Source: Elsinoe ampelina (lineage: Eukaryota). Taken from it: a stretch of 64,000 bases of DNA. The first letter of the stretch is position 1; each line of letters begins with the position of its first letter. Positions 1 through 64,000 of this stretch are shown here, one piece after another. The translations under genes were made by a program, and so were the position numbers. The stretch spans positions 1,195,147-1,259,146 of the forward strand of contig ML992505.1 of assembly GCA_010093995.1 (NCBI GenBank), given 5' to 3'. The notes below the pieces were generated by a model, which was not told the DNA's origin, searched no databases, and was given only the letters and a program-made list of their open reading frames with translations.

Positions 1-97
1 CCTGGTATGAGGGTGGGGGCTGAGAGTAGTTGCTTTGTTGCGGCTCCTCGAAGGAGTCGCGCGTAGGAGCCGGCTGGTACTTTGTGTTGGCAGCCAT
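1..97 (-). CDS. BXI1: 5' end of a probable Bax inhibitor-1 family protein (continues beyond window start)
   Basis: Minus strand from ATG at 97 reads MAANTKYQPAPTRDSFEEPQQSNYSQPPPSYQ, resembling the N-terminus of filamentous-fungal Bxi1 proteins; only 32 codons are visible. Confidence 0.6.
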   Translation of the reverse strand, partial: MAANTKYQPAPTRDSFEEPQQSNYSQPPPSYQ

Positions 98-516
98 GAT
101 CGATGGTGTCCGCTGTATCGAGTGGTGGGAGAGAAGAAGAGACGGCGTTGAGAGTGTGAAAGACTCTATGGACTGTCAGAGTTGATGGACGTGTGACGCT
201 GTCTCCAGAAGGCACCAGAGTCAAGCCGCAGCAGCGGACGAGCCCGATTGGCTGCAATTTCCCGAGCAGGACTGTCACGTGCAAGCAGTGAACTTCAAGT
301 CGGTCCGCGACGAATGTGGACGAGCCGACGCCGCTCCTCAAACATCAGCATTTGGCATAGCATGTTAGGCTATATCTAAAGTGACCAAGCGTAAGCATAT
401 ATATTACCTCTGCTCCAATTTCACCCCCCTACAACCCCACGTCCGTACCACTCCGCAAAGGCCCAGCACCACCAACCCACCCAAACCCTGTCTACCAACA
501 TCCACATCAAGCCAAC

Positions 517-1110
517 ATGACATCTCAAAAATGGTCTTCCTCAAACCACCCCGGCCCCATCCCCCCCGTCACCACCCCGTTCCACCTCCCCATCCCCCCC
601 AAAACCGACATCTGGGCCCGCCCCCCTTCACACGAAGTCTTCACCGCCCCGGTCCTGCACACCACCATCCCCCACTCCTCCTTCTCCCTCCTCCGCGCCA
701 CCATCACCGCCCCCTGGAAACACCAATACGACCAAGGCGGCATCCTCGTCTCCATCGTCTCCGCCTCGGGCCCCCGACGCTGGGTGAAGTGTGGCGTGGA
801 GATGCTTGATGGCACGCCGCGCGTGGGCACCGTGGCGAGGGATAATTGGGCGGATTGGTCGCTGCATCCTGTTGTGCATGGCGATGGGAGGACGGCGACG
901 GTGGAGTTTGTGAATGAAGTTGGGAAGGCGTTGTGGGTTTATTTGGTCGGGGAGGATGGGGAGAGGTATCCGCTCAGGGAGGTGGCGTGGTGGGCGGGGT
1001 TGGAGAGAGGGACGGAGTTGCAGGTTGGGGTGTATGGGGCGGCACCAGGGGAGGATGGGGGGTTGGAGGTGGAGTTCAGTGGGTTGGAGGTCAAGGCGGA
1101 TGGGAAGTAG
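517..1110 (+). CDS. DUF1349 / Ree1-like concanavalin-A-fold protein
   Basis: 197-aa ORF with family-type motifs KTDIW, QYDQGGI, WVKCGVE, VARDNWADWS and LREVAW. Confidence 0.85.
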   Translation: MTSQKWSSSNHPGPIPPVTTPFHLPIPPKTDIWARPPSHEVFTAPVLHTTIPHSSFSLLRATITAPWKHQYDQGGILVSIVSASGPRRWVKCGVEMLDGTPRVGTVARDNWADWSLHPVVHGDGRTATVEFVNEVGKALWVYLVGEDGERYPLREVAWWAGLERGTELQVGVYGAAPGEDGGLEVEFSGLEVKADGK

Positions 1111-1221
1111 GGAGTAGAGAAAGGGTTGGAGCATGATTCATTGAGTTCGTTACCGCTATGCTTCGCTTGACTGGGTGGATGCTGTAAAGGGGGTAAATAT
1201 GCTGGTGTAATGCTGGGATGC

Positions 1222-3146
1222 TCAACGGTAGCGTCCGTCCCATCGCTTGTCGCGCGAGTCGTAGACGTGCTCGTGTTCGTAGATACGCTCACGTTCGTCG
1301 TAGTGTGACCCGCCACCTGCGATAGAGACGCGGTCGGACTTTTCCTTCTCCCATTTCCGATCGACTGCGCGCTTCTGCCTCATCTGCTTGATGTCCTCGG
1401 AGATCTCAACGAGTCGAAGAACATCCTCCTGCGAAGCGTCAGCATGTTTGATTGCTATCAAGTTCGAGACCAACTCACGTATTTGAGATACTCGATGACA
1501 TAGAAGAACTTGTCTGTTTCCTCGTAATCGTAGCCTTGACGCTCAATCGCCTCCTTGACGACGAGATCTTTGGTCACCTCTGTCCACATGTCTCGACGAA
1601 GACGAGGCCCAGAATCACGCCTGATGTCGTCACGATGCGACGGTCGAGATGACATGGACCTTTTGCGGGCGACTTGCAAATCTTCTCGAACTCGATCAAC
1701 GGCACCACGTTCGCGATCGACGATGATGTCTCTTTCAAAGTATTTGTCTCCACCTTCACGGGTACCACTGGAATCTCATCAGCTCCGTCCGCCATTTGTG
1801 TGAGTGCGTATCTTACCGTCTACGAATCTCAATCTCGAGACTCTCTTCTTTCGCCTTGACTGGCGCAGGCGGAAGTGCAGGTGGAGGAGTTGGTGGCCTT
1901 GGTGGAGGTGGCGTGGGCGACCTTGCTCTTTCGATGCCTGCAAAATGTGGTCAACGAGTGTCTGTTGAAGTTACCGAGAAGCCTTACCATGATCAATGTG
2001 GTGGTGATGGGTGTAGATGTGCTGAACGATCGGAGGGCGGCGATATGGAATAGGCTCCGGAGATGGTTCGCGTTCTGGGGTGGAGATTGATTCTGGAGAC
2101 GGCTCTCTGGGCGGTGGCATAGGTGCTGGTGGAGGGCTGATTTCGCGCCTTCGGATGATGATTTGCTCGCGCTCAGATCTAGGTGGTGAGGGTGACGGTC
2201 TACGTCTGAAAACAAACTCCTCTCTCTCCCTGGCTATGGGTGGCCCAATGCTGCGCATACGTGGTTCAGGTCTACTTCTTTCTCTTTGGACAATGTCAAT
2301 CTCCTCAAGCTCGACACCTCTCGATCGCCTTGGTGGAGAGTCTCGCTCACGGATGATGAGCTCGCGACGATCCACCTCAACAGGTGGAGGTGCCACACGC
2401 TCATCGCGAATCAGAATCTCTTCTCGGTCGACCTCGCGGCGGATGGGAGGTGGCCTAGAGTCGCTACGGCGGAAGTAAATGTCTTCTTCTTCGACAAAGT
2501 CCTTTCTCCGTGGTGGTGGGGAGTAGCCGCGGCGAGAGGCTGGCGGAGAGTAGCCTCGACGTGAAGGTGGTGAAGAGCCTCGACCCCCTCCGCCTCCACC
2601 ACCACTTCTTCTGATTATGATCTCCTCATCTTCGATCTCTCTGCCCGGTCGCTCCCTTACTACTTCTCTGTACTCGACTCGTGGAGGGTCTGGGATGATA
2701 TCGTCCTTGGGGTATGGTGGTGCTCGGCTGACGGTACTGCGTCGACCGCCATCAGAGCGATCGTCTCTGATACGATCCTTGATGATGATCTCGTCCTTGA
2801 CGACTCTGTCGGGAGGAGGGGCGCCGCCTCTGCGGGATCCCACTACCGAAATATTCGTCTTGCCAGCCTCTCTTTCATAGTCCTTGATCTTCTCGTTTTC
2901 TCGAACCACTAGTGGTCCTGCCGTAGGTCTGGAATTGTAATCCTCGCGGAGAAAGTCGGGCTGTCTGGGGGCTCGTCTCTCGCTGACGACACTAGCTGCT
3001 CTTGCTGGACGTCGCTCCACTCTTTCTCGTTCAACCTCTAATTCTTCCTCATAAACACGGCGAGGTCTCGCATCGTAGTCTCGTTCGCGTCGGTCGTAGT
3101 AGCGGTCACGCTCTTCATAGCGGTCGTCATCATATCGTCGTGACAT
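1222..3146 (-). CDS. Conserved fungal Arg/Glu/Pro-rich protein, 4 exons
   Basis: 391-aa ORF joined through three GT-AG introns (donors GTAAGG, GTAAGA, GTGAGT) to WTEVTKDLVVKEAIERQGYDYEETDKFFYVIEYLKY-EDVLRLVEISEDI; stop at 1222. Confidence 0.8.
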
Positions 3147-4426
3147 CCCACAGCAAGTGAGAGGTTGGCGACCTCATGTGCGGGTCAGTGAAGTTCGTTG
3201 AGAAATGTGGTTGTGGGCGGTGAAGTAGCAGGTGACTGATGTAATCGGCACGTGCAAAAAGCTGGACTGCCCTGGTGACGGTCCGGGCGCGAGGAAAGAG
3301 GGTATGAAGCAGCGCAGGCAGGGATCAAGGAGTGAGAGGTGAGAGATGGGAAACGACAAGAGCGAATGAGAGTGACAACACAACAACCTGACCAGCAGCA
3401 AATGCAGAAGTGGAACATGCAGTAGTAGATGGCTGAATTGGCTTTGGGATGAGGCTAGAGTTGCACCAAGTTGCACCAGGACGCAGCCGAAGCTCTGTTT
3501 TGTGCTGCCCTCTTCCGTCCTCGTCTGCCACGTCGGTATTCTCGCTGCACAATGAGCAAATCTTGCATGACCTGGGATCGGCCAACAATCTCTGATTCGA
3601 GGCTCTTGTTTCGACTGGTGGATGATACTCGGCGAATGACTGGTGCGTCTTTCTGTTCTCTCTTGACAGCAGCTTTGATCAATGTTCTGTGGCTGGCAAG
3701 CGGGCCGCTAGCTGAACAGTGGGCCATCACCCGGAAGCTTCATGCAAAATAGATTGTCAATGACGCACTGGGATCGCCGTTTTCAACCGACGACGGAGTG
3801 TCGCCGTGAACATGATACAGGTACAGAAACGGTAGCCAGACATCTGCGCGGGAAGAACAGCCTCGACGCCTCGACCTTGTTCTGACAAGCACTTTGTTGT
3901 GCTGAAAAGGCATTGGCTTGCTATTTTGACATGGCCGCGAAGAAAAGGCTGGTGTTTCAGGTGCGGACTGCTTCGTTTCGTCCGTCCTGCCCCACCAATT
4001 TCGTTGTCCCGCTATCCGATGTGCGAATATGAATACTGTACAGACATGGCAGACTCTGCAATGACAACTTGTGCTTTGCCTTCTCATTTGTATAAAGTTA
4101 CCCATAGGAAAAGAAGAAAGGTACAGAATTCATTCTGCTTCCGGTCATGTGAGGCTAACTGCGGATCCGAGCATGTGATTGTGGGGTTTGACTTCCGCCT
4201 TGTCTTTGGGTTGCTTGCGCGATGAACCCAGAGACTTGTCGTCCTCGTTCGGCAACAATATCTCATCAAAGTGCTAGAAGACTCTCGTTCGTGTCCTTGT
4301 ACGCCGTTCCAGCACTTGGCCAATATTGATCCTGCAGAACCCTTGGGCAGAATCGGGACATTGACAGGCTCCGACATGATTTCGAGCACGTGACCCTGAT
4401 ATCGGTTCGCTACAAAACAACCTAGC

Positions 4427-5806
4427 ATGGACACAAGAAACCCGTTGCGACTTGATCCCGAGCCCGCTGTGCTATCTGTGTCATTCAACGAGTCCGGCAC
4501 ACGTCTGATCTGTGGTCTGGACAATGGCGTGCGCATGTTCCGTGCCCATGACTGCATCAGGACACTCAAAGAATCTCCCGAGCCCGGATATGGTGTCGCT
4601 ATAGCTGCAGCGCTTGACGATCGGTACATCGCATTGGTCGGAGGAGGAAGGAAGCCGAACTCTTCCCCGAACAAGTTGCAGTTCTGGGACAACCTTGAAA
4701 GTCGACTATTGAACACCCTGGACTTTGCCGAACCCATCCTGGGCCTACGAGTGACGGCAAAGGTGCTGGCAGTGATACTCAGAGAACGAACCGTGTATCT
4801 ACAATATACCAGAAACGGCAACACTGGATCCACACAGCTTGGGTCCGTACTGGCTGTCCACGATACAGCAGTGAACCCCTACGCCCTATGCAGTGTCCGT
4901 GGCGACATATCCGTTCTCCCTGGTCTTACCTACGGACAAGTCCAGATCATCCGACTCCACGACAAGACCAAAAAGATCATCCGTGCTCATACCTCTGAGC
5001 TGCGCCAACTCGACCTTAGTCAAGACGGCACCCTCCTCGCCACCGCGAGTAAACAAGGCACCCTCCTCCGCGTCTTCTCCACCACCACCCTTTCACGAAC
5101 CCACGAATTCCGCCGCGGCGTCGATGCAGCCATCGTCTACTCCCTCAGCATCTCTCCCCTCTCCTCCTTCCTCGCCTGCACCTCGGACAAAGGCACCCTG
5201 CACATCTTCGACCTCCGCACCACCTTCCCAGACCAAACCCCCCAGACCCAACACAAACGCACCTCCACCTCCCGGCCCCTCTCCCTCCACCCTGCCTCAA
5301 CAAAAGACTTGGATACCCTCTCCCTCCCCTCCCAATCCTCCCGCCCCCACTCTTCACACTCCACCCCCTTCGCACCCCCAGCCGACATCGCCCACTCCCC
5401 ACCCTCCACCGGGCCTAGCGCCCTCGCCGCCCTCGCAAAACTACCAGGTATGCCCCGCGCCCTCTCAGACACACGCTCCTTGACTTCCGCGCCGTACGCC
5501 CTCGGCTCGGACCCGTCGAACTGGCAAGGTCAACCGGCGTATATCACGACTACGCTACCGAACGGGCAAAAGGCACGGGTGAAGACGCCCGTCATTCCGT
5601 TGCCGGGGATGCCGGACGGGAGACCGATGAAGGGGGTGTTGTGCTGGGATCCGGAGGCGGGGGAGAGGAGGTTGTGGTGTGTTGGGGGAGGGGCGCAGGG
5701 GAGGTGGGAGGTGTTTGAGTTGAGGGGGGAGGAGGGGAGGGAGAGGTTGGGGAGGAGGGGGTGGAGGGGGTATTTGGGGAGGCAGTTTGAGGAGGATGGT
5801 GGGTAG
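4427..5806 (+). CDS. HSV2: PROPPIN WD40 phosphoinositide-binding protein (SVP1-like protein 2, Hsv2/Atg18 family)
   Basis: 459 aa; ATASKQGTLLRVF, EFRRG lipid-binding motif, SDKGTLHIFDL. Confidence 0.88.
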   Translation: MDTRNPLRLDPEPAVLSVSFNESGTRLICGLDNGVRMFRAHDCIRTLKESPEPGYGVAIAAALDDRYIALVGGGRKPNSSPNKLQFWDNLESRLLNTLDFAEPILGLRVTAKVLAVILRERTVYLQYTRNGNTGSTQLGSVLAVHDTAVNPYALCSVRGDISVLPGLTYGQVQIIRLHDKTKKIIRAHTSELRQLDLSQDGTLLATASKQGTLLRVFSTTTLSRTHEFRRGVDAAIVYSLSISPLSSFLACTSDKGTLHIFDLRTTFPDQTPQTQHKRTSTSRPLSLHPASTKDLDTLSLPSQSSRPHSSHSTPFAPPADIAHSPPSTGPSALAALAKLPGMPRALSDTRSLTSAPYALGSDPSNWQGQPAYITTTLPNGQKARVKTPVIPLPGMPDGRPMKGVLCWDPEAGERRLWCVGGGAQGRWEVFELRGEEGRERLGRRGWRGYLGRQFEEDGG

Positions 5807-8800
5807 GGCAGGACGAGAGGGGAAGGGCGGGAGGTGGTGATGTTGAGGGTGGATGTGTCACGGAGTTTTGGATTAACGTGATGGATTGTATGTGATTGCT
5901 CTTCGGTTATGGCGTTCGGAGGCGGAAATCTGTTGTGGAATCATGGGTCACTGGACACGAGTTAATGCAACGCGTTACGATACGTTCCTTGAAGTGCAGA
6001 TGTATGTTTTGCTACTGACAGCGCCTGGCACGTACCATTGATCACTGCCATGATGTCTATTACACTATGCTCGCCACGCATGGATATTTGTGACACGCCT
6101 TTGACCCAACAAAACAAGCAGGAAGACCAGACCAATGTACAAATTCAATCACCTGCTAATCAAATAATAATCACCTCTGGTAGTTTGATATCCCGAAGTC
6201 CAATATCACTTGACCAGTATCATGTACGTTTTGCTTCAATCCTGCATGCTCATTCAACGGTATGCCTTCCACTATTCACTACGCCAACCCAGCAGTGGAA
6301 ATGATCCCATGCAGTACTTGGGGTTGTCCCTGTCCTGGTATCGAGGTATTCGTCCCTCAATGTCCCGAACATTTCCCAGTGTGCTACAGAATCTTACTCT
6401 CTGAGGACAATGGGCTGGATGGATCTCGGATGTCTGCTTTGTGTGGTGTTCCAATATCAGACTCTGGTTGCGTCTCGGCGGAGCAGAAGGTCGCTACTGC
6501 AGTGGGGTTCTAAAGGTCTACGTGCTCTGCTGGTTCACCATGGCGTCCTATGATGGTCTGTTCAGATATGCTGAGTTGAGTCGGGTATTCGATTGATCAG
6601 AAAGATCTGGCTCAACCATCGGTCCTTGTAGCGTTAGATAGATGATGGATCAAGTAGTTGATGGTGTTTCGTGCTGCTTGGGCACAACTGATGGCGCGAC
6701 CTGTGTCTATGTTGCTGTCAGAGCTGACGGTCGCTGCCGCGTGATTCCTGCTAAACGCTTGAGGTATGCCAACCACGTGCTCATCTAAGATTGTTGATAC
6801 CAACGCTGAGAGGCCCCCGTGCTGGTTCATGCCCGTTTACCTTGCTGCTGTAGCTCATGCCTTTTACCTATTGCTGTAACAGTCTCGTTGCCGGGGAGTC
6901 GTCAGCGCGCAGAATCCTGTCATCATCACATGATGAATGCATAGCTTGCATCTGGAAGACACTTTGTGACAGATGCAACTTCTGTGTAGCAAGTCAACAC
7001 AAACATCACAGGTGATGCTGCATGGCGTTGAGGATGGAGGGTTGCCCAGAGGTTGGAGCTTGGTCCTCGGTTCATGCAGGCTGACGGATTTGCTCCTCCC
7101 GAAATCGGGCGGAACTTCTTCACTCCATCCATCAATTCGGTGTACAACCACAACTCGTGCACCGTGATCTTCAGCGGTTATGAGCGTCAATCAGAGAGCA
7201 TTCTGATCTCACCAATACGTTGAGGATGCTATGCAAGATGTCGCTCGACCTGAGCTCACAAAGGATGGCCTCCGGTGACGCGCATCGCCTCTCCTCGACC
7301 ACATCGCAAAGCTCTACAATGACGGCCATTGCGATAGCGACACTGCCGTGCAGCTCGAGTAGAGTAGTCGAGGATGATTAAAAACTCGAAACTTGGGGAG
7401 GATGGCGAAGAACACCTCGCGGAGGGCATTGCAGCTCCGCCCGAGTGAGCGACAACAGGACAGATAGGCGTTGCGCACCCACCCAAGCGACCGCAAGATT
7501 GTGTTCAAGCACAGCTCATATACAACAGTATATCGTAGATGAGATCGGATAGTCAGAGTCCGCCCAGCTTGACCGACGACGACAACGTGTGCGACATGCA
7601 TCAGACGCCGGACCACTCGTGGCAATCCGAGGTTCTGATGACAGCGTTGAGAGCCGCCGAGGTACCGGAGAGGACAGCCTTAAGAGCCGGGAAAAGTGAC
7701 ATGAATACATCACCGGATCAGTATACCACATCAAGTCGCCATTGCCCGGGCTGTCCATGCGGGCACGACAGCCACAGCCTGCAAGCAGCAGTGTGTCCGA
7801 AGGCGTTGACGCCCACCGCAAGCATATACAATGGTTGCCTCACAGCCTGAGTATGGCAAATCGTACAATCCGCAGGAGCAACATCAACGCCTCGTTGAAG
7901 AATGTTGCTTTGTGGACATGAACTCCTGAGTCAGGCTCGCCCAGGACCTGGGCGTGGGCCTGGCTCAGGGGACTAGGAGCTGGACCTTGAGCTGGAGCTG
8001 GAGCTGGACCTGGTCTTGGACTGGATCTGGACCAGAAAAGAACTTGGAGTTCTGATGCCACGTTCCCGTATCAAGCATCGGTCCTGATTGGACCTCCTGC
8101 ACCAGTCATACCCTTGTCGGGCATTGACTTGGCTTGACTGAGCGAGCCACGCAGACTCGCATAGAGCCTTTAGACTCGGGAGTTACTCCTGCCATGTCCA
8201 CCGAGAAATCAAAGTGACAAGCGAGAAGAACAAAATGTGGATTAACGCATCACATGGAAATGAATCTTCAGAGATGTGCCAGGAAGCTTGTGGCAAATGG
8301 CCTGGGAAACAAACAGTCGACTGACTTACATCTGATCCATAATGCCACGTCAGCCAGGTTCCAGCGCTGTTGTCCGTCTTTGTCGCTGTGGACACGATCG
8401 GCCATGGTGTAACTCATCGATAAGGTCGAATCTCTCCTTTCATGCCTGCTCATCTTCCTCGGCATGAAGAGTACTGCCGATAATCTTCGGCTGTTGGACT
8501 GTGTGGTATCTCGAGTTCGCGGGACATGTTCACCAGTACTGCTCGATAGCGATGGTAGCGAGAGGGAGTCAACGATCCAGACGCGGTCTTTGACAACTTG
8601 CCCGACCACTTCTACATGGACATAAAGCCATCCAGTCTTCCGGCCCTGTCTGTATCATGCCGATGGCGCTCTAGGTTGTGGATGGAGTGGGTCGTATTTT
8701 GCTTCCCTCGAGGAACGAAATTGTCTGCCATTGAGCCTTGCCATTTGGGCTCCAACCCTGCTCTTGATAGCCGACGCATAGTCGGCCGGAGGGATACTCC

Positions 8801-10159
8801 GTACGCGGTAGACTCATTCCGTGCCGGGAACTCTGCGTGGGCTGTCGGTATCTGAAGGGGCATTGGGATACGGTGCTGTATTCAGGTCTTCCCCAGACCT
8901 TCTCCTTGGAGTGGCTGGGAGACTGTCCCATCTTCTCGGTAGTGAATGTTGCTGCATTCCCGCCCAGTCGCTCCTGTGGTTCGGCCGCACTGTGGTGCTT
9001 GATGATGGCGAACGCGGGGCCGCTGCCAGTCCGCACACTCGAAGTCATTTGGGCCGTCAAGCGATCCGATATCAATCCATTGGGCTCGAGTCGTCCCAAT
9101 ATGTTGTGAGAGCTTCTCAAAAGCAATCCAGCTTGTCGAGAGGCATGCGTGAGGGCAAGAGCTTGGGAGACGATGCCTCCCACGGTCGCGCCCATGGAGT
9201 ACCGGTATCCTTCAGTATTCCAGCCGACATGCTCTTACTGTACGCTGTTGTCGCTACTCGCGTTTTCGATCGGCTTGCTAGGCCGGCCCTCTTTTCCTGA
9301 TCAAATTGAAGCTGACCTCGTAGCGCGTTGCGCCGGAGGTGGTTGAGATGGGACGGGATGCTCGTGTTGTCGCCACGTCGGCTTTGAGACTCGGATTGAC
9401 TGTCGATGATGTCCTTGTCCGATCATGATCGTATTGCTTCTGCTGTCCCAGTCGATTGCCGATGAATGGAACGATCGCTGTCGCCGACGGTCGTGAGTCT
9501 CCGTGAGACCGCTGAAGCTGGGAGGTGGTCGGATGAAGAGACCTGCAACACTCGGCTCTTGTTAATGCATTGTGAGCCTGTACCCGCTCTCACAAAGCTT
9601 GGAGAGTCTCCTTAAGGTTCTGTATGATGATCGACGCTTTGATTGTCAATGACCGTGTGATGGTGTCGCCACTCAAAGTCTGCTGGAGCTTTGGCGCGCT
9701 CATCGGGCACAAGAATCGGAAGCGTGAAGGCGCGACGAAACACAAAGAGCTCCGGGGCTATCCGTCACTGTCAAGGGATCCTGGAATGTAGATTCGTAGT
9801 GTGCGCCGTGATGAAGCAAGGGGCGGACCAAGTGCAATCACTGAAATGTCCGCCGCGCCCGTCTGGCAGAGCAGTGTGCGACCTGCTCGCGAAAGCTCAC
9901 TATACCGACACACGAACACGACGACATGTTCACGAGGTCTATGATACTACAGTCTGCCCTTGAAACCCTACAACGGTACTCGTTCATAGCATGAGCACTA
10001 GGCCTGCAGCCATAGACCCCTTCACCTAGACAAGGCAGCGCTACACAGGGTGCACACGTTACACACTCCACGCACATTGGACATGGGCACACACACACAG
10101 GGCCGTGATGTCGTCAAGCACTCTTCTCCGAAGTCCAGCAACAGCTAGACGATCGATGA

Positions 10160-10303
10160 AAAGACCTCAAGAGGTTGGCAAAGCAAAAATTGTTGTAACC
10201 CAGCTACCAGGGCTGGTACGCCAGACGCATCCGCTGTGCAATGGATGTTCTAGCGGTTCCGAGGCATTCATGAGGCCTGGAACTACAAGTGGCGGCACAG
10301 TAT
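10160..10303 (-). ncRNA. U1 snRNA-like variant A (5' end AUACUGUGCC)
   Basis: Minus strand AUACUGUGCCGCCAC; helix H UUGUA/UACAA; SL1 GUUCCAGGC-CUCAUGAAU-GCCUCGGAAC; SL2 CAUCC-AUUGCACAGC-GGAUG (U1A-type loop); SL3 CCAGC/GCUGG; Sm site AAUUUUUG (10184-10191); 3' hairpin ACCUC-UU-GAGGU. 3' end approximate. Confidence 0.88.
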
Positions 10304-10382
10304 GAAGAAAGAAAGAGGAAGTTTGGGGGCGAAGCAGAGGTATATATACCCTCTCACACGCGGCTCTGCGGCGGCTCTGCGG
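10304..10382 (-). promoter_or_regulatory. Promoter of U1-like A: TATA box, pyrimidine initiator and GC element
   Basis: TATATATA at 10341-10348, CTTCCTCTTTCTTTCTTC abutting the start, tandem GCGGCTCTGCG(G) (+ strand) at 10360-10382. Confidence 0.7.
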
Positions 10383-10539
10383 CTCGCAGAATCCTGTTTC
10401 TCCGTTGCACGGGCGACGAGAGGGCCACACGTAGCGCCACACGTCAGCTCAAACCAGGAAATGACTCTTCTCCGAGGTCCGGCAGCAGCCAGAACAATCG
10501 ATGAAAATGTCTCCAAGGCAAGAATCATCGCAAGGATGG

Positions 10540-10699
10540 GACGCCCTGAAGAGAAGGGTAAAGCAAAAATTACGCACAACCCTGGCGTCCCTACTTACCT
10601 TACTTACCCTGGGGTGGGACGCACAGAGACACATGGGTCCGAAGATGCCATGCGGAAGCAGAGACTTCATGATCTCTCCACTCCTGTGCAAGAAAGTAT
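10540..10699 (-). ncRNA. U1 snRNA-like variant B (5' end AUACUUUCUU; tandem 5' splice sites in SL3 loop)
   Basis: Helix H GCACA/UGUGC; SL1 GGAGUGGAGA-GAUCAUGAAG-UCUCUGCUUCC (U1-70K-type loop); short SL2 with UUCG and no AUUGCAC; SL3 GCGUCCC...GGGACGC; Sm site AAUUUUUG (10564-10571) followed by CUUUACCC. 3' end approximate. Confidence 0.88.
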
Positions 10700-10763
10700 G
10701 AAGAAAGAGAGAGGAAGAGTGGTGTGTGGGAGAAATATATATCCCCTGCATGCGGCTCTGCGG
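10700..10763 (-). promoter_or_regulatory. Promoter of U1-like B
   Basis: ATATATATTT at about 10733-10742, CTTCCTCTCTCTTTCTTC initiator, GCGGCTCTGCGG (+ strand) at 10752-10763, shared with copy A. Confidence 0.68.
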
Positions 10764-11419
10764 GACCTCGGATCACGCAGCCGTTGATTCGGCGGCCAGA
10801 GTGGAAGATCATGGAATCAGAGAGCTGTTTTGGCTTTGCATTGCCAGCGCACTGTAAAGGATCAGGGCAATGTAGCCAAGGGCTGCCTTGTCTAACTCAG
10901 GCAGTAGCAAGCTCCGCGCGAGAGATGACCGCGTGCGAGGCTTCTGGCAGTGGTGGAGAGCCCTCGAGGTCACTGCCAAAGCGCTTGCCATCACTGCTGG
11001 AGGTGATTGGCGAGATCTCCTTGCTACGCAGCCGTGAAGGGCGCTCCTGTCGTCACCGTGATATTTGGATTGCCTTCTGGGATGACATTGAGAAACGCTC
11101 TGCCTTCTGGAACGAGATGCCCATGACCCCGAAAGCCACCGTGAATTTGGATTGCGTGGAAAGCCTCACATCTGCGAACCACAGTCTGCTGCTTCATGGC
11201 GAGGAAGGCCAGGCGCACAAAGCTTCATGGTGATATCCAAGGACTTGATCGCCTGACATGGACTTAATTGTGTGCAACTTCATGCAGAGTACAGGGCTCA
11301 GGTCAGAGATCATGCGAGGGCTTCAAGAATCACGTCGCACAAAGGTCAAGGTCAAGGACAGATGCGAAATCACACGAGAGCGCAAACATCATGAGTACTC
11401 CCCTCCGAGACAAGGCGAT

Positions 11420-11580
11420 GAAGCCCAGGATCGATGGGGGGTTCCAAAAATTATCCGGTGATCCTGTGCAAGCACAGTCCAAGCTTATCAGAACCAATGT
11501 GCAATGGCTCCAACTCACCTCGTACCAATGGCAGAACCATCAGCACAACCGGCGGGACCTGCTGGCTAGGCAAGTCGACT
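11420..11580 (-). ncRNA. U1 snRNA-like variant C (5' end AGUCGACUUGCCUAG)
   Basis: Helix H CCGGU/ACCGG; SL1 GUGCUGAUGG-UUCUG-CCAUUGGUAC (no 70K loop); SL2 GGAGCC-AUUGCACAUU-GGUUCU; SL3 CUGUGC-UU-GCACAG; Sm site AAUUUUUGG (about 11444-11452). TATAAAA (11619-11625) lies 45 nt upstream, as in copy A. Confidence 0.82.
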
Positions 11581-12221
11581 GAGAAAAGAAAGAGGGAAGA
11601 ACCTGGTGCGAAGAGTTCTTTTATACCTTCGTTCCCTCGGAGTTCGGTGCGTGTCGGCGCCGACATGGTTGGGAGCTTGTGAGGTCACCGCCGTGGTGAT
11701 GAGGTGGTTGGGGCAGAGACCAGCCACTTGTTCACAGCTGCCTTGGTTGGAAGCTTCCAAACAAGGCACAAATGGCGCTGGGTCAGCTCACCACCAGCGC
11801 GGAAGACCTCGTTGAAGGCCGTTGCTGTGAGGACGAGCGCCGATCAGCAAGCTACACCTTGGTTGAGACACTTCCAAACCGGTTCGCAGCGTACCAGGTG
11901 CACCGTGACCAAGCTGCGCCTCCCGTTGTCCTTGATGCCATTCCGTGCAGCTGCCGAAACATGCTCTGTGCACTTCCACCGCGTTCGAGGAAGCTCCATG
12001 ATGACGTGCCTGTATACCACCTGCGCTCGTACACGACCTGACGACCAGCGGACGTGAGGTATGGGATGGACCAACGGAGACTGTGGGCGCATGGCAGCAC
12101 GCGTGTCTTCGAGATGTTAGGCTGTGGAAGCGGATTCATCACAAGTCACAATGCTGGAGGGGAACAGGAGGCTCTTCTCCAAGGCACAGCTGTAAAGCCA
12201 TACAATGATGAAAACATCAAA

Positions 12222-12399
12222 CAGCGAGGCTGTGAAGAGGGTAAAGCAAAAATTCGGCGAGAGAACCTCGGAGAGATTCAGGCCCCGGAGTGCAATGGGA
12301 CCGGTCAAAGGGATTCATGAGCTCCAATGACCCACACCAGATGGTTTCGAAAAAGCATGTGCTGCTGCTGCTGTTGCATGGGCGGTACATACAATTTCT
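12222..12399 (-). ncRNA. U1 snRNA-like variant D (about 60-nt 5' extension with CAG repeat)
   Basis: Helix H UGGUG/CGCCG; SL1 GGUCAUUGGA-GCUCAUGAA-UCCCUUUGACC; SL2 GGUCCC-AUUGCACUCC-GGGGCC; SL3 GAAUCUC-UCC-GAGGUUC; Sm site AAUUUUUG (12247-12254) followed by CUUUACCC; TATAAAA at 12440-12446 and CTTCCTCTTTCTTTCTCC initiator. Confidence 0.85.
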
Positions 12400-14309
12400 G
12401 GAGAAAGAAAGAGGAAGAGATTGTCCAGCGAGAGACAACTTTTATAGAACTCAGCGCCAAGAAATCCCTTGGCCGCTTACGTGATCACCCGCGACGACAG
12501 CATTGGCTCGCTTGCTGGCGTTCCCGGCCGGGAGAGCGGCAGCGAGGCCTCATGCGGTATGGCGTCGCTCGCAGGCCGGCTCAGGGGCCCCTGGGAGGGC
12601 TGCCAGGAGGTGAGCCAGGGCCTGTGGGAAGGGCGGCGGGAAGCCATGATATGGCGGCGGGCTCACACCACAAGGTCGCGCAAATACTGAAGCTATCAGC
12701 GGTGATCAGAAGGATCTCACGATCATTTTGAGACTACTTAAAGCATCATACACCTTGTGGTGGTTGCGCAAGACGTGATTGTGTGTTCGATGAGCCCGAG
12801 GGAGCTGATTTCCACGCACCTTTGAGCGGCGACGACGACATGACCAACACTCGGATGAGCATCAAATTTTGGATGAGGATGATCGCGTGGATGCAGAGAA
12901 CATCATCTCGAAATCTCATGATCATAGCTTCACGTTTGAGAATCTGTCATCTGGTGGGCTCGCAGCTCATCCCATTCGACATGGTTCACCAGCTCCGCAG
13001 CGGCCCACGACGCTGAGCCAGGCAAAACCAATCGGTACGCTCAATCACCAACACCAAAAACACGCGAGATTCCTCACTGCACAGTGTTCGGGCCTTCCGA
13101 ACATGATCCAAGCTGAGGGCTATGCACGTTAAATCACAAATCAAGACGGCTACACTATGCTCATGAATGACCGGCCAAAGTTCTGGGTATCAGAGCGCAC
13201 TGGAAGACACGAGCAGTACCCTCATGTGAAGGACGTTGGGATGACAAGTATGACATTTGACGCACGCGTGTTTATATGACCACTCGACACGACTGCTCCT
13301 CAAGGTTGAAGGCCTCAGGATCAGCATTGGCGAATGCACACCATCTTGATCGAGCAGCGATAATCTTCGGAAGACAGGACCCTTTCGTGCCACTGCCGAG
13401 CCTGGTATCTACATGCCTTGACTCCTCCTTGTCCGCCATGACACGCGCGTACTTCCATCTACCCTGCTAAAGAGCCGCCATCTACAAGTCGTCGGGCGCA
13501 AATTTGGTCGAAGAGGGGATCGTAGACCCCAAGTGCTGTCAGACCAAACAGACGCATCTGCGCATGCCTGATCTCGATTGGTTGTGACGTGCGAGAATGG
13601 CCCTAGTCGCTGGAGACGATAGCGAGAAGGATAGCGCTGCTCGGTGACTTTGTGAGGACCACTCCTTCGCCTTTTTTCCTCGACCAATGCCTCCTCCCGT
13701 TGACAAGCCGTCGCGGAAGCAGAGCAGACCACATGAAGGCCGCACGACTTTTTGTCGGACCATCGCGCTCGCAATGTGAGGTTGCAGTATATGCTTCCAA
13801 GCACTTTGCGCCTCCCTGGACTCGCGATAGGTAGGCCAGACTCTTTGCTCGTCAGGGCCATTGCTCGTGTCCCCTCATGCCGTTGTCCTTGCTCTTGGCT
13901 CCCTGTGTACCTTCCCTCACTCTTGATCATCTTCGCCTCCTCTCTCCCCGAGCGTGGCAGGGTCGCGCCTCAAGAGTCGCGGTCGGAGGCTGTGGTAGTC
14001 GCAGTGCGCGTTGATGGCGGAATCCTTGACGGTGCTTATAGTTGGCTCTCATGTGTGCGCCAGTCATTCTTTGGGGGAGCTTGCGAGGTCGTGATGCTGG
14101 ACGAATGGTCGTGAATTTGAAATGGACGGCCGGGTCTGTGACTTCCTCGTGGTGGGAGCTCATTCGAACACTTCTGGATGGCCGAAATTGCGACCAGGCC
14201 CGGATCGTTATGCATGCCTCCTTGCCAACGTATACCTTTGTCATACCTGCGAACCTGTTGTAGGCCCCCTTCACCTACTGCATCATCGTGTCAAGTAAGT
14301 GCGTGGGGA

Positions 14310-14590
14310 TAGATCTGTCAAAGGGGCGCCTCTTTGTCCTCCATGTGGGATATACTTGTGCATACACAAAGGATGCCCACATGAGAGTCCCTTGGCATAC
14401 GACGGACAAAGCCGTGCGACCAAAAAGCTACTCCTGGATGTCAAAACCGCCAGATACGGAGTGCTGGAGTTCAAACCCAGCTTGCGTCGCGTCGAGATCT
14501 TTTCCCTCAAGGAGTCTCTATACCACCACCATGCATCTTTGTGTGCTGACTGTGGTTGCAAAAGATGCGCCTCGAGCTGGAGATCCTCAT
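14310..14590. other. Nested imperfect inverted repeat; possible structured RNA or MITE remnant
   Basis: Colinear complementary blocks: 14325-14335/14561-14571, 14360-14376/14533-14546, 14384-14394/14508-14519, 14413-14420/14486-14492. Confidence 0.45.
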
Positions 14591-15138
14591 CGTCGTGGGA
14601 AAAATGCAAAAAAAGAATGTTGCAACAACATTATGTGTTTCCAAATATTCCCTGTCTGCTGCGTGACAGAAGTGGTTCACGGGGGATGCACGGGGGCAAC
14701 GTACCACTTTACCGTCGCACCAAGTGGCCTCCCGAGGGGCCGTACCTGGTGCGACGGAAAATAGTCGCGTCGCAAAATATATGAACCTTGATGTCTGGAC
14801 CTTGGGAAATGCTCTGCAGACATGGCTGGCACAAGGTAAGGGGAATACAGAGCATTGCGAGTCTCACATAGCACGGCAGCGATGGTGGAAGCTATCTCAT
14901 TCATTCTTGAACTTCTATGATCATTCTTCGATTTATTGGAAGTGATCGAATGCTCCGGTAGGTAAAAGAACAGCAGGTAAGCCAGGAGCCGCGCACAAAT
15001 TTGCCAAGCCTCTCAGCACAGACATATTGCACTCACACGCTCTCATTCTTCTCCTGGCGATCACTTTACACATACCGACACCACCGGTATAAGAAGCACA
15101 ACTGCAAGAAGATCCTTTGGCTACCAGCAGTGGTAGTC

Positions 15139-17764
15139 ATGGCACAATCCGCGGGGGAATTCCCTCGCTACAGCGATGGCGATGTTGAGGTACGACTCAC
15201 GAAGCATTAGACTCACCTAGATCATGAACTCTTCACTGACTCACTTCAGATCGTCCTATCGGCGGTACTCCGATACCAACTTCATGCGCAGACCCTGCGG
15301 CGCGCCAGCAGGGTATTCGCCGCTCTCCTTGATGGGGACGGCGCTGCCCTGTCGGCCAGGGCGCGCGCGCGGGGTGTCGTGGTGCGGCACCGTCTGTCTC
15401 TCGTAGAGGCAGGCGGTGTCTACAGCTTCCAGCGGGAAGCAGTGGACTCGGAGGGGCGGAGCAGGGGAGTAGGTGGTATCGGAGGCCTCGGTGCGAACGG
15501 TGCCGACGTCGATGCCGTCGTCGCGGGGATGACCTTGGTCCTCCGCGCCATCTACAACCTGGAGCTCGCCTTCGACTTCACCGATGTGCGAGCCCTGGCC
15601 GAGGACGTGATGGGGGTCCTCGGCTGCGCTGAGCTGGTTAGGGCTGTGAGTTTCTCCATCTTTTGAACTAGGCAGATTCACTGACGATTATCAGGCCCCA
15701 TCAGTCACCAAGTCGCTGGAGAGTGCTCTCCTCACGCAAGAGCAGCAGCTGTTTGTGGCCATATCACAACAGCCGACCGAATGGATCAAGGTGGCCAAGC
15801 GCTTGTCATCACGCACCATCTTCAAAGAAGCCATGATTCACATAGTCGGACGCTACAATGAGCTTGCAGCCGCACCTTACACATCACCGACCCATCCTCA
15901 AGTCAAAGGACTCTCCAAGCTATCAAGTCTGCCCAAGGACATCCTCACACTGGTCAATGCGCACCGAGATGAGTTTACCAAGACAATCAAAGCCGTTCAC
16001 AATCGCTTCTCTACATGGTATCCTGAGCAGATCAAACGCAACAACACCACTGGCTCAGCTAAAGGCGACGGATTCAATCTCAGAGACTACGAAAAAGACA
16101 TCAAAGATTGGATGGCACTGACAATATTTCACCAATACTGCATGCTAAAGCTTACGGGCGAAATGGCTATCGGCTCTTCCGACACTGGCTTCCAGATCAT
16201 ACAGAAACTCTTTGAAGGAGGTCAAAGCTACCTACCATTGCAAGCCTGCGCACAATGGCACCTCCGCTTTCCCATGTCCAAACGTGGTCAAGGCATCATC
16301 CAAAACTCGCTCGACGAGATCAAGAAGCACGTTTCAACCATCGTGGCGCCGCTCATGGTTACTAAATGCCAGCTCAACACCACCCTCCATCCCGTCGCTT
16401 GGTTCACCTGCATCGAAGTAGATATCTCACGATTCGAATTCGTCCAGAATGACTCCGGCACCATCGTCCGCTCTTGCAGCCCTAAAGATCACGCCGTACC
16501 AGACTGGCTTGCTGATGTCCAGTCGGCATCCGAGCATGAAGAGCATGAAGTGGAAGACCAGGATGACGAAGCATCAACCTCGGCACCAAACAAGGCACCG
16601 CCTCTTAATCCTCGTCAGCCGACATCGGGCCAAAGAACTCAGAACGACACCTCTACATTGCGCAAGACACGCAGAGGAGCACGAGCAGAGGAAGAACAGC
16701 AGGATGACGACAGCACATCTGCATTGGGCAAGGCACCCTCTCTCAACCCTCGTCAGCCAACATCACGTACCAAGAAGGCAGGCAGCACCACGACGAAGCG
16801 CAAAAGAGGTCGACAGGAAGAAGAAGAAGAAGACGATGGCGATGATCATGATGACGATGAAGCTCCTCTACGCAAAGTCAGGAGAAGAAGACAGATCAGG
16901 CACATCAAAGGAGCCACGAAGATCCTCGACGATGCCAACAGCACTGGTCCTGGTGAGTATGAAGATGGAGGGGGTGCCCCCGACGCTCGCCCCCAGGATC
17001 AAGAGCAGCCGAACGGACAAGCGAAAGAAATTGCCTCGGCAGCGGAAGAAGACGAAGACGAAGACGACAGCCTTTTCGTACCACCCCACCGAAAGAAGAT
17101 CCAGGAGGCAGAAGAGACAGAGCACGCATCGGCAGATGAAGTCAACAGCCTTTTCGACCCAGAAGAGCATCCTATACAGGAAGCAGGTGCGACAGAGCGT
17201 GCATCAGCAGACGAAGTCGACAGCCTCTTCGTCTCAGAACAGGATGCTATACAGGAAGCAGGAGCGACAGAGCATTCGACTCAAAAGGCCGAAGTCGAGG
17301 TCGAAGAAGGAACCAATGAGATCGAAACCGGCGACAGCGTCAGCCTTGTGGGCACCATCACTCGCGACACCAACAGCAGCGTCGCCGTCAATACCAGCAA
17401 CATCAACAACAGTGAAATCAACCTCGACGACCTCGAGATCAGCCCCATCAACATGGATGAGATCGACACAGCAGACCCCAACAACTGGTACGAAATCCCC
17501 GAGGACGAACTGGAGAACATTGACCGGAAGAGTCCGACGCCTCTGCCGTGGACCCCGGAACATGAGTACTCGTCGCCAGAGTCACACCCGGAACAGGATC
17601 CCGATAGAGCCTTCTGGTACACCGACCGCAGTGACGTTGATCGAATGGAGCAGCAGTATCAGGACAGACTTGATGCTGCAGAAGGGTTGTTGGCGTTCGG
17701 TGCGGAGGTTGTTGTCAATGCGCCGGAGGATAATGCGATTGAGTCTATTGAGAGGGATCCTTGA
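15139..17764 (+). CDS. BTB/POZ-like domain protein with acidic, repeat-containing C-terminal tail (3 exons)
   Basis: MAQSAGEFPRYSDGDVE|IVLSAVLRYQLHAQTLRRAS is a typical fungal BTB start; introns at about 15190-15249 and 15646-15694 join it to the 669-aa ORF containing IFKEAMIHIVG. Confidence 0.75.
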
Positions 17765-18237
17765 GGGGAGATCATGGACTATCAGAACGATGAGAGCGAT
17801 GAATAGGATGAGGAACAGGCGAGATGTATGATATAAAGCCTCTGCAGATACTACCAGAGGTTCAAGGTAGTGGTAGTATGGTTGATGGTACACTACCAGA
17901 GGATGCAGGCTTGAGCAGCGACTGTACAATACGATGAGAGCAACGAGGATCGAGAAGGCCGAGTACCTACCAGGTCGTAGTCATGTACAATAAACGGCTC
18001 ATCAGAAATTACCAGATATGGTTATGGGATGTTTTGATTTGCTTCGTGAATGTCTTATGTGCACTTCTCGTAGTGCCTTGAGCCTCGACTGCTGATTTGT
18101 ACATCGGAGCGCAGTCGACATGCTGATCGCTCTGTACTTCCTCTTCCATAATGCGCACTTCCTTGACGTAACGATTCAATCCCTCATCCACACTGCCATT
18201 CTTCTGGTGCCATGCCCCTTCCCCTCTCGGCTGCCCC

Positions 18238-18542
18238 TCAATCATCATATCCCTGGGGAATCTTTCTCGGACCCTTCGGAACTGCCTCACTGTCAGTATG
18301 TTGCGCCACAATCTCCAGAAGCCGCGCTGCACTTGCGACTCTCCACGGAACCACATACTCGGATATGTCTGAGGAATGATCGGTCTTGGTCCGTCGCCTA
18401 ATCTCGCCCTAATCGGAGGTACTGTGACAACCATGGCTGGTCCTACGCAACCCAGTGCAATGGACCAGAAGATCGCTGGCTTTTCCCGGGCGGCCCATTT
18501 GATGTACGTTAATGGCGCGTTGACGAATTGTACTGGCGCCAT
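18238..18542 (-). CDS. NADH:ubiquinone oxidoreductase 9.5 kDa subunit (NI9M/NDUFA3-like), 2 exons
   Basis: MAPVQFVNAPLTYIKWAAREKPAIFWSIALG...IPQTYP, GTATGT intron, then IPKGPRKIPQGYDD*. Confidence 0.85.
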
Positions 18543-18816
18543 TGTGAGGGATACGGTTGCTCCAGAACCACCAGGAAGATTGAGGAAAATAAGCTGTAGT
18601 CCGCGAAACCGGTAAGAGTCGTATTTGAGTAGGAGAGGGAGTCGATTCTGCAGGGAGAGGATCGAGGTGGAGGGGATGAAGTCGTGAAGTGCGGAAGTCA
18701 ATTGGAGCTTGCCATTTCTTGGCATTCGGATGGCCCACGTTTCCCTTTGGAGCTTCAAGAAAGTTGAAGCTACATCCAGGTCACGCATCCCACATCTCGG
18801 ATCTCAGCAAATCATC

Positions 18817-20324
18817 ATGCGGTGGCTTCTTTCGTCCCTACTGCTTGCGGCAGTGGGTCTGGTACAGGCATTGAGTACGACTGGGAACACGTTACTGGTT
18901 GTGGTGGACGACATTGCGGACAAGGACAAGTACTCCAAGTTCTGGACGGACCTCGAATGTACGTGGGGATCTGCCGCCAGGGAGACGAGCAGCGCTAATT
19001 GTGAATAGCAAGAGGCTTTGTCCTTAGATTCCAGACACTAAAGTCGACGGATCTTTCGCTTTTCAAGCTAGGAGCACTCGCATACGACCACCTCATCCTC
19101 CTTCCAAGCAAGTCAAAGGGTCTGGGACCAAATTTGACGCCGAACATCCTTGTCGATTACATCAACAAGCAGGGAAACGTCCTCCTCACGCTTTCCGGAG
19201 ATGGCTCAATACCGTCCTCGTTAGCTTCAGTCCTCCTCGAATTCGACATCACCCTCCCACCTGAGAAGAACGCAGTCGTGGTTGATCACTTCAACTATGA
19301 AGAGAAGACAGCAGCGGAGAAGCATGATGTGCTTCAGATCCCACCACCAAAGCAACTTCGGGGTGACATCAAGGACTACTTCAATGTTGGGGGTATGCTG
19401 GCTGTTCCTCGCGCGGTCGGACAGGTCCTGGGTAACTCAAACCCGCTCATCACGCCTATCCTGCGAGCTTCGGACACAGCATACTCATACAACCCAAAAG
19501 AGGCCAATGAAGCGCTTGAGGACGTCTTTGCGTCTGGCTCCCAACTATCTCTGATCACCGGCTTCCAGGGACGCAACTCGGCACGCCTGACCGTCCTCGG
19601 ATCATCCGAGCTGTTGGAGGACAAGTGGTTCGATGCCAAAGTCAAGGGTATCAGACCTGGCGAGACTTCGGTTCAGTCATCGAACCAGAAGTTCGCTCAG
19701 GCGCTGAGCCAGTGGACCTTCCAGGAAATTGGTGTGCTCAAGGTTGGCCGTATCCAGCATCACCTTAATGAGGCGCCCGTCAAAGGCAGCAATGCTAGCT
19801 CAGACATCGCTGAGATCAACCCAGAGATCTATCGCATCAAGAACGATGTGGTAAGTGCATATCAAGAAAGACCAGATGAATGCCTTGTGGCTAACATTTC
19901 TCAGACATACTCGATCGAATTATCAGAATGGAACGTGGATCATTACGAGCCGTACACTCCCCCTGCGGGAGATGTTGTCCAGCTCGAGTTCAGCATGCTT
20001 TCGCCTTTCCATCGTCTCAAATTAGACGCGACCTCGCGGACTGCCAACAGCACCATTTACAGCACTTCTTTCAAGCTACCAGATCAGCACGGCATCTTCA
20101 ACTTCCTCGTCAACTACAAGCGTCCTTACCTCAGCAACGTCTTTGAAAAGCGCACGGTCACAGTGAGACATTTTGCTCACGATGAGTGGCCACGAAGTTT
20201 TGTCATCACTGGAGCTTACCCCTGGATCGCTGGCATTGGCGTTACTGTCGGGGGTTGGCTGGTATTCGTGGCTGTGTGGTTGTTCAGCAAGCCGGCACAG
20301 ACGTCCACGAAGAAGACGCAATGA
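18817..20324 (+). CDS. WBP1: Oligosaccharyltransferase beta subunit, 3 exons
   Basis: Signal peptide MRWLLSSLLLAAV; QLEFSMLSPFHRL, KLPDQHGIFNFLVNYKRP, HDEWPRS; C-terminal TM segment and KKTQ ER retrieval signal. Confidence 0.95.
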
Positions 20325-20681
20325 TGAGGGGATGTCAGAAAGACATTATCTACTGTATACCATAGTCTTACGACGAAGTGTCGTGGTACAACATGTATTG
20401 TAGGCTATGAAATGGAAAAGCTTTGAGATCATGCGGACTATTTCGACCCTACCGAAATTTGATCGCACATTATGCTTATGGCCCCGATGGAAACGAAGAG
20501 ATTCATTCTAATATCCCGTTTAGCTGTCTGCGTGCGGTGATGTGAATGTCAAATTGCCAAGCGGAAGCCAAAAACGCGGCAGAATCCCAGAAAAATGTCC
20601 TCACCGCCTTTTCCTATCAGAACCATATCCTCACATCTCCAACTACTCGCAGTCACAACCAATCCGCCTCAAAACAACAAA

Positions 20682-22595
20682 ATGAAGCGCAAGCTCTCCG
20701 ACCGCGAGGCTCCAGAAGCCACAACCCCCTCCCAGCCAGCCGCCACACCCACCTCTCCCCCACCGCCTCCCCCATCAACCAAATCCAACAAACCCGCCCC
20801 AAGCTTCTCCACCCTCCCCCTCGACCCCCGCCTCCTCCAATCCCTCACTGCCCAACAATTCTCCGCCCCGACCCCCATTCAGTCCCGCGCCATCCCCCTC
20901 CTCCTCCAAGGCAAAGACGTCCTCGCTCGCGCCCGCACCGGCTCCGGCAAAACAGCCGCCTACGCCCTGCCGTTGCTGCACCGCATCCTCGCGCAGAAGA
21001 GCACGGGAAATGACACGGGGAAGAAAGTCTCTGGTTTGATACTGGTGCCGACGAAAGAGCTCGCGGCGCAGGTGACAAAGGCCGTGGCGGCGTTTGCGCA
21101 GTTCTGCGGGCAGATGGTCAAGGTGGAGAACCTGACGCGGAAGGAGGAGGAGGGGGTGTTGAGGGCGAGGGTGGCGGGGGGACCGGACGTGGTGGTGGCT
21201 ACGCCTTCGAGGGCGTTGGGGTTGGTGAATGCGGGTGTGTTGGGATTGGAGGGCCTGGTGGGGTGTGTGATTGATGAGGCGGATTTGGTGCTGAGTTATG
21301 GACACGAGGAGGATTTGAAGGCGTTGAGTGAGGTGGTGCCCGAGGGGACGCAGATGGTGTTGGTGTCGGCTACGTTGAGGAAGGAGGTGGAGACGTTGAA
21401 GGCATTGTTTTGTCCGCAGGCGGTGGTGTTGGAGATGGAGGATAGGGAGGAGGAGGGGAAGTTGAGGCAGTTTGTGGTCAAGTGTGGGGAGGATGAGAAA
21501 TTTTTGCTGGCGTACGCGATTTTTATGTTGAAGTTGATCAAGGGGAAGGTGATTGTGTTTGTGGCGGATATTGATCGGTGTTATAGGTTGAAGTTGTTTT
21601 TGGAGCAGTTTGGGATAAGGAGTTGTGTGTTGAATTCGGAGCTGCCGGCGAATAGCAGGATCCATGCGGTGGAGGAATTCAACAGGAATGTTTACGACAT
21701 TATCATCGCAAGCGACGAGAACGAGGTGGTGGGTTCGGAGGAGCGGAAGAGTAAGAAGCAGAAGCGGAAGGCTGTCGAGGAGGATGTGCAGGACGAAGCT
21801 GAGGAGCAAGACGAGCCCGTCGCAGATGACAAGCCGAGCGCACCAGCAGCGGAAGAAGACGAAGAACAAACAGAACTCGGCGATGCGGTGCCCAAGAAGA
21901 AGCGAAAACGGTCCAACCGCGATGCTGAGTATGGCATCAGTCGCGGCATCGACTTCAAGAATGTCTCTTGCGTGCTCAACTTCGACCTCCCACTCAGCTC
22001 GAAATCATACATCCACCGTATCGGGCGAACAGCACGAGCAGGCAAGACAGGCATGGCACTCTCCTTCTGCGTCCCCAAAACACTCTTCCGGAAACACAAA
22101 CCCACCTCCATCGCACAGTGCGCAAACGACGAGGAAGTCCTCACGAAAATCACCAATTCCCAAGAGAAGAAAGGACAGAAGATCGAACCCTACGACTTCG
22201 ATATGAAACGTCTCGACGGCTTCAGGTACCGCATGGCAGATGCACTGCGATCAGTGACAGGTGTAGCAGTCAGAGAAGCACGAACGAAAGAGATCAGACA
22301 GGAGCTGATCAAGAGCGAGAAACTCAAGCGGCATTTCGAGGAGAACCCTGAAGATCTCGAAGCTCTACGGCACGACAAAGAGACGCACACTGTGCGAGTG
22401 CAGCAGCATCTGAAGCACATACCGGAGTATCTCCTCCCGGGCGGCGCAAAGAGCGTTACCCAAGGCAACGTCGGCTTCTCCAAAATCGGCGAGAACAGGA
22501 TCAGAGCCGCCCGGAAGCGCAATGCCATGAAGAGCAAGAAGGGAGGGAAGAAGAAAGCCGGCAAGGATCCGTTGAAAAGCTTAGGCAGGAAGTAG
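20682..22595 (+). CDS. DBP9: DEAD-box RNA helicase Dbp9/DDX56
   Basis: [20 protein letters not shown] and [10 protein letters not shown] motifs; [12 protein letters not shown]; likely start MKRKL. Confidence 0.95.
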
Positions 22596-22668
22596 AGACC
22601 TCCATATACTCCAACTGCATACATAATCTTAGACTCCCCCACCCTCCTCTTACCTCCTTTCTCCCCAT

Positions 22669-23403
22669 CTACTTCTTCTCATGCCTCCCATCATCCCCCT
22701 TCTCATACGGGCCACCACTCTCCTTTACCCTCCCCTCCTTCTCATTCGTCTCCTTGCTCTGCTGGCTCCACTCCGGCGCCTCATCCTTGCCTGCGTCCTC
22801 GAGCTCGTCGCCTTCTTCCTTCGTCTTGTGCACGCTCTTCACGTCGTGCTCGGCGGGACTGTACACCGTCACTAGCTCTAGTGGCTTGTCCTTGGAGGTA
22901 TTGTAGAATTGATGCTGAGTGCCGGCTGGGACGATGACGACGTCGGAGGCTTTGATGTCCTGTTCTTGCGTTAGGACCGGCTACTCATCCACGCGCCACT
23001 GAGGAGCAATCCAGGGGTTTCCAGGACAGGAGGGGGGAGGGGAACGGGTAAGTACCTGCTCTTTCCCCGCGACAACAGCCTTTCCTTCTCCGCTTGTGAA
23101 GATCAGGACTTGGTCCACGGTGTGCACTTCGTCGCCGATGTCGCCGCCAGGAGGGATCTCCATGGTCACGAGCTGGGAGTAGAGGCCTGTGTGCATTACT
23201 TTGCGGAAGACGCCGAAAGAGCGCACCTCGGAGGTGAGGGAGGGGAAGTAGACCATTTCGTGTTTGGGGGGGTTGGATTGGGACATTTTGGGGGTGGTAG
23301 TCGTGAAGCTTCTTGAGAGGGAGAGGAAGGTTGGGATGGAACGTCTGGAGATGATGCTGGGTTTGAGGAGGAGTCTTTTGGTCGTGGTGGACAGGAGAGA
23401 CAT
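22669..23403 (-). CDS. Cupin-domain protein, 2 exons; possible N-terminal mitochondrial presequence (alternative ATG at 23286)
   Basis: FRKVMHTGLYSQLVTMEIPPGGDIGDEVHTVDQVL...KEQ|DIKASDVVIVPAGTQHQF...LVTVYSPAEH. Confidence 0.85.
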
Positions 23404-23938
23404 GGAGTGATATAGGATGAAGGGAAGCAGCAGAGATGGAGAGCTGTTTGATGAGCTCAAGTGGTGGATGGCTTACGACATTTGCTAGAGCTATTCAGGC
23501 ATGGGTTTTCCCGCTGACCTCATTGCTGGAGGATAGCTGCTAGCTTGAGCACTTACCGTCAGAGAGCTGTTAGCTCTGAAATAGTGATGAGGATGAACAG
23601 GTACGATCGAAGAGGATGACAGCTGAGTGATGTCAGAAGATCTGAGGTCCCTCGTGGCGCGGGCATAACCGAGATCACTTCTGCGGGGGTAGATGCTTCT
23701 TTGCAGTCGTAGTTGGAGCTGCAGGATCATGACGAGACCAAAATGGGCATCGAGAAGGGAGAATATACATGGGACGATCAATGACCCGGCGGATGGATCA
23801 TTCAAGAAGCATATGAATCTGGTATCTCTGTAGAAGCAACTCCGAGTTTAGCCCATGCTATTTCCGCACAGAACACTGAATCATGCGCTTTTCCGAGCCA
23901 ATACTGCATACATTCATTTCAGGCATCTTTGTACGCCT

Positions 23939-25314
23939 TTATTGCGCTCCAAGGTTCGCTGCAACATCCGCGTCAAGACCTATGCCCCCTCCAGCTCCGA
24001 ACATATCCTCGTCGAGATCTGGTTCCTTGTGGCTCATCTTCCTCCGTTTCCTGGGATCAGACGTGTTTCCATTGACTGCTGACGAGGGCCGTACTCCTGG
24101 TAAGGATAGACTGCTTAGAAGATCGGCTCCTGGTCCGGGTGGGGCTCCGTTGTTGGCCGGGAGTGATTGAGACTGCAGAACTGGCGGTGGCTCAAACGCT
24201 GGAGGCTGTTCTTCTTTTGGAGGGAGCTCCTGTATTGGATCTGCTGCATATGTACCAACCTCCAGCTCATCCACACCGTCGTTGGTAGCTGGTGGTGTGA
24301 ATGCTTCGACATCTGGGGGTGGAGGAGTGAATGCTTCAACTTCAGGGCTACCGTCAGCTCCTGCATTGCCTCCATCCGCGGCAAGGCCTTCATTGCCGCC
24401 ATTTGCGACGCCATTCGCTGCATCCTCTGCGGAGACCCTGCGGAAGATAATATCCTCGACCTCCTTGCGCTTCTTCTCGGTCTCAGCGCGGCGGTCAGCC
24501 AGCGACAATCTGGTAGATTCATCCTCGCCGAGCTTAGTCGTGTGCGTTGCCAGCAGCTTCTCCAGCCCTTCGATCAGCTGCTTCCTCGCTTTGATGCTGT
24601 CATTGACGGCTGCCTCGGCAGTGGCTAGACTCTTCATGAGAGAGCTGAGCCTGCCGGCTTGTACAGGCGGAGAAGGTACCACTGCACCGGGCTTGTTTTG
24701 CTCCATGAAATCATTGTTTGCCTTTTCTGTCAAGGCTTTGACAGGTGTCTCTGCCTTTACTAATTCGCCGTGAGACTTGACAAGAGGCTGGAATTCCGTT
24801 GGCACATTCGAAGACCCGAAAAGAGAACCACCTAGACGAGCGCCGGTGGATCGTGATGATTTGTTCTTGTCAAGTTCTGCACCTGTCAGCATGTACTACC
24901 AGCCGTGATACGGGCATACTGACCATCAATGCGGGCTTCCGTGGCATCCTGCACGCCACTGTCCAGAATCTGCCTTGATCTCCAGACTTCGACCACTCTG
25001 CGAAGCTTTCCTTGCACTTCTGACGGAGCGCCTTTGTAGGCTATGGCGACTGCTTCAGATATGATGGGCATGAAGGCGACAAGGAAGTCCTCCTTCTTCC
25101 GCACTTTCGCCTGTTGCATGATCTCATTGGCAAGATAGACAAGGTTGAGCTTCTTAGACGTATTCGAGTCCTTCAGCTTCTCGAGCCAGATCTGGGCAGC
25201 TCTTTCGGCATAGCGACGATAGAACATGACCCATTGCGCTACACTGACAATGCTGTCCTGCGTCTCATTCAACGCTGACAGCTTCGCCTTGACAGAATCA
25301 TCGGAGAAGGCCAT
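23939..25314 (-). CDS. RTT103: RNA Pol II CTD-interacting (CID) domain protein, Rtt103/RPRD-like, 2 exons
   Basis: MAFSDDSVKAKLSALNETQDSIVSVAQWVMF, LVYLANE, RRVVEVWRSR; GTCAGT intron near 24920. Confidence 0.85.
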
Positions 25315-25684
25315 GGTGGTGATGATTATCTCAAATTAACACACAGTTTCGACTACTTCAAGATTGAGAATACCGTTCCACCATATGTGAGTCTTAGATT
25401 AGTGAAGTCAAAGACAGAGGAACGCGAAGGACAAGATTAGAGCTATGCGGCTCTGCCGGCTCAAATTCGGCCATGGCGCGGCTCTGCTTGCTCAGCCAGC
25501 TTCCAACAACTTGAAGCTGAGAGGCAGTCCAGGGAGCAAACAAACCATTCCCATCTCTCATTCACCAGCATCAAATCGATCTCACCACTTCTTCAGACTT
25601 GTCGCAAAATACGCCTCATTCGAATTGATCGATCATCAACCTTGATCTCTCTGCCACTGGCTATCATAATCCCCACCTCCAACC

Positions 25685-26477
25685 ATGGCGGATAGGTTTC
25701 CTTCGATAGAGGACATTGACGCTGGTAAGCTCTATTCAGCTTACACATATTGCCTCAGCTGACATCTCAGGCACCGTTGAACCCCAAGGCGATGCCTCCT
25801 TCAACGCCCTCGAAGCAGACGAATCCTCCGACTTTCTCGCGCGCGAACGTGCAGCTCTCGGCGAAGACGCCAACCAATTCTCCACACCCGGCGACAACCT
25901 CGCCTCGGTAGAAGATGGCGGCGACGACGACGATCTCCTCGGCGGCGGCGGCCAATCTGCTCCCGCACCCGCTTTCTCCAATGAACTCACAGACTTCACC
26001 TCTTCCTTCCCAGCCATCGACGCAAACAACACCTCCCTAGGTCATGACGGAACCATCACCGGATCATCCTTGCCCATCAACCCAGGCGCCAGCCTTAGCA
26101 ATGAGCCAGAACCAGAGGTAATCCGCGAATGGCGCGAACGCCGCGACCTCGCAATTCAACACCGCGATCAGGTCTCCGCAGACAAAAAGGCCGAGACAGT
26201 AAAGGCCGCGCACGCAGCCATTGATGACTTTTACGAAAACTACAACAACAAGAAGGACAAGCAAGTTGCGCAGACACGGAAGGAAGCGGAGGAGTTCTTG
26301 AAGAACAGGGAGGACACAACGAGCGGCGGGACGAGTTGGGAGAGGATCGCCAAGTTGGTGGATCTGACGGGCAAGGGAGCGAGAGGCGGAGGAGCGGATA
26401 GTGGAAAGGCAAAGTTCAGGGAACTGTTGATCAGTCTCAGGAAGGACGAAAAGGCGCCTGGAGCCACAGGCGTATGA
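25685..26477 (+). CDS. CLC1: Clathrin light chain, 2 exons
   Basis: MADRFPSIEDIDA; DFLARERAALG, EVIREWRERR, IDDFYENYN, GTSWERIAKLVD. Confidence 0.95.
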
Positions 26478-26778
26478 TGGACATGAGGACGATTGAAAGC
26501 ATGGAGACAGCTGTGATCCCTGGTAGTTATCGCGGTGGACAAAACCGGGAGCAGAGAGCAGCCATTGTAATACCTTCAGAACAAGAAAAAGAATGTCATT
26601 TTGTCAAGATCCCCTGAGTGGAGTCAATGTCTTTCTACCCTGCATGAGATGCCATACGCCAATCGCAGTGCTCCTTGTGTAGCCATGAAACAGCGCGAGA
26701 CTCCTCTAACCACCACTCCTTTCCTTTCGACACTCGCGCTTCCTCCAACCTCATCTCACCGACCTTGGAGAGATCTGA

Positions 26779-29251
26779 TCACGCCTTCCTCCCCCTCTCC
26801 CCCTGTGCCTGCCCAGCCTCCCCCTTCACATCCGCCCTAACCACCACCCCCTCGCCCTTCTCCCTCTCCTCCTCTTCCCCCTCATGCTCCTCCCCACGAT
26901 ACGCAATCTCCTCTTCCTCCGTCACCCTAGCCCCTCTGGTCGAAATCTTGCCCCCTTCGCCTCCACTCATCTGCCACTCCATCAACTTCTTGAACGCCCC
27001 GTCCTCCTTGCCGCTCAACTCCCTGTACGTCCCCGTCTCGGCCACCCGCCCGTCCGCGCCGATGCAGATGATCATGTCGCTGCGCTTGATGGTGCTGAGG
27101 CGGTGGGCGATGGAGATGGTGGTGTTGTTCCCCGCGAGTAGCGTGCCGAGGGCTTGGTTGACGAGGGTTTCGGATTCGGCGTCGAGGGCCGAGGTGGCTT
27201 CGTCTAGGATGAGGATGTCCGGGTTTTTGAGCAGGGCGCGGGCGATGGCGATGCGTTGTTTTTGGCCGCCTGAGAGTTGGGTGCCGCGGGAGCCGACTTG
27301 GGTTTCGAGACCTTCAGGCTGGGCAAGGGGGGTTAGTGGGGGGTTAGAGGGAAGAGGGGAGGANNNNNNNNNNNNNNNNNNNNNNNNNTACGAAGTCGGA
27401 GATGAATTGGCAGTTGGCTTTGCGGGCGGCTTGTACGATTTCCGAGGTGGTGGCGTGAGGGCGGCCGTAGGCAATGTTCTCGGCGATGCTGCCGGAGAAG
27501 AGGACGGGTTCTTGTCCTACGAAACCGATCTTGCGGCGGAGTTGTTTGGCGTTGAAGGTGGAGATGTCGTTTCCATGAATCAGAATCTGGCCACTGGTTG
27601 GACTGTAGAAGCGCATGATGAGACTCGCGACAGTTGATTTGCCAGCTCCTGAAGGTGCGACAATGGCAACGTTTGAACCTTGTCTGATAGTGAAGTCCAG
27701 GTCCTTGAAGATCTCTACTGCAGGTCGAGTGGGATAGCTGAATGTTACTTTCCGAAACTCAATGTCTCCCCGGGCGCTCTTGACCATGACGCCCTTCGTT
27801 GGGCTGATCGTAGGCTCGCGGTCTTGCAACTCGAACAGCCGTGATGCGGCACCTACGCCCTTCATCAGCTCTGAGTAGAACCCAGACAGACCGAACAGCG
27901 AGCTACCAGCGTAGGCGGTGTACATCAAGAACGATGTCAGATCACCGACACTGATGGCTCCAGAATTGACCATTCCACCTCCAAACCATAACAGCGCCAG
28001 GAAAGTCATGTTGCCCATGAATCCCGATGAGCTGAAGAAGACAGCACTAATGACTGCTTCACGCTTGCCCAAGTTGAAAATCTGGCGAACTTGCTTGTTG
28101 TATCTGTTGACCTCTTGAATCTCGCCAGCAAAAGCCTGTGATGTCCTGACATTGCCCAGCCGCTCTTCCGCGATCTTGGTAAGACTTCCAAGCGCCTTCT
28201 GTATGCGACGCGAGAGCGTTCGGATTGCTCTACCATAGAAAAAAGCGCCAATAGCTACGGGCGGAAATAGTAAAGCGAGCACACCAGTGAGCTTTAGCGA
28301 AACGTATCCCATGAGAGTGAAGCCTGCTGCAGCAGAGACCAGAGACCTAAGCCCGTCTGAGACATTCTGGGTGATACTCTTGCCGACGATGATTGTGTCA
28401 GATCCCAGACGTGAGATCAAGTCACCGACACGGTTGGCATCGAAGAATTCGGCGTCTTGAACCATTGTTCTGCGAAAGAGCTGGGATCGGAGCCTCGTGA
28501 CAACACGCTCACCCACAATTCTCAAGACAATGATGCGTCCAAAGTTTGCGCATGCACCCACCGTCAGAAGACCTCCAAGTGCTAGGTAGAATGTACTGAG
28601 ATCCAGGCCGAACAAAGTTGCGGCCTCTCCGGCAGGCTTTGTAGCAATGTCCAAAATTTTGCCAATAGAGAAGGGTAATGACATGGAGATCGACGACGAT
28701 ATGAGAAGAAATGTGACTGCCAGTGCTAGTGGCTTTGCTTCAGGTCGGGCGATCTTGAGCAATCGTACAATCTCTCCCCAGCCTGCTCCTGTCTTTCCTG
28801 TCCCTGAGCCATCTTTGCTCAGCCTGGCAGAGAGATTGATTTGTGCTGCAGCAGACGCTTTCCCTGACTTCTTGAACCCTTGCGATTCATCCGTGTCGTC
28901 TTCATCCACCAAGGCGTTCTCCTTCTGCTCGTCTCGGTAGGAGCGCTCGACTCGTGCTGGCGCTTGTGCTTGTCTGTCGCTTGACTTGGAGCTGATCGAG
29001 CGGCGGCATTGCGTGGAGATGGTGGATAGAGGAGAATATTGTGTTCGGTACAGGCTATCCGGTTGTGGCAGTAATCTTAACCGTGCAGAGGCAAACGCCG
29101 ATGTGAAAGTTCTCTGGCTACGTATCGACGTATTGGACTGCTGCACTGCCGGAAGAGCTGGTAGTCGAGATATCGACGGGTATACCTGTGATTTACCTGC
29201 TACTGTAGCTCGCGAGATATTTTGGCTGAACGCCTGCGCAACATGGCGCAT
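26779..29251 (-). CDS. Mitochondrial half-size ABC transporter (Mdl1/Mdl2 type); intron partly in an N gap
   Basis: Presequence, TM domain, Walker [43 protein letters not shown]. Confidence 0.9.
27364..27388. other. Assembly gap (N run)
   Basis: 25 N inside the ABC transporter intron. Confidence 1.
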
Positions 29252-29702
29252 GATGCCCGCCTGTCAGACCCGCGGCAAATGTTTCGAGGAGCTGTCTGAC
29301 TACCGAGGTTGTCGTGATATTTGTGCGGATCGGAAGTGGATAGGAGCGGAAGATTGCATGATGGTTTCGAATGTCAGCATTCAGACATGATCCGTAGAGG
29401 TGCTTCCTAAGGTGGTCGTTCAAATTGCTCGCATCAATTTGTTGCGGTCCCGGAGGTCGACCTCGAAGATCTGACGACATGTGCAGGGCCGGCGGTCCGG
29501 ACCGGTCAAGAAAGCGGATCAGAAGTCGTCTGCCAAAGCTTGATCGAAAGGTGGGGCTCTAAACATGACACTTGAAGGGGCGGTGGAAGGCTGTAGACTG
29601 TGCTTAGAATGTCTGCATAACAATCACGCTAGAATAATTCGCGTACCCGCCATCTTTTCTTTGCCGGAAGCGGTGTTAGACTGAAATCACACAGTCACCA
29701 CA

Positions 29703-31260
29703 ATGCCAGTCGACTACAGCAAATGGGTATGTTTCCTGTAAGGAGGGGAGCCGCACGTTCAAGAAACTAATGCCATGTTAGGACGCACTCGAGCTTTCTG
29801 ACGACTCAGATATCGAAGTCCATCCCAACGTCGACAAGAAGTCGTTCATCCGAGCGAAGCAGACCCAGATTCACCAGGAACGAATCAATCGCAAGGCTCA
29901 AATCGAGACACTAAAGTACGAGCGAATCATCAATGATGGTCTCATCAAGCGGATAGACGCCCTCATCACGTCATTGAAGTCACACGAGGAAGATGCGAAG
30001 AAACGAAGCGATTCAATTGAGGAGATAGTGTTTCAGTCCCTCCTCGAAAGCTCGGGCGATCCCAAAGACGATGTGCCTCCGAAAGCGCCAGCAGGTGTAC
30101 ATGCGAGTGCGCAGGACCAGCCTCGGTACAGCAAGATGATGGCAGCACTCATAGATCAGGTCAAGAATGCTGTTGATGAGCAGAAGCCGGCGGACAGATA
30201 TCAGGGATTCATCAAAGAAGCTGGAAGTCACAAGAGCAAGGTGGAAGATCTTCAGAGACAATTGAATGAGAAGCTCGTGGAGTTGGAGCAAATGGACAAG
30301 GGAAAGATCACCAGCGAAGATATCCATTACGGTTTCGACAGCTCATCAGTATCCAAGTCGAAGCCAGCAGAGTCCCAGTCGAGCGGCCCAGAGCTTCTGA
30401 ACCCGACACGGCCAGCAATGAAAGCTGTCGGAGGAAGCGAGACTGCAGGATCCGAGGCAGACGTGGAAGACGAAGGCAGGAAGGGCATACTCAACGGCTC
30501 TGACGATGAGATGGAGGCATCACCCATGGCCAAAAGATTTGGCAAGATCCGATTCGGAGATTACAGCGGGTCGCTTGATTTCATTGGCAAGCATCCGAGT
30601 ATCATCAGCGAGAAGAACACGGATGGCTTACTGGTGGAGGCGTTCAACGCGCAATCGGAAGGGAAGGATGAGTACAGCAGGCAATGTGTGCACCAGGCGC
30701 TGCTGCTCCAGTACTGCAGGCAGCTCGGTAAGGATGGCGTGGGTCTGTTCTTCAAACGTGTCACGACCTCTGGTCATCAGGCACAAAAGCTTTTCCTAGA
30801 CGATGTGAACACAACATACGCTCGGATCAGGACGAGGACCAAGGAGCTTGCGGACCAGCAGAGGAAGGATGCTGCAGCAGGGAATGGCGACGTCGAGCAA
30901 ATTCAATTGCACGCTGTCGACCCGAACACAGAAATCCATATCACCGTGCCTTCGGCGACGCCGGCTTCGGAAGACGAAAAGCACGCCAGGCAAATCTTCG
31001 AGTCGTTCCCGCCAGGTTTGCAACGTGCACTGGAAACAGGCCAGTTGGACAAGATCAACGAAGTGCTTGGCAAAATGAGCGTGGACGAGGCCGAGGAAGT
31101 GGTGGAGAAGCTCGGAGACGGAGGGATGCTCAGCGTTGAGCAAGGGGTGATCGATGCAACCACCGAGGAGGGCCGGAAACAGATGGAAGAAATCGAACGC
31201 AGCGGCATGATGCCTGATCAGCGTGTCGTCGAGGAGGTCGGCGATCCTGGCATGGACTGA
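29703..31260 (+). CDS. CDC37: Hsp90 co-chaperone Cdc37, 2 exons
   Basis: MPVDYSKW|DALELSDDSDIEVHPNVDKKSFIR; CVHQALLLQYC. Confidence 0.95.
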
Positions 31261-32579
31261 TGAGCGTGGATCACTGCATGAACTGCTGTCGTCGGCTGAC
31301 TCGCGTTATCTGATGGAATAATTACAGATGATCAGATAAGGAATAGATTTGTGGAGAAGGTCGAATTTTAGCCCTCACCTGCCAAAACGTTTGCACGTCT
31401 GCCCTGGTGCGCCCAGCCGGGCCGGGTGGATGCAGCGCTATTGTCTGTGCTAGCCTGTCCGCTCGATCATGAACCAGAGAAGGTCAGATGCGTTGTCAGG
31501 CTTGGAGATGGTACAGTAATTGATTACACGATGCGTTCTAAGCAAGATGAGGTGATTGATACGGACTGGATGTACTTGTGCAGAATTACGTGAGCGTCAC
31601 GGAAAGGTGTCACGGAATATCATCGTGTTCCCGAACAATTGGGCCCCCTCGGGTGTGGAACGCCACCAGACGCAGCAGATCGCCTGAAGCTGCAGGGGAT
31701 CTTCCAAACTTCCTCGAAAAGCGGAGAATTGACCTCGGCACTCCGATACTCGGAAGGTAAAAATTATCAATCAGTGGTGCGTGCTTTCCGAGTCTCTCCT
31801 TGATTGTGCATCGGTTGTGCATCTATGGTTGAACATGTTTGATCAGATAAAATTATGAGAGGTATACGAATCATGTTCGATGGATGTAGCCTTCTACAGA
31901 ACCGGGATTCGTGTCCTAGGTGAGGCGTCTGAGACGAACGAAGACGTGGTGGGGCATACGTCATGCTCTGGCGAAAAGCAAAAAAGCGACAGCTCCAGGG
32001 CGACACAGAAAGGGCCGAGTTGGAGAAAAGCCGATGTGGGTTCTCAGATTTCAGAGCAGATCGTCTGGCATTCCGCCTTTCCGCGCAGCCACTTGTGTGT
32101 CCCAGAACCTGTCCCATGCGCCCAGAGTCGTTCCACGTTCCACTGCCACCAGCCAGCTGCCGTCTCTCCAACATTTTCCAGAGGGAACGCGTCCTGTACT
32201 CCTACAAACCGCCCACTAGTCCCAACCTCTGTTTCACGAAATTGTACAGACCTGGGCTCTCTCCAATACATATTCGACACGAATATCGCTGCAGTCTAGA
32301 CCGACACGGTGTGGTCACGCTTGATCCAGTCCGCGCCCAGGAGGAGCGCCGCACTCCTTTGTCGACCAGCAGTGCCGTTATCAGATCCGCCAGTATTCGG
32401 TAAGCAGACAGCCCTCAGCCCTCCACCCCACCCGCGGCATCTGTGATGTGTGTGCATGGCGTTCGAGATTACTTGAACGAATCCATCCCCCTCCGTCATG
32501 CATGGACACGGACAACACACCTGGATTTGTTCCCTTGGTTAATTGCACACTGACATGACAATCATTAGCAATTTCAACA

Positions 32580-34718
32580 ATGCGGAGACATTCCTTTCAC
32601 ACGGTCAAACAGACCCCTCGCCTCTACAAAACCATCTCTTCCTCAACCATTCTCGAATCTAGCTTAAACTCTTCCGAGTCGAGACCGATCCCTACTGCGA
32701 AATTACCAATCGGCAATCCTCGTCAATTCTCATCGTCACAGTCACCTGGGTCGTCAAGAGATTCCATCATGTGGTCCGAGGAAGGAGATTCCGAGGAGGC
32801 TCTCTCAACGCCGCCCTCGGAGTTTCAAGATCAATTGGAAGAGATGGAATATACTCATGACAAGGTCCCTTTGAAAGATGCGCAGCAACACAGTCCTGAT
32901 ATCGCACCTGGGAAGAAACGAAGACGAGCTTCGACAAATCTCATTGCCACTACCTCGGAAGACCTTCAGAGAATTTTGGGGGATGGCACATCTGGCACAA
33001 AGTTCCTGCAGAAGTTCTGCTGTGGTGGTGGATGCTGCAAGATACAGAAGATCCCCGACGAAGCTGTCAACCCAAATTATCGACCTCTTGTAGTTCCGCA
33101 GAGCGACGCATTCAAATACCTCGCCCTCAACCTGACCGGCTTGACACTCGACACACCACTCACCGACACCGTTGAGCTGCCCCCGACTACAGTCTCGCTT
33201 GAGCAACCCGATAGCAATGTCAAGGCCAGCTTCAAGACAAAGGTGGACGTACACCCGCCGCAATTCGTCCAACCTCATCCACCCTATGATGTGTTTTCAG
33301 CACCCGTCTTTGGTGCTCGAGAGCTCACAAAGCCTGGTGCCGAGAAGCGGACGTACCACTTCGATCTTGACATCACAGACTATCCAGAGGAGGGTGGTGT
33401 TGACTTCAAGGTCGGTGGTGCCATTGGTATCTGTCCGCCCAACGACCCCGAGGCAGTCGATGACGTCTTCAATATGCTGGGTGTGCCAAAATTCCTTCGC
33501 GACAAGCCTATCCTTCTCAAGACAGGAGGCGGTCGATGGCCGACTATTTGGGGTGAAGAGACTGCGAGGGAGCTTACGACCACCAGGAGGGAACTCTTGA
33601 CGTGGTGTTCAGACATCTCATCCACACCTCCTACGAAGCCGCTCCTACGACTTCTTGCTGAGCACGCTACAGCTGAGAACGAACGCAAAATTCTGTCCTT
33701 CCTGGCTTCCGCTCAGGGCCAGGCCGCCTTCTGTGACCTTCGGACAGGCCCCTTCATCACCATCAACCAGTTACTCCACGCATTCCCCTCTTCGAAGCCA
33801 CCACTTGAGTCCCTGCTTTGTCTAATGCCCCAGCTCATGCCTCGATTCTACTCGCTGTCAAATGATCCATTCGAGTCATCGGCGCGAGAGGGCATTGCTG
33901 GCCGGAAGCTGATTGAGATGGCTGTCACCATTCACGAGACTCCTTCCTGGGACGGATCCAAGAGGACCGGCGTCGGTTCCGGTTTCATGGAGCGCATCGC
34001 CAAACGCTTCATAGCTGCCAATAACGACGCCCATGATCAAGAATCTTGCATGCGCAAAGAAGCTCTGGACATCCGCGTCCCCATGTTTCGAGGTCTGATG
34101 GCCAACCCCCTCTCAAAGGAATTTGCCTCCGACGGTCCCATGATGCTCATCGGCGCTGGCGTCGGCATGGCTCCCTTCCGCGGCTTCATCCTCAACCGCC
34201 TCCGCAACGCCAACTGCGCCAACAAGATCTGGCTCGTGCAAGGCGTCCGCGACAGCCTCCTCGACGAGATCTACGCCGGCGAACTCGGCGACCACGAAAA
34301 GGATATCAAAAAGGTCGTTCAAAGCAGAGCCAAACCACCACCTGTTCAGGAAGAAGAACAAGGCGTCCTCGAAGAAAGCGAGACCTCGCCAGGCGAAGGA
34401 GCAAAGATCATCGACGAGCGCAAGGCACAGCAAGCAGCAAAGTACGTCCAAGATGAAGTCCGCCTACAGGCCGATATCGTGTGGTTCGTCATCAACGCCA
34501 TCGATGGCCGCATCTTTGTCTGTGGCTCAAGTAAGGGCATGGGCGAAGGTGTGGAGGAGGCACTCGTCGACGTCGCTATGGAGAAAGGCAACTTGAACCG
34601 GGACGAGGCGAAGGAGTTCTGGGAGGGAAAGAAGAGTGGGGGACAGTACATTGCAGTAAATATCAAACCATGCCTGTCATGCAGGACAGTACACTGACCG
34701 AAGCAGGAAACTTGGTAA
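32580..34718 (+). CDS. FAD/NADPH-binding diflavin-reductase-family oxidoreductase (methionine synthase reductase / P450 reductase-like)
   Basis: KRTYHFDLDI, PRFYSLS, MLIGAGVGMAPFRGF, KYVQD, IFVCGS; last intron (donor GTAAAT) gives C-terminal ETW*; probable 5'UTR intron at about 32400-32568. Confidence 0.85.
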
Positions 34719-35154
34719 TACCCACACCCACACCTATTTTGCAACCAAGCCAAAAAGGCATAACGACATGACGACCACCAATTCTGTTCTAATTCTGATT
34801 CTATATGGGCACATATTCACCACCTACATTTCCACGTCCGACACCAAATCGGATCCTTTTGTACCCGGCACATACCGACGAGCAGAAAAAAGCATGCATT
34901 AGCGAGCAGCGATCGCTGGATTATTTTTCGAATGGAACTTTTGAATGGAGGAGTATTGTATACCTAGTACACGCGAGTCCTACACAGGAGGCGGGGGTTA
35001 TTGTCGTTCTTTTCTTGGCGACTGGGAGGATGTTTGTTTCGCTTGGGACGAAAAAAAGTGTAACAAAGCTGAAGGGAGGATTTGATGTTGTTTTGCAGAG
35101 AGCGGAGCGGAGGACAGTGTCGGAGAGCAATGGAAGCAGGGAAGGGCGTCAGGA

Positions 35155-35190
35155 TGGGAAGGGAAGGGATGGGATGGGATGGGATGGGAA
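35155..35190. repeat. (GGGAT/GGGAA)n pentanucleotide microsatellite
   Basis: gggaagggaagggatgggatgggatgggatgggaa. Confidence 0.9.
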
Positions 35191-35310
35191 ACGCAGAGTG
35201 TAAATACTGTAATCACAAAGAATGCAAGATGTGAGTGTCCTGTACAGAGTCTCAATGTTCGCATTTGATCTTGCCTTTTGCTGCCGTGCCGTCTAGGATT
35301 CATGCCAACC

Positions 35311-35320
35311 NNNNNNNNNN
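35311..35320. other. Assembly gap (N run)
   Basis: 10 N. Confidence 1.
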
Positions 35321-35452
35321 CTTCCCTTTCCTCACGACCTTTCTCAATCAACCCCCCTCGACCAAAACCCTCTCCCTGCACCCCCTTCACGACACTCCCC
35401 CACTCTGCGTCTCACACAGTCCATCACATAGCCACGTCCCCAAATCCACAAA

Positions 35453-35483
35453 GCACGACGACACGACGACACGACGACACGAC
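35453..35483. repeat. (ACACGACG)n short tandem repeat
   Basis: cacgacgacacgacgacacgacgacacgac. Confidence 0.85.
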
Positions 35484-35871
35484 TCGGACATTTTCCATAA
35501 ATTCAAATGCTATCTGGGGGATATGATATAACGGTACGATATACGAAGAGGTATCGACACGCTGTACTGTAGATGGGCTGCAACAAAGACGACGGATGGG
35601 TGGAAAAGCAAATCGTGACGGGCAAAGGAAAAATCTGCGGGTTGCTGATGGTGGTGGCGTGGGTGACGTTGACATATCGTGGGGCTCTGAGACGCGTGAC
35701 CCCCTCTCCTTCTACTCTCTTATAAACTCCTCTGCGTGTTGTGCCCTCGGGGTGTGATGGGCCATCTGCTCTTCATCTCCATGGGATCCGCTGGCGGCGC
35801 AATCTCGTCGTCTGCAAGGGCGGAATGCTCTCCGGGGCAGCCACGTGTCGTGGCAGGAAGGGGGACAAAGA

Positions 35872-38800
35872 TCATAGCTCGTCCTTGACCCTGTCCACGA
35901 CACTTTGGACTGTCTCTTTGACAGCTTCCGTACCCTGAGCGGCCGTCTTGCTGGCCTGCTCGGCGTACTCCTCCACCTGCCTGCGAGCCGTCTCGATCAT
36001 CGCTTCGAGTCTCTTGGCGGCGCTGGTCCGGACATCTTCCTTCTCCTTGCCGAACAAGGCCTCACTGGCTTGTGCAGCGGCAAAGCTGACCTGACTGGCT
36101 ACATTGCTGGCTTGGCTGGCGACACTGTCCGTGAAGGGAACAGGTGTGGGCTCCCCAAACAGAGCAGTGTAGATCTTGTTGTTGGCTTCTTCAGCATGGG
36201 CGATGAAGCTCACTTGGGCCTGCTTGGCTGCGTCGAGACCGATGACAAAGGCGTCACTGATGGTCTCGCTGACTTGTGCGGCTGCGCTCGAGACGGCGGA
36301 GCTGGCAGCACTGGTCGCGCTCTCCACAGTGCCTGTTGGGGTGCCATAGAGACTGACACTGGCTGCTGAGACAGCAGCATCGATGCTGCGCTGAACGTCG
36401 CTGAGGTATTCTTCAATTGCAGGTGGAGTAGTAAAGACGCTTGCGACAGCCGATGTAGCTTGATCTGCAAGGGAAGAGACGCTTGACGCAACGTTGGCGG
36501 CGCCAGTGTAGTAGGCTGAGCTGAGCTGCGCAAATATCTTGTCGGTGTAGTCTGGCTCTTGTCCAGAGACGAGAGACGCAAAGAGGGCGCTGACAGCAGA
36601 ATACTGATCGGCGACTGCAGAGGTAGCCTGTGCAGCTGCGCTCGTGATTTGTGCCGTGACGCTCGCGTAGACAGGCGATGGCTTTCCATAAACTTGCTCT
36701 GAAGCCCTGCTAACGATTGCTTCCCAGTTCTCAACAGCCTGTGTTTGGACACTGTCGCTCCAGCCTTTCTCAGTCCCGTAAATCATCTCGCTGAATCGGG
36801 AGGAAGCAGAGGCTATCTCACCAGTCTGTGTACCGTAGATGGCAGTACGAGCGTAATTCGAGATACGCTGGACAGCATCGTCAGCACCCTGGATGACCGC
36901 GTCGTAGGATGCCCAAGCAGCATCTGTCGCAGAGGCGAACGCAGGGTTAGAGGTAGTCGAGTAGCCAGCAGCAGACAGTGCCGATGAGTATGCAGATTGG
37001 AACATCTCTGAGGCAGAAGCTTGAATGTCAGAGTGACGAGATTGTGCCTTTTGCATGTAGTTGATGTATGCAGGTGTCTGGCGGGCATACAGAAGTTTTG
37101 ACGCCGCTGACAAGGCGGAATCATACTGAGAAGATGCTGCGTCCAGCACGCTCTGTGCTGGAGAGGTTGATGTTGCGCCTGCAACTGAAGAGGCCGAGGC
37201 CAATGCATCCGATAGCACAGAAGCGGCAGATGATGAAGCCTCGTTGTACTTGACCTTTGCGGTTGACAAGAACTGCTCATAGTAGGGCGTCGGAGCTGGT
37301 GTGACGAATGGCAGACCAGCAGATTGTAGTGCGCGGGTTGCATATCGAAGATAGGACGAATACTGATCGTGGGCAAATCCTAGTCCTTCGTAGTATTGAC
37401 GTTGAGCTTCGTTGACAGCGCTCTGGTAGCCTGGGGTTGGCTCATATCCTGCCGCAGAAGTGGCTTCGCTGTACTTTGCAGAAACTTGCTTGAGCGCTTT
37501 CGCTAGGTTCTCGGAAGCGACAGAGGAGATAGACTCGTATGGAGCTTGAGTCGACTGCTGGAATTTCTTGGTCTGTGACATGAGGGCATCATACTTGGAT
37601 TTAGCGCCGTGCAAAGCATCCCAGTAAGAATCATGGACAGATTGCAGCATTTGCTCATGAATCGGCTTGGGAGTCCCAGAAATCTGCTCAGAAATGCGAG
37701 ATGCTGCCGCGGCAGAGACTGCTTGTACCTGAGCGATATTATCTTGCCACTTATCGTATGCAGAGTCTGTGAACGCATCGATTTGTGACTGCACCTTCGC
37801 GGCCAACTCGAAGCCGGTCGGTGTAGGAGTCGGCGTGAAAGAAGCGGCAACACGAGAGGCACTAGATTACGTTAGCATCTTGATAGCAAAAGGTTTCGAG
37901 TCGTCGAACATACGCTTTGACTGCATCGTCATACTTTGCGCTCAAGTACTCCCCAATCCCACCATCGGTCGGTGCTGGTCCGTACAACGCCGAACTTGCA
38001 GCTTTGTAGGCCGACTCCCACAATTCAGAAGCTACAGAAGTCGCTGTACCTGCGACATTTGATTCAGTCTTGCCATAGATAGCTTCACTAGCTGCCTTGG
38101 TGATGCGGTCGGCTTGCTTTGACGCACTATCGAGCTTGTCATAAATCGTGTCCAGTGTGGACTCATCATCGTCAAGTGGAGTGTCAAAGATCGGCTGTTG
38201 CGACGGGACGGCTTGAGCCATGGCACCAGCGAAAACGCTCCTCGTCGCTTTTGATGCAGTGCCCTTGATGTCATCAACCTTTGGGACGCTGTCGCTGATA
38301 GCAGATGAGACTCCAGACGCTGCTGAGGAAGCGCTCGAAGACAAGTCGCTAGCTGCCTCACTCACAGCAGAGAGAGGGGAGGCGTTGGCCACGCTGGACG
38401 AGAAGCTTGAGGCGGACTTGCTCGCTTTTGACAAGGGGGACTTCGAGGTTGATCCGCCTGCCGCAGCAACGATCGCTTCAGAAGCGGCCGATGCTTGGGA
38501 TTTGGCCGTCTTACTAGCTTCGGATGGCATCTCGTTCAGCTCCTTCGAAGCTCGAGCAAGCATGTCAGAAGCAGCTGCGGACAAGCTGGAAGCGGTCTCT
38601 TTGATGACGGAACCATCACCAGAAAAGACCTTTGAACTGGCAGATACGACGGATTTCGAAGCTTCGGATGCCAGCCCTTCTGCTCCGCTCGACCGTCCGT
38701 CAAAGTACTGTTCAGAGAGCGAGGAGGCGGAGCTGGCTGCGGATCGGATCGACGAATCCATAATAGAATTCGAGATCGACGACGCCGATGCAAAGACAGA

Positions 38801-40773
38801 ATTGGACGATCCTATCACAGCTTCAGACGCAGCATCAACAGCAGCTGATGCCTTTGATGCTGCAGCTGAAGTCACAGACTCGATGGTGCCTTGTGAGGTG
38901 CCCAGTACAGCTTCGCTAGCAGCACTTGCAGCATCCACAACCTGATCCTTGACCTTGGCTACGATGGGAGGGACGACCTTGGATGTGAAGTCATCAGATT
39001 CGTCCTTTGCGCGTAGCTTCCATAATGCGACGCTCTTCAGACGACCGAGCTCTTTGGCAGCGTCTTCGGCGACGGCCATGGCACGTTCTTCAATGTCTGC
39101 AGCGGCAGCTCTGGTGGTTGAAAGACCATCGTGCTTGGTGACGATTTCGGCGATAGAACCGCGCCATTTCCCGGAGGTTCTTTTGAGCTGATTGTATCGT
39201 GCCCAATCACGGTGGGTGATGGCACTGTGGGAAGCCCAGCGTCGACCAATCTCTTGCAGGCGCAGTTCTCTGATGTTGTCGATCGTTTCCAGGGTAGAGT
39301 TGGCGGCAGCTTCGATCAGATTGGTCGTTTCGGTGTCGAACTTCTTCCTCCATTCTCTAATCTGCTGCGCCTTTTCACGGACCTGCTTGCCAGAAGAACG
39401 AATTTGTGACTCAATATCCTTTGAAGCAAGCTGCACATCCTCCTCGGAGTAATCTTCGGGTAGTCCTGCTGCCGCAGACTTGATCGCCTTCTGGATAGAC
39501 TTGGCTCCACTTGCCTGAACCTCTTCGAGCTGTATGACCAATGATTCGCCGACGTTTTTGACCTGGGCGTTATTCCGCTCCTTAGTGATCTCCGCTACAC
39601 GATCTTTGAGATGCTCTGCGCCCTCGGAAACAGCTCGAGAAACCTGTTCCTCCCATAGGTCAAGATCAGCAGCGAATTGCTCGCCGGCATTCTTCTCTGG
39701 TTCAGGAGAAGCAGACGGTGTCGATGATGGTGCTACGACTGATGATGAAACTGGTGTAGTTGATGCGACCGAACTGGAGGTCTTGATCGACTTGGACGAG
39801 GATGAGCTGCTCTCGGAAGCGGAGCTGGCGGCTGAACTGATGACTGCTTCAACCTTCTTCTCGTCGCGATATCGCCCCAGTCTCTGCTTGATACGCATGA
39901 TCTGCGGCTCAACATTTTCGCCATAGAGTACTTTGAAAGTTGGCAAGACGTGTCGATTCAGTGCTGTCCATACCACGCCATTTGCCCACTGAGTATACGG
40001 GAGGGCGACATTGAGGAAGAACTTCTCCCCTTTCCGATAACCGCTTTGCACGTATGGTGAAGCGAACTTGTAAGCTGGTTGGATCTCCCATTCCCACAAG
40101 TCGCTGGCAGATGTTGTCACGCTTGTATAGTAGGGGCGAACAGCCTTCTCGGCTTTCTTAACGTAAGGACCTAGGGTCGCATCATACTGCTTGAGAGCTT
40201 GCTGTTGGGCATTTGATAGTTGGGGAAGCACGTTATTGTCCCACTGTTTCTGGCCAAACTTTTGAGCTGACTCCACGCGGGGTGCTCCATACTTGACGTA
40301 GTTGGCTTGGGCGAAGGTGGACGCTGGCTGGATGAACTTTGATTGTGCTTGGTCGATATACGGTTGCACTTTCTGGAGATGGGGCTCAACATGGGTTTGG
40401 TAGTATGGTTGTACGTATGGTGTCGCAAAGTCGTGGACCTGGAGGTAGGGTTTGCAGAGCTTGGGCGACTTGTCCGTAAGCTGTGAAGACTCTTTGGGAC
40501 ATCGAAGGATGATCGTGGCTATCGTGTACCATACAGATATCCTGGGTAGTGTCAGCGTTCCCGACTTCTCAAAGACCATGGTGTAATATACCTCAATACT
40601 TGTGAGAGGACCCAACCAAAGAATCCTTGTCTCTTTGCAGCAGGTGAAGGCCTGTAAACCTGTGTACCAGGCTCAGTCTTGATGTGGCCATTGGTCCTGC
40701 CAGGACTCTTGATCTGGCCATTTGTCTGGCCAGGAGACCGCCTCAAAGCATAATCATTCATGCCGGCTGCCAT
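35872..40773 (-). CDS. Large Ser/Ala-rich membrane-anchored protein (She10-like fungal family), 3 exons
   Basis: ORFs of 917 and 644 aa joined by an intron near 37861-37910; first exon MAAGMND...FFGWVLSQVLR; motifs WYTIATIILRCP...CKPYL and YGENVEPQIMRIKQRLGRYR; repeated ASEAIYG/YGT units. Confidence 0.75.
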
Positions 40774-41655
40774 GACTTTTCCAGGGCCGAGGCGTATCGC
40801 CCTGGGATCACGTGGGATGCTCGCGTCAGGTCTGAACTGAGAAAAGCTCATGAAGCTTGGGAGACGGCGTAAAGTGAAGGGGGTCCACAACTGCGAAGGG
40901 GCTCAAAGACAAGCACGCTCGCTGTGATGTAGGAAATAAGAGAAGATAGAGCACCAGATGTCGCCAGACAAGCTCGTGCTCGCAAGCTGCCAAGGTGAAT
41001 CCTTTCGAACTAACAAGCCGAAGCAAGCTTGAGCCTTGAATTGTTCGCGCATGAAAGCTCGACGCGCGACGTCATAAAAAGCACGAGCCACCTCAGACAG
41101 TCTCCAGCTCGCCTACGAAGGCTCAGAGCATTCAACTTTTTGCCCTGCAGCCTGGGAAAAGGCCCTGTTTCATGAGATGGTAGCTGCCCAAGGGTTCTCA
41201 CGTGGTCCGCAAGCAGGAAGGGTAAGCTGGTATAAATATCTATATAGCACATGCAGATCAGATCAGACTTGTGCTTCCAAGATGTGAGGTAAACACAGTG
41301 GTAGCATCCACCGTAACTTAACGTGCGTCCTCCAATCGTCTTCATCTTAACGCCGCTTTCTCCGTCGACAATTGTCTCATCAGATCAGCTTCTCCACGTT
41401 TCGTGACTTCCAGTTCAAGGCACCTCAGTCGCTGAGATCAATTTATATTTTGGCGCCTAACGAACCTAGAGCTGACACTCATCGACACGTTCGACCTACG
41501 ATCTCTTCGCCCGATCATTCGGTATTCTCCAGCGCGGCCCTATTAACACCCGGACTGCGGCCACGCTTTCCTCCTTCATCTTGTCTTCAAAGCGATGCTT
41601 CAATAACACGACCGCCCTCTTGTTTGGTGTAACTTGACACCTGGACATTGTCGAC

Positions 41656-44600
41656 ATGGACGATCACGCGAAGCCTATGCCTGGCGACACAGATGTCATG
41701 AACGATCCCGCATTCGACACAAACACAAGCGCAGCCCAGGGTGACTTTGACAAGGACACATGCCGCATCTGTCGGAGTGAGGGCACTGCTGAAGAGCCTC
41801 TTTTCCATCCCTGCAAATGTAGCGGCAGTATCAAGCATGTCCACCAAGAGTGCCTCATGACCTGGCTATCTCATACCAATAAGAAGCACTGCGAGCTTTG
41901 CAAGACTTCTTTTCGCTTCACCAAGTTATACGATGCGGACATGCCGGACAAGTTGCCTTTTGGGGTGTTTATTTCAAGAGCTTGTCTACACATCTTTAAC
42001 TACTTTCTGACTTGGATGAGGGCAGCCCTGGTCGCTCTCATATGGCTGGTCATCCTCCCGTGGGCAATAAGATGGGCTTGGCGGGGGTTGTTTTACATGA
42101 TGGACGCTGGATGGGCTCGAGAGCCTTGGGTGGCAAGGCTAGCAGCGGAAGCTCATACCCCTGACACTCAGACGGAGACCGCCAACAATATCACCTCCAA
42201 AGCAACACAACCAACAAGTCCGGAATTCTGGTTGGGTCCGTTTTACGGCAACTTCCTTCTCGGCTTGTGGAATGTCGTATCTGGCCCATGGAAAAGCTCA
42301 AAGTCTGCCGCCAGTCTACCACTGGATCCCTTTCTCAATGCTACTGTCAGAGCTGCCACAGCCACACTCCTGTCGGATCTGGACTTTGCACAAACCTTGA
42401 CTGATTCACCTGCAGTCAACAGGGCCGTCCTGGATGTCATGGAAGGGCAGATTATAACAATCGTGGTGGTCGTCGCTTTTATACTCGTATTTCTCATTAG
42501 GGAATGGGTCATCCAACAGCAGCCCATCCTGAACGCGGCAGCCCACGTTAGAGAAGCAGAGCAGCAGCTAGATCGTGTTGAGCGCGCTCGTCAGGAACTT
42601 CGCGACGAGATACGCATAGTGGAAGAGCAACTGGCGCAGCTTACCAACCCGACTTTGGCTCTTGAGGACACTGTGACGTCGGAACAAAATGATGCGACCA
42701 CTGCGACCGCGGATAGGCCTCCCTCTTCCTCTTCCGTGAGTCGACGAGCCAACGCAATGAGTTGGAACGTCTTCAAGCGCATTGTTAATGAGACCACGGA
42801 GACTTGGATATCAATGGATGTGCCACATTCCCCGGAGAGCATCGCTCTGGTACGCAGACTCACCGACGAGGTGGTAGATATCATAGACGGCGTTCAGGAC
42901 GGGCGCTACTCGGATGTGGAAATGTTCAATCGCCTCATAGAGTGGGTGCGAAGAATACCTCCAGATGTAGACACAACGTGGTTGTCCATGCTAGCCAGGG
43001 TCTTTTCGTCGTTGAAGTCGCAGCGTCGAGATGCTTCGAGCTCAGAGCGGGACCATGATGAGCCCTCAGAGGAGATACAGACCCCGTCCTCTTCCAATGG
43101 CGTTCCCACTCCAGAAAGTTGGGAGGATGAGGCAGACGGCGATACGTTGACCGAGGACCAAGCGGCTGCTCCACCATCAAATGACGAGTTACTCCAGACG
43201 CAGCAAATTGACCAACAGTCTGTCTCTGGCCCGTCGACAAACACCGACGAACCTTTGCAAGAACGGACTGTGGAGGATTCAGCAGCGGTACTAGCCTCTC
43301 CCGATAGCACAGCAACGCCAGTTGTCGAGACCCAGACACAACTCCAAGATCCAGATGCTGAGCGCAATGACCCAGGGGTTGGCCCATCATCGCTTCAAGG
43401 AAATGATGAGGATGCTCCACTCGAGGCTCCAGAGGCAGCTTCGTCTTCAGTAAGATCTCCATCCGCAAACTCAACACAATCGAGGAAAATCGAACAGACC
43501 AAGAAAGGAATACTCGATCACATGTACGAGTACTTCTGGGGCGACATCGATACCGAATCATTAGTCGTCGAAACGAATCAAGTCGGCAATGTTGTGCCCG
43601 AGGATGCACAGGTCGTCGAGCTGGTCGACAGGGGTGACCGTCCTGAGCCTCATCGAGACCAAGATTTCCTTCTTGAGCCTGTCGAGCAAGATCCAGAAGT
43701 GCTAGCAGCTGCGGCTGAGGCTGGTTTGGATGCTGAAGCAGTGGAGGATGCGGAAGATCTTGAGGGCGTTCTCGAGCTCATCGGCATGCAGGGCCCCATC
43801 GTTGTCTTGTTCCAGACTGCAGTGTTCTGTGGACTGCTCGTCACCGTCACTTTATGGGGAGCTCTCGGCGCTCCATACTTGTTCGGCAAGCTCGCTCTGC
43901 AGATACTCGGTGATCCTGTCTTGTATGCCATTATTGTTCCTCTGCGGACCATCGCAGGCATCGGCGACTTTGTTCTCGACATGATTATCTTCATCGGTGG
44001 AGCATTTGGTTATGGTTTGTTGACGCTTGCGTACCAAGCTGAGATGGCGATAAGGGGCAATTTCGGACCCGTCTCGACCGACAACCTCGAAATGCTTGAA
44101 AATGCCGTCATCAAGTCCTCCGAGAGAGCTGCGGCATTCCTAACATCAGTCTTCTCGGCTGGAGGTAGCACCGCCGGCACAGACTCTTACTTTCTGCTCG
44201 CTTCTCTGCAGGCTCATCATTCTCTGAACACGATAAAGTATACTCTTAGCGGCACTTTACGGTGGGGTTATGCCGAGGTCAGTACTTTGTTAACGTCGTC
44301 TTTCGCAATGATACTGGGCCGATGCTGGGATTTCGTGCGCTGGGCGTGCAACTGGCTCTATCTTGATATTAATGGCGATAAGGACGCTGTGCTTGGGCTT
44401 CTCCGGCAGATCAAGGATGGCAAGATCTTCTCGCTGACCATTCGCCAAGCCGAGCCTATCGAGCTGGATCCTATCCTTTCATTCTGGAGCGGCACTGATC
44501 GAGCCTTGACCATACTCACCGGGTACGCCTTCTTAGCCGCGATTGGAATCGCTTTCGTCCTCAGACGCGAGCCGTGGTTCACCACACCAGCTCTGCAGAA

Positions 44601-46548
44601 AGTCGAGAAGAGTCTAACAGATGTTCTGAAGCAGGCAGGAGGTGTGATCAAGGTCATCCTGATTATCAGTATTGAGATGCTCATGTTCCCTCTCTACTGC
44701 GGCATGCTCCTCGACATTGCACTCATGCCACTCTTCGAAGGTGTCACACTAGGATCGAGGCTGGAGTATGCTCAGAACAAACCCTATATGTTCGCCTTCC
44801 TTCACTGGTTCCTCGGCACTGCCTACATGTTCAACTTTGCCCTATTCGTCTCCATGTGCAGGCGAATCCTACGCAGCGGTGTGCTTTACTTCATTAGAGA
44901 CCCAGATGATCCAACATTCCACCCGGTACGAGACGTGCTGGAGCGTAGTATCTACACACAGCTTCGCAAAATAGCATTCAGCGGCCTGGTGTACGGTATG
45001 ATGGTCATCATGTGCCTCGGCGGTATTGTGTGGGGCTTCGCAAGTACGAGTCGGCATATCTTTCCGCTACGCTGGTCGACGCCAGACCCGGTGTTGGAGT
45101 TTCCTGCCGAGTTCCTGTTCTACAATTTTCTGAGCCCGTTTGTGCTGAAATATATCCAGCCGTCCAAGGGTCTGGAGTCGGCGTATGAGTGGTGGCTGCG
45201 CAAGTGTGCTCGACGACTCCGTCTGTCACACTTCCTCTTCGGCGAGCGGAAGGAGGATGAAGAACGAGTTATCATGACGCCTACCGAGAAAGGCGAGCAG
45301 GCATACAAGAAAGATGGCGTGTATGTCAGAGTTCCCGCATCTGATCAAGTGCGCGTCCAAAGAGGTCAACCAGTGTTTGTGGCGGTGACGGAGCAAGATG
45401 TCATCAATGGTGAAGCTGAGCAAGAGTGCTCGCTACATGGTCGACCAAATCAGCGGTTCAGGAACGTTTACGTCCCACCATGGTTCCGACTTCGAATAGG
45501 ACTATTCCTAGGCGGTTTATGGATGTTGTGCGCGGCGATCGGCATCACATTCACTGTCTGGCCCCTTCTCCTCGGTCGCGGACTCTGCGCGCTCATGTTC
45601 CCTAGCAATGTCCGCATCAACGACATCTGGGCATATTCGATAGGCTTACATGTCTTCATCCTAGCTACCTTCGTTGGCTTCAGAGGCAAAGCCGTGGTCA
45701 GAGCTGCAGGCAAGAAGATGGGATCAACTTCGGTCCTCGCGAGCAAGACAATACATGGTGTGGCCTGCACTGCGAAGTCTCTCTACGTCTATGGCTTCGT
45801 AGCTGTCCTGATCCCGACCCTCGCTGCTTTCATCATCCACTTTTTCCTGGTCATTCCAACACGTACATATCTCCACTCACTAGTTCCTCCGACTGAGCCA
45901 CCTACCACTTCATTCAATCCGAACAACCTCACGTCCGTCTTCTCCCAGCCATCATCCCTCCTGGAGTCAACGCCAAAACCCAATGGACCACAAGACCTCG
46001 TACCAATGCACAACATCTACCTCATCCCAGACTGGACCCTCGGCCTCGTCCTCTCCCGCTTCTTAACAGCCATCGCCCGCGCCTCATCCTGGCCCCTTCC
46101 CGCCGCTCTCTGGCGCCAACTCACCCGGAACGGCTACCTCAACCCAGACCTCCGCCTCGCCAACCGCGCCATCGTCCTCCCCTCGCTCCTCTTCTCCATC
46201 ACCGCCCTCCTAACACCATTCCTCTTCGCAAGCGGCGTCGTCCACGTCCTCCTGCCCCTGTTCCTGCCCGCGGGCGTGGCGATCGACACGACTGCCCGTG
46301 TAAAGATCTACAGGTACGCGTACCCGGTCGTTCTGGCCCATGTGTTGGCCGTGTGGGGGACGTATGGGGCACGGAAGGGGGTGAGGAAGTGGAAGGAGAG
46401 GATCAAGGATGAGGTTTATCTTGTGGGTGAGAGGTTGCATAATTTTGGGGAGAGGAGGCCGCCGAGGGGGAGTAGGGGGGTGATGAAGAAGGGGAAGGAG
46501 GTGGTTGGGGGGGATGTGGAGGGGGTGGGGGAGGGAGTGAGGGGGTGA
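41656..46548 (+). CDS. DOA10: ERAD E3 ubiquitin ligase Doa10/Ssm4 (MARCH6)
   Basis: N-terminal RING-CH CRICRSE...LFHPCKCSGSIKHVHQECL...CELCK; multiple TM segments; FIRDPDDPTFHPVRDVLE; IKDEVYLVGERLHNF. Confidence 0.95.
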   Translation: MDDHAKPMPGDTDVMNDPAFDTNTSAAQGDFDKDTCRICRSEGTAEEPLFHPCKCSGSIKHVHQECLMTWLSHTNKKHCELCKTSFRFTKLYDADMPDKLPFGVFISRACLHIFNYFLTWMRAALVALIWLVILPWAIRWAWRGLFYMMDAGWAREPWVARLAAEAHTPDTQTETANNITSKATQPTSPEFWLGPFYGNFLLGLWNVVSGPWKSSKSAASLPLDPFLNATVRAATATLLSDLDFAQTLTDSPAVNRAVLDVMEGQIITIVVVVAFILVFLIREWVIQQQPILNAAAHVREAEQQLDRVERARQELRDEIRIVEEQLAQLTNPTLALEDTVTSEQNDATTATADRPPSSSSVSRRANAMSWNVFKRIVNETTETWISMDVPHSPESIALVRRLTDEVVDIIDGVQDGRYSDVEMFNRLIEWVRRIPPDVDTTWLSMLARVFSSLKSQRRDASSSERDHDEPSEEIQTPSSSNGVPTPESWEDEADGDTLTEDQAAAPPSNDELLQTQQIDQQSVSGPSTNTDEPLQERTVEDSAAVLASPDSTATPVVETQTQLQDPDAERNDPGVGPSSLQGNDEDAPLEAPEAASSSVRSPSANSTQSRKIEQTKKGILDHMYEYFWGDIDTESLVVETNQVGNVVPEDAQVVELVDRGDRPEPHRDQDFLLEPVEQDPEVLAAAAEAGLDAEAVEDAEDLEGVLELIGMQGPIVVLFQTAVFCGLLVTVTLWGALGAPYLFGKLALQILGDPVLYAIIVPLRTIAGIGDFVLDMIIFIGGAFGYGLLTLAYQAEMAIRGNFGPVSTDNLEMLENAVIKSSERAAAFLTSVFSAGGSTAGTDSYFLLASLQAHHSLNTIKYTLSGTLRWGYAEVSTLLTSSFAMILGRCWDFVRWACNWLYLDINGDKDAVLGLLRQIKDGKIFSLTIRQAEPIELDPILSFWSGTDRALTILTGYAFLAAIGIAFVLRREPWFTTPALQKVEKSLTDVLKQAGGVIKVILIISIEMLMFPLYCGMLLDIALMPLFEGVTLGSRLEYAQNKPYMFAFLHWFLGTAYMFNFALFVSMCRRILRSGVLYFIRDPDDPTFHPVRDVLERSIYTQLRKIAFSGLVYGMMVIMCLGGIVWGFASTSRHIFPLRWSTPDPVLEFPAEFLFYNFLSPFVLKYIQPSKGLESAYEWWLRKCARRLRLSHFLFGERKEDEERVIMTPTEKGEQAYKKDGVYVRVPASDQVRVQRGQPVFVAVTEQDVINGEAEQECSLHGRPNQRFRNVYVPPWFRLRIGLFLGGLWMLCAAIGITFTVWPLLLGRGLCALMFPSNVRINDIWAYSIGLHVFILATFVGFRGKAVVRAAGKKMGSTSVLASKTIHGVACTAKSLYVYGFVAVLIPTLAAFIIHFFLVIPTRTYLHSLVPPTEPPTTSFNPNNLTSVFSQPSSLLESTPKPNGPQDLVPMHNIYLIPDWTLGLVLSRFLTAIARASSWPLPAALWRQLTRNGYLNPDLRLANRAIVLPSLLFSITALLTPFLFASGVVHVLLPLFLPAGVAIDTTARVKIYRYAYPVVLAHVLAVWGTYGARKGVRKWKERIKDEVYLVGERLHNFGERRPPRGSRGVMKKGKEVVGGDVEGVGEGVRG

Positions 46549-47090
46549 TGGGTGAGAAGGGACTGGAGAGGAGATGAGGGCGAAGGGTGATGGGTTGGGG
46601 GACAGGAGAGAGAATGAATGGTGATGTGATCATGCAAGCATTGATGGAGTTGGTATACCCTCTTTTCTGAATGCCATGGTTAGAAAGTATAGGTTCTTTC
46701 ACTGAGCCTGATTGATGAATGCAATCGCTACAGCACCTGAGATTCTAGTGTATCAAGTGACACTACCGTGATGTGGGTTCGAAGATTTTGATTGCGTTCG
46801 GGCCATGTCCTCGCCCTGGTACCCGTCTCTATGCAATATTGTACAATGTCGACCTCAGTCGACCGTAGCCCTACTCCATACCATCTTTAGCGCCATTGCC
46901 CCTCTGCCGTCTTGCCTTCTCGTCATGTCATTCAATCCCCTCTGAAGATTCGGCCCCCTCTATCTCACCATCAATCCCAGTGGCCCTCCCCTGATATATC
47001 CCCCCTCCTCCCTAGCACCAATCCCTTCCCCTCCCATCGACCCTCCTATCCCCCAATCCCCTTCCCCACCCATCCCTCCTCGCCACCATC

Positions 47091-47705
47091 TCAAAAACCA
47101 GGAGGATTCAACCTCTGACTCACCCTAGTCCACTTGGGCAGCTTATGCACCCCCTTCCTGTACCCCCTCTCGTACCGCGCAAACATCGTATACTTGTCCC
47201 TCGCCACCATCTCCTGCTCGCTCGGCATGTCTGCCTTCCATCGCTCGAGCGCTTTTATCGTGCCGTTCTCCCGCGCCGCGTCGTTGGTCGTGCGGATTGT
47301 GCCGGTGAGACCTTGGTCTGTTTCGGCGGGGTAGGGGGGGAGGAGGGAGCCGCGTTTTGGGCCGCGGCCGGAGCGGAGGAGGGAGGCGGGGGAGGGAGGG
47401 GAGGGGGAGGAGGAGAGGAGGTGTTGGCTTTGGGGTGTGGTTTGGTGGTCGGGGTTGGGTGGTGAGGACGAGGATGAGGATGGGGAGGCGGAGGAGGAGG
47501 AGGAGGAGGTAGGGAGGGAGCTGGACGGGGCCGATTGGGAGAGGGCGTGTTGTCGTTGGAGCGCTGTGTCAAGGACTGTGATGATGTTGTCGACCCGGCG
47601 GAGGCGGCGGCGGTGGCGCAGTTTTCGAGGAGCGGAGAGGCGCCAGGGGATCTTCCAGAGGAGGCCGACGGAGAGGGAGGAGGTGGGTTTGAAGGGGCCG
47701 AACAT
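47091..47705 (-). CDS. MRPL31: Mitochondrial ribosomal protein mL60/YmL31
   Basis: MFGPFKPTSSLSVGLLWKIPWRLS...MPSEQEMVARDKYTMF...YRKGVHKLPKWTRVSQRLNPPGF. Confidence 0.9.
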   Translation of the reverse strand: MFGPFKPTSSLSVGLLWKIPWRLSAPRKLRHRRRLRRVDNIITVLDTALQRQHALSQSAPSSSLPTSSSSSSASPSSSSSSPPNPDHQTTPQSQHLLSSSPSPPSPASLLRSGRGPKRGSLLPPYPAETDQGLTGTIRTTNDAARENGTIKALERWKADMPSEQEMVARDKYTMFARYERGYRKGVHKLPKWTRVSQRLNPPGF

Positions 47706-47855
47706 GATTGTGAGTACTGGTTGAGGGGGTGTGTGGTTGCGGAGGGAAATTCTTTGAGGTTGGAGCTTGATGTCAACCCTAACCCTAGGGATGCTGCAGG
47801 TTGGTGATTGTGGTTGACGAAGGTTGAAGTGCTGTGTTGCTGGCATACGGGGAAG

Positions 47856-48435
47856 ATGTCGTACTATTTTACGATCATTGGGACAAGGGACAATCCCATG
47901 TTCGAGTATGAATTTGGCACGTCAAAAGCTGGTGGTGACGGGGTGGCGAGATTCAGAGACGAAGCGAGGCACATGAACCAGTTCATTGTCCACAGCAGTA
48001 TTGACGTGGTTGAAGAGGTGCAATTCGCAAGTAATGGACTGTGAGACTGTTTCCAAAACTTGTCGTCCTGTGGAATTACTGACATCGAGAAGCTATCTCA
48101 AGAACATCGACCGATTTCAAAACAATCACATCCACTGCTTCCTTACCGGAGGCAACGTCAAGTTCATGCTCCTCATGAACCCGGATCCCAACTCGACTAC
48201 ATACGCCTCGTATCCTGGTAATACAAGACCGCCGTCGGTATCAGCGCGGCAAAGTACGTTACTGGCCAACAATCCGAGCTCGGCGCAGACCGAGGAAGCA
48301 GTTCGACAGTTCATGCTGGATGTCTATGATGCATGGGTCAAGTGCATCATGAACCCATTCTACACTCTCAACAAGACAGTCACGAGTCCGATCTTCAGAC
48401 AAAGGGTTGCTCAAGCTGCTAAGCGCTATCTTTGA
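47856..48435 (+). CDS. TRS20: TRAPP complex subunit Trs20/sedlin, 2 exons
   Basis: MSYYFTIIGTRDNPMFEYEF, QFIVHSSIDVVEE, YLKNIDRF, WVKCIMNPFY. Confidence 0.92.
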
Positions 48436-48859
48436 TCCCTGCTAGATATGGCTATACTATCTTATGGCATGCGCATTGATGACACGGTTAATCGTGTGCC
48501 CCATCATAGGACGCCGCTTGGACTCCGAGGCCAGACAATATCGAGGCAGGGTATCTCAGTCCTACGTGGCGTTCTTAACTACGCAACTACCAGTGACTTT
48601 AAAAGTCTACTGCACCGACCTTCGATCTCAGCTCCCCCGATCCACACGCCGACGTAGGTGCGAAGCAGGCCCAAGTATCCGATCTGTATTGACGGAGGTC
48701 TGTGGTGTCGGCTCCGAGCGCGGCCGTGTGTGGTGTATTGGAGCTGCTCGAAGGCATGCGACGACTTGCTCGATCCGGGGTCAGCTTAGCAGGGTCGGTG
48801 GCCGCCGTAAATGTAGCATGAGGATGACGATGACTTTGATGAATGCATGAGCCCTTCTC

Positions 48860-49711
48860 TCATATCGCAGTCCCTCTCTCAAAGCTCTCCCTGATGTCCG
48901 AGGTGTACTTGTCGTAAAACCGCGACAGCTTCTGGTTGAACTGCTTGTTCTTCTCGTTGATATACGTGACGTCCCCTTCGTCTTCGCGACCCATCTTTTC
49001 CTTTCGGCGCTTCATCCGTACATCCTCGGCCTTTTGGATCTCGCCCACCAACCGGTCCACCGCCTCCTTGCTAGGCTTGTTGCTGACAAAATCTGTGCTC
49101 TCGGCTGTGCTATAGAAGGTGCCGTCCTTGTCCACCGCTATCAGCTCGCCATCTGCCGTCTCCACTATCTCCAAGCCGCCGCCTTGTGCCGCTTTTTCGA
49201 TCATCTTTGCCTTTTCAGACTGGTACTCCTCGGTGTCTGGCTTCAGCTCCCGCAGCTGGCGCTTGTAGACTTTCCGAGCCTGGTTTGTGAAATCTTGGAA
49301 GGCGACATCGCCACGGTGCTTCGCTTTCTTTTCCATTCGTTTGTCCCATCGTTCGCTCTCCTCAATTGTCCAGTCCCATGCCCGTTTGCGCTCAAAGTCC
49401 TCTCCAGCAGCCTCCGTGTCAGCCTTCAGTAATTTGTGGGCTGCTACATCGCGCTTGCGGTTCAGCGACGTCAGTGCTGAGGTATCGGTTGTCAGTCGCT
49501 GATGTTCGGTTTTCGTCTCTGCAAGATTTGCTTTGCGCGAGTCCGTATTTCGCGCACGCAGAGCCGCAAAACGTGCCTTTCGTTCATCGACAGGGTTCGA
49601 GGGCTTTGAAGCTGATGCCTCTGTACTGACTGGCTGCTCGGAGATCTCATCTACCTCTTGCGAGGTCTGCTCTTCTTCTGACTTGCTTGGAGAATCTTTG
49701 GTGTCTGCCAT
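48860..49711 (-). CDS. SYF2: Pre-mRNA splicing factor Syf2
   Basis: EDFERKRAWDWTIEESERW; DVTYINEKNKQFNQKLSRFY; SFERGTAI. Confidence 0.93.
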   Translation of the reverse strand: MADTKDSPSKSEEEQTSQEVDEISEQPVSTEASASKPSNPVDERKARFAALRARNTDSRKANLAETKTEHQRLTTDTSALTSLNRKRDVAAHKLLKADTEAAGEDFERKRAWDWTIEESERWDKRMEKKAKHRGDVAFQDFTNQARKVYKRQLRELKPDTEEYQSEKAKMIEKAAQGGGLEIVETADGELIAVDKDGTFYSTAESTDFVSNKPSKEAVDRLVGEIQKAEDVRMKRRKEKMGREDEGDVTYINEKNKQFNQKLSRFYDKYTSDIRESFERGTAI

Positions 49712-50058
49712 GGCGAACGTGGCGCTCAGATACGCTGTAGCGACTGTGCCGACGTAGTCCCTTAGGTATTGAGAGTTATGTGAGATGCTGGTTGTGACCG
49801 TGGGTTTTGCAAAGTCGTGTCAGTCGATATTCGAGCAACGAGCAGCAGGAGGTGAAATGTGGTCATTTTTGCCAAGACCTTGAAAAGCGCGGCCCCACCT
49901 CACAAACGCCGACTCGCCGACGGCACTCCCGCAAGCCAATCTAGGTCGCGTCGCCCAACGCGTTCAGCTTTCTGCTCCTCTCAAGTGTCTATCTTTCCGT
50001 GCATTTGGCTGGCAGTCCTCCGAAGATTTTGCAGGACCGCCGGGTCGCATCCAGAAAG

Positions 50059-53811
<3,753 letters not shown>

Positions 53812-53932
53812 ACGCCTCTTCCGGGCGGTCATGTCGATTCTGTATGATACCTCCGAGCGATGAATCCTTTGACGACCACACCATTCCCTAAGCACATTTT
53901 ACTCCTGATCTTGTGATATCCGCTTGTGCTCT

Positions 53933-54679
53933 TCACGTCGACACCTCCTGCAATCTCTTCTGCCTATCCCTCGCCCTCTCCCTCTCCCTCTCAATCTCCA
54001 CATCCAACTCCCGCTGCGCATCCCCCAGCATCTCCAACACCCTTTTCTCCATATCCTTCCCAAAAGGACACTCCACCGACCCCCTGTCCGGCAACCCCGC
54101 CGTCGGCTCCCCCCCCTCATACTCCACCTTCACCTTCCCCCTCCCCTTCCCCTTGCCCCCCGTCCCCTTCTTCCTCAAATGCGCAAACTGTTCTTCCCCC
54201 GTCAACCTCGCGAAAAAATCATGACTCGGCTCGTTGAACTCGACAATCTCACACGTCTCAGCGACGACCAGATTCTCCCTCCTCTGCGCCTCGACCTGCG
54301 CCTCATCCCCGTACGGCTCCAGCCGCAGCCTATGGAACCGATACTGCGCCTTCTCCCCGGACGACGCGTCAAAGTACAGCCGCAGCTCGATCTCGAATTC
54401 GCCGTAGCCGGTCTCGGAGACTTCGAAGGGGCTTGCTTCGACGGTGCGGCTGGCGTCGTTGTACGTGTGGTGGAGCTTGAATTGCACTTTTTTCAGCCAG
54501 GTGGTGATGTCGGGTCCGTTGGGGAGGGGTCGCACGTATACGCGCCAGCCTTTTGTGTGGCCTTCTGGGATGGGGCCCGGGTGTGTTTTGGGGTCCAGTT
54601 GCCAGGCTGAAGAGCCGATGATGAAGGGGCGGGAGATGCGGGTGTTTTTGACGCGTTTGGAGGAGGAGGCGGCGGGCAT
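53933..54679 (-). CDS. YAF9: YEATS-domain protein Yaf9
   Basis: KRVKNTRISRPFIIGS, KKVQFKLHHTY, PFEVSETGYGEFEI. Confidence 0.92.
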   Translation of the reverse strand: MPAASSSKRVKNTRISRPFIIGSSAWQLDPKTHPGPIPEGHTKGWRVYVRPLPNGPDITTWLKKVQFKLHHTYNDASRTVEASPFEVSETGYGEFEIELRLYFDASSGEKAQYRFHRLRLEPYGDEAQVEAQRRENLVVAETCEIVEFNEPSHDFFARLTGEEQFAHLRKKGTGGKGKGRGKVKVEYEGGEPTAGLPDRGSVECPFGKDMEKRVLEMLGDAQRELDVEIERERERARDRQKRLQEVST

Positions 54680-54909
54680 GGTTGGTGGGTTGGAGTGGGT
54701 GGTGGAGAGGTGCGGAGTGACAGCGAGGGTTATGGAAGGGTAAAAGAGGAAGTTGGAGATGCGGCCGGTGCGACGGGCCGAGGGGCCGATGGTGAGGTCA
54801 TGGGCATGTGAATGCTTGCTCTTTTTGCTCTACACCAACTGGCCTACTCAAACATTTGTTTCCTGGTGTGATACTCATAGAGGACAGACCAAAGAGCTAT
54901 CATAGTGGT

Positions 54910-55937
54910 ATGGCAGCTCCAACGGCGGCTACGAAGCGAATCGTGGTGTGCGGTGGCAATGGCTTTCTTGGTGGGACTCGCAGACATTTGCTCAGAAGCT
55001 TTGGACTAACACAATACAGGAAGCAGAATATGCAAAGCGGCTACAGCGAGAGGTTGGGACGTGACATCTATTAGGTATAGTAACTCCGATGGTATCCTGT
55101 CATCTATTCTGACCACAAGCACAGTCGATCAGGAGAGCCAAAATGGGAAACAGTCACATCATCGGTCGAGCCGCCACCGTGGTCACAGAAAGTCAAATGG
55201 CATGCCGCGAATGTCCTGCAGCCATCACAGTATCGTGACGTGCTCAAAGGTGCAGATGCAGTGGTCCACAGCATGGGTATCTTGCTTGAGGCTGACTACA
55301 AGGGTGTCCTCACTGGTAAGGAGTCCATTGTTGGAGGCCTGCAGAAAGCTTTCAGCAAGACCAAGAAGGGCACGGCAAATCCCCTAGAAAGGCAAGGAGA
55401 TGAAGACTTGGAGCCTCTGGAAGAAGGCGGGCAGATCACATACGAGGTGATGAACCGTGATTCTGGTCTGTTCAACTCATCAATGGTTGTGACTGGCGGC
55501 TAACTCTCCCAGCTATTCTCCTCGCACATGAAGCCTCCAAAGTATCAGTTCCAGTCTTTGGCTATGTATCTGCCGCAGCAGGTACGCCCATCTTGCCAGG
55601 ACGCTACATCACAACAAAGCGAGAGGCGGAAGACACTCTCGTCACCAAGTTCCCACAGACCCGCAGCTTCTTCGTTCGTCCGGGATTCCTTTTCGACAGT
55701 TCTCGCGGTTTCACGATACCCATCGCGGCCTTTGGGTCGGTAGCTTCGATGGCGAATTCCCTGGTGGGAGGTCTGTTGTCGGGTCCATTGGGAGCAGCTG
55801 TCGCTAAGCCGCAGAAAGCGGACACAGTAGCGGAAGCGATTGTCGAGGCTATCGCGGACGACGAAATTCGAGGACCGGTAGAGATCCCAAAGATCGATGA
55901 GCTGGCCAATCGTGAGTGGAGGAGAGGTATGTTGTAG
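54910..55937 (+). CDS. NAD(P)-binding atypical SDR/epimerase (Coq11-like), 4 exons
   Basis: RIVVCGGNGFLG|SRICK, AVVHSMGILLE, TYEVMNRDS|AI, RYITTKREAE, VRPGF. Confidence 0.85.
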
Positions 55938-56020
55938 ATCAATCCCAAGGCCGGCCGGGTTGTTTGCATCGATTAGCATGGCGAAAGGTTCATAGACGGC
56001 AGATTGTCAAGCCCTGTATA

Positions 56021-57551
56021 CTATCGGCTTCGCCGCCTATTCCTCACCTCCGGATCATCCACATGGCTAGCATGGGCTAGCAGATATTTGCAGCATGTCA
56101 GGGTGTACTTGCACGCCTTGGTCCATTGCTCTTCTTGACCAAATGAGCCAAGCTTGATGCTGACGCCACCCACCTTGTCCTTCTCGATCCGATATGGTAG
56201 AGCCAGATTATCTAGTGCACCGTCGGGACCAGGCGTCGCACTCGTTCTCTCGACATAGTCACCTAGCTGCTTCAGGCAGTCCAGGAAGGAGACCATGGCA
56301 GTGTCGAATCCTCGATGTAAGAAGCCGAACCCCAAGATGGGATCTCCGGATGTGAAGAGATCATACTGTGTGACCTTCGGCTTTGCATTCCTGACTTGAG
56401 ATGACTGTGAAGCATTCTGGGGATACTCCAGCTTCTCGATCTTGCTTGTGGAGCCGACCGGAAGCAACCTGTGGTTCTGAAACTGGTAGCCCAGCTTTTC
56501 AGAGACGACGGTCAGCAGTAGAAGGGCTTGACCCCATGCAGCGTTGATCTCGGTCCAGTCTACGGAATGGTCGGGTAATCTTCCCAGTCGTAGCCCATTG
56601 ATGGTCCCAAAGAGGCCGTCGTGTCCTATACAGAAGCTGTCGTTGTATACATTGGTACGCTGTAGCGCTTCCAGCAGCTTGCTATCATTGGCAAGCCGAT
56701 TCTGTAAGCTGTTCTTTTCGTCGTTATGCTTGGCGAGCTGCACATCGAATGCATTCCGCTCTCGCCAGAAAGCTTCTTCTTCCCGTTCCAGCTCAACAGA
56801 CTCTCGGTCAAGTGCAGCAATCTCATCCTCTAGCTTCGCCTTCTCGGCTTCTAGATCTTCAAGTTCCTTCAGTGCAGCAGCCTCTGCAGATCGAGCAGCT
56901 TTCAGGGCCTCTTTCGTCTGTCGTTGCTCATCCTCGGTAGGAATCGATGACTGTGCTTGCTTGAGAAACTCCATGTAGGCATCTCGCTCCCGGTTGACGG
57001 TAGCTTGTCGCTGTTGCAAACCGTGCATGAGGAGATCTGTACATTCTGTGCAAATCGGATGATCGATATCAGATCGAGCAGACAGGGCCTCGAAAAGCTT
57101 AAGGTTCATTTCCATCTGCCGGGATAGAGGGTCCGCTGGGTCGATGCTATTGTGCTTCTCCGGGCGATTGCTCGGCGCAAGAGATCCGTTCGCTGACTTT
57201 GCCTCATCTGTGGGCGAGCTAGCAATTTGCGAGTCACTCAGCATAACGAACGACATGGCAGGGTTGAGCTTGGATGGGCTCTTTTGTGGCGGTGGGATGA
57301 TCCTCTTGTGCTGAGGTGGTCCGGCACCTTTGGAGGCATCGTTGTAGTGATCATGTCGCTGACGAGCGGCCAACGACTTCGGAGTCTGTGGCGACTGCGG
57401 ATCGAGTTTCGGCGCAGAATCTTCATGTATCAGCCTGATACAATCGTGGTATCTTACACTACGTACCAACGAGAATCTTGAAGGAAGTCGGGTTCAGGTT
57501 GTCCAATGAATCGTCCAGCCGAATAGGCGTTCGACATTTTTGGCAATACAT
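56021..57551 (-). CDS. ATG6: Beclin / autophagy protein Atg6 (Vps30), 2 exons
   Basis: MYCQKCRTP, DHPICTECT, FGTINGLRLGRL, EINAAWGQ, WTKACKYTLTCCK. Confidence 0.95.
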
Positions 57552-57886
57552 CTCTGTTTCCTCCACATCTGGGTGTCCAGCGCTTCATCCAAAATCAATC
57601 ATAATGGCACTTGGACAGTCTTCGGCTGGTAGTCGAAAGATAAATGTAAGTTGGAAGTGGCAAAAGAGGCATGATCAGACGCGCCGTGACCAGACGTTCT
57701 TCGCCAGAGGCGGGAGATCGACGGTGCATGCGGCTCCGGGCTGCAAATCCAGCGTGGGGCTCAAGGTTGTGCGGAAAAAATGCATTCTTCTTTGCCATCG
57801 TCGACAGGACCATGCACCTTTTCATTGCGCTTTGATCCTGTCCGCCTGTGATAGAGAGCATGTAGCTCGATCATACATCCGCCAAC

Positions 57887-59092
57887 ATGGCTTCACTACT
57901 ATCCCCGCCCCTGAAATTTCAGGGCCCTGATCATCTCACATCTCGACTGGTACTGGCGACGCTCACAGGAAGACCGATCAGAGTATCTGGAATTCGCGAC
58001 TCATCGCATAGTAACCCTGGACTATCTCCAAGTGAGATATCATTCTTCCGCCTCCTTGATGCGGTCACAAATGGATCCCACATCGAGTTTTCGATGACAG
58101 GAACCACTTTTCTCTACAAGCCTGGACTCATCATGGGCAGCGCAGACGGCTACGGCGCCACTGGAGGCGTGATAAGGCACGAAATTCCACGCGACAATGA
58201 TAGAGGCGTCAGCTGGTATCTCATACCTCTCTGTATGCTCGCAGGCTTTGCAAAGATGCCTCTCAACGTGATCTTGACTGGACCTGGCGTCATAACCAGC
58301 GCCACCGAAAAGGGCGACGTCAGTGTCGATACGGTCCGTACTGCGATATTGCCACTCTACAAACACTTTGGAATGGAAGTGAAAATGGAGCTGCGCGTGC
58401 TGAGACGATCCAATCCTGGCCGGACAGGGACTGGAGGCGGTGGCGAAGTCCAACTTATCTTTGGTCACCAAGTCAGATTACCAAAGACTATACATCTACA
58501 GAGTCCTGGTAAGATCAAGAGAGTCAGAGGTGTTGCCTACTCAACAGGCGTAGCTGCAGCGAACAATGCACGAATGATCGAGGCTGCAAGAGGAGTGCTC
58601 AACCCTCTGGTCCCTGACACATATGTCTTCTCAGACGTATCATCAGCACCACTCATTCCTGCTGAGACCAGACAGAACCCAGGAGCCAAGGAGAAGATCG
58701 GTATTGGCTTCGGCCTGAGCTTGGTGGCAGAGACAAGCAGCGGTACGCTGTACTCGGCAGATTTGGCGAGCCCACCGAATGGCGGAGAACCGCCTGAAGA
58801 TATCGGCAAGTTTTGTGCATACGAGCTTTTGGAGACGATTGCTCAGGGTGGATGCTGCACGAAGCTGTCTGCTCCGACCATGGTCACCTTGATGTCGATG
58901 GGAAGCGAAGACGTTGGACGCCTGGTCATGGGCAAGGAAGTCCTTGGTAGCGAAGAGATGGTGCAACTGGCAAGAGATCTTCAAGCGTTTGGCATGAGCG
59001 CCTGGGGTCTCAGAGATGCAGATAGAGATGATGAGGTTGTCATTAGTGTGGTTGGTAAGGGAGTTGGAAATGTTGGCCGGAAGATTGCTTAA
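57887..59092 (+). CDS. RCL1: RNA 3'-phosphate cyclase-like protein Rcl1
   Basis: RLVLATLTGRPIRV, EISFFRLL, GGGGEV, MGSEDVGRL, GKGVGNVGRKIA. Confidence 0.93.
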   Translation: MASLLSPPLKFQGPDHLTSRLVLATLTGRPIRVSGIRDSSHSNPGLSPSEISFFRLLDAVTNGSHIEFSMTGTTFLYKPGLIMGSADGYGATGGVIRHEIPRDNDRGVSWYLIPLCMLAGFAKMPLNVILTGPGVITSATEKGDVSVDTVRTAILPLYKHFGMEVKMELRVLRRSNPGRTGTGGGGEVQLIFGHQVRLPKTIHLQSPGKIKRVRGVAYSTGVAAANNARMIEAARGVLNPLVPDTYVFSDVSSAPLIPAETRQNPGAKEKIGIGFGLSLVAETSSGTLYSADLASPPNGGEPPEDIGKFCAYELLETIAQGGCCTKLSAPTMVTLMSMGSEDVGRLVMGKEVLGSEEMVQLARDLQAFGMSAWGLRDADRDDEVVISVVGKGVGNVGRKIA

Positions 59093-59310
59093 CTAGACCA
59101 TGAGTTATGATACCCTGTATAGAAAAACTAGAACATGCCTGGAAAGTATTGTCGCCGATCAATGTATAGTGATTGTGAAGGCACATGACTTCGCGTGCGG
59201 CTCAACGCGTCAAACTGTCGCCACGCGACCCCACCCGTACTTTAGACTCGAGCTTCAATTGGAGAACTTTACACTTCGCATCACGAGTGGACAGCCACCA
59301 TATCGCAGGA

Positions 59311-60711
59311 ATGATTGGACTCACCAGGAGAGGAGCTGCACCACTTTTGCGACAGGTCGGTGGTCGCCAGCACGCATCCAGTGTCCATCATGAAGATCAG
59401 CAGTCGCCCGCATCGAGCCCACTGTCCAATCCCCCAAACGAACTCGACGTAGAAGACTTCACACGGTCTCCCGAGGGTAGCAGCGAAGAAGACGATCCTA
59501 TAATCGACGCTTCTCCGCCTGCAAACAAGACCAATGGCACCTCCAAGAACTCGTCAGTTCACAACATTCACGGATCACGACCTGGTCGAGCCAACCAGAA
59601 AAAGGACAAAGCCGGATTGACAGACGCTAAGAGCAAGACTGGTCTGAAAAGGAAATCGCCAGGACCTGATGATGAGGAAGAGCAGCCCGACTGGATCTTG
59701 ACTAGCTCACAGCCAAAGCGACCAAAGACGACCTACGGCTCTCAATCGCAAAGATCTCAAGCGTCGTTCAAGAAGGTCCTCAAAGCTGCCTCTCCCAAGA
59801 AGTCGAAAGCATCCTTCAAGCGACTATCACGGCAGGGCAATTCGCCTAAATTATCGCCCTCAGAACCGGTCGCAGAGAAGCCCGCCTTTCGCCGACCGGT
59901 ACCTGCAGCCATCAATACAGGTCAAGAGGCGCCTTCATCACCACTCTCGCACCCAGCCTCCTCATCACCGCTTGGCTCACCTATTGGCTCCCCGGCCGAG
60001 TCTGATATCGAAGAGGTCTTCCTTGGCGTGCCTAACCCCTCGGACTTCTCCCCCTGCCCAATCTGCTCCGAACCAGTGTCGAAATTATGGAGGATAGACT
60101 GGGAACTCGAGCATCTCCGAGGCCGACGCATGAATCTACGAATGCAAGAGAAGTTCTGCCAGGCACACAAAGAGAAGAGCGCGGCGGAGACATGGGAAAT
60201 TTCCAAATATCCCACGGTAGACTGGACTATTCTGAACAAGAGGTTGGCCAAGCAGAGGAGCAAGATTGAGGAGATGTTGACCGGTCAGAGAGAAAGTATG
60301 TTTCGCACGGAGCTGGAGAAGAGAGTGAAGACCAAGGAGAGCAAAACGGCTGCAAAGAGCATCGAGACCGGGGGTGAGAGAGGCAAGACAGGATACTATG
60401 GCTCAAGGGGAGCGAAAGTGATGACCGAATACGCCTTGAAGGTGTTTGCACCAAAGCTGAGGAAGGCTGCGGGTGAAGACAAGCTGATGGCGAGCAGTGG
60501 AGTAGCCGGTGGGATCAGTGGATATGTACAGGCGGTCATCGTGCCAGAATTGGCCATTGGACTAATCATGGAAGACATGGGGATTGGTGAGCAGAGCGCG
60601 AAAGAGGTACTGGAGGAGAGCGAGGAGATCGGGGATCTGGTGAATGCGGAGGAAGAGGATAAGGTTGTGACCAAGCCGGTAACACCACCGCCTACATATG
60701 GGGAGGACTGA
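59311..60711 (+). CDS. RTC4-like domain protein
   Basis: Disordered N-terminus, then CPICSEPV, QEKFCQAHK, YPTVDW, GYYGSRG, YVQAVIVPELAIGLIMEDM. Confidence 0.8.
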   Translation: MIGLTRRGAAPLLRQVGGRQHASSVHHEDQQSPASSPLSNPPNELDVEDFTRSPEGSSEEDDPIIDASPPANKTNGTSKNSSVHNIHGSRPGRANQKKDKAGLTDAKSKTGLKRKSPGPDDEEEQPDWILTSSQPKRPKTTYGSQSQRSQASFKKVLKAASPKKSKASFKRLSRQGNSPKLSPSEPVAEKPAFRRPVPAAINTGQEAPSSPLSHPASSSPLGSPIGSPAESDIEEVFLGVPNPSDFSPCPICSEPVSKLWRIDWELEHLRGRRMNLRMQEKFCQAHKEKSAAETWEISKYPTVDWTILNKRLAKQRSKIEEMLTGQRESMFRTELEKRVKTKESKTAAKSIETGGERGKTGYYGSRGAKVMTEYALKVFAPKLRKAAGEDKLMASSGVAGGISGYVQAVIVPELAIGLIMEDMGIGEQSAKEVLEESEEIGDLVNAEEEDKVVTKPVTPPPTYGED

Positions 60712-60892
60712 GTGACGCAGACGTGCGGACAGTGTACAACGTAGCCCCTTTGGCTTGTGAGCGTTTTAGCGAAGCATTTTGCATCAGATACCCTTGCATA
60801 CAGTAGCGCAAGACACGCCAGAATGAGGAGAGTGTGAGCCCCGCGAAACACATCTCTTTCCTCCACTATCGTACAATCCATGCCTCCCTTCA

Positions 60893-61320
60893 TCACACCT
60901 CTTTATTGTTGAACGCCAATCCAAACCTGACCAATCCTATCGTCGCCAACACGCTCAGTCCGATTGGCAATGGCTTTCCAGACCGAATTGCTCGAGGAAT
61001 GCTGGAGCCAGCGAGGACGAAGCTCGCTAGAAGAGCAAGCTCGACTCCGTATGGTTGTCTGTTCTGGATGCGGTATCCGCCGAGGGCGTAGAGGGCGCCG
61101 ACTGTGCAGCCGGCGGCGACGGAGGGGATGGAGCCGGTTCGGACGTAGCCCATTGTGCCGCCACCGGCGGTCAGACCGGCGAAGACATAGGCGATTGTTC
61201 TGCTTTCGTCAGTGTTTCTATCCAGAGGTGATGCTGCGTCGGCAGTGGTGCGGGGAGGTGTACTCGAGAGACTGCTTAGGTTAGCTACAAGGACGTGATG
61301 TGAGGCACTGCACTCACCAT
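60893..61320 (-). CDS. TMEM14-family small membrane protein, 3 coding exons including an 8-nt microexon
   Basis: ATG|TCTCTCGA|AACAATCGCC gives MSLETIAYVFAGLTAGGGTMGYVRTGSIPS...GSSIPRAIRSGKPLP. Confidence 0.85.
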
Positions 61321-61689
61321 ATTGTAGTCGGGGAGCGTGCGAGATCAGATGACTTGACAGAAGAGAAGTTTCTTCTGTAAATCCAAGAGACCACCAGGGA
61401 TTCCTCGTAGCTAGATATACCTTATGTCGTCGTCGGGGACCACCTCCGCAAGGTCGGAGCTCAATCCGCCCCGAACCAATCAGAAGCTCGCAAACCGGCC
61501 ACCTCTCAGAGCTCCATCAACCACTCCCTCCCAGAAATATCCAGCTTGCACAATCGCAGCATCGTCAGAAGGAACAGCCACATCACCCACTCCCATCGAC
61601 CTCATCACCACCTTCCCTCCTCCATCTCAACACGAACCCAATTCCCTCCTCTCCTCCAACCCATCTCTCGCCCGACCACAACCCCAGCA

Positions 61690-62681
61690 ATGCCACCCAA
61701 AAAATCCCCCCCACCCTCCTCCATCCCCCCATCAACAGCAACACCCTCCCAACCCTCCGCCTCCCAAACCCCGCAAAAGAACCCCACGACCGCCATCCCC
61801 GCGACCTCGAAATCCAGCTCCAGCTCCTCCTCTTCCTCGTCAGCAGCGATCCGCAACCCGCAGTCGGCGCAGGACATCGCCCTGTCCATCTACAGGAAAT
61901 ACGTGGACCAGACACCGCAGAGGGTCAAATTGGTGGATGTCTTCATGGGTTTCCTGGTGGTGGTCGGGGTGATTCAGTTTGTTTATTGTGTGCTGTTTGG
62001 GAATTTTGTGAGTGGACTTTTTCTCTGTTTTTTCTTTCATGTGTGGTTTCTTATGAGGGAAGATTTTTGGTGGGGTGAGGTGGGGGCCTGGGGAAGAGGG
62101 GTGGGAAAGGAGGGAGGGAGGGATGAATCGGGAGGAGAGGAGGGTGGTGGCGGCTGCGTTGGAGCAGGTGGTTTGGGATATGGAGTTGGGGTGGTGATGG
62201 GAGGGGCAAGAGATGGAAATTGGGTCATGAAGAGGTGGTGCTATGCGTGTCAGAAGAGCTGGAAGGTATACGGGGATCATGATGGATGAGTTATGGTGTA
62301 TGAGATACGATTGGATATGGGCTGGCCCCTGGGATGAAAATGCTAATGATGAACGCTTTCTTTTGTCTTTCATTATTGGGTTTCTCTTCTTGATACTGTC
62401 TCACTTATGCAGGGGGACCAATTTCTAACATACATGCCTCATAGCCATTCAACGCCTTCCTCTCCGGCTTCTCAGCAACAGTAGGCCAATTCGTACTCAC
62501 AGCCAGCTTGCGCATCCAGACGAATCCAGACAACAAAGGCGAGTTCAAGAGCATCAGTCCAGAGAGGTACATACAACTTTCTCGCTTGAGTATCGTCACT
62601 GACAGACTATCCAGAGCATTCGCGGACTACATCCTCGGCAGCGTAATCCTCCATTTCTTCTGCATCAACTTCATCAACTGA
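61690..62681 (+). CDS. OST2: Oligosaccharyltransferase subunit Ost2/DAD1, 3 exons
   Basis: [11 protein letters not shown]...[36 protein letters not shown]...SPER|AFADY...HFFCINFIN*; 437-nt first intron. Confidence 0.93.
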
Positions 62682-62902
62682 GCGAATCACGTCGGGGCGT
62701 AGCATCAAGCGAGCGTCCGGGAGCTGTACGAACGATGACATGCTCAATGTCAAGACAAACGAGCAGGTACCAAAAATTCATGTAACATTATCCATTCAAG
62801 ACATCTAAATGCATGCAACGAATGCTTCCTACCCAACCCAGATCTAAATGCAACGCCAAACAACCCAAACCTCTCCCCGTTTTCCCTCTCCTCTCATCCT
62901 CT

Positions 62903-64000
62903 CTAATGCCCATTGACCCCATTCCCATTCCCATCCTCCCCCTTCCCCTCCACCACCACCCCAAACTCCTCCCTCACCGCCTCCCCAAACCGCCTCACCG
63001 CCTCAACAATCCTATCGAACGGCGCCGCCGCATACGTCGCCCTGAAAAACATGGTATCATGCCTGACCTCATCGTCGGCGTAGAAGAAACTCCCCTTCAT
63101 GACCAACGCTCCCTTGCGGACACTCGCCTGGAAAATATCCTCCTCCAACTCCAACACGTCCTTCTCCCCCGACTTGAACTTCGGGTGGAGTTTATACTCG
63201 ACCTTCATCCAATGGAACATGCCCGCCGCAGGGGCTTGCCACGACACGAGGTCCTTTGGGAGGTGCGCGTCGCATGCTGCGAGCATGACGTCGCGGCGAC
63301 GGGTGTACTCGACGCGCATGTGGATGAGCCAGTCCAGGTAGCCTGAGTGGCCCCAGTGTTCGTCGAGGAGCTTGAAGAGGACGAGCTGCGACATGCCTGA
63401 CGGCGACTGCGTGGACAGGTCGGCGTGGCGGATGTACCGCTCTATCAGCTGCGCCGAGGCGGTGATCCACCCGAGACGGGCGCCGGGCGCGATGACTTTG
63501 CTGAACGAGTCCATGCGCATGACGCGGCCGTCGGTGTCGAGGGAGAGGAGCGAGGGGACGAGGGAGCGGAGGAAGGCGGCGTGGGAGGGGGGAAGGGGGG
63601 CCGGAGGGGCGTCAGGTCCGGTGTAGGGTTGCATTTGGAGGAAGTAGTAGGGTTCGTCTTCGAGGATGAAGAGGTCGTGTTTTTGGGCGATGGTGTAGAG
63701 GTCGCGGCGGCGTTGGAGGGACATGGTGGCGCCTGTGGGGTTTTGCCCCGTGGGGACGGTGTAGATGAGGAAGGGCTTGCGGGCTTGACGGGCGACTGGG
63801 TCCCAGTTGGTGAGGATGGAGTCGATGGCCGAGGGGATGAGGCCTTCGCTGTCGATGGGGATGGAGAGGAGGCGGCCGCCCATTTGGCGGGTGGTTTCCA
63901 CGGCCGCGGAGAAAGTGTACTCTTCGGTGAGGACATAGTCGCCTGGGTTGAGGAACATGCGGAGGGACATGTCGAGGGCGGAGGTTGATCCGATGGTCAT
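62903..64000 (-). CDS. ARO8: PLP-dependent aromatic/aminoadipate aminotransferase (5' part beyond window end)
   Basis: YTVPTGQNPTG, ILEDEPYYFLQM, DGRVMRMDSFSKVIAPGARLGW, AGMFHW, FFRATYAA. Confidence 0.9.
   Translation of the reverse strand: MTIGSTSALDMSLRMFLNPGDYVLTEEYTFSAAVETTRQMGGRLLSIPIDSEGLIPSAIDSILTNWDPVARQARKPFLIYTVPTGQNPTGATMSLQRRRDLYTIAQKHDLFILEDEPYYFLQMQPYTGPDAPPAPLPPSHAAFLRSLVPSLLSLDTDGRVMRMDSFSKVIAPGARLGWITASAQLIERYIRHADLSTQSPSGMSQLVLFKLLDEHWGHSGYLDWLIHMRVEYTRRRDVMLAACDAHLPKDLVSWQAPAAGMFHWMKVEYKLHPKFKSGEKDVLELEEDIFQASVRKGALVMKGSFFYADDEVRHDTMFFRATYAAAPFDRIVEAVRRFGEAVREEFGVVVEGKGEDGNGNGVNGH

Follow-up and report, generated by a model that had tools for sequence, protein, structure and literature searches.

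Four divergent U1-like snRNA genes with replaced 5' arms form a putative maintained array in Elsinoe ampelina

We analysed a window of 64,000 nt from Elsinoe ampelina (GCA_010093995.1, contig ML992505.1, positions 1,195,147-1,259,146, forward strand) and found an array of four U1-like units, A, B, C and D, all on the minus strand. Our preferred reading, to which we assign a probability of roughly 0.6 from the sequence evidence, is that the four units are old duplicates of a fungal U1 gene that have been maintained as working Pol II snRNA genes, with the fold kept and the 5' arms replaced or retargeted. The analysis supports the view that the units are U1-derived rather than chance look-alikes, and that they appear maintained rather than decaying. 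An earlier note had described four minus-strand U1-like units in this region, and all the features it reported were recovered in place. As for the flanking genes that it named, the PROPPIN (HSV2-like) gene was confirmed, and Pfam gave no confirmation of the "BTB" label.

Homology searches placed all four units within the U1 family, at low scores. A search of the window at the Rfam gathering score (RF00003: 69.5 bits) returned no matches. When the U1 model was run over the region at an E-value threshold, as the earlier note had proposed, it matched the four units in minus-strand orientation, with 22.6 bits for C, 16.6 for B, 16.1 for A and 15.0 for D (all below the gathering score), and between 9800 and 12800 the only further Rfam hit was a single chance match (E=5). 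We also used a model, R1, built from eight canonical fungal U1 genes (metagenome loci L031, L045, L055, L073, L076, L078, L083 and L088). Over the 64 kb, R1 gave exactly four matches, with the scores listed below (E 3e-7 for unit A), and with filters off it detected no additional unit between 8500 and 14000. True fungal U1 genes scored 140-178 bits with R1, compared with 15-36 bits for the array units; units A and D fall in the range of genuine U1 genes from distant eukaryotes (mostly 27-45 bits, a few down to 19). No canonical U1 gene was found within the 64-kb window by either Rfam at the gathering score or R1. The units are laid out as follows.

12172..12446, minus strand: unit A, 36.4 bits with R1; TATA 12441-12446, CT-rich tract to 12400, predicted RNA about 12399-12215, SL1 loop TCATGAA 12314-12320, SL2 loop CATTGCAC 12290-12297, Sm site 12247-12254, 3' box 12172-12213
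11397..11625, minus strand: unit B, 14.9 bits with R1; TATA 11620-11625, predicted RNA about 11580-11425, SL1 with a 5-nt loop lacking the U1-70K motif, SL2 loop CATTGCAC 11499-11506, Sm site 11445-11452, degenerate 3' box
About 10465..10742, minus strand: unit C, 22.6 bits with Rfam and 18.9 bits with R1; TATA 10736-10741, predicted RNA about 10699-10540 with start ATACTTTCTTGC, SL1 loop 10666-10672, a short TTCG-loop hairpin in place of SL2, long SL3, Sm site 10564-10571, 3' box 10465-10506
10120..10348, minus strand: unit D, 29.1 bits with R1; TATA 10343-10348, predicted RNA about 10303-10160 with start ATACTGTGCCGCC, SL1 loop 10267-10273, SL2 loop 10236-10243, Sm site 10184-10191, 3' box 10121-10161

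The expression signals were largely intact. In agreement with the earlier description, a TATA element lies 42-47 nt upstream of the predicted first base in all four units; the CT-rich tract is likewise present in each, and no Sm site departs from a perfect match. By motif scan, AATTTTTG occurs in the window five times on the minus strand and once on the plus strand, and four of the five minus-strand copies lie inside the array, at 10184, 10564, 11445 and 12247. Three of the four minus-strand copies of CATTGCAC in the window are likewise in the array (units A, B and D), and both TCATGAA and GGAGAAGAG were found in units A, C and D. Units A and D thus carry both the U1-70K-type and the U1A loop motifs, unit C only the former, and unit B only AUUGCAC, which bears out the claim that each unit has one loop, the other, or both.

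These signals were compared with those of known fungal genes. In metagenomes, the eleven fungal-type U1 loci whose 5' end is uninterrupted show a TATA element, then a CT-rich tract and then ATAC, at a spacing comparable to that in the array. The 3' box motif TTTCATY-N15-45-GRAGAAGA was present 3' of the Sm site in 13 of 14 fungal-type U1 loci versus 0 of 77 other loci; within the window it was found only in units A, C and D, and it is degenerate in unit B. The array units resemble canonical filamentous-fungal U1 genes in their TATA element, CT-rich tract and start spacing, in having helix H with three stem-loops, and in the SL1 TCATGAA, the SL2 loop CATTGCAC, the Sm site AATTTTTG and the kind of 3' box with its small hairpin. 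Unlike those genes, they lack the 5' arm ACTTACCT, their stems have been resubstituted almost throughout, and B and C are each missing one loop. Furthermore, the array consists of four linked copies, whereas the fungal U1 loci examined had no second copy within 1.5 kb.

The stems differ in sequence while their pairing is kept, as the earlier note had also observed. Across the four units, 87.4% of stem positions could pair, compared with 58.9 +/- 4.1% in shuffles (0 of 500 reached the observed value) and 33-47% in partner-slid controls, and both sides had changed in 24 of 37 stem pairs; these pairing figures lean towards the model, to which the alignment used for covariation had been fitted. 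Identity between units was 30% in paired columns versus 59% in unpaired columns. The four-way junction, in which helix H closes SL1, SL2 and SL3 and is directly followed by the Sm site, was found for the array, and in unconstrained MFE folds it formed in units A, C and D but not in B. SL2 and SL3 of unit C could not be aligned to the model and fold as two hairpins. Folding energies were unexceptional (z -0.02 to -1.8).

A DNA run from a related organism spans the array at about 90% identity; over 1810 nt it differs by 163 substitutions, and there are 23 gap letters. In this relative, the unit C promoter (10691-10788) has one listed difference and positions 10180-10250 of unit D have none; both the unit C promoter and the unit D body are better conserved than the spacers. 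When rebuilt from the listed differences, SL1 of the relative's unit D retains 9 pairs: a double change has turned one U-A pair into C-G, one C-G pair has become U.G, and what was a bulge is paired. In its SL2, one A-U pair has become G.U. The earlier note had proposed comparing compensatory with stem-breaking substitutions in relatives; in this one related organism, the changes in unit D SL1 and SL2 preserve pairing. The unit C body (10571-10691) is replaced in the relative by 139 letters with no alignment at 80%, and the unit D arm is rebuilt, with most of 24 inserted letters at 10274-10301, for part of which alignment ambiguity may account. These changes suggest that arms and some bodies turn over fast, and they would also fit weak constraint. 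The earlier view of the units as maintained, neofunctionalised U1 paralogues is partly supported, namely for U1 origin and for apparent maintenance, as judged by promoter, 3' box, pairing and the absence of RIP. The idea of a uniform U1-like snRNP family is weakened, because B lacks the U1-70K loop and C the U1A loop, the relative's unit C body is unalignable and its unit D arm has been rebuilt.

We then considered the 5' ends. The canonical 5' end ACUUACCU was present in none of the four units by motif scan, as previously claimed. Unit C begins with ATACTTTCTT and unit D with ATACTGTGCC, unit A retains only TACC, and the arm of unit B contains an internal ACTTGCCT, which is the canonical motif with one A-to-G change. 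Against the window, the arms of B, C and D had no above-chance match (equalled by 109, 498 and 706 of 1000 shuffles, respectively). The arm of unit A matched a splice site in a DAD1/OST2-family gene.

12384..12399, minus strand: 5' arm of unit A (nt 1-16 of the predicted RNA), with complementarity to the DAD gene at its intron-2 5' splice site
62566..62582, plus strand: candidate target of unit A, the last exon base and the first 16 bases of intron 2

Intron 2 of this gene (62567-62614) is 48 nt long, in frame and without a stop, and has a non-consensus 5' splice site, GTACAT. The DAD profile PF02109 was found in both exons and continues across the intron 2 boundary, and the 16 codons of the intron are absent from the source's protein annotations for Elsinoe species; together these observations indicate that the boundary is real. 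The unit A arm and this site form 16 base pairs with one bulge, from exon -1 to intron +16, in the normal U1 register and ending at the predicted first base of the RNA. The duplex energy at 62566-62582 was -19.2 kcal/mol for the unit A arm, whereas the canonical arm reached -6.3. Of 30,000 free shuffles of the arm, 30 found a match of 16 or more pairs with one bulge somewhere in the window, as did 33 of 30,000 with the TACC core kept (p about 0.001, in a test made after the hit was seen and leaving the splice-site position out of p). By duplex energy alone, the DAD site (-19.5 kcal/mol in this ranking) was the second-best non-self match of the arm, with 27416 at -19.7 kcal/mol and others at -18. 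Much of the arm is predicted to pair inside the unit A RNA itself, its mean probability of being unpaired being 0.33. Between the arm and helix H lies a spacer of about 44 nt with four CAG repeats; since the arm is that much further from helix H than in U1, the U1C/U1-70K geometry may not hold. For the "guide-diversified" character proposed earlier, the analysis adds one concrete candidate, the unit A arm against a real, non-consensus 5' splice site; the arms of B, C and D contribute no above-chance match in the window.

Under the preferred reading of maintained U1 duplicates, each unit would be transcribed from its own TATA/CT-rich promoter, with transcription ending at the U1-type 3' box, and an Sm ring would be loaded at AAUUUUUG. 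U1-70K would join the particles of units A, C and D, U1A would join those of units A, B and D, and the new arm would steer the particle to sequences poorly read by canonical U1. Unit A might either define the weak GUACAU site of DAD1/OST2 intron 2 for splicing or hold the site, leading to gene control. A more specific proposal, which we put forward only tentatively, is that the units give rise to "private" U1 snRNAs, every one of which would co-evolve with a single splice site or a small number of sites poorly read by the main U1: unit A would serve or check intron 2 of DAD1/OST2, an essential gene, unit B (arm ACUUGCCU) would suit GC-AG sites, and unit C would bind the main U1 snRNP.

The last of these roles relates to a splice-site mimic in unit C.

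10593..10609, minus strand: two tandem consensus 5' splice sites (GGTAAGT twice) in the unit C SL3 loop

No site in the window paired better with the arm of canonical fungal U1 than this loop, which ranked first of 25,552 windows at -14.6 kcal/mol; R1 with filters off also picked it up as a U1 5' end in reverse complement. Only nine GTAAGT hexamers occur in the window on both strands, two of them in this loop. Such a mimic favours an explanation in which the units yield functional U1-like RNAs whose role is not that of guides: they would regulate the U1 system or serve as decoys within it, soaking up U1-70K, U1A or Sm proteins, with unit C binding the canonical U1 5' end. The differing subsets of protein-binding loops across units, and the lack of a window target for the arms of B, C and D, fit this explanation as well. 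We nevertheless regard it as rather unlikely, as it leaves the 16-nt fit of unit A to a real splice site unexplained, and the mimic-bearing body of unit C is unalignable in the relative.

Dead or dying tandem U1 duplicates, with a residual U1 likeness and a chance match between unit A and the DAD intron, would account for unit scores far under the Rfam gathering score, the absent canonical 5' end, the protein-binding loop missing from each of B and C, the unremarkable folding energies, and the unconserved unit C body and unit D arm in the close relative. However, neutral decay that had brought the stems down to 30% identity would be expected to remove as well the Sm site (perfect in 4/4 units), the TATA and CT tract (4/4), the 3' box (3/4) and the pairing (87%). 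The pairing-preserving changes in the relative's unit D, and the higher conservation of the unit C promoter and unit D body than of spacers, likewise speak against decay. No RIP signature was detected in the array (TpA/ApT 0.45, (CpA+TpG)/(ApC+GpT) 1.51), and the unit A arm match reached p about 0.001 even before the splice-site position was counted. We therefore consider decay distinctly improbable. That the units are the organism's ordinary U1 genes, with the 5' end restored by intron removal or the splice-site code of the lineage changed, is scarcely credible: three metagenomic fungal U1 genes (L044, L053 and L060) do have an intron inside the 5' arm, but none of the units is preceded by a first exon of the ATACTTA type, the array minus strand contains no ACTTACC, introns in the window have ordinary sites such as GTGAGT, and the R1 scores of 15-36 bits compare with 140-178 for true fungal U1 genes.

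Among splice-site readers, U1 is normally the most uniform, and variant U1s are debated in animals. Human variant U1s (vU1s) lie a few to some tens of bases from U1. Two papers describe them as paralogues with base changes, including at the 5' end, that are transcribed, capped and found in snRNPs, with a role in pre-mRNA processing (PMC10870369, PMC5159530). The array differs in its near-saturated stems, its fungal host and the single candidate target intron that can be named. In classic suppressor U1 experiments, the U1 arm was rewritten to match one 5' splice site. Engineered or exon-specific U1s have arms rewritten for one defective or weak 5' splice site or for the intron just behind it; a review covers this field (PMC10572768). 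Unit A resembles a natural version of these man-made RNAs; unlike in engineered U1s, its arm extends 7 nt further on the 5' side and lies ~44 nt from helix H. U11, of the minor spliceosome, is a second Sm-class snRNA that base-pairs with a minority class of 5' splice sites. In contrast to U11, the array units carry U1-70K/U1A loop motifs and the candidate target is a GT-AG intron; no U11 match to the array was reported by Rfam, with only the best family per clan, here U1, being kept. Co-evolution of U1 with changed splice signals is the subject of a preprint on Entamoeba (10.1101/2022.06.08.495308), and a tunicate paper (PMC13326754) presents divergent U1 copies as a likely substrate for dedicated non-canonical splicing, unused in that lineage. 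Both deal with the main U1 and with signals across the genome, whereas the array would represent extra copies aimed at single sites. In the limited literature collection searched, no report of variant U1s in fungi was found.

If the link between unit A and DAD1/OST2 is true, it would show the co-evolution of a weak splice site with a dedicated snRNA and provide a natural model for the retargeted U1s of therapy research. If the "private" U1 proposal is true, the array would be a natural counterpart of engineered U1s, in which splice-site recognition diversifies without a second spliceosome. A small, haploid and genetically tractable fungus with four compact U1-like genes and one named candidate intron allows simple predictions, which is harder with human variant U1 genes.

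We also considered spliced-leader RNA as an identity for the units, since the genes stand in tandem, have an Sm site and contain sequences resembling splice sites. Every copy of such an RNA should have a short leader exon and then a 5' splice site in a fixed position. This identity was rejected, as the U1 loops are present and the splice-site-like sequences differ in place, lying in the arm in unit A, in SL2 in unit B and in the SL3 loop in unit C, with none in unit D.

The four U1-like units that the earlier note had placed on the minus strand were confirmed, as both an E-value search with the Rfam U1 model (RF00003) and R1, a covariance model built from eight canonical fungal U1 genes, matched all four. 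In the following, the arm is the 5' single-stranded start of U1 RNA; helix H, SL1, SL2 and SL3 are the U1 stems, and the Sm site follows helix H.

Features of the window (limits of units approximate)
12446–12172, minus strand: unit A, with both protein-binding loops, the SL2 loop ATTGCACTCC and a 5' region of ~60 nt containing four CAG repeats.
11625–11397, minus strand: unit B, with an SL1 made of a 10-bp stem and a 5-nt loop without the U1-70K motif, and with the SL2 loop retained.
10742–10465, minus strand: unit C, which starts with ATACTT as U1 does and then diverges, with the SL1 loop GATCATGAAG and a small hairpin with a TTCG loop in place of SL2.
10348–10120, minus strand: unit D, which starts with ATACT followed by nine bases where the canonical arm has three, with both loops present.
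27364–27388: run of N (25 bases), presumably an assembly gap, far from the array.
35311–35320: run of N (10 bases), presumably an assembly gap, far from the array.

At the gathering score (69.5 bits for RF00003), neither this nor any other Rfam family matched in the window. At the E-value threshold, RF00003 matched units C (22.6 bits), B (16.6), A (16.1) and D (15.0) on the minus strand; the sole other match in 9800–12800 was a chance match (E = 5), and no fifth U1-like locus was found in the whole window. Because the Rfam U1 model consists mostly of non-fungal sequences, we searched for fungal U1 genes by scanning metagenome contigs for three loop and Sm motifs with spacers. This yielded 91 loci, 67 of which carried ACTTACCT just upstream. 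A fungal-type group comprised 14 loci, several of them one contig fetched twice. On the 5' side, these loci show a TATA box, then a CT-rich tract that closes with ...cttcATACTTACCTTG; downstream come an SL1 loop with a TCATGAA motif (mostly GCTCATGAAT), the SL2 loop CCATTGCAC, the Sm site GGAATTTTTG, and a 3' flank of TTTTCATTG, a small hairpin and GAAGAAGAG. In the alignment of the eight loci from which R1 was built, compensatory change was found at 26 of the 37 predicted pairs. R1 detected exactly four units in the window, namely A (36.4 bits, E = 3e-7), D (29.1), C (18.9) and B (14.9), and no further unit between 8500 and 14000 with filters off. Under this model, true fungal U1 genes scored 140–178 bits, and most U1s of other eukaryotes 27–45, a few down to 19. 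The units thus lie as far from fungal U1 as the U1s of other kingdoms do.

Read on the minus strand between 9800 and 12800, all four units shared one layout: a TATA box 42–47 nt upstream of the predicted first RNA base, which is placed at ~12399, 11580, 10699 and 10303 for units A to D, a CT-rich tract and an RNA body of ~140–185 nt. AATTTTTG and a short hairpin close the body, and an element TTTCATC...GGAGAAGAG comes next. In a motif scan, AATTTTTG occurred five times on the minus strand of the 64 kb, four of them inside the array; of CATTGCAC and of GGAGAAGAG, three of four occurrences each were inside it. The pattern of an Sm site, TTTCATY, 15–45 nt and GRAGAAGA was present in 13 of the 14 fungal-type U1 loci (the fourteenth is cut by a contig end) and in none of the 77 other loci. 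Within the window, it was found in units A, C and D only; the 3' element of unit B is a degenerate version. The gene signals of the array are thus those of fungal U1 genes. Units C and D also have in common a CGCAGAGCCGC motif ~10–40 nt upstream of TATA (10745–10765 and 10370–10400, minus strand), with two copies in D, whereas metagenomic fungal U1 genes have a TTAGC-like element at this place; the motif may be a lineage-specific upstream promoter element. We favor, with a probability of roughly 60%, the reading that the array is a set of Sm-class snRNA genes that derive from U1, have been maintained and have had their arms replaced.

The window was searched for complements of all four arms. 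A complement of the unit A arm was found at 62566 on the plus strand, at the 5' splice site (GTACAT) of an intron at 62567–62614, which is intron 2 of a DAD-family gene (DAD1/OST2). This intron is 48 nt long, in frame and stop-free, with a branch-like CACTGAC and the end ...TCCAG. The exons on both sides match Pfam DAD (PF02109), with the profile running on across the gap, and the protein named DAD family protein [Elsinoe ampelina] at NCBI is identical to the window's exons without the 16 intron codons. In several other fungi, predicted proteins include the translation of an intron at the equivalent position, so gene callers often overlook this intron; it could also be a regulated retention event.

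At the target site, AG|GTACATACAACTTTCT, nucleotides 1–16 of unit A can pair with the stretch from exon −1 to intron +16 if one C is bulged out. The register is that of normal U1, with the ACC of the arm opposite G|GT, and the duplex ends at the predicted first RNA base. The calculated duplex energy was −19.2 kcal/mol for the unit A arm, −6.3 for the canonical fungal arm, which by reading is mismatched at +4 and +5, and −6.1 to −8.7 for the other arms. In an initial run, none of 1000 shuffled arms did as well; in larger sets, 30 of 30,000 shuffled arms, or 33 of 30,000 when the TACC core was retained, reached 16 or more pairs with no more than one bulge somewhere in the window, in a post hoc test made after the match had been seen and with four arms tried. 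We infer that the position of the match at a splice site is a further coincidence of at most 1 in 20, a value estimated rather than computed. By duplex energy alone, rival sites for this arm were close (−19.7 and −18.4). Most of the arm is predicted to pair within the 5' region of unit A itself, and ~44 nt lie between arm and helix H. The four CAG repeats in this spacer have CATGC on both flanks (12352–12375, minus strand), and the segment directly after them is similar to the DAD splice site and is predicted to pair with the unit's own arm, for which it may be a built-in mask. Further pairing between the spacer and the DAD gene was limited to low-complexity CAG/GC matches. We regard unit A as a candidate for a dedicated reader, or else a repressor, of the weak DAD1/OST2 splice site.

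The arms of units B, C and D had no above-chance match in the window. At 61154, an 11-mer match of the unit D arm falls within Gly-rich coding sequence; it was rejected, with ~1.3 such matches expected by chance over all arms (an estimate). The unit B arm holds ACTTGCCT, which differs from the canonical motif by an A-to-G change at the base facing intron +2; a GC-type candidate site for it at 39506 was discarded as lying within coding sequence. The earlier note had proposed neofunctionalised U1 paralogues with diversified guides: this is partly supported, in that scores, fold and gene signals mark the units as U1-derived and probably maintained, and the guide-diversified part comes down to one candidate target, that of unit A.

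Decoy roles, above all for unit C, are a serious rival or complement, at a lower probability than the favored reading. Unit C has a long SL3 with two tandem GGTAAGT in its loop. When the canonical fungal U1 arm was scanned along the window, this loop was the best of 25,552 windows (−14.6 kcal/mol); it contains two of the nine GTAAGT hexamers in the window, and R1 scored a match there to the reverse complement of the U1 5' end. Unit C RNA may therefore be able to bind the main U1 snRNA, or else its own arm, which is near-canonical. In a related organism, the loop region was not alignable. The consensus 5' splice site in this loop is followed, ~50–60 nt on, by a pyrimidine tract and CAG just past the Sm site (10540–10610, minus strand), and the 5' strand of SL3 is repeated directly after the CAG. 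An intron spanning the Sm site could thus be drawn on paper. A spliced-leader RNA was rejected, as the splice-site-like sequences lie at differing places in the units, with none in D, and U1 loops are present.

Plain decay of U1 duplicates is unlikely. The four units differ greatly in their stems, with a pairwise identity of 30% in paired and 59% in unpaired columns, the opposite of what decay would lead one to expect. In a model-guided alignment, which is biased towards pairing, standard pairs made up 87.4% of cells, compared with 58.9 ± 4.1% for shuffled partners (0 of 500 shuffles matched the observed value) and 33–47% for slid partners, and 24 of 37 pairs had changed on both sides. As an independent check, unconstrained MFE folding of units A, C and D, though not of B, recovered helix H with three hairpins and left the Sm site free. 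Folding energies were unremarkable (z −0.02 to −1.8). RIP indices were normal, which rules out repeat-induced mutation as the driver of divergence; G+C of the window was 0.54.

The whole array was covered by a DNA run from another, related organism. Over the 1810 nt of 10691–12500, the alignment showed 163 substitutions and 23 gap letters (~90% identity). The first 40 of 181 position-by-position differences were listed, with units A and B outside these. Among the differences listed, one fell in the unit C promoter (10691–10788), compared with 18 in the adjoining 140 nt upstream, and none in unit D at 10180–10250 (SL2 loop, SL3, helix H and Sm site); SL1 and the 5' arm of unit D had seven substitutions and 24 inserted letters. 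In place of the unit C body (10571–10691), the relative has 139 letters that were not alignable at 80%. When unit D of the relative was rebuilt from the listed differences, SL1 kept nine pairs, with a U-A to C-G double change, one C-G replaced by U.G, and pairing where there had been a bulge; its loop motif was intact, SL2 had one A-U to G.U change, and the arm was ~24 nt longer. In this one unit, and among the differences listed, orthologous changes thus preserve stems while the arm is rebuilt. A 60-nt contig over the Sm site and the next segment was at double depth in the relative, and contigs broke at unit ends (10514–10571, 10166–10180), so the 3' part is the same in two of its units, a hint of gene conversion within the array.

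That the units are the organism's main U1 is very improbable, at R1 scores of 14.9–36.4 bits, and splicing back to a canonical ACTTACCT end was rejected, with no upstream ATACTTA first exon at any unit.

No RNA run was listed for this stretch. From each of two sequencing runs that we took, by guess, to be RNA came a single contig of low depth (10415–10662 and 11656–11820), and two contigs within 11228–11748 came from a run whose type was not stated; these did not follow unit boundaries and show no ends, and they are given no weight here. The 'BTB' label that the downstream gene had been given lacked Pfam support.

Among known systems, animal variant U1 snRNAs (PMC10870369, PMC5159530, PMC13172311) come closest in kind, and engineered or suppressor U1 (PMC10572768) comes closest in function. 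A 2026 tunicate paper describes divergent U1 copies as a likely route to dedicated non-canonical splicing, unused there (PMC13326754). No description of a fungal U1-like gene cluster was found in the literature searched, which covered few subscription journals, and no extra U1-like copies were found within 1.5 kb of the metagenomic fungal U1 genes. A limited search likewise found no paper on introns inside a fungal U1 arm. Three fungal U1 genes from one metagenome carry a spliceosomal intron at this place (L044:131–400, L053:1390–1630 and L060:1390–1627). In L044 and L053 it reads ATACTTA|GTACGT...CTAAC...CAG|CCTTGTTGA, and in L060 it is of the GC-AG type; its removal restores the canonical arm in all three.

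Follow-up and report, generated by a model that had tools for sequence, protein, structure and literature searches.

The 5′ end of the canonical U1 RNA, AUACUUACCU (AUACUUACCUG), is complementary to the 5′ splice site. Fungi are usually taken to carry a single ordinary U1 gene. The HSURs of Herpesvirus saimiri and engineered U1 adaptors are Sm-class or U1-based RNAs that use base-pairing either for the capture of another RNA or for the delivery of U1 to a selected site. These are viral or synthetic, they pair via their 5′ regions and their target is not U1 itself.

The human variant U1 snRNAs (vU1) are imperfect U1 paralogues with promoters of their own, once taken for pseudogenes and made into snRNPs; the passages cited here also describe vU1 with altered 5′ ends (PMC3561869, PMC5159530, PMC10870369). 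U1 recognition motifs in mammalian long non-coding RNAs are described, in the part of the source that we cite, as recruiting the U1 snRNP without splicing (10.1101/310433). For spliced-leader (SL) RNAs, the relevant sections of one paper give known leaders of 24–46 nt, describe SL-finding software that expects an Sm motif 20–60 nt past the donor, and state that SL trans-splicing is absent from fungi (PMC7986045). Our search of one open-access literature library returned no report of variant U1 genes in fungi, and none of a U1-decoy snRNA or of a U1-derived snRNA in which the target site of the parent is mimicked.

Here we describe a locus that touches on each of these systems. It lies in a window of 64,000 nt, by which we mean the whole stretch of DNA that was analysed. 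The window is gene-dense, with long open frames and fungal-type domains, e.g. RTC4 and Atg6, and the nearest Atlas clusters to its Atg6 protein are mostly from Ascomycota. From these domains and neighbours the host lineage is probably ascomycete. The sequence is a draft assembly, with runs of N at 27364–27388 (25 bases) and 35311–35320 (10 bases).

Four U1-shaped genes, strongly diverged from one another, lie in tandem on the minus strand at 10164–12399; we call them A to D (Table 1). The surrounding stretch is free of genes, with short stop-to-stop frames only and no Pfam match above the cut-off. At Rfam gathering thresholds the whole window returns no match, and at permissive E-values it returns only sub-threshold U1 matches and one queA match. 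Against a gathering score of 69.5 bits for U1 (RF00003), gene B reaches 22.6 bits (10540–10699, E 0.012) and the other three 15–17 bits. The match to queA, a bacterial RNA (8439–8509, plus strand, 26.8 against 52.6 bits), we take as a chance hit in a eukaryotic window.

Although the RNA bodies of the four genes share just 18–60% identity over their full length, they are built to a common plan. A TATA box and an Sm site that does not vary are common to all, as is a 3′ flank that holds TTTTCATCGAT and GGAGAAGAG, exact copies of the first box being found behind A and B only. Each folds, unconstrained, into helix H with SL1–SL3, a free Sm site and SL4, the last of which C lacks. The loop UCAUGAA is found in SL1 of A, B and D, and the CAUUGCAC loop in SL2 of A, C and D, B being without it. 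A CT-rich motif next to the predicted start matches three times in the window, at A, B and D, where 0.07 matches are expected, and none of 100 shuffles reaches three. The canonical U1 5′ end is found in none of the four. The window holds no canonical U1 5′ end with fewer than two mismatches; B supplies a match with two, and the 5′ ends of A, C and D are more distant. The 5′ extension of D, about 60 nt (12350–12399, minus strand), carries a CAG run, CAACAGCAGCAGCAGCAC, and the word GUAUGUACC, and is predicted to form a hairpin of its own.

Table 1. Features of the U1-like cluster and of gene B, in window coordinates; lengths, parts and folds are predictions from the sequence.
Feature	Position	Strand	Basis or remark
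Paralogue A, 5′ AUACUGUGCC; SL1, SL2 (CAUUGCAC loop), short SL3, Sm site, SL4	10164–10303	−	Rfam sub-threshold match and fold
U1-like gene B; mature RNA predicted at about 159 nt, 5′ AUACUUUCUUG through SL4	10541–10699	−	Rfam match and fold
Paralogue C, unrelated 5′ region, CAUUGCAC loop, Sm site, without SL4	~11436–11580	−	Rfam sub-threshold match and fold
Paralogue D, long 5′ extension with CAG run, then SL1–SL3, Sm site, SL4	12216–12399	−	Rfam sub-threshold match and fold
TATA-like box ATATATAT upstream of B	10735–10742	−	Read from sequence; counterpart in A, C and D by alignment
CT-rich motif CTTCCTCTCTCTTTCTTC near the start, directly adjoining the first base of B	10700–10717	−	Motif scan
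B 5′ end AUACUUUCUUG	10689–10699	−	Two mismatches (positions 7 and 9) to the canonical U1 5′ end
B SL1, 10-bp stem, U1-70K-type loop GAUCAUGAAG at 10665–10674	10655–10684	−	cmscan alignment and fold
B SL2, C(UUCG)G tetraloop (UUCG 10640–10643) in place of the AUUGCAC loop	10630–10654	−	Fold
B SL3, enlarged: lower stem CUCUG/CAGGG, upper stem GCGUCCC/GGGACGC, 24-nt loop	10580–10628	−	Fold
Donor-like motif 1 in B, GGUAAGUA (RNA 92–99)	10601–10608	−	In predicted 11-nt terminal loop
Donor-like motif 2 in B, (A)GGUAAGUA (RNA 101–108)	10592–10599	−	Complements the canonical U1 5′ end perfectly over 9 nt
B helix H, 3′ strand UGUGC	10574–10578	−	Fold; pairs with GCACA at 10685–10689 and closes the four-way junction
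B Sm site AAUUUUUG	10564–10571	−	Invariant across the four paralogues
B SL4 (CCCU / UCUCUUC / AGGG)	10544–10558	−	Fold
Shared downstream box TTTTCATCGAT	10497–10507	−	About 35 nt past SL4 in B; directly after SL4 in A

Of the four genes, B has the 5′ end (AUACUUUCUUG) and the U1-70K-type loop (GAUCAUGAAG) that come closest to the canonical forms. The unconstrained fold of the 159-nt RNA is the U1 cloverleaf, at −52.3 kcal/mol, with nucleotides 1–10 predicted to be single-stranded (unpaired probability 0.69–1.0). Like canonical U1, B has the four-way junction closed by helix H, a U1-70K-type SL1 loop on a 10-bp stem (the consensus loop in the cmscan alignment being GAUCAaGAAG), a single-stranded Sm site AAUUUUUG, a 3′ hairpin and a start that reads AUACUU. 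It differs in an enlarged SL3 and in three defining features: the 5′ end has two mismatches to AUACUUACCU, the AUUGCAC loop in SL2 (the U1A site) has given way to a C(UUCG)G tetraloop, and the Rfam score is 22.6 rather than 69.5 bits. On these three features B is therefore not a canonical U1. We also considered whether B could be the main U1 of the organism and judge it unlikely, because its position 7 is a U that would face the invariant +2 U of donors.

A better home for B is beside the human variant U1 snRNAs. It is a U1-derived paralogue whose promoter and 3′ signals are intact (TATA box, CT-rich motif and 3′ flank), and any functional reading would have it transcribed, capped and bound by Sm proteins. 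The likeness has its limits: the host here is probably an ascomycete, the copies are far more diverged from one another, and B has a mimic of the 5′ splice site in SL3, a feature that the passages cited on human vU1 do not mention (PMC3561869, PMC5159530, PMC10870369).

The original prediction described an SL3 stem, GCGUCCC/GGGACGC, enclosing ACCCCAG and two tandem donor motifs about 20 nt before the Sm site. The letters of both strands agree with this description, the interval 10581–10625 contains all of these parts, and the distance from the second motif to the Sm site is 20 nt. On the plus strand the motifs read TACTTACCT (10592–10600) and TACTTACCC (10601–10609), and on the minus strand, which is the sense of the RNA, GGGUAAGUA-AGGUAAGUA. 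Around the apex the RNA runs GCGUCCC-ACCCCAG-GGUAAGUA-A-GGUAAGUA-GGGACGC, with a 24-nt loop (10592–10615) between the arms GCGUCCC (10616–10622) and GGGACGC (10585–10591), which on the plus strand read GGGACGC and GCGTCCC, respectively. The enlarged SL3 is found in B alone: it has 5 + 7 bp and a 24-nt apex, against 5–7 bp and loops of 3–7 nt in A, C and D. In the mature fold both motifs are largely open, with unpaired probabilities of 0.59–0.99 for the first and 0.38–0.98 for the second.

Words of this kind are more frequent in the window than expected. GGTAAGTA occurs three times on the two strands together, against 0.27 expected, with two of the three copies in the loop of B, and none of 100 dinucleotide shuffles of the window holds at least three copies. 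That said, the two 9-mers of the loop differ at one base and are probably the product of a single slippage duplication rather than independent matches, so we count them as one event plus a duplication. Tandem Repeats Finder gives no row for the array, which is too short for it. We also considered, and set aside, two other readings of these letters. The motifs as part of a protein-coding exon would have to fit a stretch with short frames only and no Pfam match above the cut-off. On the plus strand, 10591–10601 resembles a U1 5′ end, with no Sm site nearby on that strand and no TATA box seen upstream.

For pairing with U1, we used the textbook 11-mer as the canonical partner. The most stable duplex that B forms with this 5′ end has −12.2 kcal/mol, a value matched by 5 of 500 shuffles of B. 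After refolding, the net gain is −5.5 kcal/mol, and 4 of 200 shuffled 11-mers do as well. When B's own 5′ end takes the place of canonical U1, the duplex falls to −6.8 kcal/mol and the net gain to −1.1 kcal/mol. These chance levels are modest, as four RNAs were tested (at about 0.01 each) and the oddest case had been selected beforehand. Binding of U1 is not established as a theme of the family, since A and D have no site for the U1 5′ end and the one in C lies inside a stem. This word, AGGUGAGU (11513–11520, minus strand), sits in the 5′ strand of the SL2 stem and forms a duplex of −10.8 kcal/mol with the canonical U1 5′ end, as do or better 13 of 500 shuffles. The same word in C is followed 55 nt later by CUGAU...CACAG, which is probably coincidental.

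Comparison with a relative provides some evolutionary context. The DNA run X9 comes from a relative that is about 90% identical, and it covers the whole cluster. Seven differences are listed for it inside paralogue A (10251–10297), and on A's fold all of them preserve structure. They comprise two compensatory double changes (G-C in place of C29-G39 in SL1 and of U7-A14 in a small 5′ hairpin), two A-to-G changes after which the bases still pair as G.U, and one change that gives a previously bulged C a partner. The change at U7-A14 implies that a small hairpin in the 5′ region of A is conserved. Together the changes suggest that the U1-like family is functional and under selection on RNA structure, and hence not a set of dead pseudogenes. 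The relative itself also appears to have several paralogues, possibly more than four: the X9 contig depth over the shared 3′ flank (10464–10557) is 423, about four times the single-copy level of roughly 100.

Over B, the signal from the relative is thinner. Its depth in the two bins that cover the gene is 87.6 and 91.3, and a loose end and a joint indicate that a B-like SL4, altered in the loop only, and B's 3′ trailer are present there. Among the X9 pieces listed, none of which is shown over B, no difference falls within 10511–10788, and the flanks differ at about 4–13%; this is a weak hint of conservation that may merely reflect short pieces. An independent sample of the same organism (X3) contains all sampled words of the cluster, and run X4 gives identical low-depth pieces, none of them over B. 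The runs X10 and X11, whose status as RNA is a guess, give one exact contig each. The first (10415–10662) is colinear through the loop of B and 125 nt past SL4, and the second (11656–11820) lies outside all four genes; these contigs show neither expression nor splicing. A metagenome search with a U1-like pattern (SL1 loop, gap of 75–105 nt, Sm site) found 41 loci, none of which was U1-like.

The reading of gene B that we favour, tentatively and at somewhat less than an even chance of its being right, is that B is a lineage-specific variant U1-type snRNP whose SL3 apex pairs with the 5′ end of canonical U1 and so holds or titrates U1. The starting points are matters of observation, namely the sequence of B, its fold, its family and its pairing energies. 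From there, the proposed history would run as follows. The gene would have retained the promoter elements of an snRNA gene, a U1-70K-type loop on SL1, the four-way junction, the Sm site and SL4, and would have lost the canonical 5′ end, now AUACUUUCUUG, and the U1A-type SL2 loop. SL3 would have grown, and its apical loop would have acquired a consensus 5′ splice site of 9 nt and doubled it by a single tandem duplication. This loop would most likely act by Watson-Crick pairing to a U1-type RNA whose 5′ end is free, best with canonical U1 in trans and much more weakly with the 5′ end of B itself. In this way B would hold or titrate the U1 snRNP, either as a U1.B di-snRNP or as a decoy. The scheme supposes that B is expressed, that a canonical U1 is encoded elsewhere in the genome, that the two RNAs do pair and that their pairing matters in the cell. 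Two U1 snRNPs could hardly sit on the adjacent 9-mers at once.

A role as decoy or tether for U1, as first suggested for B, is thus physically plausible, with motifs predicted to be mostly unpaired and favourable calculated duplex and net energies. A second suggestion, that B bridges U1 to non-canonical donors, has a logical weakness: once the loop of B holds the U1 5′ end, that end is no longer free to read a pre-mRNA.

If B does bind U1, the nearest parallels differ from it in instructive ways. With the mammalian long non-coding RNAs it would share the use of a short word resembling a 5′ splice site, in a non-coding RNA, as a landing site for U1; there the carriers are long Pol II transcripts and the outcome reported in the part of the source cited is chromatin retention, whereas B is a U1-derived Sm-class snRNA (10.1101/310433). 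Compared with HSURs and U1 adaptors, B would pair through its SL3 loop rather than its 5′ region, with U1 as the target.

The most serious challenge to a U1-binding role is that the loop has no role. B could be a redundant or decaying U1 paralogue, whether functional or not, with an unconstrained SL3 apex in which a GGUA-containing loop drifted to GGUAAGUA and replication slippage doubled it. No part of U1 is under less constraint than the SL3 loops, which counts against a functional loop in B, and across all four paralogues both the size of SL3 and its loop sequence vary. The SL3 loop of A, CCUGGUA, already has GGUA at the homologous place. A difference of one base between the 9-mers is what a young duplication would leave, about one shuffle in 100 gives an equally good U1 duplex, and neither the canonical 5′ end nor the U1A-type loop survives in B. 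A decaying gene sits poorly, however, with an intact promoter, Sm site, U1-70K-type loop and set of helices, and the lack of X9 differences over B among the pieces listed is a weak hint in the same direction. Drift would also have had to produce a perfect 9-nt complement to B's own ancestral RNA, and to place it in the single-stranded apex of the sole enlarged SL3. We consider such a neutral by-product a real possibility, if on balance a doubtful one.

It is also conceivable, if quite improbable, that the loop pairs with the 5′ end of B itself, within one molecule or between two, and hides that end until the trailer is trimmed or a helicase opens it. This reading draws on the fold of a slightly longer RNA. 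With five extra bases at the 3′ end (164 nt), the minimum-energy fold changes (−58.7 kcal/mol, z −2.8): GGGACGCC quits SL3 for the trailer GGCGUCCC, nucleotides 2–11 pair with the donor motifs, and the unpaired probability of the 5′ end drops to 0.01–0.28. GCGUCCC is present twice in B, in the 5′ arm of SL3 (within 10585–10622) and in the 3′ trailer (within 10536–10548), so that GGGACGCC can pair with either copy, and the precursor and the trimmed RNA are predicted to fold differently. Such a switch depends on where the RNA ends, and the 3′ end of B is itself a prediction. The fit is poor as well: B's own 5′ end meets the loop with one U.U and one G.U, its duplex is weaker (−6.8 against −12.2 kcal/mol), its net gain is −1.1 kcal/mol, and opening the 5′ end by force costs just 2.7 kcal/mol.

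Use of the donor in cis is less likely still. In that case an mRNA-type intron, or a spliceosomal cleavage within the snRNA gene, would run from GUAAGU (10607 or 10598) to the CAG at 10546–10548. The resulting length of 62 or 53 nt is typical of fungal introns, and a perfect donor is indeed followed, 53–62 nt on, by a pyrimidine run and YAG, UCUCUUCAG, whose CAG is at RNA positions 152–154. The original prediction had held that neither a branch point nor a 3′ splice site follows the donors; this is right for the branch point, as CURAY is absent before the CAG and the sole candidates are GCUUUAC and GCGUAAU, and wrong for the acceptor. The same CAG forms the 3′ strand of SL4, so that excision would take the Sm site and half of SL4, elements that are invariant or conserved among the paralogues. 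B did not turn up in a search of the window for intron patterns, the contigs contain no joint of this kind (contigs cannot rule one out), and our search of the one open-access library found no report of mRNA-type introns in fungal snRNA genes.

Very unlikely, too, is a reading in which proteins rather than RNA recognize the loop. Words of the form GUA(A/G) are bound by Nrd1/Seb1-type termination and surveillance factors, and GUAAGUAAGGUAAGUAG could serve as a cluster of them that governs the 3′ processing or turnover of B. Four such words fall within 17 nt, and UCUU and CUUG words are found at the 5′ end of B and in the SL4 loop. A 9-nt match to the donor consensus is more than 4-nt sites need, though, and the cluster is part of the mature RNA instead of following it.

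Finally, B had been proposed as an SL-RNA-like donor. Like SL RNAs (which are capped), B would be a small RNA with a cap-proximal exon and a GU donor, followed by an Sm site between hairpins; its donors are at RNA positions 93 and 102, and the Sm motif is 36 or 27 nt downstream, within the range that the SL-finding software expects (PMC7986045). That B gives its first 92–101 nt to mRNAs is nevertheless extremely improbable, as such a leader is too long beside the known ones of 24–46 nt, the host looks ascomycete and SL trans-splicing is stated in the sections cited to be absent from fungi (PMC7986045), B retains the U1-70K-type loop and the U1 junction, and the Rfam SL families have no match in the window at E values up to 10. 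The contigs of the four runs, which rare chimeras could escape, have no reported joint to other sequence.

The original interpretation is thus partly supported, being plausible where it takes B for a U1 binder and not where it takes it for a spliced leader. Even if the loop of B is neutral, the cluster is worth annotating, with its four U1-like genes of conserved structure and their reprogrammed 5′ ends, because standard Rfam thresholds miss all four of them. A bolder extension, which we think unlikely as it stands, is that the duplicated U1 genes of this lineage became re-targeted Sm-class snRNPs, among which B, with its tandem mimic of the 5′ splice site, would be a natural anti-U1 snRNP, or a partner in a U1.vU1 di-snRNP, and would determine how much U1 is free. 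Should B prove to bind U1, the availability of U1 would have a natural regulator that acts in trans and is itself made from U1, and B would offer a simple system, in a genetically tractable type of organism, for asking what variant U1 snRNAs do.

Follow-up and report, generated by a model that had tools for sequence, protein, structure and literature searches.

A diverged U1-type snRNA gene with an altered and potentially masked 5′ arm in a fungal tandem array

Results

Organization of the predicted U1-like gene

The minus strand of the window, i.e. the whole stretch of 64,000 nucleotides that was analysed, carries at 10536..10699 a predicted U1-like snRNA gene of the Sm class, about 160-164 nt long and called B below, which was delimited with the Rfam U1 model, with a covariance model derived from its sister gene A (model R1) and by folding. 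The Rfam U1 model (RF00003) aligns end to end with 10540-10699(-), beginning exactly at the A of ATACTT, with 22.6 bits and an E-value of 0.007 in a search of the 3.5 kb between 9000 and 12500. This score lies below the gathering score of the family (69.5), and a scan of the window with Rfam in gathering mode returned no match. With model R1, the alignment covers 10538-10699 and scores 20.1 bits (E=0.0072; whole window, filters off). Upstream of the gene and on the same strand, a TATA-like box, ATATATAT (10735..10742), begins at -43, and a CT-rich tract, CTTCCTCTCTCTTTCT (10702..10717), lies just upstream of the predicted start, ends at -1 and is common to the sister genes A and D, a variant of it being found in C. 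Downstream, the alignment of the four loci reveals a conserved 3′ flank, TTTTCATCGATTGT ... GGACCTCGGAGAAGAG (10465..10507, minus strand), which is a candidate signal for 3′-end formation.

The body of the predicted RNA, all of it read from the minus strand, can be divided into the successive parts of a U1 snRNA. Stem-loop I (nt 17-44; 10656..10683), supported by the Rfam alignment and by the folds, displays on a 9-bp stem a loop of 10 nt, GAUCAUGAAG (10665-10674), which is aligned to the Rfam consensus GAUCAaGAAG and which, by sequence and predicted fold, is of the U1-70K type (AUCAYGAAG). At the position of stem-loop II (nt 46-70; 10630..10654), the folds and the R1 alignment give a short hairpin of the UUCG type, capped by UCUUCGGA, instead of the U1A loop AUUGCAC; among the four genes, the latter (CATTGCAC) is missing from B alone. 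Stem-loop III (nt 72-119; 10581..10628), obtained from the R1 alignment and a constrained fold, is enlarged by a 39-nt insertion relative to A, its stems being formed by CUCUG with CAGGG and by GCGUCCC with GGGACGC. It is followed by the Sm site AAUUUUUG (nt 129-136; 10564..10571), identified by the Rfam alignment, which places UAAUUUUUG at this site, and by the motif count, and finally by a 3′ hairpin (stem-loop IV; 10544..10558; CCCU with AGGG) that rests on the R1 alignment and a constrained fold. Model R1 places all five helices in B, with helix H at nt 11-15 ahead of stem-loops I-III, the Sm site and stem-loop IV, and the four-way junction, the Sm site and stem-loop IV that characterize U1 are thus found together in the predicted fold. 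By sequence and predicted fold, B is a genuine U1-type gene; by its low Rfam score, the missing U1A loop and an altered arm, it is not a canonical U1.

Two other readings of the region were rejected. An mRNA-type intron within B (GUAAGU...UUCAG) would excise the Sm site, the stretch concerned is colinear with the Sm and 3′ hairpin region of A and D, and no good branch site was seen in it by eye. As regards protein coding, none of the eight stop-to-stop ORFs examined from 8.6 to 14 kb has a Pfam match above the curated cut-offs, and the longest stop-to-stop ORF in the region 8.5-14.5 kb has at most 187 codons. Elsewhere in the window, the Atg6 ORF at 56021-57469(-) shows 97% identity to the Elsinoe batatas protein, in keeping with an origin of the window in a filamentous ascomycete close to Elsinoe, and a DEAD-box ORF at 20595-22595 was considered as a helicase releasing U1 and set aside, no clear likeness being found.

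The altered 5′ arm

The arm of B (10689..10699, minus strand) corresponds to nt 1-11 of the RNA, AUACUUUCUUG. The plus strand of 10689-10699 reads CAAGAAAGTAT and the minus strand, from 10699 to 10689, reads ATACTTTCTTG, which confirms the altered 5′ end described in the initial annotation; of the interval 10688..10699 given there, the start of the arm at 10699 is right and 10688 is one base past the 11-mer. Compared with the canonical arm ACUUACCUG, two substitutions are observed, A7 and C9 both being replaced by U, and the predicted 5′ end of the RNA reads AUACUUUCUU. The canonical 11-mer with at most two mismatches has 8 matches in the window for 7.16 expected, and 43 of 100 shuffles yield 8 or more; the bare 11-mer is therefore not above chance, and the observation is counted as real because of the U1-like gene context downstream of it. 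An arm look-alike, ATACTTTCCAG at 59139-59149(-), was rejected for its lack of U1 context.

A family of four tandem genes

In E-value mode, the search of 9000-12500 with the Rfam U1 model yields four weak matches, all on the minus strand and within 2.2 kb: besides B, these are A (10161-10292, 15.0 bits), C (11440-11563, 16.6 bits) and D (12213-12347, 16.1 bits). Only B survives in the search of the whole window (E=0.13), in which no U1 match up to E=5 lies outside the array. Paralog A (10158..10303, minus strand) folds as a clean U1 cloverleaf with a free arm, AUACUGUGCCGCCAC, and possesses the loops CUCAUGAAU and CAUUGCAC and an Sm site. Paralog C (11436..11580, minus strand) has the loop CAUUGCAC, the Sm site AUAAUUUUUGG and the arm AGUCGACUUGCCUAG; it is without the U1-70K loop and contains an internal GAG/GUGAGU (the slash marks the exon-intron boundary). 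Paralog D (12213..12399, minus strand) likewise takes the form of a U1 cloverleaf; it displays the loops AUUGCACUCC and CUCAUGAAU, possesses an Sm site and carries a 5′ extension of about 55 nt with a CAG repeat and GUAUGU, followed by the arm AAACCAUCU.

Aligned with their flanks, the four loci show a mean column identity of 55%: the RNA bodies are poorly alike, the promoter and the 3′ flank are conserved, and the CT tract, the Sm site and the motif TCGGAG..GAG are invariant. The TATA-like boxes start at -45 (A), -43 (B), -45 (C) and -47 (D). The CT-tract pattern CTTCCTCT(T/C)TCTTTCT, which ends at a C-A start, has three matches in the window, all of them at genes of the array, for 0.72 expected; CT tracts directly upstream of start sites are a known trait of strong promoters in filamentous fungi. 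The Sm-site pattern AATTTTTG has six matches in the window for 1.33 expected, of which four are those of the four genes; a further occurrence, at 62771-62778(-), was rejected as a look-alike without U1 context. The 3′ flank follows the pattern TTTTCATCGAT...TCGGAGAAGAG, and TCGGAGAAGAG is present downstream of A, B and D. A scan of metagenomes with a B-like pattern, ATACTTTC..TCATGAAG..AATTTTTG, returned 16 loci, all of which were AT-rich chance matches by inspection and none of which (0/16) had a U1 match at E<=1. B and its sisters are putative paralogs of a canonical U1.

The 5′ arms differ among all four genes and none is canonical. In the standard register, the arm of A would call for a 'CA' donor, and that of C, ACUUGCCU, would match a GC donor or, through a wobble pair, a GU donor. 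As far as these sequences can tell, the arms of the family show no sign of being held to any donor class.

Conservation of the fold

Model R1 is a covariance model made from paralog A alone, i.e. the sequence of A aligned with itself and provided with the cloverleaf structure of A; it was built in this way because MAFFT/RNAalifold misaligned the stem-loops. When the whole window is searched with filters off, R1 finds D with the same score as B (20.1 bits and E=0.0072 each), and finds in C only the part corresponding to stem-loop II (6.7 bits). When A, B and D are aligned by fitting to R1, standard pairs account for 97.7% of the 88 cells and both sides of the pair have changed in 23 of 35 pairs; none of 500 shuffles reaches these pairing or change values, and controls with slid partners are paired at 30-51%. 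The three genes would thus share a U1-type four-way junction in which the helix sequences differ and the pairing stays. The test was made on three sequences aligned to the very structure under test, and it leans toward that structure because of this fit and of the small number of sequences. Even with an alignment fitted in this way, the result speaks for a maintenance of the helices of A, B and D after the genes were duplicated.

A donor mimic predicted to pair with the arm

The loop of the enlarged stem-loop III contains a tandem mimic of a splice donor, GGUAAGUAAGGUAAGUA (nt 92-108; 10592..10608, minus strand), which is a 9-nt tandem duplication inside the insertion and which holds two of the five GGTAAGT and two of the three GGTAAGTA of the window. 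The calculated duplex energies of the canonical U1 arm on the two mimic sites are -12.2 and -11.6 kcal/mol, compared with -14.0 kcal/mol on an ideal donor. The hexamer GT[AG]AGT is found three times in the four RNAs (twice in B, once in C) for 0.19 expected, in a post hoc count; a P of about 0.016 applies, for two independent events, because the two occurrences in B are one duplication.

The arm of B is predicted in two states. The cloverleaf leaves nt 1-10 unpaired; the fold of lowest energy joins nt 2-10 to nt 99-108, and the partner list of the constrained fold shows the arm paired over nine positions with the RNA's own AAGGUAAGUA, U103 being bulged. Freeing nt 1-11 costs 6.1 kcal/mol in B and 0.9 kcal/mol in A. 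When the rest of the B RNA is shuffled, this cost has a mean of 1.9 (sd 1.7), and 8 of 300 shuffles reach 6.1. If the Sm site is kept unpaired, the energies are -54.1 kcal/mol for the masked fold and -52.3 kcal/mol for the free-arm cloverleaf, so that the masked state is favoured by only 1.8 kcal/mol. Both states are plausible according to these folds, and bound proteins could shift the balance between them. We know of no described case of a built-in donor mimic able to pair with the RNA's own arm.

The array in a close relative and reads over the gene

The sequencing run X6 comes from a relative that is about 91% identical, and the differences considered were taken from among those listed for it. 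It keeps the order of the array, D-C-B-A. Within the array, the arm region of A (10274-10301) carries about 24 extra letters, and nt 10-128 of B (10572-10690) are replaced by 139 letters that cannot be aligned at >=80%. Among the differences listed, none falls at 10691-10748, i.e. in the first 9 nt of B and the core promoter, this observation being tentative as differences at the ends of alignments may be missed. In the same run, a contig of double depth reveals about 58 nt that are identical between the 3′ ends of A and B; this suggests an exchange of sequence between these ends, and gene conversion, in place of selection, could likewise account for the likeness of the promoters.

A run guessed to be RNA, which may be DNA, gave a 248-nt contig of depth 2.8 over 10415-10662, colinear with the genome across the mimic, from nt 38 of B to about 120 nt past its predicted 3′ end. 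A second run guessed to be RNA gave one low-depth contig at 11656-11820, outside all four genes.

Affinity of the arm for donors and search for GA introns

In the standard register, nt 7 of U1 pairs with intron position +2 and nt 8 with +1. The duplex energies calculated for the arm of B are -11.4 kcal/mol on CAA/GAAAGUAU, -11.1 on CAG/GAAAGUAU, -10.6 on CAG/GGAAGUAU and -6.6 on CAG/GUAAGUAU, on which the canonical arm reaches -14.0 kcal/mol. A GA donor, or a GG donor by wobble, is thus the best standard-register complement of the arm, as the initial annotation had predicted, and it is favoured over GU by 4-5 kcal/mol. A register in which U+2 bulges out would also let the arm pair with AAG/GUAAGUA, which is an ordinary donor. 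A single intron of the window is fixed by protein homology (GUACGU...AAG), and its donor, UUG/GUACGUAG, gives only -1.6 kcal/mol with the arm of B.

Like the initial annotation, which had found no GA donor among the introns that could be read, our analysis identified no GA-AG intron in the window. GA[AG]AGT sites accompanied by a branch site and YAG amount to 6 of 54 (11%), for 3-23% in the controls and 7 of 38 (18%) for GT, a comparison that has almost no power at the scale of the window. Neither this donor, branch and YAG screen nor the screen by joining of ORFs separated GT from the control dinucleotides, and both are uninformative on GA introns for this reason; the first is moreover blind to the verified intron because the pattern GT[AG]AGT excludes GTACGT. 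A GAAAGTAT site with a branch site and YAG, at 46683(+), lies inside a 3′ untranslated region. The full complement of the arm, CAAGAAAGTAT, with at most one mismatch, occurs once in the whole window, as the opposite strand of the gene itself, in a search that also has almost no power.

Discussion

The model that we favour, to which we would give a probability of roughly 55%, is that B is a lineage-specific variant U1 gene, one of four minus-strand tandem paralogs derived from U1 in an Elsinoe-type Dothideomycete, whose arm drifted or took on a new use and is open to masking by the donor mimic. B has kept the U1 start AUACUU, the U1-70K-type loop, the Sm site and the 3′ hairpin. It would be transcribed by RNA polymerase II, would acquire an Sm core and would probably bind U1-70K, thereby forming a minor U1-like particle. 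Its arm would not be a general reader of intron starts and, after the duplication, would have drifted or been repurposed; it would switch between a free state, in the cloverleaf, and a masked one, with nt 2-10 lying on the second mimic. In its layout, the gene looks like an expressed one.

The most serious alternative is that B and its sisters are decaying U1 pseudogenes or near-neutral relics, whose likeness in promoter and 3′ flank is kept by gene conversion in the array. All four genes are far under the Rfam gathering score, each has lost at least one hallmark of U1 (no gene has the canonical arm, B is without the U1A loop and C without the U1-70K loop), the body of B cannot be aligned at >=80% in the close relative, and there are signs in that relative of an exchange of 3′-end sequence between A and B. 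Decay would not, however, yield the changes on both sides of 23 of 35 pairs by which the helices are kept, nor does it agree with the intact loops CAUUGCAC and YCAUGAAK and the intact Sm site in genes whose stems differ, with the fixed spacing of 43-47 nt between TATA box and start in all four, or with the maintenance of the array and of its gene order in the relative. We regard this explanation as unlikely.

The mimic suggests another function, in which B would be a decoy or a partner of the canonical U1 particle: the two sites of stem-loop III would bind the normal U1 arm, thereby tuning the amount of free U1 or bringing B under a nuclear retention or processing that depends on U1. The energies of the canonical arm on the two sites (-12.2 and -11.6 kcal/mol) are nearly equal to that of the ideal donor (-14.0 kcal/mol), the mimic is a 9-nt tandem duplication in the insertion and holds two of the three GGTAAGTA of the window, and the family is rich in donor-like hexamers. 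An abundant U1 cannot, however, be titrated by two sites on an RNA that is presumably rare, and in the predicted fold the mimic is partly taken by the arm of B itself, which makes such a role improbable.

Further readings concern the arm of B. In one of them, A-D would all be expressed and would give rise in this fungus to a family of U1-derived particles with reprogrammed arms, in which B would be self-masked and its arm, once released from the mimic, would select a few non-GU (GA or GG) donors or targets other than splice sites; the fungus would then possess a second, switchable reader of 5′ splice sites, but this is a long shot. The initial annotation had proposed B as a dedicated U1 for GA-AG introns, which would select these (or GG-AG) introns through a U7:A+2 pair or a U7:G+2 wobble. 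The energies that prefer GA and GG over GU donors by 4-5 kcal/mol are in line with this proposal, as are the start register of U1, the U1-70K loop and the Sm site kept in B, and the first nucleotides (about 9) of B, where none of the differences listed for the relative (about 91% identical) falls, although those at alignment ends may be missed. The same idea has been published for one U1 isoform of the copepod Eurytemora affinis, which has many GA-AG introns (PMC7072748). Against it, the GA sites of the window have no excess of intron signals over the controls and the full target is found 0 times outside the gene itself; the arm of B is predicted to be masked; the sister arms fit no donor class and that of A is unstable between close relatives; and B is without the U1A loop and scores 22.6 for a threshold of 69.5 bits. 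Moreover, the +2U is inspected again by the catalytic spliceosome after U1 leaves, and GA donors are prone to stalling once the first step is completed; a change in U1 alone would be insufficient for the use of a GA donor because of this second reading. Finally, all minor splice-site combinations taken together represent 0.257% of the annotated sites of fungi (130 genomes; Table 1 of PMC7072748). A dedicated GA-AG U1 is left unsupported by the absence of GA-AG introns among those identified, by the predicted masking and by the sister arms; the claim that B reads GA-AG introns is a speculation, and we hold it to be highly doubtful. The A7U/C9U arm is better seen as the trait of a diverged, possibly regulatory U1 paralog than as evidence of a GA-AG splicing system.

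B could conversely be a weak alternative U1 for ordinary GU donors, which it would accept with +2 mismatched or with U+2 bulged out. Bulged and shifted registers of U1 are established in animals, the arm forms nine pairs with its own AAGGUAAGUA when U103 is bulged, and CAG/GUAAGUAU still gives -6.6 kcal/mol with one mismatch. This affinity is nevertheless far below that of the canonical arm (-14.0 kcal/mol), the verified donor UUG/GUACGUAG gives only -1.6 kcal/mol, and the missing U1A loop and the predicted masking of the arm tell against such a role, which is scarcely probable. That B, and perhaps C, would be an RNA of the spliced-leader type, its 5′ segment being donated in trans from a donor ahead of a hairpin-flanked Sm site, is extremely improbable: the order of the parts in B (arm, donor mimic, Sm site, hairpin) fits, with pairing between arm and donor, and C has GAG/GUGAGU upstream of its Sm site and an arm, ACUUGCC, that is by eye complementary to GGUGAGU, but the leader would be 92-101 nt long, far over known leaders, A and D have the same fold without such a donor before the Sm site, the mimic sits in an insertion within a U1 stem-loop, the one contig across the mimic is unspliced and, to our knowledge, spliced-leader trans-splicing is not known in fungi.

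The variant U1 gene that we propose can be placed among the systems already described. Canonical U1 (RF00003) shares with B the AUACUU start at the predicted first base, the single-stranded arm of 10 nt, helix H with the four-way junction, the loop of stem-loop I (GAUCAUGAAG for the consensus GAUCAaGAAG) and an Sm site between stem-loops III and IV; it has A7, C9 and the AUUGCAC loop, whereas B has U7, U9, no such loop and a 39-nt insertion with mimics in stem-loop III. Spliced-leader RNAs also pair a donor with upstream sequence and then have an Sm site between hairpins; unlike them, B is predicted to adopt a complete U1 cloverleaf, U1-70K loop included, and has 92-101 nt before the donor. 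The variant U1 snRNAs (vU1) of man have also been called 'U1-like snRNAs lacking complementarity to canonical 5′ splice sites', reportedly in the title of a paper of 2006. The human vU1 genes are U1 paralogs with their own promoters and altered arms, some of which are not complementary to GU, they form tandem arrays and their function is debated (PMC3561869, PMC10870369). A-D resemble them as U1-related genes with their own promoters and altered arms in a tandem array; the human variants stay close to U1 in sequence, whereas the bodies of A-D, which are predicted RNAs of a fungal host, are about 50% identical with the fold kept.

Altered arms have also been described in connection with atypical donors. 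In Eurytemora affinis, a U1 isoform with a C8>U change and a shifted reading has been proposed for GA donors, thousands of GA-AG introns represent 3.2% of the supported sites, and the same C8>U change also occurs in a human pseudogene (PMC7072748). As in B, one copy of U1 carries a substitution in the arm; B differs by its A7>U and C9>U changes and by the lack of any GA-AG intron identified in the window. Entamoeba and Mastigamoeba have natural U1 arms that deviate from ACUUAC and match atypical donors; each genome has a single U1 gene, altered where the arm meets +3/+4 of the intron, and this gene matches the donor consensus of the whole genome (bioRxiv 10.1101/2022.06.08.495308). B, by contrast, is a minor paralog changed where the nearly invariant +2 pairs. 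As for fungi, they normally have one or a few genes for each snRNA (PMC2396436), and Aspergillus fumigatus has two U1 isoforms, which are 1 nt apart and fit the Rfam structure (PMC2377427). Our search of the literature, limited in its coverage, returned no variant U1 in fungi and no article pairing 'U1 snRNA' with 'Dothideomycetes'.

In conclusion, our observations describe a conserved array of four diverged U1-type genes with intact predicted folds, each with its own arm, which is unusual for a fungus and which, within the limited literature covered, would be the first fungal counterpart found of the variant U1s of animals. If the array is expressed, it would offer a small and genetically tractable system for the function of variant U1 particles; if it is silent, it would illustrate the decay of snRNA paralogs under gene conversion.

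Body and arms of the U1-like paralogs

The four tandem U1-like snRNA genes, A to D, all on the minus strand, are housed in a stretch of about 7 kb (about 8500-15700) that has neither a long ORF nor a Pfam match. Of the four, paralog D (12213-12399) comes closest to canonical U1 in its body and keeps the loop AUUGCACUCC exactly. It is extended at its 5' end by about 55 nt; this segment contains GUAUGU as well as a (CAG)4-5 run, and is predicted to fold into a hairpin of its own. The arm of paralog C (11436-11580), that is, the 5' end, which in U1 pairs with the intron donor, reads AGUCG-ACUUGCCUAG and differs from the canonical ACUUACCUGG by two changes, A7>G and G11>A; so altered, it would be a perfect match to GC donors and could pair with GU donors by wobble. 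Paralog C further contains a complete intron-like signal of 55 nt, GAG|GUGAGU ... CUGAU ... CACAG|, within which its U1A-type hairpin falls and whose GGUGAGU is complementary to C's own arm ACUUGCC.

A candidate donor for paralog B

At 46683 on the plus strand, TTA|GAAAGTATA agrees from +1 to +8 with the ideal target of the changed B arm, and is followed downstream by CTGAT and then by YAG, the interval being 51 nt; by our estimate, about two such 8-mers are expected by chance. The stop codon of a MARCH6-like ORF (41656-46548) lies some 135 nt before the site, so that an intron starting there, if any, would be a 3'-UTR intron.

Flanking motifs and exchange between copies

Downstream of B, A and D (10465-10507, 10121-10160 and 12172-12215, minus strand), the genes share the motif TTTTCATCGATYGT ... 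GGACYTCGGAGAAGAG, of which C has a weaker copy, and which is a candidate snRNA 3'-end signal. The motif CGCAGAGCCGC, which on the same strand precedes the TATA box of B (at 10751-10761) and, in two copies, that of A (at 10363-10385) by about 10-20 nt and is absent at C and D, is a possible upstream promoter element. In the approximately 91%-identical relative represented by run X6, the stretch comprising the Sm site and the 3' hairpin (10514-10571) occurs at double depth and is joined to A and B alike, and the 3' hairpin of A is of the B type, which indicates that sequence has been exchanged between array copies in this relative.

Follow-up and report, generated by a model that had tools for sequence, protein, structure and literature searches.

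In a plant-infecting fungus we find an extra, remodelled U1-type gene, here called C, whose recognition sequence fits rare introns that start with GC and is predicted to be folded shut. Our preferred reading, held tentatively and with rather less than even confidence, makes C a hairpin-gated guide that would be used at a limited or regulated group of GC 5' splice sites alongside other variant small nuclear RNAs (snRNAs), and neither a general U1 nor one that works alone. The field has yet to settle how GC donors come to be chosen and whether variant U1s act on substrates of their own; if this reading is true, a base that reads C at intron position +2, combined with a self-hairpin that rejects GU, would amount to specificity built into the snRNA itself.

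The gene cluster and the predicted architecture of C

The window (the whole 64,000-nt stretch of DNA analysed here, G000:C5:1195147-1259146 in a genome of 28.3 Mb) holds, on its minus strand, a tandem run of four U1-like genes with starts at 12399 (A), 11580 (C), 10699 (B), and 10303 (D). It is flanked by a WD40 gene with 83% identity to an Elsinoe fawcettii protein, which places the fungus among Elsinoe-like dothideomycetes. When four assembled contig sets were compared with the window, one contig ran across the whole cluster and small pieces were found elsewhere. The two canonical U1 genes of the genome (U1a and U1b, loci L001 and L002) lie on other contigs, and both begin AUACUUACCUU. A pattern built on the U1A-binding loop and the Sm site matched eight times genome-wide and never in the control; the eight comprise A, C, D, both canonical U1s, a fifth variant that we call E, and two matches without a U1-like fold. 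Altogether, the genome has at least five U1-derived variants and two other odd snRNA genes. A 67-nt GT-AG intron at 6707-6773 (minus strand, like the cluster, and 3.4 kb downstream of it) was skipped in one contig of run X1; the surrounding stretch has no long open reading frame and may be a spliced non-coding or read-through transcript.

Gene C occupies 11420..11580 (minus strand, ~160 nt), both ends being predictions. Its 3' end is placed by a CTTCATC box, which also follows U1a, U1b, A, and D. Upstream lie a TATA box (TATAAAA, 11619..11625, minus strand), 45 nt from the predicted +1, and a pyrimidine-rich initiator tract (11581..11602, minus strand) that a promoter alignment of six genes identifies as common to the U1-type genes of this genome. 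The distance from TATA to start is 46 and 45 nt in the canonical U1s and 42-47 nt in A, B, and D; the predicted start of C at 11580 is thus supported by homology, through both this spacing and its position directly after the pyrimidine tract. No open reading frame of at least 120 amino acids overlaps C, and those nearby have no Pfam match above the cut-off.

If the Sm site is kept free, C folds into a U1-like four-way junction, all on the minus strand, made up of helix H (5' strand CCGGU at 11548..11552, 3' strand ACCGG at 11455..11459), SL1 (11521..11547, a 12-bp stem with a 3-5 nt loop), SL2 (11481..11520, with the U1A-binding loop AUUGCAC at 11505-11499), and SL3 (11464..11477, a short stem with a CUUG loop), followed by the Sm site AAUUUUUGG (11444..11452, recognised as a sequence motif). 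SL1 is without the U1-70K-binding loop, which reads GAUCAUGAAG in U1a, U1b, and B and CUCAUGAAU in A, D, and E. The Sm site is followed by a terminal stem-loop, albeit a weak one of 4 bp as judged by eye, within a 3' tail (11420..11443, a weak SL4) that is unlike that of the other U1-type genes and is complementary to gene X on contig C16. The 141-nt form of C scored z=-2.18 (4 of 200 shuffles); folded without constraint, the 166-nt form adopted a different structure (z=-1.52, 18 of 200 shuffles). A chance set for this architecture was drawn by searching viral and prokaryote collections with the C-specific three-motif pattern (8 viral matches, and 80 used out of 114 prokaryote matches), and only 1 of the 88 passed the architecture test set by C, at half the energy per base.

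The primary sequence has changed almost beyond alignment: only ~20 nt align with U1a, and no BLAST match to the other variants in the window extends beyond ~11 nt. That a U1-like structure and protein-binding loops were kept despite such sequence change argues for selection on C. C had no gathering-level match to any Rfam family, the U1 family (RF00003) included, and only its neighbor B was hit at all (E=0.13); the canonical U1 genes, at 63.8 and 55.6, also fall below the 69.5 cut-off. The promoter, the junction that helix H closes ahead of the Sm site, the U1A loop, the Sm site, and seven of the eight octamer bases are common to C and canonical U1 (RF00003; L001, L002). Canonical U1, unlike C, has an A opposite intron position +2, a single-stranded 5' ACUUACCU, and a U1-70K-binding loop in SL1; C instead has a G there, a 5-nt 5' extension, a 28-nt arm hairpinned over the octamer, a different 3' tail, and no recognition by RF00003. 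Because three defining U1 features are present (the junction, the U1A loop, and the Sm site) and three are missing (the Rfam score, the single-stranded 5' end, and the U1-70K loop), we regard C as U1-derived and not as a canonical U1.

Predicted hairpin in the 5' arm and modelled donor binding

Read on the minus strand, 11580-11552 is AGTCGACTTGCCTAGCCAGCAGGTCCCGC (also given as AGUCGACUUGCCUAGCCAGCAGGUCCCGC). Within it, nt 6-13 (11575-11568) form a donor-recognition octamer, ACUUGCCU (equivalently ACTTGCCT), that is the exact complement of AG|GCAAGU and departs from the canonical U1 5' ends (ATACTTACCTT in L001 and L002) by a single A>G change, located opposite intron +2. The octamer is no rarity by itself (two copies in the window against 1.95 expected), but a chance 7/8 match to the U1 octamer within the 28-nt arm of such a U1-like gene has p ~0.008. 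It is preceded by a 5-nt extension, AGUCG (11576..11580, minus strand), where U1 has AU, and it is separated by exactly 15 nt from helix H, which starts at nt 29 (11552); the spacer is 2 nt in U1a and U1b. Both the complementarity to AG|GCAAGU with its one A>G change and a spacer of about 15 nt had been proposed for 11552..11580 in the initial annotation, and the sequence bears them out, although that annotation missed the missing U1-70K loop of SL1 and the hairpin strand that lies inside the "spacer."

This hairpin (11556..11576, minus strand) joins GACUUGC (11576-11570) to GCAGGUC (11562-11556) in 7 bp, nt 5-11 with nt 19-25, at pair probabilities of 0.95-1.0, and takes up six of the eight octamer bases. 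Its 3' strand is in effect an internal mimic of a GC donor, and its loop, CUAGCCA (11569-11563), leaves free the bases that pair with exon positions -1 and -2, possibly as a toehold. Exposing nt 6-13 would require 6.45 kcal/mol at 37 C or 8.06 kcal/mol at 25 C, compared with 0.0 in U1a and U1b. When the rest of the arm was shuffled around a fixed octamer, 149 of 5000 shuffles buried the octamer as stably, a chance level of ~3%. The hairpin is kept if the transcript begins at nt 5 (-8.6) and is weaker if it begins at nt 6 (-5.0). Pairing with C20 would by itself suffice to explain the A>G change.

Binding to donors was modelled with naked RNA, proteins and modified bases being outside the model. 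On 51 predicted GC donors, the hairpin-bearing C arm averaged -8.4 kcal/mol versus -5.3 for U1 and was the better binder at 44; the whole C core averaged -9.0 versus -5.5, was better at 46 of the 51, and bound in the expected register at 45, with 60 random 17-mers averaging -3.3 as a control. On 56 GTRAGT donors the order was reversed (-3.5 for C versus -7.4 for U1), with C better at only four. Once the hairpin strand was removed, C bound on average more strongly than U1 to both classes (-15.6 versus -5.3 for GC, and -10.1 versus -7.4 for GU). In these naked-RNA models, the hairpin thus appears to turn a promiscuous arm into a GC-selective one. The "GC-donor-specialised U1" of the initial annotation therefore stands in part: its preference for GC holds in the thermodynamic model, and holds more strongly than that annotation had argued, whereas a general U1 for GC-AG introns finds no footprint in a genome where such introns make up ~1% (see below). 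Its further suggestion, that C also pairs with GU by wobble, is not supported, because the 6.45 kcal/mol opening cost leaves C the better binder at just those four GU donors.

The mechanism that we propose starts from a Pol II-type, Sm-class snRNA gene derived from U1, whose octamer would be locked by the internal GC-donor mimic, as computed. A perfect AG|GCAAGU site could pay the opening cost, but most GU sites, which would pair through a G-U wobble, could not. The unpaired loop bases that face the end of the exon would pair first, and the 3' strand would then be displaced. Since C has no U1-70K loop and its duplex would sit 15 nt from helix H, compared with 2 nt in U1a and U1b, a stand-alone U1 role is doubtful, and C would probably mark or mask a GC donor while spliceosome assembly came from partners; neighbor B, which presents GU-donor mimics matching canonical U1, may serve as an example. 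The outcome could be either activation or blocking. The same design might be borrowed for engineered U1s that would repair +2T>C splice mutations and leave normal sites free of competition.

Other variant snRNAs, possible partners, and conservation

Neighbor A (12225..12399, minus strand) has a 60-nt 5' arm (12340-12399) that is also folded on itself, and two of the four cluster genes (A and C) accordingly have occluded 5' ends. Neighbor B (10545..10699, minus strand) begins AUACUUUCUU and carries GU-donor mimics in SL3, in a loop with 10-nt complementarity to canonical U1, and neighbor D (10165..10303, minus strand) begins AUACUGUGCCG. Variant E (L049; G000:C9:403085, minus strand) shares the promoter and has at its 5' end GUAGCAC, which is similar to the branch-site-pairing GUAGUA in the U2 of this genome and would pair with UGCUAAC branch sites. 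Two further genes lie in the region beside U1a. One, V2 (L184:2149-2345, G000:C16:45348-45544, plus strand), is derived from U2, of which it keeps the 3' half (Rfam U2, 43.7 bits), and has a new 5' part with a branch-point mimic, UACUAAU, and GCUAGGCAA, which is complementary to nt 8-16 of C. The other, X (L184:6057-6240, G000:C16:49256-49439, plus strand), is an unclassified Sm-type gene whose 5' AUACUGACC is the complement of G|GUCAGU donors and which also contains AGGCAAG. A CUG-rich stretch beside GCUAGGCAA in V2 could, by eye, pair with the CAG-rich loop of A, for which the cofold gave only -5.4.

These genes bring in the best-surviving alternative, which we consider possible but unlikely: the hairpin of C is structural, or serves to pair with other snRNAs, the G being simply the partner of C20, and C works in an snRNA-snRNA complex with X (through its 3' tail) and/or V2. 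Among 10 partners, X gave the strongest predicted pairing with the 3' tail of C (-13.5 kcal/mol), a value reached by 4 of 300 tail shuffles and, when each shuffle was allowed its best of 10 partners, by 0 of 40 (the closest at -13.4). Further, nt 18-26 of V2 and nt 8-16 of C are perfectly complementary over 9 nt, X has its AGGCAAG, C and X have in common UUUGGAACCCC around the Sm site, and A likewise hides its 5' arm. However, these complementarities were found post hoc, the 9-nt complementary runs for C number two against 0.78 expected, and in cofolds with V2 and X the hairpin of C stays closed while the complementary stretches of V2 and X are themselves held in stems. Two other pairings were considered and rejected. 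The donor mimics of B are matched better by canonical U1 (10 nt) than by C, whose cofold with B reached -2.4 kcal/mol, and the C arm binds U2 only weakly (-4.9 and -3.2 kcal/mol). A search for dedicated protein paralogues in the genome returned one U1-C, one other zf-U1 protein, and one U1-70K, a search that divergent paralogues could escape.

A larger version of the hairpin-gated guide is that C is a natural toehold switch, auto-inhibited and firing only on GC sites, and a subunit of a second modular layer (A-E, V2, and X) whose members pair with one another and with canonical U1 and U2 to redirect the splicing of chosen transcripts. We think this possible but unlikely as a whole, and the wider set of variant snRNAs points to an unannotated layer of splicing control that Rfam misses.

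The metagenome scan used an A/D-type pattern that needs a loop absent from C, so that a C-like gene would be detectable only as a neighbor of a match. It yielded at least 80 loci, with 56 distinct matches among those listed, of which 23 have a canonical 5' end; the SL1 loop, first taken as variant-specific, proved widespread among canonical fungal U1s. No C-like gene was found among the 80 loci listed, which are mostly canonical fungal U1s together with one relative of E and one other variant. The E relative (L107, 86% identity over 56 nt, E=1e-9) has a different 5' arm and belongs to another fungus. A U1-like gene of another fungus (L070:328-451, minus strand) has a TATA box, a pyrimidine tract, and a non-canonical 5' AAUUGUCCUAUACCUGG, and L062:1-1530 joins a fungal U1-like sequence to AT-rich rRNA-like and bacterial-looking DNA and is probably a chimeric contig.

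The lack of a homolog among the 80 loci listed, read with the proviso that the pattern needed a loop absent from C, would fit a silent or decaying U1 paralogue with a relic octamer and a hairpin that arose by chance. So would the missing SL1 loop, which in human U1 is needed for Sm assembly and stability (PMC10870369, in the part available). Against this, the promoter, Sm site, and U1A loop of C are intact, and its stems are fully paired despite near-total sequence divergence, where pseudogene decay would have broken them; we therefore rate a dead gene as quite improbable.

GC-AG introns and known U1 variants

Introns were predicted from sequence shape, as a donor followed by a branch site and then YAG. 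Genome-wide, G|GCAAGT gave 84 pattern matches (77 distinct donors) and G|GTAAGT gave 322. The reversed-pattern control (89 versus 84) is a poor null, and intron length was used in its place: 51 of the GC donors give introns of 44-56 nt with a peak at 48-50, as GT introns do. In a 683-kb genome sample (L245-L297, L184-L192, and the window), the excess of short introns was 115+-13 for GT, 1.8+-8.4 for GC, -1.2+-8.6 for GA, and -8.6+-7.9 for GG; the lack of a GA or GG excess in this sample bears on the idea that B might serve GA donors generally. Scaled by hand to the genome, these figures correspond to ~4,800 GT introns and ~40 G|GCAAGT introns, or ~1%, a lower bound that leaves other GC donors outside the count. 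As fungi average 98.7% GT-AG (PMC7072748, in the part available), predicted GC-AG introns appear to be at an ordinary level in this genome and not expanded.

If C served these introns, its extra bases would predict U at -3, C at -4, and (C/U)GACU at +7 to +11, whereas canonical U1 here predicts A at -3. Of the 51 GC donors, 25 carry A at -3 (p=5e-5) and 7 carry U there, 22 carry A at -2, and neither -4 nor +7 to +11 has a significant excess matching C. Contacts with U5 could also favour A at -3. Stronger flanking complementarity to U1 is a known compensation at GC donors (PMC3167603, in the part available). Other footprints that C might leave were likewise at background. YGRY follows 5 of 84 GC donors and 17 of 322 GT donors genome-wide (Fisher p=0.79); targets complementary to the loop plus either hairpin strand numbered 20 versus 21 in the control and 37 versus 54; and the exon end UAG|, which a toehold would favour, occurs at none of the 51 GC donors. 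Exact AGGCAAGTCGAC sites other than C itself number five (3.4 expected, by our own arithmetic), of which four have no branch site and acceptor within 200 nt and the fifth has them only past an ordinary GT-AG intron. Pairing through the 5' extension was considered and dropped: the 11 YGAC donors among ~380 seemed many (p=0.03 on the genome background, 0.14 at 2%), and GC and GU donors did not differ.

With GC-AG introns at ~1% and GC donors that lack a footprint of the extra bases of C, a genome-wide GC-AG role for C is unsupported. It is also the least probable of our alternatives, that of a general GC-donor U1 with the GU wobble proposed in the initial annotation: the exact complement of AG|GCAAGU, the 44 of 51 GC donors at which C beats U1, the ~40 real-looking G|GCAAGT introns, the co-evolution of U1 5' ends with donors in Entamoeba and Mastigamoeba (bioRxiv 10.1101/2022.06.08.495308, in part), and the partial rescue of a +2T>C donor by some engineered U1s (PMC5931963, in part) speak for it, and are outweighed by the ordinary frequency of GC-AG, the lost GU binding (4 of 56), the missing U1-70K loop, the preference for A over U at -3 (25 versus 7 of 51) that canonical U1 or U5 would explain, and the failure of most tested human variant U1s to support splicing (PMC10870369, in part).

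The hairpin-gated guide that we prefer has partial parallels. Emiliania is said to have GC-donor U1 copies. The part of PMC3488318 available contains nothing on Emiliania U1. Human variant U1s, like C, are paralogues of U1 in which the 5' end or SL1 is altered; they are often arrayed, and their capacity for splicing is doubtful, most of those tested having failed to support it, which the authors ascribe to changes in the stem-loops (PMC10870369, in part); C differs in its self-pairing donor mimic, in having nearly all bases remodelled with the fold kept, and in belonging to a small and strongly differentiated set. In Entamoeba and Mastigamoeba, and in Eurytemora, where a U1 isoform has been proposed for GA donors (PMC7072748, in part), a one-base recognition change restores pairing with a non-canonical donor, as in C, but those are described as otherwise normal U1s in genomes where the odd donor is common, whereas here GC-AG introns are at ~1% and the octamer is occluded. 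The literature within our scope, with few subscription papers and no supplements, held nothing on a fungal set of U1 variants or on a hairpin-gated U1, and the main-text portions of Gao 2021 (PMC8216456) and of Li and Breaker 2017 (PMC5640933), supplements being outside that scope, contain no U1-like motif.

The set in this genome may have a counterpart in other fungi. The Pezizomycotina reportedly have "F snRNAs," four U1-related snRNAs in Neurospora said to control exon removal in regulators of sexual development. By that description, a filamentous ascomycete would again have a set of four snRNAs that come from U1 and have new 5' ends; if the description is right, C would be a member of an already described system.

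Seven metagenomic fungal U1s (L056, L065, L085, L095, L096, L103, and L118) have the 5' end replaced by a stretch resembling a branch site and acceptor, and these genes apparently carry a spliceosomal intron near the donor-recognition sequence. In the genome studied here, one of the three canonical U2 genes (L194; G000:C42:17220-17407, minus strand) likewise has an apparent spliceosomal intron in its 5' part.
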